A stretch of 20,335 bases of DNA from an uncultured Aminicenantes bacterium. GTDB lineage: Bacteria > Acidobacteriota > Aminicenantia > UBA2199. Below, piece after piece: positions 1-20,335 of this stretch. The translations under genes and the position numbers were made by a program. The stretch spans positions 1 through 20,335 of the forward strand of contig CBDAFS010000052.1 in the NCBI GenBank assembly GCA_965195285.1, in the 5' to 3' direction. The stretch's first letter is position 1; every line of letters starts with the position of its first letter. The notes under the pieces were generated by a model. That model did not search any database. It saw nothing but the letters and a program-made list of their open reading frames with translations, and was not told where the DNA came from.

Positions 1-264
1 TGGTCTTTCAATCCAAATTTTACCCGCATCATTTAAATTTGACAAATAATATATTATGGCCGTATGACCATCTCTTGCCATCTCCTGACTTCGTTGAATA
101 GACCATTCCACGGGTGGATTATCCAAGTCCGTCCCCTTTGCTGACCATCCTTCCATGTCATGTTCGAAAGAAAATAAATAATCGCCTTGCCATGGCGGAT
201 TGTTAACACATCCACCAAATAAGAATAGCAAACCAATTAATGGATATAATAAAAAGTGTCTCAT
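1..264 (-). CDS. Putative lipoprotein, cassette gene, 3' end outside the window (absent from ORF track)
   Basis: Manual translation from ATG at 264: MRHFLLYPLIGLLFLFGGCVNNPPWQGDYLFSFEHDMEGW...GKIWIERP, open for 88 codons to the edge. Hydrophobic signal ending in a lipobox-like FGGC; AAGGA upstream. Confidence 0.8.
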   Translation of the reverse strand, partial: MRHFLLYPLIGLLFLFGGCVNNPPWQGDYLFSFEHDMEGWSAKGTDLDNPPVEWSIQRSQEMARDGHTAIIYYLSNLNDAGKIWIERP

Positions 265-296
265 TACCACATTTCCTTATCCTCGCCCACTATGGC

Positions 297-391
297 AAAT
301 AACGATTCCAGCATATACGACGTTGCGACCGTAGGGAGCAATGTCCCGAAGGGCAAGGGCGTAAGCCCGCAGCTTATATGCTGAGTTATCT
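297..391 (-). repeat. attC-like site 1 (95 bp, GC-rich mini-hairpin type)
   Basis: AAATAAC (297-303) ... GTTATCT (385-391); arms CAGCATATA (309-317) / TATATGCTG (375-383); the stop codon of gene 386-997 overlaps the core. Confidence 0.85.
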
Positions 392-997
392 GCTGTTGAC
401 AATAGGTTTTTTACATAAATAAGCATGAAAAATATTAAGAATTATTTTCGATTCTTCAATAATGTCAAAGCCCGCTGCTCTCAACTCTTCTGCGAACTGA
501 GGCCAATCAAATCTCGATTCTTTAGGATGAGAAAAACGCAAGTACTTTTCCGCAAAATCCACGCCGCTCCTATTCACCTCTTCTATCAACAAAACTCCTT
601 TAGGCATTAATACTCGATATATTTCTCGAAGTGCTTTTCTCCATTCGGGAATATGGTGTAAGATACCAAACACAAAGACAGCATCATATTTATCTGAAGG
701 TGAATCTATTTCTGTAACATCGCCAACAAAAAATCTTGCTTTCTTATATCTTTTCTTAGCAAGTTCTATCTGTTCTGGCATTATATCGAAGGCTGTTAGT
801 TCTCTTGGGTTATATCTGGATCCTATTAGCTTTGTGCTGTATCCTGAACCACATCCAGCGTCAAGGATAGCACTACCGGTTAAATTTAGGTTATGCTTTT
901 CCAAAAACCTATTTAAAAGCCGAAATTCGATTCTTTTCTGAATCCACCTTCTGATAGGATTGTTCATTGAAATGAACTCAACCCGACTCAATCTCAT
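386..997 (-). CDS. Class I SAM-dependent methyltransferase (cassette)
   Basis: Motif I ILDAGCGSG, YDAVF, LHHI, EIYRVLMPKG; Shine-Dalgarno AAGGAG. Confidence 0.92.
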   Translation of the reverse strand: MRLSRVEFISMNNPIRRWIQKRIEFRLLNRFLEKHNLNLTGSAILDAGCGSGYSTKLIGSRYNPRELTAFDIMPEQIELAKKRYKKARFFVGDVTEIDSPSDKYDAVFVFGILHHIPEWRKALREIYRVLMPKGVLLIEEVNRSGVDFAEKYLRFSHPKESRFDWPQFAEELRAAGFDIIEESKIILNIFHAYLCKKPIVNSR

Positions 998-1024
998 TAA
1001 AAAATCTCCTTATACACCAATGAC

Positions 1025-1109
1025 AGCTAACAGTTGGCGTGTTTGCGAAGTGCGAGGCTTTGCCGAGCATTTTGGTGAGCGATAGCGAACCGCATACCCG
1101 CTGTTAGAC
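1025..1109 (-). repeat. attC-like site 2 (85 bp, family B)
   Basis: AGCTAAC ... GTTAGAC; arms GCGTGTTTGCG (1037-1047) / CGCATACCCGC (1091-1101); homologous to the site at 3231-3306. Confidence 0.85.
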
Positions 1110-1163
1110 GACCCGTTAGGGCAAAATTGCGTAGCAATTTTGAGTGCCGAAGCCCGCAAGAAA

Positions 1164-1751
1164 TTATTCATGATATTCATTGGGACTCTTCTGAAATATT
1201 ATGCTGAATCTTCGTCCAATTATGTTAATATTTGGTTTCTTTTCATAGATAATCTTAAAGTTATTTCTTCTCATATAATTAACAATGTCATCTTTTGGGA
1301 GACTCCATTTTTTAAAGAATTTAAACTCTGGAAACGCAAGATCATTTAAAACATAGAAACCATTTGGTCTTAAAACTCGACTTATTTCGTTTAATACTTT
1401 ATCCCAATCAGAGACTATGTGATGCAGAGCATCAGAGGATAAAATTAAATCATATTCGTTATCTTCGAATGGAAGTTTTGTAGCGTCTGCTTCAAGAAAT
1501 TTTAGATACTTTTTTTCTTTATGCTCTTTTTTTGCTCTCGCTATTTGTTCAGGATCTAAATCAATTCCTGTTACTTCCCATCCATATTTCTCAGCCAAAT
1601 ATGAAGAGAGCACTCCAATGCCGCATCCAACTTCTAACACTTGTTTAACATTGCTTAAATCAATTTGACTAAATAAATGTTCAAAAGTCTTTATATTACG
1701 AGTGTGTGCACTGGGATTTACAAATATTTTTTCAAGTTTGGACATCTTCAT
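1164..1751 (-). CDS. Class I SAM-dependent methyltransferase (cassette)
   Basis: VLEVGCGIG, DATKLPFEDNEYDLI, LHHI, EISRVLRPNG; Shine-Dalgarno AGGAGG. Confidence 0.92.
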   Translation of the reverse strand: MKMSKLEKIFVNPSAHTRNIKTFEHLFSQIDLSNVKQVLEVGCGIGVLSSYLAEKYGWEVTGIDLDPEQIARAKKEHKEKKYLKFLEADATKLPFEDNEYDLILSSDALHHIVSDWDKVLNEISRVLRPNGFYVLNDLAFPEFKFFKKWSLPKDDIVNYMRRNNFKIIYEKKPNINIIGRRFSIIFQKSPNEYHE

Positions 1752-1827
1752 TTTGAAAACCTCCTAATATTGATAATATTCTTATCTTTAATAAATTTAC
1801 TTTTTTTAAAGCGGGCATTGGCATTTC

Positions 1828-1957
1828 GTCTAACGGTGAGTGTAAGAATAGTAGCCGATTGCGGTGCAACTTCCTATCAAACCGTTACAAATTTGAAGCG
1901 GGCTACAAACGCCCAAAAACCTACTATAGCGGCTATTATTTTTACACATTGTTGTAG
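1828..1957 (-). repeat. attC-like site 3 (130 bp, family A)
   Basis: GTCTAAC ... GTTGTAG; arms GTGTAAGAATAGTAGCCG / CGGCTATTATTTTTACAC; homologous to 3871-4000, 5411-5540 and 8983-9112. Confidence 0.88.
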
Positions 1958-1961
1958 CCAG

Positions 1962-3212
1962 TTATTCCACTATTGACTTATACAATTCTTCTCTAAAATC
2001 TTCTTTTTCCATCTGGCTTGCTACTTGCTCCGCTTTACTCTTAAAGTAACTATTGTTTACCAATTCAAGAATTTTCGGTTCAAGGTTCTTCGTGGTAATT
2101 TTACCTATTTTAATCCCTTTTGGTCCGACACCCAAATTATAAATAATTCTATCCCATACAAATTGGTCAATAATATGTGGGATAATCATTGTTGCACATC
2201 CATATTTAAGTGTCAAATGGGTTGTACCAGAACCTCCATGATGGATTACGCCATAGATTTTTGGAAAAATCCAGTCGTATGGAATTTGAGAAACAAAATG
2301 TATTAGCTCAGAGTCAAATTTATCCAGTTGGACAAGACCTCCTGATGCTGTATTAATTATTGTATGAATTTTATTTCGTTCAAGTATATCAATAATTATT
2401 TTAGTCTTTTCTTCTGGTTCTGGATTTAACATACTACCAAAAGTGATGAATATGATTTTACTGTGTTTCTCTATAAAATCTGTTAATTTTTTGTCTGGTT
2501 GCCAGTTGACAGTTTTGTTCCTTTCGTAGTATCCCAATACTTTAAGATTCTCGTTCCAGTAATCCGGTCGTGAAAAAAGTGAGGGGGAAATTGTATAAAT
2601 TGCCTTATTCGACAAAAGAGCATTCTTTATCTGTTTTCGGGTTATTTTTCTTGTGATTTTCAACCATTTTTTTGAAATCATTACTGTCATGATAATCCCA
2701 AAATTCGCTAACGAAAAGGTTAGTTTATTTAAAAAAGGACCAAAATTGCTGTTAAAAACAACATGCGTATTATCTCTCACATAATGCAAATAAGGGCAAG
2801 CACATACAAGAATATTTTTTCCTCTGTTATTTAATCCCCAAATTATCGGGTAATTTACTTTCCCATTGTATACAATTCTATCGGGAATTTCGCTTTCAAT
2901 TATATCGTATTGCTTATCAGTTAGCTCTTTATTAGCTTCTGTCTGATTTTTAGCAAGTTTTACATAAGCAATAAATTTCTTTAATCCTGAGGCACTTCCT
3001 CCCATAGCTGCTTTTCCAACCTTACTGTTCAGCATCTCAATATATTTTGTACCCAAAGAGGCAAATTCCATATTTGAATCCTCCACAAGATTTCTAAATT
3101 GTTCAGGAAAAGCACAGATTACTTGATGTCCCTTTTCTTTCAATATTTCTCCAATTGCTAAAAAAGGTTCCATATCTCCACGAGTTCCAATTGATATTAA
3201 AATTATCTTCAT
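1962..3212 (-). CDS. GT-B fold family 1 glycosyltransferase (sterol glucosyltransferase / Glyco_transf_28-like) (cassette)
   Basis: N-terminal GTRGDMEPF, FITFGSM, and C-terminal nucleotide-sugar motif IHHGGSGTT...IIPHIIDQFVW. Confidence 0.92.
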   Translation of the reverse strand: MKIILISIGTRGDMEPFLAIGEILKEKGHQVICAFPEQFRNLVEDSNMEFASLGTKYIEMLNSKVGKAAMGGSASGLKKFIAYVKLAKNQTEANKELTDKQYDIIESEIPDRIVYNGKVNYPIIWGLNNRGKNILVCACPYLHYVRDNTHVVFNSNFGPFLNKLTFSLANFGIIMTVMISKKWLKITRKITRKQIKNALLSNKAIYTISPSLFSRPDYWNENLKVLGYYERNKTVNWQPDKKLTDFIEKHSKIIFITFGSMLNPEPEEKTKIIIDILERNKIHTIINTASGGLVQLDKFDSELIHFVSQIPYDWIFPKIYGVIHHGGSGTTHLTLKYGCATMIIPHIIDQFVWDRIIYNLGVGPKGIKIGKITTKNLEPKILELVNNSYFKSKAEQVASQMEKEDFREELYKSIVE

Positions 3213-3230
3213 CTGCGTTTTTCTAATTGG

Positions 3231-3306
3231 CTACAACGTTCTGCGTGTTTGCGAAGTGCTGCAGGCATTTCGTTGAGCGAAGCGAACCGCAAACACGCTG
3301 TTAGAT
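3231..3306 (-). repeat. attC-like site 4 (76 bp, family B)
   Basis: CTACAAC ... GTTAGAT; perfect arms GCGTGTTTGCG (3243-3253) / CGCAAACACGC (3288-3298). Confidence 0.88.
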
Positions 3307-3325
3307 GAAGTTGCTGTCATTACAC

Positions 3326-3841
3326 TCATAGAAGCTCCGGGTTTATAAATAAATCTATCCAAGGCGGTTTGTAGGTAAACCAGACATATAGAAAAGTTGA
3401 GACGATAAATAAAATAAGAATGACGATTTTAAAACTTGGAGTAACTGCACTCTCCTCAATATTCTTTTCCATTATTCCGCCCATAACTCCGGAAAAATAG
3501 GTACTAAAGATACCCCATAGTAATTCTAATACCAAAGATTCGATTCTTCCAAAGAAAGCAGGCACTAAATACCAAATAAGCACAACAAACCAAGGTACTA
3601 TTATTGTAGATAGTAACCTGGGATACCAAAAGGTTTCTCTCTTACTGAATTTTCTTCTCATTACAAAGTATTCAATCAAGCTGGCCAAAAGATAGGCCCA
3701 AAATGCCATTTTTAAATGTTGAAACACCGATTCGTTAATCCCGCAGAGTGGTGTAAGAAAAGCCCAATGAGTTAAATCATACCCAAAATGCAATATGGAA
3801 AAAACCACCAAATAAAGCAAGGATTTAATATATATGTTCAT
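3326..3841 (-). CDS. Integral membrane protein, DUF6512-like (cassette)
   Basis: About 5 hydrophobic segments; LHFGY...INESVFQHLKMAFW motif recalled from this family; strong Shine-Dalgarno AAGGAGGTG. Confidence 0.75.
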   Translation of the reverse strand: MNIYIKSLLYLVVFSILHFGYDLTHWAFLTPLCGINESVFQHLKMAFWAYLLASLIEYFVMRRKFSKRETFWYPRLLSTIIVPWFVVLIWYLVPAFFGRIESLVLELLWGIFSTYFSGVMGGIMEKNIEESAVTPSFKIVILILFIVSTFLYVWFTYKPPWIDLFINPELL

Positions 3842-3870
3842 CTTTTCACCTCCTTTGTGTCAGCAATTTC

Positions 3871-4000
3871 ATCTAACGGATGGCAATATGGCATGAAGCG
3901 GATTGAGAGTGATTCGCTATCAAACCGAGATGAAGTTGAAACGGGCTACAAGCCTTAATATCACTACTATATCGCCTATTTTTTATATACATTGTTGTGC
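3871..4000 (-). repeat. attC-like site 5 (130 bp, family A, left arm diverged)
   Basis: ATCTAAC ... GTTGTGC; shares TCAAACCG, GTTGAAACGGGCTACAA, ACTACTAT and TATACATTGTTG with other family A copies. Confidence 0.8.
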
Positions 4001-4012
4001 ATTCGTGCATTA

Positions 4013-4495
4013 TTATTTCATTTCTAACTCATTTACAAATCTTACAATTGCCTCAAAGTCAATCTCGGATATACTTTCCATAGAACCTGAAATTTTCTTC
4101 ACAAGAGCTCTTTCAAAAAAGTTCATTTTATCTAAATTATATTCATAACCTAATAGTGCAGTACTAGATGCATGTTTGCGAAGATCTTCAGAAAAAGCAT
4201 TCTCAAATTGCTCAATAGACTTTTCACCTTGCTCCATGCAACAAAGAAACAATCCCAATGTTTTTGTCAAAAGAATGCTTTTGTTAAACTCACAGAGTTT
4301 TTTTGTTTTTTTATGTACAGAAGCCATATGAATTGAGCCCCCAATTATTATCCTGTCAAAAGTCTCAATATCCTTAATCTTGTCTTTGCTTAGATTTATC
4401 AATTCAGTTTCATTTGGATTGAGCTTATCAGCAATTATCCTTGCTACTTTCTCAGTAGTTCCATGTTTAGATATGTAAATGATTCCTGTTTTCAT
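4013..4495 (-). CDS. Flavodoxin-domain protein (Flavodoxin_5 / HemG-like) (cassette)
   Basis: FMN-binding loop IIYISKHGTTEKVA, IIIGGSIH, LGLFLCC. Start placed at MKTGIIY (4495) because the ORF-track start at 4516 lies inside the collapsed attC. Confidence 0.85.
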   Translation of the reverse strand: MKTGIIYISKHGTTEKVARIIADKLNPNETELINLSKDKIKDIETFDRIIIGGSIHMASVHKKTKKLCEFNKSILLTKTLGLFLCCMEQGEKSIEQFENAFSEDLRKHASSTALLGYEYNLDKMNFFERALVKKISGSMESISEIDFEAIVRFVNELEMK

Positions 4496-4503
4496 TTCTT
4501 TCT

Positions 4504-4532
4504 GCATGATGTGCATTGTTGTGCGTTCGTGC
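4504..4532 (-). repeat. Collapsed attC remnant (cassette fusion scar)
   Basis: GCATGATG (4504-4511, identical to 5404-5411) nearly abuts CATTGTTGTGCGTTCGTGC (4514-4532, 18/19 identical to 3990-4008); the attC body is absent. Confidence 0.75.
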
Positions 4533-4533
4533 T

Positions 4534-5328
4534 TTAATTCATTGTATTATATTCTATATTTGATATTTTTCCTTTAATGTATTCAAAATCACCACCCTCA
4601 CTATGCCATATAGCTTTTATCTCACTTGGGAACTTTACACCATTTTTTTCAATATAATCATCCACCACAATCGACCATGGTATTTTTTTATATGTTCCAT
4701 CTTTTTCTGCATAATATCTGTCTTCTGTATAAAAGCTAATCATCTCTCCTATATCGTTAAAATTAAAAGTCCCACTTACCTTTATGTCATTATATGTTAA
4801 TGTTGCTTTAGCATTATTATCATCAACAGCTTCCCATTTTATATAATCTTGTAATGCGTAGGTTGAAATAATAAATGTCTCTGATAAAACCGTTACTAAT
4901 GCAGACTTGTCCATTTCCACACCTTTTGCATCGGCTACGGTAAATAATTTTAAGAGTTTAATAAGCATATTGCCTTTTCCGTTTTGGCATTTATCACGAG
5001 CTTCAAAAGGGAAAATTCCTAAAATGTTATTTTTCATATAAACAATTCTCGTTGGTTCAGAAACCGAATTATATTGATAACAGTTCAGTCGCATCCATTT
5101 GTTATCTGGTGCTCTTTTAAAAAAAACGTTTTCAAATTCGATTTTTGCATTAATCATTTTTACTTTGCCAATATAACCGCAATATCTAAAATATCTTTGA
5201 ACAGGTTTTGGCAAAGTCGCAATATCTTTTTCTTTTATGGTTTTTGTTGGAAAGTTAGAATACTTTTCAATATCAGTTTTAATTTCTGATAAATAAACAT
5301 TTTTCAGTGAACTACAGCTTGTCATCAT
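4534..5328 (-). CDS. DUF6544/DUF6920-like protein; a probable lipoprotein signal peptide is frameshifted upstream
   Basis: DIATLPKPVQRYFRYCG and WEAVDDNNAKAT motifs. The upstream ATG at 5372 is out of frame by one base at an A8 tract. Confidence 0.75.
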   Translation of the reverse strand: MMTSCSSLKNVYLSEIKTDIEKYSNFPTKTIKEKDIATLPKPVQRYFRYCGYIGKVKMINAKIEFENVFFKRAPDNKWMRLNCYQYNSVSEPTRIVYMKNNILGIFPFEARDKCQNGKGNMLIKLLKLFTVADAKGVEMDKSALVTVLSETFIISTYALQDYIKWEAVDDNNAKATLTYNDIKVSGTFNFNDIGEMISFYTEDRYYAEKDGTYKKIPWSIVVDDYIEKNGVKFPSEIKAIWHSEGGDFEYIKGKISNIEYNTMN

Positions 5329-5410
5329 AAGTGCTCCTATTATTATACTGATATTAATTATTTTTTTTCCATAATAAACTCAAATTATTCAGGTGATTCT
5401 CTGGCATGAT

Positions 5411-5540
5411 GCACAACGGTAAGTATAAGAATAGTAGCCGATTGCGGACTTCACTCCTGTCAAGTTACATGAAAGTTGAAGCGGGCTACAACCCTTGAAT
5501 TTACTACTGAACCGGCTATTATTTTTATACATTGTTGGCA
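5411..5540 (-). repeat. attC-like site 6 (130 bp, family A)
   Basis: GCACAAC ... GTTGGCA; 18 bp arms 5423-5440 / 5513-5530, with two G:T wobbles on the + strand. Confidence 0.9.
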
Positions 5541-5634
5541 TTTCGTTGTTTTAATGTAAACTAAAAATCAAATTCAAATTTTACATATAACCATTTTTTT
5601 ATGTTTAGATTTAAAAATGCAATGTTACTAAATT

Positions 5635-8043
5635 TTATTTATTTAAAAACATATCTACTCCGTCTATAGTTTGAAATGCTTTGGGCACATTATTGAATGT
5701 TTCAATTTTTATTATATTATCATATAAAGGATACTTCATATCAAGTTTAAACCCATTATCAGTAGTTTCTATTCTTCTGCAAGTAATTACATTACTGCTT
5801 TTACTTTCATGTTTTAAATAAACCATTGATAATTCATCAATATCACTCCAATCTAACATTGAAAATAAAAAAGGGATAAACTCTTTTGGGTAAACCGGTT
5901 CAGCGATATGATATTGATTATTTTTGAATTGTATCGTTTTGTTTTCTATATTTTGACTAAAAATTGTATCATTTTTAACAATATAACGAACGGGTGATAA
6001 TTTATCTGATAATTCTAAGATAGATATAGAATTACCGCTTTTTATATTTACACTCACCCCTTTATTCCTTTTAGAAAACCAAACTTGCATTGTTTTTTCA
6101 TTATCTTTTGATATATAATTTAATGTATCTGTAGGGATTTGATAATTGCAACGTTCATGAGTAAATGTTTTCTTGTGGTCTTTAATAATGGCAAAAAGTC
6201 GTGAATCAGGGTCATATTCAATGCTAATTGTTTTTGCTTCTATTGGTATTGTAAATTCCGATACTTTATCTTCAATATCTAAGGTTTTTCTGAAATTTTC
6301 GTTTTCAGTTTTAATATCTATTTCCAAAGGAAATATAAAAATGGGATCTTCCTGCCTTACTATAATTTTCAGCAAACTATTATTTCCTACAGTTTCTAAT
6401 TGCGTTTGTACATCTAAAACAGGATTTTCTTTTCTTTGAAGCCATTGTTCTTTAAAGAATTTTAAATCCTGCCCTGAAACATTTTCAAAAATTTTCATAT
6501 AATCATCAACGTTTGACAAGTTTGTACCATTCATTTCTCCTAATTTGAATAATGCTTTCTTGAAATTTTTTGTTCCGATTATTGTTTCGAGTACTCTATA
6601 AACCCATGCACCTTTTGAGTATGCAGACCAATATGTCGGAATACCGGTTGAAGTTATTTTTTCTAAAGGCTCTTCGTACAAATCAAAACAATGTAAGTAC
6701 TTTCTTTTTTGATTTTTCCAAAGGTCAGTATCATTTTTATGAGTGTGCAGATATTCAAAAGATAAAAAGTTTGTAAATCCTTCTTTTATCCAAAGAGAGT
6801 TTCCTTCTACTGTGGGTTGTGGTGCACCATGACTTACTTCGTGTAAATAACCCATACCACCGGTTCCGATTATTTCTGCATTTTGAGCTATAATAGAATG
6901 ACTGTCATTTAACAATCCACCTTTTACAAAATTATCTAATACAACAAAGTTGATACTAAATTTGCCAAAATTATTAAATTTCGTATTTATCCAATTTAAC
7001 AGTTGGTTTACTTCTGATATTATATAATCTTGCTCTTTTTTATCCTTTTTATTAAAGTAAAACCCTATATACGTATCACCTTTAATGATTTCTTTCTTCT
7101 CCCAATCGTTTTGTGCATAAAATGCAATATTATCCATCCAAGTGCCGCTAATGGAAGCCTTAAGTTTCTTTATTCCGTTGTTTGTCGTATCATTAATTAT
7201 ATTCCCATATTGCAAAAGTGTGTATGTTTCAGGATATTCATAATCGATTGTAAATTTTGTGCTGTCTTTAGAGAAAAAATTACGCCCTTCATTATTTGGC
7301 GGTGGAGATGGGATTGCCGCAAAGCCACCAAACCGAATAAAGAAATTATTATTACCCATACTGATAAATTGATTATTGGTATTAGGTGCTTTTAAGTTTC
7401 CCACTATTTTCAGGTGATATATGCCGGTAGAATTTGTTTTGTAATAAACTATATATCCAAACCTGTCGTAGGTGATATCTTTTCCATTCAATTGAAAACT
7501 CTTAATATTAAAGTTTTTTGCAAGTTTAAAAATTAGGTGTGGTGTCTTTAAGTTTATAGAAACTTCACTCTCAAAAGTATAAGTTTTGGTTATTGGGTCA
7601 ACATTTACATCTAAATCATAAGTTAAAAAATCGGGGTTTATTTCGTTCATATATCGTTTAGTAATCAGAAATTTACCTGAAATATTTTCAATTTTATAAA
7701 TACGATAAATAAAATCGAAATATTCATCATGATTATCACCATCGTAAGCATTATTATTAGTTGGGATATACATTAAAACACTAACCGCGTCTAATCTAAA
7801 AACTTTTGCTTTTGAAAAGTTTAAATGATTTCTTTTTAATTGATATTTCCAGCTTTCTATTTCTTCTTTAGCAAAATCTTCTTGAAAAAATTCTTTTATT
7901 AATTCAATATCGGACGTTTTTAGTGTTTCTTGGAAGTTTTGTTCCCATAAAACAGAAGTTGATTGTGCCAAACATAAAAAAGAAAAGCTTAATAAAAATA
8001 AAATAATGGCAACTTTCCGGATTCTATTCATAAAATAATTCAT
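5635..8043 (-). CDS. Secreted M1-family zinc aminopeptidase (cassette)
   Basis: Signal peptide; gluzincin motif YLHEVSH followed by WIKEGFTNF; catalytic Tyr in AYSKGAWV; IEYDPDSRL. Confidence 0.88.
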   Translation of the reverse strand: MNYFMNRIRKVAIILFLLSFSFLCLAQSTSVLWEQNFQETLKTSDIELIKEFFQEDFAKEEIESWKYQLKRNHLNFSKAKVFRLDAVSVLMYIPTNNNAYDGDNHDEYFDFIYRIYKIENISGKFLITKRYMNEINPDFLTYDLDVNVDPITKTYTFESEVSINLKTPHLIFKLAKNFNIKSFQLNGKDITYDRFGYIVYYKTNSTGIYHLKIVGNLKAPNTNNQFISMGNNNFFIRFGGFAAIPSPPPNNEGRNFFSKDSTKFTIDYEYPETYTLLQYGNIINDTTNNGIKKLKASISGTWMDNIAFYAQNDWEKKEIIKGDTYIGFYFNKKDKKEQDYIISEVNQLLNWINTKFNNFGKFSINFVVLDNFVKGGLLNDSHSIIAQNAEIIGTGGMGYLHEVSHGAPQPTVEGNSLWIKEGFTNFLSFEYLHTHKNDTDLWKNQKRKYLHCFDLYEEPLEKITSTGIPTYWSAYSKGAWVYRVLETIIGTKNFKKALFKLGEMNGTNLSNVDDYMKIFENVSGQDLKFFKEQWLQRKENPVLDVQTQLETVGNNSLLKIIVRQEDPIFIFPLEIDIKTENENFRKTLDIEDKVSEFTIPIEAKTISIEYDPDSRLFAIIKDHKKTFTHERCNYQIPTDTLNYISKDNEKTMQVWFSKRNKGVSVNIKSGNSISILELSDKLSPVRYIVKNDTIFSQNIENKTIQFKNNQYHIAEPVYPKEFIPFLFSMLDWSDIDELSMVYLKHESKSSNVITCRRIETTDNGFKLDMKYPLYDNIIKIETFNNVPKAFQTIDGVDMFLNK

Positions 8044-8108
8044 TGCTTAAATCTCCTCATTTGATTTATAAAATTATTTAGTAATTTTATTATTCTTTTG
8101 ACAATGAA

Positions 8109-8239
8109 TGCCAACGATTGCAATATGAAATGTTGGGCGTTTTAAAACACAAGTCCTTCAATTTACTACACCGTTTATTTATTGCTAATTTGTTCATATT
8201 TACCACTTTCTGCCCAATTTTTTATATTGCGTGTTGTAC
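8109..8239 (-). repeat. attC-like site 7 (131 bp, divergent family A-like)
   Basis: TGCCAAC ... GTTGTAC; arms GCAATATGAAATGTTGGGC / GCCCAATTTTTTATATTGC. Confidence 0.82.
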
Positions 8240-8247
8240 ACCGTACT

Positions 8248-8922
8248 TTATCTTCCATTGCTAATTTGATGAAATCTTCGGGCAATCATAAATAACCATA
8301 TTGAAGTTGGTATTAATGATGTCAAAGCAAATATCATCCCTATCATTCCAACTGTTGATGGAACCAACATTAATATACCAGATATAAGTCCAATGTATGC
8401 AATCTTTTTACTAAATACTTTATTTGTAATCATCGCTACTGAAAATAATATTAATGAAAGTCCATTCAAGATATAATAGACACCAAATGCAGTCCCTTTG
8501 TATAGGGTAAGCATAACTTTTCCCGTAGTCAATAAAATTGTTTTCTGTTCATTCGACTCTGCCAACAGGAATTGATTACTTATAGACATCATTTCAAAAG
8601 ACACATTAGAAATGAAATAAACAGCTACTCCAATCAAGCCAAGAGTTAACGCAATCGTTGCAATTGACTTATGTGTATTTGATAATACTGCAAAAAATGC
8701 AAGATATAAATATCCCATAAACAAAACGGTCAACAAATAAAGAATGTCAAGATTTAACAATCCAATTATTGCATTGTCTTGAAAGACCAAATAGAAATCC
8801 AAAACCTCAGTTGGTGGTGACCATAACATAAAAATTACAATCTGAACAGGAATTAATCCCAATGTAATCCACGCAATAATCCCCGATGATTTATATAATA
8901 TATTCCAATTATTTGTTTCCAT
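8248..8922 (-). CDS. Polytopic membrane protein, DUF4386-like (cassette)
   Basis: About 6 hydrophobic helices; family call from overall resemblance only. Confidence 0.65.
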   Translation of the reverse strand: METNNWNILYKSSGIIAWITLGLIPVQIVIFMLWSPPTEVLDFYLVFQDNAIIGLLNLDILYLLTVLFMGYLYLAFFAVLSNTHKSIATIALTLGLIGVAVYFISNVSFEMMSISNQFLLAESNEQKTILLTTGKVMLTLYKGTAFGVYYILNGLSLILFSVAMITNKVFSKKIAYIGLISGILMLVPSTVGMIGMIFALTSLIPTSIWLFMIARRFHQISNGR

Positions 8923-8982
8923 TTTATTCTAATTTTTTATCGTTTTTAAGTTAAATTTCTATCTATCGTTCATTCGTATGGT

Positions 8983-9112
8983 GTACAACGTTAAGTATAA
9001 GAATAGTAGCCGACTGCGGTGCAATTCACTTTCAATTTACGACAAAGTTGATACGGGCTAAAACCCTTGAATTTACTACTGTCTCGGCTATTATTTTTAT
9101 ACATTGTTGTGC
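8983..9112 (-). repeat. attC-like site 8 (130 bp, family A)
   Basis: GTACAAC ... GTTGTGC; arms GTATAAGAATAGTAGCCGA / TCGGCTATTATTTTTATAC. Confidence 0.9.
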
Positions 9113-9118
9113 GGTCGT

Positions 9119-10318
9119 TCATTGTTTAATTCCATCTACATACTTAATTGTTTTCTCAATTTTCCCATCTTTTGTCCAATAAGACCAGACATCATTTTTT
9201 AATCTATTTTTAAAATGTCCTTCTACCTTTATGTTACCACTTTCATAATATTCTAAATATCTACCATCAATAATTTCAGGATTTAAGCTTGAATAATATG
9301 CTATCCCCTGTAAAGTATCATTCACGAAATAATCTTTCATTATATAATGCTTAGAGGTCGTGTCTTTTTCTATTCTTCTATAATATTTTGCTTTATTTTC
9401 CCTTGTTGTAAGCTTCCAATGTTTATCAAGTAATATTTTTTCAGCATTTTCTGATAGATATTTATCATCATGTATCTCAATGTTCTTTCTATTTTTTATT
9501 GTTGATTGAACAAGATCAGATAAGAAGTATGAATGTTTCCCTTTTTCTAATTCTTTTTGTAGGTTGATTTGAGTAATTTGAGAAAAATCACCATTAATAC
9601 TTATAAAAATATCCCCTGAATTTAAATCGGAAACTGTTGAGTATATTGTTCTTGCAAAAATATTGTTTTGATGAGTAGCATTGAGAATTGAAAAGAAATT
9701 TTCAACAGTTAAGTCCTGTTTTTTTAATTGCTTTGTTGTTTTCTTATATCTTCCGCTACCAATGTTGTACCAATGAAAGTTTTCCATATCTTCTTTACAT
9801 GAAATTCTGAAGTTTGTACAAACTTGATATTTGTTTGTATTTCTAGTAACTGTTAATTTATTGTTGTGATAGGTAATTATTGCACTTTCTCCAGTTTTAT
9901 CGACAACCATAAGTTGTGCTAGTCGAAATCCTTCCCAATAATATTTTTTAAAAAGACCTATAACATCATCAACGGTGGCACATTCTTCTGAAATTTTATA
10001 AAGAACATTACCTCCAATATCGAATCTATTATTATCGTTATTAATTTCAGTATATGGATATGCTCTTAAACCATCCCAGAATAATCCTTTTTCATTAATA
10101 CCTGCTTGAACCGAGCCATTATAACCAAACATAGCATATCCATATCGGTCATTTTGGGCAGGAATAAACCAAACCTGTGAATTTCTTTTTTTATAATCTT
10201 CATTGCTTCCAACTAAAGTCCTTTTGCCATTTGTGCTCATAAAAACTGTACACCCGTATAATTGGATGCTTGTTTGCCAAAGAAGCAGTAAAAATAATAT
10301 TGATATAGTTCTTTTCAT
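9119..10318 (-). CDS. Secreted Ntn-hydrolase (linear amide C-N hydrolase / C45-C59-like) with C-terminal MORN-variant (YwqK-like) repeats; first cassette of the array
   Basis: Signal peptide then nucleophile Cys in CTVF, GSNED, GINEKGL, TNF, TIYSTV; C-terminal DGRYLEYYESGNIKVEGHFKN...WSYWTKDGK. Confidence 0.82.
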   Translation of the reverse strand: MKRTISILFLLLLWQTSIQLYGCTVFMSTNGKRTLVGSNEDYKKRNSQVWFIPAQNDRYGYAMFGYNGSVQAGINEKGLFWDGLRAYPYTEINNDNNRFDIGGNVLYKISEECATVDDVIGLFKKYYWEGFRLAQLMVVDKTGESAIITYHNNKLTVTRNTNKYQVCTNFRISCKEDMENFHWYNIGSGRYKKTTKQLKKQDLTVENFFSILNATHQNNIFARTIYSTVSDLNSGDIFISINGDFSQITQINLQKELEKGKHSYFLSDLVQSTIKNRKNIEIHDDKYLSENAEKILLDKHWKLTTRENKAKYYRRIEKDTTSKHYIMKDYFVNDTLQGIAYYSSLNPEIIDGRYLEYYESGNIKVEGHFKNRLKNDVWSYWTKDGKIEKTIKYVDGIKQ

Positions 10319-10347
10319 TTTTATAATTCTCCATTTTTCAGAATGCC

Positions 10348-10445
10348 GCCTAACGTATGTGTATGTCTACAAGTAGACATATTTTTCCTATATCCTTCTG
10401 AAAAGGTAGATATATACACTTAAAATTGGAAGTATATATCTACCT
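10348..10445 (-). other. Array head: attI-like junction with tandem palindromes
   Basis: Core GCCTAAC (10348-10354; GTTAGGC on the minus strand) has no partner GTT closing an attC. It is followed by TATGTCTAC-AA-GTAGACATA (10362-10381) and AGGTAGATATATAC-N14-GTATATATCTACCT (10404-10445). Confidence 0.55.
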
Positions 10446-10556
10446 ATTTTTATTTTGATCTAAAAAATATTATTCTTACAGATAAACCAATTTTATTCAT
10501 TTCTAATATCCAAATTATTTAAAAGACTTTAATTTTCTCCATTCCTCTTTTCGTAA

Positions 10557-10585
10557 AATATAATTCAATAAATAAGCAATGTCAA
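10557..10585 (-). promoter_or_regulatory. Putative sigma70 promoter driving the cassette array (Pc-like)
   Basis: Minus strand TTGACA (10585-10580) - 17 nt - TATATT (10562-10557), pointing into the array. Confidence 0.65.
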
Positions 10586-10772
10586 GATTTTTTGTGCACT
10601 GGCTGGCCTCATTCGCCACCTATTTACTGACAGATTAAATTAAAGAAACCTTTTCCAATTTAAAAAGATTAAAAACATCACCAGGGGGAACAGAAATATA
10701 GTTGGACAATTCAAAAATTAAATATTATATTTGTCAACTTCTTATCTTATTTTATGATACTTCTTATAAAAC

Positions 10773-10801
10773 TTGACCAAATCGATGTTTTAAAATAGAA
10801 T
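10773..10801 (+). promoter_or_regulatory. Putative sigma70 promoter of the cinA operon
   Basis: TTGACC (10773-10778) - 17 nt - TAGAAT (10796-10801). Confidence 0.6.
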
Positions 10802-10837
10802 GATCTCAGATTAACGATCCGTGTTCAGGAAAAAAAC

Positions 10838-12082
10838 ATGAGAGCCATATTTATTGCAGTGGGAAGTGAATTACTGGAACTGGACCGCATGGATACCAAT
10901 TCTCTCTATGTATCAAGAAAATTGAGAGAAAAGGGTATTTTAATGGACATGAAGATAACGGTCGGAGACAACCTTGAAAATTTATCCTGGACAATCAAGA
11001 ATGCCTGCAAACGTGCGCAACTGGTAATCATTACCGGTGGTCTCGGACCTACTGAAGATGATATCACCCGGGAAGGAGTTGCCAGTGCTTTAAAAAAGCA
11101 ATTAACCTTTAAGGAAGAAATTGTCAGTAAAATCAGAGCTGTTTTCCAAAAAAGAGGAATTAAAATGCCCGACATCAATACCCGTCAGGCATTTGTTATT
11201 GAAGGGGCTGAGGTACTTCCCAATTCAGTGGGAACCGCACCGGGGCAATACCTTGATGAAAAGGATTGTAAAATTTTATTACTTCCGGGTCCACCCAGAG
11301 AAATGCAGCCCATGTTTGAGGATATCTTCGCCAGGAAAATCGCACCCTTGTCCAATTTTCTCATTGCCAGTAGAAGTTTGAAATTTGCCGGAATTACCGA
11401 ATCTGAAACCGACTCCATGATTGCGGACCTGTATACGAAATATAAAAATCCCCATACAACCATTCTGGCTTCTCCAGGATTCATTGAAATTCATTTACTG
11501 GGAAGATCTAAAAAATCTTCGGAAGAAAACAAAGCAATCACCGATCAACTGGCTGAAAAAATAAAAGCAAGGCTGGCTGATTATTTTATCACTGAAAAAG
11601 ATATCACCTTTGAAGAACACATAATTCAATTATTATACACAAGAAACCTAACGTTAAGCATCGCAGAAAGTTGCACAGGTGGTGGTCTGGGAAACCGGAT
11701 TACCAATGTGCCGGGCAGTTCTGAAGTTTTTTTAGGTGGCGTAATCGCTTACTCCAATGAGTTGAAAATAAAAATTCTGGGGGTCAAAAAGGGAACCCTG
11801 GAAAAAAAAGGAACCGTGTCCAAACAAACAGCCCTGGAAATGGCCACCGGAATACGACGTTTGTGTCAATCTGATATCGGGATAGCCATTACCGGAATTG
11901 CAGGTCCCGGAGGCGCCACTCAGGGTAAGCCGGTGGGGCTGGTTTGCCTGCATTTAAGCAGTGAAGAAACCGAGCAGGGAGTTCAAAAAATCTTTTCAGG
12001 TGACCGTCAGATTGTAAAAATTCGAAGTGAAAATTATTGTTTAAACCTGATCAGACAATATCTTCATCATCATCAGAATTGA
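10838..12082 (+). CDS. cinA: Competence/damage-inducible protein CinA (MoCF-like domain + PncC NMN deamidase domain)
   Basis: IAVGSELL, DTNS, ITGGLGPTEDDITRE, LPGPPREM, AESCTGG, AITGIAGPGG...KPVGLV. Confidence 0.96.
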   Translation: MRAIFIAVGSELLELDRMDTNSLYVSRKLREKGILMDMKITVGDNLENLSWTIKNACKRAQLVIITGGLGPTEDDITREGVASALKKQLTFKEEIVSKIRAVFQKRGIKMPDINTRQAFVIEGAEVLPNSVGTAPGQYLDEKDCKILLLPGPPREMQPMFEDIFARKIAPLSNFLIASRSLKFAGITESETDSMIADLYTKYKNPHTTILASPGFIEIHLLGRSKKSSEENKAITDQLAEKIKARLADYFITEKDITFEEHIIQLLYTRNLTLSIAESCTGGGLGNRITNVPGSSEVFLGGVIAYSNELKIKILGVKKGTLEKKGTVSKQTALEMATGIRRLCQSDIGIAITGIAGPGGATQGKPVGLVCLHLSSEETEQGVQKIFSGDRQIVKIRSENYCLNLIRQYLHHHQN

Positions 12083-12804
12083 ATCGAAATCCCGTGGATG
12101 TAACTGTCAATTATTTTTTTAAAAAAAAAGTCATTGTGCTGCAGCAAAGGAAAGGATATCGTTTCTCGATTGATTCTCCTATACTGGCTCATTTCCTTCC
12201 CTCATCACGAAAGGCTGAAGCGCTGGAAATCGGACCCGGTTGCGGAATAATCTCAATATTGGCATTGTATAAAAAAAAGTTTTCTCATATCACCGGACTG
12301 GAAATCCAGGAGGATTTGTGTCGCCTATCTGAAACCAACGCCCGGAAAAATCAATTCTCAAAATTCTATACTGCTTTAAATGGAGATTTTAATCATTTGT
12401 ACCAGGATTTCAGAGGAATCAAATGGATCTTTTCAAACCCTCCTTTTATGAAATTAAACCAGGGACGATTAAGTGCTAATAATGCTATCAGAATCGCCAA
12501 ATTTGAAGTAAGCCTTACCATTCAAAGTCTATTGGAAAAATCATATTCAATTCTGGATCCGGAAGGGCAAATGTGTTTGATTTTGCCCTATTCCAGGTTA
12601 AAAGAATTGCTAAATATGGCAATCGAAATCGGTTTTTTTTTAAAAAGAATTCAAATGGTTTTTTCATTTAAAAATGGAAAACCCGAACGTTTTTTGATAC
12701 AATTATCAAAATATAAGGTTTCAGCGGACAAGATTAATCCATTGATTATTTTCAAGGAAAAAGGTATTTATACCAAAGAAATGGAAATGATACTGACAGG
12801 ATAA
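12079..12804 (+). CDS. tRNA1(Val) adenine(37)-N6 methyltransferase-like protein (TrmN6/YfiC family)
   Basis: QQRKGYRFSIDSPILAHF, LEIGPGCGII, EIQ, FSNPPF, IAKFE. Start uncertain; a TTG overlapping the cinA stop was chosen. Confidence 0.85.
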   Translation: MNRNPVDVTVNYFFKKKVIVLQQRKGYRFSIDSPILAHFLPSSRKAEALEIGPGCGIISILALYKKKFSHITGLEIQEDLCRLSETNARKNQFSKFYTALNGDFNHLYQDFRGIKWIFSNPPFMKLNQGRLSANNAIRIAKFEVSLTIQSLLEKSYSILDPEGQMCLILPYSRLKELLNMAIEIGFFLKRIQMVFSFKNGKPERFLIQLSKYKVSADKINPLIIFKEKGIYTKEMEMILTG

Positions 12805-12808
12805 TAAA

Positions 12809-13618
12809 ATGATTGAAAAGTTCAAAGAGTTGTATAAATACAGACAGCTTATTTTTATACTGGTATCCCGTGAGTTAAAAGCCAGATACCGAGGAACTAT
12901 CTTCGGATTTTTATGGAGTTTTCTAAATCCTTTTCTTCTGATGCTGGTGTACTCGATCGTATTTGGTATTATCATGCCGGCCAGATGGCCACAATTTGAG
13001 GGCAAAACGATATACTATTCTATATTCCTTTTTACCGGAATACTGCCCTGGACATGGTTTTCTTCCTCCATGTTGGAATCAGCAAATGTTCTGATAATTT
13101 ACGGAAATTTGATAAAAAAAATCAAATTTCCCATCGAAGTTTTACCCATTATGGTGGTCCTCACCAATATGATTCATTTTATTCTCGGTCTGCCAATCTT
13201 AATTCTATTTTTTATTGTTTTTGCCAAACCCCTGACCGGATGGGTTCTGTTTCTCCCGGCAGCCATGGTTATTCAATTTATTTTCACCATGGGATTCGGT
13301 TTCTTTATATCAGCTCTTACCGTTCATTTTCGGGACATCAAGGATATTCTTTCAAATCTGATGACACTGTGGTTTTTTTCAACCCCGATAATATATCCTT
13401 TCGATTCACCGCATGTTACGGGAAGAGGATGGATAAAACTATTACTCTGGTTAAACCCCATGACCCATATAATCGAAGCCTATCAATATGCTTTTTATTA
13501 TGGATCATTACCGCACTGGAAAAAATTATCAGTCACCGTTCTGGTGGGTTTCTTGCTCTTTTATTTTGGATACAAAATATTTGATAAACTCAGAGATACA
13601 ATTGTTGAAGAGGTATAA
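12809..13618 (+). CDS. wzm: ABC-2 polysaccharide exporter permease (Wzm/RfbA/TagG family)
   Basis: RELKARYRGTIFGFLWSFLNP, FRDI, FSTPIIYP, LNPMTHII; multiple TM helices. Confidence 0.92.
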   Translation: MIEKFKELYKYRQLIFILVSRELKARYRGTIFGFLWSFLNPFLLMLVYSIVFGIIMPARWPQFEGKTIYYSIFLFTGILPWTWFSSSMLESANVLIIYGNLIKKIKFPIEVLPIMVVLTNMIHFILGLPILILFFIVFAKPLTGWVLFLPAAMVIQFIFTMGFGFFISALTVHFRDIKDILSNLMTLWFFSTPIIYPFDSPHVTGRGWIKLLLWLNPMTHIIEAYQYAFYYGSLPHWKKLSVTVLVGFLLFYFGYKIFDKLRDTIVEEV

Positions 13619-13619
13619 A

Positions 13620-14870
13620 ATGTATCCAATTGTCATCAACAATATTGGCAAATACTATAAGAAATATTCACATAAACATAAATTCTTAACTATAAAAAGC
13701 GCTTTGGTCAACAAAACCTTATTCTCAGATTTGGAAAGAGATGAAAAGTTTGAAGTACTGAAAGGAATCAGTTTTAATGTTGAAAATGGAAAAACATTAA
13801 GTATTATTGGAGAAAACGGTTCTGGAAAAAGTACACTTTTAAAGATTCTGGCTGGAATCACCAGACCCACTTCTGGAGAGATCACTACCAGGGGAAGAAT
13901 TTCCGCATTGATTGAATTGGGAGCCGGGTTCCATCCTGAAATTTCTGGAAGAGAAAATATTTTTATTAACGGCATAATCCTGGGATTATCCAAAAAGATG
14001 ATACAGGAAAAACTCTCAAAAATTGTTGAATTTTCCGAGTTGGAAGAATTCATCAACAGTCCGGTAAAGACATACTCCTCTGGAATGTACATGAGGTTGG
14101 GATTCTCCATAGCCATCAATGTGGATCCGGATATCCTTCTGATTGATGAAGTGTTGGCTGTTGGCGATGCATTTTTTGTGCCCAAATGCATTGATAAAAT
14201 TTATGAATTCAAGAGGAAAGGTAAAACAATTATTTTTGTTTCACATGATCTGGCCACAGTTGAAAAAATCAGCGACGAGGTGATTTGGCTTAAAAAAGGC
14301 CAAATTGAAATGAGAGGGTATCCGGCCAAAGTGGTTGATGCCTATATGCAATATATTGGGGAGAAAGAAGAAAAACGAGAGGGAAAACCGGCAGAAGTAA
14401 GCACTGAAAACAGATGGGGATCCAAAGAAATAGAGATAAATAATGTTAAAATTCTGAACCGCGACGGAAAAGAAAAATATATATTTAAACCTAAAGAACC
14501 AATGATTATAGAATTTGATGTAATTACAAAACAAAAAGAGGATGATTTTGTATTTGGACTGGCCATTTATAATCCAGAAGGAATACTTTGTTATGGCTCG
14601 AATACAATCCTGGAAAACTACAGATCTTATCACATTGAAGGAAAAGGGAAGGTGAAAATTCAAATCCCTGAACTTCCTCTCATCAATGGAATGTACTTCC
14701 TGGACCTTGCCGTCCACAAAAAGGACGGTTACCCCTTTGATTACCACCATTTTCAGTATAAATTTAAGGTATCATCAAAATTAAAAGATCTTGGAATAAC
14801 CCGGATTCCTCACCAATGGAAGTTTACGGATAATATCAAGGTGAGATCGTTCAAACCAAAAAAACAATGA
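13620..14870 (+). CDS. wzt: ABC polysaccharide exporter ATPase with C-terminal Wzt_C carbohydrate-binding domain
   Basis: Walker A GENGSGKST, ELGAGFHPEISGREN, YSSGMYMRLGF, Walker B LLIDEVLAVGD; RWGS-led C-terminal domain. Start ATG 13620 follows the wzm stop. Confidence 0.93.
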   Translation: MYPIVINNIGKYYKKYSHKHKFLTIKSALVNKTLFSDLERDEKFEVLKGISFNVENGKTLSIIGENGSGKSTLLKILAGITRPTSGEITTRGRISALIELGAGFHPEISGRENIFINGIILGLSKKMIQEKLSKIVEFSELEEFINSPVKTYSSGMYMRLGFSIAINVDPDILLIDEVLAVGDAFFVPKCIDKIYEFKRKGKTIIFVSHDLATVEKISDEVIWLKKGQIEMRGYPAKVVDAYMQYIGEKEEKREGKPAEVSTENRWGSKEIEINNVKILNRDGKEKYIFKPKEPMIIEFDVITKQKEDDFVFGLAIYNPEGILCYGSNTILENYRSYHIEGKGKVKIQIPELPLINGMYFLDLAVHKKDGYPFDYHHFQYKFKVSSKLKDLGITRIPHQWKFTDNIKVRSFKPKKQ

Positions 14871-15346
14871 AAATTTTCAGAGATTATTCCCAATTAAACC
14901 GGCAATTAAAAAAACATAAACATAGAAAAATTGCCTTTACCAATGGTGTTTTTGATATCCTTCATCCCGGTCACATCGAATTACTGGAATTTGCCAAATC
15001 AAAGGGGGACCTTCTCATAGTGGGCATCAATGATGATCAATCGGTAAAAAGAATAAAGGGTAATAATCGGCCCATCTTTTCACTCAAGGAGAGAATAGAG
15101 GTTTTGAAGGCTATTGAATATGTTGACTTTATCATTCCTTTTTCCCAAGATACTCCGCTTGAATTAATTCAACAATTATATAAGCTCGATATTCTGATAA
15201 AGGGAGGAGATTATCAACCGTCCGAAGTGGTGGGGAAAAATGAAGTTGAAACAGCAGGAGGCGAGCTCATCATTTTCAAGTTTAAATCTCCAATTTCAAC
15301 CACTTCGACAATCAATAAAATCAAAGCCCTCTGCTCAAGTAATTGA
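14867..15346 (+). CDS. rfaE2: D-glycero-beta-D-manno-heptose 1-phosphate adenylyltransferase (RfaE domain II, standalone)
   Basis: FTNGVFDILHPGH, VGINDDQSVKRIKG..RPI, KGGDY, STTSTINKI. Confidence 0.9.
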   Translation: MKIFRDYSQLNRQLKKHKHRKIAFTNGVFDILHPGHIELLEFAKSKGDLLIVGINDDQSVKRIKGNNRPIFSLKERIEVLKAIEYVDFIIPFSQDTPLELIQQLYKLDILIKGGDYQPSEVVGKNEVETAGGELIIFKFKSPISTTSTINKIKALCSSN

Positions 15347-15436
15347 TAGTTTTTATAAATTTATTATTCAAGGTGATTGCAATTTTTTATGATTGCCAAA
15401 GGCTTACAGGCTGCGATATTCATCAGAATTCTCAAT

Positions 15437-15465
15437 TTGACAAATAAAAACACATATGCTAAAAG
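15437..15465 (+). promoter_or_regulatory. Possible promoter of the phosphatase-kinase-FHA operon
   Basis: TTGACA (15437-15442) - 17 nt - TAAAAG, preceded by TGn; the -10 is imperfect. Confidence 0.4.
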
Positions 15466-15518
15466 AGAATATAATACCATTTGGATACCAGAATACCTAT
15501 TAAAACGGTAATTATATA

Positions 15519-17378
15519 ATGAAAATAACTTTTTACGGGAAAAGTGATATTGGGAGAGTAAGAAAGATCAATGAAGATTGCTTTTCCAGTCAGAAGATTG
15601 GAGAAAACGAACATTTATTTATTGTGGCAGACGGTATGGGGGGGCATCAAGCCGGAGAGGTCGCCTCAAAATTAGGGACCAATAGCTTTATCAGAAAGTA
15701 TAGAAAATCAAGAAAAGAGGGTAAAGGTATTGAGAAATCAATGCTTCATTCTCTTAAACAGGCCAATTCCTCAATATTGAAAAGAGCATTAACCGATCCA
15801 TACAAAAGAGGCATGGGTACAACCTTCACGGTACTGGTTATCTACAATCGAAAAGCCACTATTGTTCACATCGGAGATTCGCGCATTTATTTAATACGAA
15901 ACAATAAAATAAAAAAAATAACCACCGATCATACGTTTGTTGAAAAAATGCTGAAAGATGGGAAAATCAATGAAGAAGAAGCCCGCGACCATCCGCAAAA
16001 GAACATATTATACATGTCACTGGGCGCCCGAGAAACCTATTTACCGGAAATATTGAGTGATATTGATATAAAAAAGGGTGATGTCATTGCCATGTGCTCC
16101 GATGGTTTAAACAACATGGTAGAAGATGAAATGATAAAAAAGTATTCCTTGGGAGATGACCCTGAAAAATCAGTCAAAGAATTGATCAATCTGGCAAATG
16201 AGAACGGTGGAATAGATAATATAACCATTCAGATCATTCATGCCGGTGCACTCCTGAAAAGAAAAAAACCACAATTCCCAAAAAAAAGAACCCTCTTCCA
16301 GAAAGCGGTTCTATCATTGATTTTGACACTATTCTTTTCTCTTTTGTTATTACTCCTCAATTGGAAAACAATTGAATCGCATCCAAATCAGCAGAATGAT
16401 CTTCAGTATTCTTCATTTATAAACCCAAAGCTTCAGGGAATGAAGGGAATAGAGACACCAAATAAACAAAATCTTTTTAAAATAGACACACCGGCATTCC
16501 CCGCTCACGTCTCCCGGGATGATTTCCTGTTTGTAACCGGAGATTACATAATATTCAGACAAAGAAAGGATATTTTCATATACTCAATATTAACACAAGA
16601 AATTATCACCAACTTTTTATTGAAATCCACTGAAAAATTAATTCCCTCCATTTTCGCTTCCGTTTCATCATCAGGTAAGTTATCCCCGGCGTATAGAAAT
16701 AACTCTTTGCAAACCAAGACAATTGCTAAAAATTTTTACATTTTTAAAAGGGCGAAAACCAAGTTCCTTACCTATCAGATAGTGCGGAGAAATTCCGGTA
16801 AAACCCTGATCACTATTCAATCCGATCCGGAATTAAATTCTGTTAATCATGAAACCAGAACTGTGAAATTTTTAAAACTGGCCCCCCCCCTTATTCCAAT
16901 TTTTATCAATCAGAGGGCATTCATTTTTCATGATCAAAAAAGTTTTTACGTTATTGAGTATCCCATAAAGCAAAAGAACAATGAAATCAAATTTTATAAA
17001 ACAAATGAAATGGAATACACCCAAAATTGCTTCATTTCTATCAAAGTAATAAATAAGACCATAAAAATTCTTTTTTTCGATGTTCGTAAAAAAATCATAA
17101 ATGAATTCGGGATTCCAATCTCCGATCAGAACGACACCCGAAAAATTCTCTTCAAACTTACCGAAAAACCATTGAATATTGAATATGTAAACGATAATTC
17201 AATTATCATTTATTTTTCAAATGGTTATATTGATATCAATAAAAACAACTCCTTTGTTCACAATTATTATGTATATCAAAATGAAAATATCTCTATTCAG
17301 AGGATTCTTCTTGATTTTACTTCCAACAAAAAAATACTGGTTGATAAATACAATAGACTATTTATATTAATATTGTAA
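15519..17378 (+). CDS. PP2C/Stp1-family Ser/Thr phosphatase with TM helix and large extracytoplasmic domain
   Basis: SDIGRVRKINED, VADGMGGHQAGEVAS, GMGTT, HIGDSRIY, CSDGL, GGIDNIT; basic patch, then TM AVLSLILTLFFSLLLLLL, then about 335 aa of unknown sequence. Confidence 0.92.
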   Translation: MKITFYGKSDIGRVRKINEDCFSSQKIGENEHLFIVADGMGGHQAGEVASKLGTNSFIRKYRKSRKEGKGIEKSMLHSLKQANSSILKRALTDPYKRGMGTTFTVLVIYNRKATIVHIGDSRIYLIRNNKIKKITTDHTFVEKMLKDGKINEEEARDHPQKNILYMSLGARETYLPEILSDIDIKKGDVIAMCSDGLNNMVEDEMIKKYSLGDDPEKSVKELINLANENGGIDNITIQIIHAGALLKRKKPQFPKKRTLFQKAVLSLILTLFFSLLLLLLNWKTIESHPNQQNDLQYSSFINPKLQGMKGIETPNKQNLFKIDTPAFPAHVSRDDFLFVTGDYIIFRQRKDIFIYSILTQEIITNFLLKSTEKLIPSIFASVSSSGKLSPAYRNNSLQTKTIAKNFYIFKRAKTKFLTYQIVRRNSGKTLITIQSDPELNSVNHETRTVKFLKLAPPLIPIFINQRAFIFHDQKSFYVIEYPIKQKNNEIKFYKTNEMEYTQNCFISIKVINKTIKILFFDVRKKIINEFGIPISDQNDTRKILFKLTEKPLNIEYVNDNSIIIYFSNGYIDINKNNSFVHNYYVYQNENISIQRILLDFTSNKKILVDKYNRLFILIL

Positions 17379-17379
17379 A

Positions 17380-18234
17380 ATGATCCAAATCGGAAGAAAG
17401 CTCGGAGATTTTCTGGTGAAAACAGAAATCAGCAAAGGGGGAATGGGAACTCTTTATTATGCCATAGATACCATGCTCAATCGTGAAGTCGCTCTTAAAG
17501 TAATACACTCCCGATTGGCAAGAGACAAAAATTTTGTAAAAAAATTCAGAAACGAAGCCATGACTCAGGCCCAGATGAATCACCCCAACATTATCACGCT
17601 TTATTGTTTCAGCAAAATAGAAAACTATAACCTGATCGCCATGGAATATATCAAGGGAACCAGCATGCTGGAATTATTGGAAAAGAAGAAAAGACTCCCT
17701 CTGGAAACAGCTGTACATCTTTTGAAACAAATTTTAAGAGGCTTAAACTATGCCCATAATCGTCATATTATCCATGGTGATATCAAACCGGGAAACATCA
17801 TGATCACTGATGAGAACAAAATAAAAATTAATGATTTTGGCAATGCCAAAATTTTGGGAGACATAGAAAACAAAGAAGATGCTCTGCCAATGGGCACACC
17901 ATCTTACGCATCCCCGGAACATATTTTGGGGAAAGGACTTGATTCCAGATCCGATCTATACTCACTGGGAATCACATTTTACGAAATGGTAACCGGCAAG
18001 CTCCCCTTTCATTCTGAATCAAATTCCAGCATTGAAATCGAAAAAGCTCACCTGAATACATACCCCCCAAAACCTTCTATTCACAATCCGAAAATCACAA
18101 AAGAAATCGAAGAATTCATATTAAAATCCATTCAAAAAAAGCCCGAATTGAGATTTCAGAGCGCCATCGAAATGTTGGAAGTGCTGGATCAATTTTTTAA
18201 ATCAAATCAAAAAGAGGAGAATTATGAAAATTGA
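17380..18234 (+). CDS. Hanks-type Ser/Thr protein kinase, catalytic domain only
   Basis: KGGMG, VALK, HPNI, HGDIKPGN, DFG, GTPSYASPE, SDLYSLG. Confidence 0.95.
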   Translation: MIQIGRKLGDFLVKTEISKGGMGTLYYAIDTMLNREVALKVIHSRLARDKNFVKKFRNEAMTQAQMNHPNIITLYCFSKIENYNLIAMEYIKGTSMLELLEKKKRLPLETAVHLLKQILRGLNYAHNRHIIHGDIKPGNIMITDENKIKINDFGNAKILGDIENKEDALPMGTPSYASPEHILGKGLDSRSDLYSLGITFYEMVTGKLPFHSESNSSIEIEKAHLNTYPPKPSIHNPKITKEIEEFILKSIQKKPELRFQSAIEMLEVLDQFFKSNQKEENYEN

Positions 18235-18718
18235 CACTTTGGTTATTTTTTTGGGTATCTTTATTGTCCTGGTCATTCTGTCTTTCTTCTATAAATGGAT
18301 GATTAAAAGAAAGGACATTTCTTCAAACGATCTCACAACGGAAATTGAGGATTTTAATCTGTCCATTGAAAAACCAAGCCCACTCCAAAAAGAAGACGTT
18401 ATTGTGGGTGAATTGGATCTCATAATCAGAGGTAAAGAGATCAGTACGACAAAAATAACCGATCAGGAAATAATAATCGGTAGAGATCCCGGCCAATCAA
18501 ACTTAATCATATCCGAGCCCACAGTTTCAAAAATTCATTGCATGCTCTATTCCAAAGAAAACAAAATATACATAAAGGACAACGAATCAACCAACGGTAC
18601 ATTTGTCAATAATAAACGGATCACGGAAACAGAAGTCAAGTCCAATGATGTTATATTTCTGGGTAAAAAAGGCATCATAAACCTGACTTTTCGTGCAAAA
18701 GTCGAAAAGCCGGAATGA
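18224..18718 (+). CDS. Membrane-anchored FHA-domain protein
   Basis: N-terminal TM; IIIGRD, VSKIH, DNESTNGTFVN. Confidence 0.93.
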   Translation: MKIDTLVIFLGIFIVLVILSFFYKWMIKRKDISSNDLTTEIEDFNLSIEKPSPLQKEDVIVGELDLIIRGKEISTTKITDQEIIIGRDPGQSNLIISEPTVSKIHCMLYSKENKIYIKDNESTNGTFVNNKRITETEVKSNDVIFLGKKGIINLTFRAKVEKPE

Positions 18719-18734
18719 ATACCGGAAAACGAAA

Positions 18735-19241
18735 TTAAACCATTAATTTTCCGGAGTACTTTTCAACTGATTCTTTGCTCTGTAACTCACTTAAAATATC
18801 AGCCACTTTTTTTTCTAAAACTGGGTGAAGCAGCTGTGGCGCTATTTCATTCAAGGGTACCAAGACAAAGGCCCTCTCGGTCATTTTAGGGTGGGGAACA
18901 GAAAGATCTGTCTGACGTATAACCATTTGATCAACCTGCAGTATATCAATATCGATGATTCGTGAAAAAAGACCAGATCCAGAATCAGAACGTCCCATTC
19001 GACGCTCAAACCCTTTGATCCGATGCAACATTTCATCGGGACTCAGCGCCGATTCAACCACCAAAGCAAGATTGAGAAAATAATCGGCATCTTCATCCAT
19101 ATCAACAGGACTGGTCCTGTATACGGATGACACAGAGACAATATTTCCTGTTTCTTTTAAAACATTCAGGGCCTGCTGCAAATTGAAAATTTTATCACCA
19201 ATATTAGAGCCCAAAGATAAATAGTAGTTCTTCTTCATCAT
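18735..19241 (-). CDS. folK: 2-amino-4-hydroxy-6-hydroxymethyldihydropteridine diphosphokinase
   Basis: YLSLGSNIGD, SSVYRTSP, FLN, RIIDIDIL, PHPKMTERAFVLVPL. Start uncertain (19238, 19241 or 19253). Confidence 0.95.
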   Translation of the reverse strand: MMKKNYYLSLGSNIGDKIFNLQQALNVLKETGNIVSVSSVYRTSPVDMDEDADYFLNLALVVESALSPDEMLHRIKGFERRMGRSDSGSGLFSRIIDIDILQVDQMVIRQTDLSVPHPKMTERAFVLVPLNEIAPQLLHPVLEKKVADILSELQSKESVEKYSGKLMV

Positions 19242-19321
19242 ATTATTTATCACAGGGTGAAAAGATCGTCAATTTCGACATCAGGAAATCCAAAAAACGT
19301 TGAGCTGTCTTTGAAGCAAAT

Positions 19322-19349
19322 TTGAAGCCACCTCCTTTTTTGTTATAAT
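19322..19349 (+). promoter_or_regulatory. Extended -10 promoter of ispG
   Basis: TTGAAG (19322-19327) - 16 nt - TATAAT (19344-19349), with TGn extension. Confidence 0.65.
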
Positions 19350-19355
19350 GAATAG

Positions 19356-20335
19356 ATGAAGCGAGAGATATTTGTGGGAGATGTCGGAATTGGAGGGAAT
19401 CACCCGGTTTCCATTCAATCAATGACCTCCACTCTTACCACAGATATTCAAGCCAGTTTAAATCAAATACAAGCTCTGAAAAACACCGGATGCCAAATCG
19501 TCCGCATGGCTATACCCGATCGATCATCATTGAATTCCTTCAGGAAGATCATCCAAAGATCTCCCTTGCCCATTATTGCTGATATTCATTTTGATGCAAA
19601 CCTGGCTTTAAAATCAATTGATTCCGGTGCGCATGGAATTCGAATCAATCCCGGAAATATCGGCGGCAAGGAAAAAATAAGGGAAATTATCAAGCTGGCC
19701 AATCAAAGATCAATTCCAATCCGAATTGGTGTCAATTCCGGTTCAATCGAAAAAAAATACCGGCATGACCACATTCCGGTTTCTGAAGCCATGGTCAATT
19801 CAGCATTGGACTTTATTAAATTTTTTGAAGACAATGATTTTGTAAATATGAAAATCTCTTTAAAATCATCGGATGTAAAAATGACAATCCAAGCTTACCG
19901 ACTTTTGGATAAAAAATGTGATTACCCGCTTCATCTCGGTATTACCGAAGCCGGACCTTTTTTCAGGGGAACCGTTAAATCAGCAATCGGGATCGGCAGT
20001 TTACTGGCAGACGGAATTGGCAACACCATCAGGGTTTCACTGACCGATAATCCGATTCAGGAAATCAAAGTAGCCAAAGAAATTTTAAATGCACTGGGAT
20101 TAAGAGAAAACAACATTGATATCATTTCCTGCCCCACCTGTTCCAGGACCACCGTGGATCTGATTTCAATAGTCGAAGAAGTGGAAAAAAAGATAACAGA
20201 CTTAAAACCAAACAAAACAATAAAAGTAGCCATCATGGGATGTGAGGTGAACGGCCCGGGAGAGGCCATGGATGCGGATATAGGACTGGCCTTTTCAAAA
20301 AAACGCGGCTATATTTTTAAAAATGGAAAAATGAT
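19356..20335 (+). CDS. ispG: (E)-4-hydroxy-3-methylbut-2-enyl-diphosphate synthase, 3' end outside the window (absent from ORF track)
   Basis: Manual translation: MKREIFVGDVGIGGNHPVSIQSMT..., IADIHFD, RINPGNIG, RIGVNSGS, HLGITEAG, IRVSLT, ISCPTCSRT, VAIMGCEVNGPGEA. Confidence 0.96.
   Translation, partial: MKREIFVGDVGIGGNHPVSIQSMTSTLTTDIQASLNQIQALKNTGCQIVRMAIPDRSSLNSFRKIIQRSPLPIIADIHFDANLALKSIDSGAHGIRINPGNIGGKEKIREIIKLANQRSIPIRIGVNSGSIEKKYRHDHIPVSEAMVNSALDFIKFFEDNDFVNMKISLKSSDVKMTIQAYRLLDKKCDYPLHLGITEAGPFFRGTVKSAIGIGSLLADGIGNTIRVSLTDNPIQEIKVAKEILNALGLRENNIDIISCPTCSRTTVDLISIVEEVEKKITDLKPNKTIKVAIMGCEVNGPGEAMDADIGLAFSKKRGYIFKNGKM

Follow-up and report, generated by a model that had tools for sequence, protein, structure and literature searches.

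A gene-cassette array beside cinA

The window, a 20,335-nt stretch of DNA from an uncultured Aminicenantes bacterium, carries nine gene-cassette units whose ten ORFs all lie on the minus strand. Eight units are whole (640–2698 bp), the ninth being truncated at the window edge, and the head junction of the array has its crossover base at 10354. Directly beyond this head lies the divergent gene cinA (10838–12082, plus strand), which with its own promoter-like site (10773–10801) marks the host boundary outside the element (10773–12082).

Counting from the head, cassette 1 (8989–10353) encodes a C45/CBAH-type Ntn hydrolase with a MORN repeat (ORF 9119–10318) and ends in a hairpin site of the 3/5 type (8983–9112); 46 near-full-length relatives of this protein were found, the four named ones belonging to Bacteroidales or Marinilabiliaceae. 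Cassette 2 (8115–8988; site 8109–8239) encodes a DUF4386 membrane protein (8248–8922), and cassette 3 (5417–8114; site 5411–5540) an 802-aa protein with an M1 peptidase domain (5635–8043). Cassette 4 (3877–5416) holds a DUF6544 ORF (4534–5328) and a flavodoxin-like ORF (4013–4516), with a half site between them (4515–4532), and ends in a poorly paired site (3871–4000; 5 of 16 pairs Watson-Crick); it likely consists of two fused cassettes. Cassette 5 (3237–3876) encodes a DUF6512 protein (3326–3841) and has a short site of the 1/5 type (3231–3306), while cassette 6 (1834–3236; site 1828–1957) encodes a GT28/EryCIII-like glycosyltransferase (1962–3212). Both cassette 7 (1031–1833; short site 1025–1109; extra hairpin 1122–1142) and cassette 8 (303–1030; short site 297–391) carry a SAM methyltransferase gene (1164–1751 and 386–997, respectively), and the part of cassette 9 inside the window (1–302) contains an open lipoprotein-like ORF (1–270) to which no family was assigned. 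The window yielded no Rfam match and no tRNA gene. A defence-island reading was dropped because PADLOC gave only generic methyltransferase matches for the ten cassette proteins.

The 12 nt just outside the 5′ core of each cassette resemble the flank of its own 3′ core, with a summed score of 46 versus –7 for the partner in the array, and this own-end pairing was reached by only 1 of 40,320 permutations. A strict hairpin scan recovered four of the eight complete sites and gave no match in control loci flanking cinA (491,898 bp in all), in which a looser scan found four isolated matches. The window therefore holds a genuine gene-cassette array, integron-like and headed by a platform, with no integrase in cis. 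This agrees with an earlier note on this DNA, which had read at least nine minus-strand units, a head junction at 10354 and a divergent cinA directly beyond it. Its argument that intact cores and ORFs speak against long decay holds for the ORFs, which are long and open, but is slightly overstated in view of the half site, the poorly paired site and a frameshifted recombinase stub in the platform.

The head platform and its recombinase remnant

Intact arrays in Bacteroidota are headed by a SAM_4 tyrosine recombinase without the IntI insertion, which is co-directional with the cassettes and ends 38–171 nt before a TA-N7-GTT head site. The motif-to-motif distance is 66–67 residues in 190 of the 193 measurable proteins (out of 233), as against 108 for IntI1 and 107 for the IntI of a Shewanella phage, and the family scores 206–216 with TIGR02249, under the cut-off of 265. 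The recombinases at all 11 other heads examined, like the remnant in the window, run in the direction of the cassettes. TA stood at –9/–8 in 13 of 13 heads (seven of these junctions having been chosen by eye), versus 111 of 1136 background GTT triplets. In an unbiased self-match the chosen junction ranked first in only 8 of 12 cases, with that of the window second of two, making automatic validation noisy. Paired Bacteroidota arrays break at GTT, with 29 versus 6 of 30 nt shared in L049/L054 and 30 versus 10 of 30 in L051/L052. For 6 of 9 loci, our site model detected sites that follow the recombinase in the same direction (none in L053–L055; in L043, sites upstream and on the other strand). 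In a tree with just two IntI rows (IntI1 being all that a search for additional IntI classes returned), the array-heading recombinases were not recovered as one clade, and branching inside was poorly defined. Their best solved relative by sequence was VchIntIA (2A3V), top or tied in a repeat comparison. A HARP-like N-terminal domain was matched at a Pfam E-value of about 1e-5 in two of ten proteins and weakly in three; the N-terminal extension resembled the N-terminal part of T4 UvsW (Z 6.3) and matched no named family in the Atlas, and the HARP-like assignment should be taken as a lead.

The head of the window follows the same plan. An attI-like site (10351–10381, minus strand) comprises a 9-bp inverted repeat (10362–10381) ending in TA, then 7 nt and GTT, in which crossover presumably occurs after the G at 10354. 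Further into the platform lie a 14-bp perfect inverted repeat (10404–10445), which may be an accessory site or a terminator-like hairpin, and a stub (10493–10563, minus strand) corresponding to the final ~20 codons of a tyrosine recombinase gene (SAM_4, TnpF-like). This stub is co-directional with the cassettes, and its stop lies 137 nt from GTT, as compared to 38–171 nt in intact systems. It is frameshifted in the window and in frame in L001, a close Ca. Aminicenantes relative, in which it was the sole significant match (E 4.1e-6) in a set of 20,909 six-frame peptides, the runner-up having E 3.7, and shared 15 of 17 residues with the C-termini of P0126 and P0177. Taken alone, the window stub is weak (HMM E 5.2; DNA score matched in 5 of 1000 shuffles and surpassed at one other place in the window), and its assignment therefore derives from orthology to the L001 stub. 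A full-length recombinase HMM run over the head matched this C-terminal stub only (next match E 0.07), and neither Pfam on 20 proteins nor tblastn with six recombinases (best E 0.62) revealed an intact tyrosine recombinase in the window. Comparison of the platform with plasmids returned AT-rich noise only.

The absence of a tyrosine recombinase from 10355–10837 and the rest of the window, as claimed earlier, thus applies to an intact gene and not to a remnant. An intI remnant in that interval had been named beforehand as evidence for an ordinary integron; the remnant found is of a recombinase, but of another family than IntI. The idea that cinA sits where the integrase should be presumes a divergent intI, whereas the recombinase of this family is co-directional with its cassettes.

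It had also been proposed that the array was nucleated at a secondary chromosomal site. On this reading, an integrase encoded elsewhere would have seeded it next to a host promoter. A preprint, in its available part, describes IntI as using GWT sites and places near promoters for cassette insertion (10.1101/2022.09.11.507474). Moreover, other Aminicenantes have no array at cinA: the site model was without match in L001–L033, including 15 loci at ≥57% identity with at least 5 kb upstream, and the genes upstream of cinA in the other relatives were housekeeping or unrelated. However, the head is no bare genomic GWT. Because it combines a recombinase 3′ end, the family spacing, an inverted repeat and TA-N7-GTT, it appears to have arrived as a platform and to represent the native site for insertion in a recognisable family, which makes secondary-site nucleation hardly credible.

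A candidate sigma-70 promoter, TTGACA-17-TATATT (10557–10585, minus strand; 11 of 12 consensus positions), faces the array, its –10 element overlapping the start of the stub. The sequence reported earlier is thus present, but since the region 10300–10860 contains seven promoter-like sites versus 3.9 ± 1.9 expected, it counts as a consensus match only. Both hexamers are kept in L001, with changes at 4 of 17 spacer positions, and two hairpins lie between the candidate promoter and cassette 1.

Comparison of the cinA upstream region in relatives, as the earlier note had advised, revealed in L001 the same integrase-less head followed from GTT on by another first cassette. The switch falls exactly at GTT, with 30 of 30 nt shared before it and 8 of 30 after it, in this one relative that has the locus in common and extends 254 nt past the junction; this comparison sets the breakpoint at the head. 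Identity to L001 is 95.4% over 8755 nt of the right flank and 89% in the platform, where the 34 nt adjoining GTT are identical and the remaining 262 columns hold 32 differences. Since window and L001 lack the same upstream part of the recombinase gene, a single loss before the cassette change is indicated. The gene would thus have been deleted down to ~20 codons before the two lineages split, leaving the candidate promoter to face the array, and the first cassette probably changed after this deletion, most simply via a family recombinase that is encoded at another locus or was present only in passing. Service of the platform in trans, as suggested earlier, is the best reading because L001 combines the same integrase-less head with another first cassette, although trans action itself is inferred.

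Alternatively, the array might be a frozen relic of the same family, on which nothing acts now, the other first cassette of L001 predating the loss or having come by region transfer. Decay of the stub has indeed gone further in the window than in L001, cassette 4 contains an out-of-frame upstream ATG besides its half site and its mismatched site, and platform identity falls below that of the host flank. We nevertheless consider a relic unlikely, given the shared deletion that puts one loss before the cassette change, the identical 34 nt beside GTT (weak alone), and the long, open ORFs, with the cassette 1 product having the same length (399 aa) as its closest relatives. We therefore favour, with a probability of roughly 78% and judging from sequence comparison, that the window contains the head of a non-canonical integron-like array of a Bacteroidota-typical family, upstream of cinA in a Ca. 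Aminicenantes chromosome, whose recombinase was deleted in place and whose first cassette changed later.

Folded sites and related systems

The sites of the array have inverted cores (AAC...GTT), crossover within GTT and an unpaired central spacer, which is 3/5 or 1/5 here. Their inner stem was contiguous over 18 bp in an alignment of 40 distinct sites, in which 15 of 21 pairs had two-sided changes and 94.6% of cells were paired versus 33–49% when slid, a fraction partly built in by picking the sites with a pairing scan. G.T wobbles on the bottom versus the top strand numbered 30 to 1 in 19 outside sites and 13 to 5 in the window, where all eight sites folded better as bottom strand. This covariation and G.T bias favour recombination of a folded bottom strand. 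The five long window sites align with Bacteroidota sites, the long type recurring in arrays of that phylum, and site 8983–9112 is 86% identical to a Persicobacter site from the 102-kb array described below; plasmid searches with two of the three short sites and a phage search with one long site gave no match. Together with the TA-N7-GTT head and the co-directional recombinase 3′ end, these sites make the window an array of the Bacteroidota type.

Classical integrons usually have intI adjoining attI and divergent from the cassettes, although exceptions exist. The family shares with them (IntI, attI, Pc and attC, with class 1 R388 as control) ordered promoterless cassettes, GTT crossover, a TA-N7-GTT head as in attI1, bottom-strand hairpins and a recombinase with SAM_4 and catalytic domains. 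It differs in that its recombinase has a putative HARP-like N-terminal extension, lacks the ~40-residue insertion between the motifs, and runs in the direction of the cassettes, stopping shortly before the head, and in that its sites have spacers of 3/5 or 1/5 instead of 5/6 and lack the extrahelical bases that attC carries on the R''-L'' arm, as described in the consulted parts of PMC2727003 and PMC3053210.

The window might still be an ordinary CALIN, i.e. canonical attC cassettes remaining after loss of a classical intI. Crossover at GTT, sites that form hairpins, single-ORF cassettes without promoters, a bias to the bottom strand and an attI1-like head geometry would all suit this, and such clusters are given as common, mostly without intI pseudogenes, in the part of 10.1101/030866 consulted. 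However, canonical L-box pairing reached only 2–5 of 7 positions in all eight window sites, while two control sites from R388 paired at 7 of 7, so that these are not canonical attC sites, and the co-directional stub matched the insertion-less family best (TnpF 3e-5 versus IntI1 E 0.84). An ordinary CALIN is thus very improbable. The window resembles CALIN, SALIN and attG insertions (Cury 2016; Loot preprint 2022) in being a cassette cluster without an integrase gene in cis, and departs from them in its non-canonical sites, its retained native head site and stub, and the apparent turnover of its head cassette after the loss.

Cassettes might also be moved by related pairs of tyrosine recombinase and IS91 (Y2) transposase in a rolling-circle manner, or as double-stranded Xer/dif-like modules, instead of as single strands folded for the head recombinase. 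Such pairs, whose SAM_4 recombinase likewise lacks the IntI insertion, occur among sites in Myroides, Persicobacter and Chryseobacterium; the family recombinase scores close to an XerA-like model cut-off, and the outer flanks of each cassette form long inverted repeats. However, pairs in Clostridium and Novosphingobium are without sites, and the pair recombinases form a separate branch (80/83 support), head no array and lie antisense inside arrays. As breakpoints map to the head behind a solo recombinase, and strong covariation at low sequence conservation, together with G.T wobbles biased to one strand, suits a folded single strand, movement by either of these routes seems improbable.

Plasmid arrays and the reach of the family

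Recombinases of this family, with matching head geometry and sites of the same type, are found in the tnpF-tet(X3) module of Acinetobacter plasmids and in arrays on Persicobacter, Fulvitalea, Chryseobacterium, Chondrinema, Pontibacter and Rufibacter plasmids, where the recombinases are annotated just as xerA or site-specific integrase. These arrays keep the recombinase gene (5′-truncated in tnpF), whereas the window, in another phylum, has the stub and a sigma-70-type candidate promoter. One Persicobacter plasmid carries an array of at least 84 same-strand sites over 102 kb, headed by a family recombinase. By contrast, IntegronFinder surveys, in the available part of PMC9024848, report almost no complete integrons in Bacteroidetes, even though several resistance plasmids are built from such sites.

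For Riemerella anatipestifer, experiments are reported in which aph(3')-IVb, lnu(H) and blaRATA integrated independently of homology, the integrated unit being 27 bp + gene + 140 bp (PMC13148043). On pRCAD0416RA-1 the limits of this unit lie inside the GTT of two successive family sites, so that it equals exactly one cassette. The authors noted an attC-like stem-loop and the absence of a mobile element within 100 kb of the target; the consulted parts of the paper name no recombinase, head site or family and leave the non-canonical anatomy unmentioned (PMC13148043).

We infer that an intact system would run, in one direction, from the SAM_4 recombinase (TnpF-like, with the putative HARP-like N-terminal extension) over 38–171 nt to the attI-like site and the cassettes. 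The bottom strand of a cassette site would fold into an outer stem, an asymmetric loop (3/5 or 1/5) and an unbulged inner stem, with the lopsided loop and G.T wobbles possibly standing in for extrahelical bases as orientation cue; the recombinase would then excise cassette circles and insert them at the GTT of the head. A broader proposal, for which we see even odds, is that this constitutes a second, widespread and undescribed integron lineage, in which SAM_4 recombinases that lack the insertion and bear a HARP-like N-terminal domain recombine hairpin sites free of bulges, give rise to Bacteroidota arrays as long as 100 kb, mobilise tet(X), MYO-1, OXA, aadS, estT and aph(3')-IVb, and escape IntI/attC detection, with cassettes shared across phyla and integrase-less heads active in trans. 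A literature search, mostly without subscription journals, found no description of such a system.

If the favoured reading holds, it would name the recombinase and head site for homology-independent gene capture in Riemerella, which a system of the kind that carries resistance genes such as tet(X) may explain, and tnpF-tet(X3) would be a captured integron-like head with its first cassette. It would likewise be an example from nature in which cassettes recombine although both extrahelical bases and the IntI insertion are missing, which bears on the origin of integrons from simpler recombinases. To this family the window adds a host in another phylum and a head that seems to have persisted after its integrase was lost.

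Cassette units and their hairpin sites

Within 1-10318 of the window, ten minus-strand ORFs are arranged with eight hairpin sites between them, and a 519-nt gap separates the last array ORF (end 10318) from cinA. Whether these units are true cassettes was examined by self-matching: the 12 nt beyond each 5′ core summed to a score of 46 against the flank of the unit's own 3′ core, vs -7 against the flank now faced, and this score was equalled by one of 40,320 permutations. The cassette array described in the earlier note was confirmed as an observation.

Toward the distal end, three short sites (297-391, 1025-1109 and 3231-3306; 1/5 spacer) are GC-richer and unlike the five long ones, and cassette GC is 0.37-0.39 there vs 0.28-0.31 near the head; we read this as a second donor pool. 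A half site between two ORFs (4515-4532), together with mismatched arms at site 3871-4000, suggests two fused cassettes with a chimeric site. The stretch at 1111-1160, which separates the ORF of cassette 7 from its site, contains an additional 9-bp hairpin (1122-1142) as well as a second GTTAG core. At 5328-5374 (minus strand), an upstream ATG ahead of an A run is out of the DUF6544 frame, the intervening stretch resembling a lipoprotein signal region, as decay, phase variation or sequencing error might each produce.

Canonical attC sites are described as carrying extrahelical bases on the R''-L'' arm (PMC2727003, PMC3053210). When canonical attC anatomy was applied, the L-box showed 7/7 pairs in two R388 controls, vs two to five in all eight window sites. 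The best register of the window sites was ungapped, the R' arm was longer by 2 nt (four sites) or 4 nt (three sites), and one site paired poorly. The window sites are not canonical attC. The long type matches plasmids of Persicobacter, Riemerella, Myroides and Chondrinema (nine records in all), and an alignment of 41 sites (five from the window, the others chosen by a pairing scan) revealed two-sided changes in 15 of 21 pairs, while slid controls dropped to 33-49% paired. Mismatches becoming G.T on the bottom vs the top strand numbered 30 vs 1 in 19 outside sites and 13 vs 5 in the window. The proposed orientation cue, an asymmetric loop together with G.T wobbles, is plausible, since in classical attC without extrahelical bases the spacer alone reportedly can still set strand choice (PMC2727003).

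The recombinase family and its arrays

The Persicobacter psychrovividus plasmid pPP2 carries at least 84 sites across 102 kb, on one strand throughout, headed by a tyrosine recombinase that spans the record origin and is directed into the array. In NZ_AP025294.1, the recombinase is absent from the gene table because it spans the record origin, and 300583-402511 (L034, L038, L039) forms an array that reaches superintegron size and consists mainly of hypothetical genes. Co-directional ORFs also follow recombinase relatives at nine further plasmid loci (Persicobacter, Chryseobacterium, Chondrinema, Fulvitalea, Pontibacter and Rufibacter), as well as the tnpF gene ahead of tet(X3). Our site model found downstream co-directional matches in six of nine loci tested (L053-L055 were missed) and never upstream or antisense ones, and it gave no matches at two recombinase+IS91 loci; Flagellimonas (L043) is an exception, with sites upstream on the opposite strand.

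A TA-N7-GTT motif, the geometry also of attI1, was present in 13/13 heads, 38-171 nt past the recombinase stop. Breakpoints in shared platforms placed six of these junctions independently; the other seven were chosen by eye, and their confirmation was noisy. The family recombinases have no IntI insertion, which according to Smyshlyaev et al. is not fully conserved within the integron-like subgroup of those authors (PMC8138268). Their scores fall short of the cut-off for integron integrases and lie close to the cut-off of a XerA-like model, the nearest structures being VchIntIA and archaeal XerA. An extra N-terminal domain weakly resembles HARP/UvsW; among P0214, P0133 and relatives, one or more such HARP-like domains account for lengths between about 350 and 570 aa. 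HARP domains bind branched DNA. Inside the arrays, recombinase+IS91 pairs, group II introns (ltrA) and IS110 elements occur, mostly antisense (L036, L041, L049, L050, L053, L054, L055), much as classical integrons have introns and IS that target attC.

In Riemerella anatipestifer, aph(3')-IVb is reported to integrate on transformation together with 27 bp of preceding and 140 bp of following sequence, independently of homology and by a mechanism that the authors consider unresolved; they describe an attC-like stem-loop, report no mobile element within 100 kb, and name pRCAD0416RA-1 as a carrier (PMC13148043). In pRCAD0416RA-1, the limits of the integrated unit fall inside two GTT triplets (-29 and +139), each of them the end of a site found by the model; the experimental donor was a different strain, whose 140-bp region is reported as identical (PMC13148043). 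To judge from these limits, the Riemerella mobile unit is one cassette of the family. The tet(X3) gene lies 171 nt past tnpF, at a TA-N7-GTT head, and a shortened family site follows it (L042:7836-9964, NZ_CP041297.1; L056); it thus resembles a first cassette whose platform was captured. In Riemerella and Myroides, resistance clusters (aadS, lnu(I), OXA, tet(X), estT, aph, MYO-1 and relE-HTH; L045, L035, L036) are interspersed with family sites, L045 (NZ_CP073240.1) having 14 site-model matches on one strand only.

A recombinase remnant beside cinA

Scanning genomes with cinA yielded 33 loci, 23 of them at ≥57% identity, of which 16 are labelled Ca. Aminicenantes. One locus, L001 (DAOVIP010000046.1), has a 94% identical cinA and a flank 95.4% identical over 8755 nt, and shares 10351-10644 with the window at 89%. 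Around the GTT, 30/30 nt are alike before and 8/30 after, an unrelated cassette starting exactly at the core. No integrase was found between head and cinA in L001, and the site model found no family sites at the remaining cinA loci of the 33-locus set. Comparing relatives upstream of cinA, as the earlier note had proposed, therefore showed a variable first cassette on a lineage-restricted platform.

The last 19 residues of TnpF match L001 upstream of cinA, and a profile built from 88 distinct tails of the family retrieved this peptide as its sole match among 20,909 peptides (E 4.1e-6); it is identical to the family proteins P0126 and P0177 at 15/17 residues. The orthologous window copy (10493-10563) is frameshifted and weak alone. 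The stub's stop lies 137 nt ahead of the GTT. Taken together, the recombinase gene was deleted in place, its catalytic part lost, and cinA is just a neighbour. No intact recombinase is present anywhere in the window, as had been claimed; 10355-10837, however, holds a remnant, and one of the family type without IntI insertion. We thus regard the head as non-canonical and integron-like with its integrase deleted (probability roughly 0.8).

The candidate promoter TTGACA-17-TATATT at 10585-10557 is one of seven matches vs 3.9 expected. At 10645-10771, ~114 nt absent from L001 contain two further plus-strand promoter-like matches facing cinA. The flank beyond (10838-20335) is ordinary housekeeping: cinA, TrmN-like methyltransferase, Wzm/Wzt transporter, cytidylyltransferase, PP2C, Ser/Thr kinase, FHA, FolK and IspG.

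Because the gene loss is common to both genomes and their first cassettes differ, a recombinase probably acted later in trans, and the array may well still be served in this way. The earlier interpretation is supported in part, as far as action in trans is concerned; the platform has its own recombinase stub.

Relation to classical integrons

The system appears to work like an integron, but it departs from the classical definition on three points (insertion, extrahelical bases and layout), and for this reason we class it neither as a classical integron nor as a CALIN. In the literature accessible to us, there was no account of it beyond the Riemerella note, and PMC13616975 proved unrelated; one may exist in papers under subscription, the lnu(H) and blaRATA reports among them, or in supplements on bioRxiv. 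Since CALIN origin by loss, trans action or rearrangement is already among published ideas (10.1101/030866, PMC8618304, 10.1101/2022.09.11.507474, 10.1101/2022.02.06.479319), an integrase-less array alone is ordinary; the unusual part is the system to which this array belongs.

Follow-up and report, generated by a model that had tools for sequence, protein, structure and literature searches.

What are the inverted repeats that bound the gene cassettes of this locus, and what does the wobble that recurs within them signify? The window analysed here is a stretch of 20,335 nt from an uncultured Aminicenantes bacterium, half of which is occupied by a gene-cassette array. A sequence-only reading had proposed that each cassette carries its own terminal inverted repeat with a fixed T:G at position 11, possibly an extra recognition determinant.

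Layout of the cassette array

The array lies at one end of the window, truncated by the contig start (position 1) on its distal side only, its leader end being 10354. All ten ORFs are on the minus strand, and the cassettes are mostly single-gene and co-oriented, with an attC-like site after the gene; the stop codons are either within the right arm or 1-22 nt away from it. Pfam content comprises two methyltransferases, a glycosyltransferase, DUF6512, flavodoxin and DUF6544, as well as an M1-peptidase-like protein, DUF4386 and a CBAH/MORN protein. CinA is encoded at 10838-12082. The eight attC-like sites have an AAC-to-GTT spacing of 63-118 nt, fold as hairpins and are palindromic as classical attC sites are. 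Five of the eight (110-148 bits) have an R1-type interior (~117 nt, with a long uninterrupted L stem), whereas the three short sites share their arms with R1-type sites but not the interior.

1..10354, minus strand: cassette array, at least nine cassettes with all ORFs on this strand (from the ORF list and Pfam)
290..303, plus strand: left arm (start) of the contig-truncated cassette, reading AT-N7-AAC
297..391, plus strand: attC a, from 7-bp core to 7-bp core, the plus strand read as bottom strand
1025..1109, plus strand: attC b, short class
1828..1957, plus strand: attC c, long class (model R1, 131 bits)
3231..3306, plus strand: attC d, short class
3871..4000, plus strand: attC e, long class, 5' half degenerate
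4504..4532, plus strand: relic junction, left-arm-like 4504-4515, TT, right-arm-like 4518-4532, with the attC interior absent
5411..5540, plus strand: attC f, long class
8109..8239, plus strand: attC g, long class, divergent
8983..9112, plus strand: attC h, long class
10355..10548, plus strand: conserved array leader, attI-like or a decayed attC (from homology to another genus)

We read the relic junction as two cassettes merged through loss of the hairpin between them.

The two ends of one cassette pair with each other

All eight end pairs proposed from the sequence were recovered at their coordinates:

385..398, plus strand: right arm of the cassette with ORF 386-997, pairing weakly with 1018-1031; G395 faces T1021
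1103-1111 + 1143-1157, plus strand: right arm of the cassette with ORF 1164-1751, pairing with 1811-1834
1951..1964, plus strand: right arm pairing with 3224-3237 (13/14); T3227:G1961
3300..3319, plus strand: right arm pairing with 3858-3877 (18/20); T3867:G3310
3994..4008, plus strand: right arm of a two-ORF cassette, pairing with 5404-5417 with one bulged T; T5407:G4005
5534..5549, plus strand: right arm pairing with 8101-8115 with one bulged T; T8105:G5545
8233..8246, plus strand: right arm pairing with 8976-8989 (13/14); T8979:G8243
9106..9120, plus strand: right arm pairing with 10341-10354 with a bulge; T10344:G9117

We scored each right arm (from GTT) against each left arm (to AAC). The mean score was 23.6 for arms of the same cassette against 10.5 for arms that face each other in the array and 10.2 for the other 56 combinations, showing that the pairing joins the two ends of one cassette rather than those of an in-array attC. 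The own partner ranked first among nine in six cassettes and second in the other two, and when end pairings were shuffled, the observed total was reached in 2 of 100,000 random assignments. Quality varies among the pairs: the first (10 Watson-Crick and 2 G:T of 14 positions) scores no better with its own than with its in-array partner (16 vs 17), the second is interrupted by a 31-nt insertion (1112-1142) that forms hairpins of its own, and the eighth has two mismatches within the 7-bp core.

Counted from the C of AAC, all nine left arms have T at position 11 (293, 1021, 1824, 3227, 3867, 5407, 8105, 8979 and 10344) and A at position 12, i.e., every cassette start reads AT-N7-AAC, as had been claimed; the same two letters stand at positions 12-11 in 14.4% of the 320 AAC triplets in the window. 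This T faces a G in all eight complete cassettes (395, 1143, 1961, 3310, 4005, 5545, 8243 and 9117), and three right arms (those starting at 3994, 5534 and 9106) have an extra base immediately before it.

Crossover point and predicted folding

Homology between the leader and another genus begins exactly at AAC (88.5% over 200 nt, 10352-10548 vs locus L012, 7983-8180). Contigs assembled from four sequencing runs, three of them from one study, show 8116 joined to 10350, with joints at 10350/10352, and 3878 joined to 10555 via 973 different letters. What differs is whole leader-proximal cassettes, and the breakpoints fall on the AAC(G) of left arms g and e. Together with the excess of own-end over in-array pairing, the start of the leader homology and the contig joints point, indirectly, to a crossover between AA and C (AA/C hereafter).

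Inverted repeats of 14-24 bp that flank single genes also recall the termini of transposon-like or MITE-like elements, which would be unrelated to attC recombination. We regard this as very improbable, because the repeats begin exactly at the AAC and GTT of hairpin sites, the units abut without spacer and lack target-site duplications, whole units distinguish the array variants, whose breakpoints fall at AAC, and the arrays adjoin a tyrosine recombinase, with no transposase.

The outer stem belongs to the cassette and not to the in-array attC, so that only excision as a circle allows it to close around the attC. When the cassettes were circularised and folded in silico, the circular form was the more stable in all eight, by 0.4 to 16.2 kcal/mol, and the predicted mean paired probability of the AAC:GTT core rose from 0.39 in the array form to 0.89 in the circle. 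Within the circular form, the bottom strand comes out in prediction as ~2.5 kcal/mol more stable than the top. The suggestion that the stem gives the free cassette an advantage over its copy in the array is in line with this folding, at the level of thermodynamic prediction.

Conservation beyond the window

In classical attC sites, the crossover lies at AA/C of the bottom strand and the site carried by a cassette is that of its circle, and the own-end principle is already in print for the 7-bp core, as laid out in ACID 2009 and Loot 2017. Consistent with this, 11 class 1 resistance cassettes show own-end pairing of 7-17 bp (permutation, 0 of 100,000) with no fixed wobble. Own-end pairing in itself is therefore general, expected from an AA/C crossover and implied by the literature, and since class 1 cassettes extend it without a fixed wobble, the wobble is not needed for IntI1-type recombination. 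What sets the attC class of the window apart is the fixed length of its stem, 14-15 bp, and the invariant wobble.

Model R1 matches 12 of 72 genomes of family relatives, the window's own included. In these relatives, position 11 is T in 36 of 40 left arms, and the right arm has G at position 11 in 28 of 37 cases and at position 12 in 8 more. In 9 of 14 cases, the downstream stretch that paired best with a right arm was the next model match. Among pairs defined by adjacency only, 15 of 22 extend to at least 12 bp, all 15 with T:G at position 11, and extended pairing is absent from the remaining 7; an undetected intervening site or duplicated units explain some of these and not others. The same stem design occurs in the arrays of four complete chromosomes, where 14 of 21 adjacent pairs carry T:G at position 11.

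Beyond the family, we recovered 81 distinct sites at 80 loci, spread over many phyla; the taxa named in the matched records include Bacteroidota, Ignavibacteriota, Marinimicrobia and others. Scored on its own downstream DNA, the true right arm came first of 65 in 22 of 65 cases, where about one would be expected, and it was among the best three in 33. In a profile drawn from 51 own pairs, 48 of the 49 that reach position 11 have T:G there, and positions 4-9 and 13-14 show each of the four pair types and hardly any mismatch; 29 of the 51 were chosen by score, which inflates the pairing at positions 4-9 and 12-14, whereas the T:G count is not inflated because a wobble scores below a Watson-Crick pair. 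Most stems end at 14-15. Positions 4-9 and 13-14 thus covary, as had been noted for the intervening bases in the window, and we found a compensatory change between two homologous cassettes (88% identity over 452 nt), in which a G:C at position 5 of one corresponds to T:A in the other.

Chance, or the base composition of AT-rich intergenic DNA, would account at most for the weak first pair. The tests run refute it, leaving it a negligible probability: the permutations in the window and in class 1 cassettes, the recurrence of AT at positions 12-11 of all nine cassette starts against its background, and the ranking of true right arms all stand against it.

A further reading holds that the outer stem is a historical footprint only, i.e., that cassettes were born as a long perfect palindrome or through a single copying step yielding both arms and that the stem is an unselected remnant split by insertion. 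Own-end pairing indeed requires no present function once the crossover is at AA/C, and its length varies in class 1 cassettes. However, an unselected remnant is expected to decay, while positions 4-9 and 13-14 are nearly free of mismatches and most of the 51 stems stop at the same length; position 11 is T:G in nearly all of those that reach it and never Watson-Crick, in agreement with the adjacency-defined pairs, and copying would have yielded C:G or T:A there. The idea of a footprint of how cassettes are made, which had been offered as one option, thus fits poorly with the covariation and the compensatory change, and we consider it unlikely.

Which strand is folded and exchanged

The polarity of the sites deserves separate consideration. 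When sites c, f, g and h are folded, every base from the L stem to the R-box core is paired in the plus-strand 3' arm, and the unpaired bases, two of them or four in the short class, sit in the 5' arm. The window sites lack the classical signature, in which the R''-L'' arm of a bottom strand carries extrahelical bases. Because the extra bases sit on the arm where the classical rule does not expect them, polarity rests on other arguments. One may ask whether folding and exchange instead involve the coding (minus) strand, with attC upstream of the gene and the wobble marking the unused strand. In favour of this reversal, the extra bases fall on the 3' arm of the minus strand, where classical bottom strands (aadA1) have extrahelical bases, and a cassette homologue at locus L019 has an attC on its start side only.

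Against it, 1) the G:T pairs make the plus strand the stabler hairpin in prediction, and bottom strands are enriched in G:T pairs, which favour that strand (Nivina 2016); 2) AAC followed by G, as on the plus strand of the window, is a bottom-strand signature found in 11 of 11 class 1 sites; 3) the array recombinase lies, with the leader, at the gene-upstream end of the arrays; and 4) strain variation is concentrated at the leader end, as expected if classically oriented cassettes enter there. Loss of an attC interior is seen within the window itself (4504-4532). Reversed polarity is, in our view, quite unlikely.

The recombinase associated with R1-type arrays

No recombinase is encoded in the window, and none of the 62 contigs of its genome exceeds the cut-off of TIGR02249. 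A matching Xer-like (NF040815-type) recombinase is absent from the genome as assembled (94.9% complete), in which the best homologues are Xer-like genes at 33-34% identity and, on a different contig, a fragment of 67 aa. In this genome, the array may therefore be inert.

In all four chromosomes examined, R1-type arrays directly adjoin a recombinase of 368-386 aa. The two of these four array recombinases that were scanned against NCBIfam score 237 and 224 bits with NF040815 (cut-off 220), against 212 and 196 with TIGR02249 (cut-off 265), and the enzyme is also close to the XerC/XerD models in score. It shares 31% identity with IntI1, with gaps opposite about IntI1 196-250, i.e., it is Xer-like and without the integron-integrase insertion, and it has an N-terminal extension of ~100 residues. 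TIGR02249 exceeds its cut-off in 1 of 15 other genomes with the R1 site class, away from the arrays. The R1-type attC class goes with a Xer-like recombinase, not with the classical integron integrase.

Relation to known systems

Like classical integrons (IntI1; Vibrio VCR/VchIntIA), the window has imperfect palindromes bounded by RYYYAAC and GTTRRRY and promoterless single-gene cassettes in one array orientation. In contrast to them, its sites lack the extra L'' base, which is present in aadA1 and in an attC of a complete integron from the same family, and have 2-4 extra bases in the 5' spacer; the stem is 14-15 bp with T:G at 11 rather than variable in length and unmarked; and the enzyme adjoining the arrays is no integron integrase, has no IntI insertion and is encoded in the same direction as the cassette ORFs.

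As attC-like sites without a nearby integrase, the window array resembles CALINs, which have been widely reported (IntegronFinder 2.0), including in phages, one of them a Polaribacter phage (Qi et al. 2023). CALINs are read as decayed integrons, whereas an intact Xer-like recombinase adjoins the same site class in four of four complete chromosomes. The available text of IntegronFinder 2.0 and Qi et al. 2023 makes no mention of an outer stem, a wobble or a Xer-like enzyme, and we found in the literature neither a published description of a wobble-marked outer stem nor a published name for cassette arrays with Xer-like recombinases.

With the Xer systems (XerC/D-dif, archaeal XerA), the array enzyme shares a score above the cut-off of NF040815, 'site-specific tyrosine recombinase/integron integrase', and differs by its N-terminal extension. 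Xer sites are double-stranded, unique and conserved in sequence; array sites, unlike them, recur tens of times, bound mobile genes and fold as hairpins whose arms covary.

A wobble-marked outer stem as a probable part of the recombination site

Taken together, the 'terminal inverted repeats' are probably the outermost helix of each cassette's own recombination site. In this class of attC-like sites, the R box is a defined stem of 14-15 bp rather than 7 bp, consisting of AAC/GTT, six covarying Watson-Crick pairs, position 10, which is irregular (paired, T:T-mismatched or with an additional base on the right arm), the invariant T:G at 11, A:T at 12 and two or three further covarying pairs. Strand exchange would occur at AA/C, and because of this the sequence outward of the C would move with the neighbouring cassette once integrated. 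The in-array attC would then be a chimera with mismatched halves of the outer helix, the matching halves meeting only in the excised circle. What the data establish is the anatomy of the stem with its statistics, its conservation across phyla, the cassette breakpoints at AAC and the tie of this site class to a Xer-like tyrosine recombinase.

The binding arm of a tyrosine recombinase usually extends ~11-13 bp outward of the cut. The stem may offer the R-box recombinase monomer a complete duplex arm, ~13 bp from the cut outward, such as other tyrosine recombinases have. It would also turn the free cassette's folded bottom strand into a better substrate than its counterpart in the array. The wobble, read as a C-A mismatch on the opposite strand, could together with the adjacent irregularity mark strand and register in sites without extrahelical bases. 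We infer a role for the stem in stabilising and marking the free cassette's bottom-strand hairpin. The structural part of the sequence-only reading is upheld; that own-end pairing is a plain consequence of the AA/C crossover had not been stated there, and the link to a Xer-like recombinase in place of a classical integron integrase was beyond its reach.

This array design marks a widespread, little-studied relative of the integron gene-capture system. It is possible, though short of probable, that a Xer-like recombinase without the IntI insertion runs a widespread integron-like capture in which a full R arm is used, the T:G replaces the extrahelical bases and directionality follows. If true, a T:G wobble one helical turn from the cut would be read on folded single-stranded sites, and the free cassette would be the preferred substrate because its arm is complete only in the excised circle; one structural mark would then give both directionality, i.e., capture over loss, and strand choice.

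Organization of the array

Features were assigned from ORF calls and Pfam matches, as listed here.

1-10354, ORFs on the minus strand: gene-cassette array
Minus strand: ten cassette ORFs (two methyltransferases, glycosyltransferase, DUF6512, flavodoxin, DUF6544, M1-peptidase-like, DUF4386, CBAH/MORN)
Plus strand: eight hairpin sites between the ORFs (attC a-h, 5' to 3'), bounded by ...AAC and GTT...

The window lies at the start of contig CBDAFS010000052.1 (C52), and the array therefore runs off the assembly on the left. To the right of its end at 10354, 484 nt without an ORF are followed by a CinA gene, not an integrase. A profile search of the contigs found no integron integrase above the TIGR02249 cut-off in the window's genome, the best match being a 67-aa C-terminal fragment on another contig. 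This fragment shares 50% identity with the C-terminal end of the recombinase that adjoins such arrays elsewhere (see below) and sits in a second array of the same genome (contig C60, ~31500-35900, locus L028), whose attC-like sites are different, shorter and GC-rich and whose genes are on the other strand. A further long-class site lies at the start of contig C6 (1-300, locus L027), possibly as a continuation of the array in the window.

The two ends of each cassette pair with one another

We took 30 nt outward of the nine AAC triplets at cassette starts (left arms) and of the eight GTT triplets (right arms), and scored all 72 combinations with the stem anchored at the triplets, from which positions are counted. 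Arms flanking the same gene, which meet in the circular form, had a mean stem score of 23.6, against 10.5 for arms flanking the same attC and 10.2 for the remaining combinations. The own partner ranked first in six of the eight window cassettes and second in the other two, and the observed own-pair sum was reached by 2 of 100,000 random assignments. The proposal of the sequence-only reading, that the long terminal complementarity joins the two ends of one cassette, thus withstood shuffling of the pairs within the window, and in-silico circularisation lowered the folding energy in 8/8 cassettes, by 0.4 to 16.2 kcal/mol. Its details also held: AT-N7-AAC is present in all nine left arms, compared with 14.4% of the window's AAC triplets, a G stands opposite the T in each of the eight complete cassettes, and three right arms carry one extra base ahead of this G. 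In one cassette the G comes after a 31-nt self-folding insertion. Pairing is weak in pair 1, and the core of pair 8 contains two mismatches. To delimit cassettes in practice, one can take the 14 bases that lie upstream of a cassette's own attC core; their reverse complement, with a T facing G at position 11, gives the start of the cassette.

Three places in the array depart from the regular pattern. The 31-nt insertion (1112-1142) folds alone into two small hairpins (-8.8 kcal/mol) and lies between positions 9 and 10, where other arms have the extra base. In attC e (3871-4000) the 5' half no longer matches the 3' half (4 arm-to-arm pairs in a scan, compared with 12-27 elsewhere), despite which the outer stem is intact. 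A left-arm-like segment (4504-4515) and a right-arm-like one (4518-4532), with just TT dividing them, lie between the genes for flavodoxin and DUF6544; these halves still pair with the matching outer arms at 5404-5417 and 3994-4008, with T:G at position 11, and it looks as if the attC interior had been deleted at the hairpin base, fusing two cassettes.

Own-end pairing in class 1 cassettes

With crossover at AA|C, the site belonging to a cassette is the one seen in the circle, as stated in ACID (2009, PMC2674596); Loot et al. (2017, PMC5371416) point out that the four variable bp of R' may differ from R'' within arrays. A stem reaching outward of the triplet must be split on insertion. To assess generality, we measured 11 distinct class 1 cassettes, taken from R100 and five further plasmids. 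Their own ends form 7 to 17 uninterrupted bp (at least 12 in 5/11), the own partner ranks first in seven and second in four, and the observed sum was reached by none of 100,000 permutations. Own-end pairing past the 7-bp core is therefore a general cassette property and not a peculiarity of the window. This suggests that array-form attC clones used in assays may understate the reactivity of free cassettes. Unlike the window's site class, class 1 stems have neither a fixed length nor a fixed wobble.

Own-end pairing is already known for the core and is general, while the fixed length and the wobble are specific to the site class. We found no published description of a fixed-length stem beyond the core, or of a fixed wobble, in the sections covered of Nivina 2016 and 2020, Larouche and Roy 2011, Boucher 2006, Loot 2017, Vorobevskaia 2024, ACID 2009, IntegronFinder 2.0 and Qi 2023.

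The site class in relatives and other phyla

An earlier naive structural scan for AAC...GTT hairpins returned many false positives, and the outer stem at times led it to a wrong triplet; a covariance model built from five long window sites (R1) was used instead. R1 matched six sites in the window's genome and recovered sites in 12 of the 72 genomes of the family, the window's own counted. Among relatives, left arms carry T at position 11 in 36/40 and A at position 12 in 29/40, and right arms carry G at position 11 in 28/37 and at position 12 in 8 more. When right arms were compared with every AAC triplet downstream of them, the next R1 match proved the best partner in 9/14 cases in relatives and 6/8 in the window. 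When pairs were chosen by adjacency only, 15/22 reached at least 12 bp, and all 15 of these have T:G at position 11.

A search with a 23-letter motif from the 3' part of the site gave at least 122 matching stretches in a species-genome collection, and the DNA of 80 loci was taken. Among the matches listed, the titles of these loci are mostly Bacteroidales, Flavobacteriales, Marinilabiliales, Prolixibacteraceae, Ignavibacteriota and Marinimicrobia, along with a few other phyla. The 81 distinct sites among the matches listed have left-arm T at position 11 in 53/69 and right-arm G at position 11 in 60/81; for the 65 listed sites that are followed by 1200 nt or more, the 64 other right arms were outscored by the true one in 22 cases, and it was in the top three in 33. 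One locus (L011, 7308-8733) holds two copies of one site at a distance of 1308 nt; their left arms are identical to each other and mismatched to the right arms, which looks like a tandem duplication by homologous rather than site-specific recombination.

We profiled the stem by position in 51 own pairs, 29 of them picked by score, a choice that favours pairing, not the wobble.

Pairing by position along the outer stem in own-cassette pairs
Positions 4-9: Watson-Crick, all four pair types
Position 10: pair in 37; T:T in 11; extra right-arm base before it in 8, after it in 2 more
Position 11: T:G in 48/49
Position 12: A:T in 41/49
Positions 13-14: Watson-Crick, covarying

The stem ends at position 14-15 in most of the 51 pairs. 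The covariation and the position-11 wobble first read from the window are thus borne out, with all four Watson-Crick types at positions 4-9, covarying pairs at 13-14 and a nearly invariant T:G between them. In a pair of homologous cassettes with 88% identity over 452 nt, position 5 is G:C in one and T:A in the other. Two other readings of the arms were rejected. An outer 'AAT/GTT' pseudo-core acting as a second cleavage site would call for a conserved triplet; none is seen, and position 13 is A:T in only ~55%. A short reading frame running from a left-arm ATG/ATT into attC ends at differing stops, and most arms have ATT.

Strand polarity and the crossover point

Several lines converge on the plus strand as the bottom strand, which is the reading taken here. 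The G:T pairs lie on the plus strand, where the hairpin is more stable (predicted mean for the circular form, -27.1 kcal/mol against -24.6 for the minus strand), in agreement with the bottom-strand G:T excess reported in a section of Nivina et al. (2016, PMC5027507). A G comes directly after AAC, which matches the bottom strand of 11/11 class 1 sites; the genes point away from the leader, the DNA to the right of the array end; homology of the leader to another genus begins at AAC; and contigs of public sequencing runs break at AAC(G), varying at the leader end. Against this reading, the unpaired extra bases are on the plus-strand 5' arm, with none in L'', so that the extra-base arm is reversed relative to both aadA1 and the canonical attC of a complete integron from the same family.

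In another genus, the DNA flanking a different first cassette matches the leader (10352-10548, 200 nt) at 88.5% identity. The leader contains, within 10355-10548, two inverted repeats (~10366-10383 and ~10406-10443), and the genomes diverge after ~200 nt; it loosely resembles a decayed long-class site. One public-run contig joins 8116 to 10350, placing cassette f-g beside the leader with two cassettes absent, and two others are the same left of 3878, then carry 973 other letters and rejoin at 10555. These breakpoints fall at AAC(G) of left arms g and e, and the leader end is where the variation is seen, in keeping with entry of new cassettes there. The evidence consists of assembled contigs, and three of the four runs come from one study.

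Joints 1019->292, 5414->3875, 1864->9044, 3997->10352 and others were set aside for similar attC interiors, 21-35-letter sides or low depth, and joints that go back were rejected as evidence of circles. Runs X2-X17 contain small shares of the stretch, which were uninformative about habitat. In run X20, contig depths over 4038-8074 and 10277-11000 sum to ~30000-70000 on part of the array, with adapter letters at loose ends, which may be a technical feature of that run. A DNA-level search of all collected loci for the same cassette in two arrays, meant to show which attC interior moves with the gene, gave one partial and ambiguous case alone (L009/L019). Here L019 (7290-7990) holds a homologue of one L009 cassette with both arms; its right arm, which has TTT for GTT and an insertion of 2 nt, is not flanked by an attC interior, and the start-side attC has a degenerate GTT end.

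The associated recombinase

No classical IntI above the TIGR02249 cut-off was found in 14 of the 15 genomes with the site class, and the one true IntI (G082) was rejected as the array's partner since the ~20 kb flanking it on each side contain no R1 site. The best partial matches in complete chromosomes are ORFs of 368-386 aa, which we class as a Xer-like recombinase. Two of these were scanned; they passed NF040815 (237 and 224 bits, cut-off 220) and failed TIGR02249 (212 and 196 bits, cut-off 265). In all four chromosomes examined, one-orientation R1 arrays begin within ~1-3 kb of the 3' end of the recombinase gene and extend for more than 10 kb. In 16/17 intervals between neighbouring sites, the longest ORF shares the strand of the recombinase. 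T:G at position 11 occurs in 14/21 adjacent pairs of these arrays, and at one locus (L167, recombinase gene at 2013-3137) the left arm of the first cassette lies ~70 nt from the recombinase stop codon. The recombinase is 31% identical to IntI1, with gaps opposite ~IntI1 196-250, the site of the integron-integrase-specific insertion, which reportedly takes part in binding extrahelical bases in the VchIntIA-VCR structure. The window's genome holds no close homologue of the recombinase.

Proposed mechanism and implications

Tyrosine-recombinase arms usually measure ~13 bp, and the stem outward of the cut would supply a duplex of about this size. In the array form, only the triplet and the conserved positions 11-12 would be able to pair. 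The predicted probability of a formed core is 0.39 in the array and 0.89 in the circle, and hence the free cassette should be the better substrate; such a preference would favour capture and keep the array quiet. The T:G wobble becomes a C-A mismatch on the other strand and lies one helical turn from the cut, adjoining a tolerated irregularity that also takes the 31-nt insertion at 1112-1142. It could serve as a strand and register mark in place of extrahelical bases. We hold the structural part of this account with high confidence; the functional part, which we infer, stands at about even chances.

Integrons are described as very rare in Bacteroidetes in the portion covered of the IntegronFinder 2.0 paper, and the site class together with its recombinase points to a large unannotated reservoir of mobile genes in this group. 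The outer stem would add a second way for a tyrosine recombinase to read a folded single strand, through a wobble-marked long arm and not flipped-out bases, and would explain cassette stores that are stable in the array yet reactive when excised.
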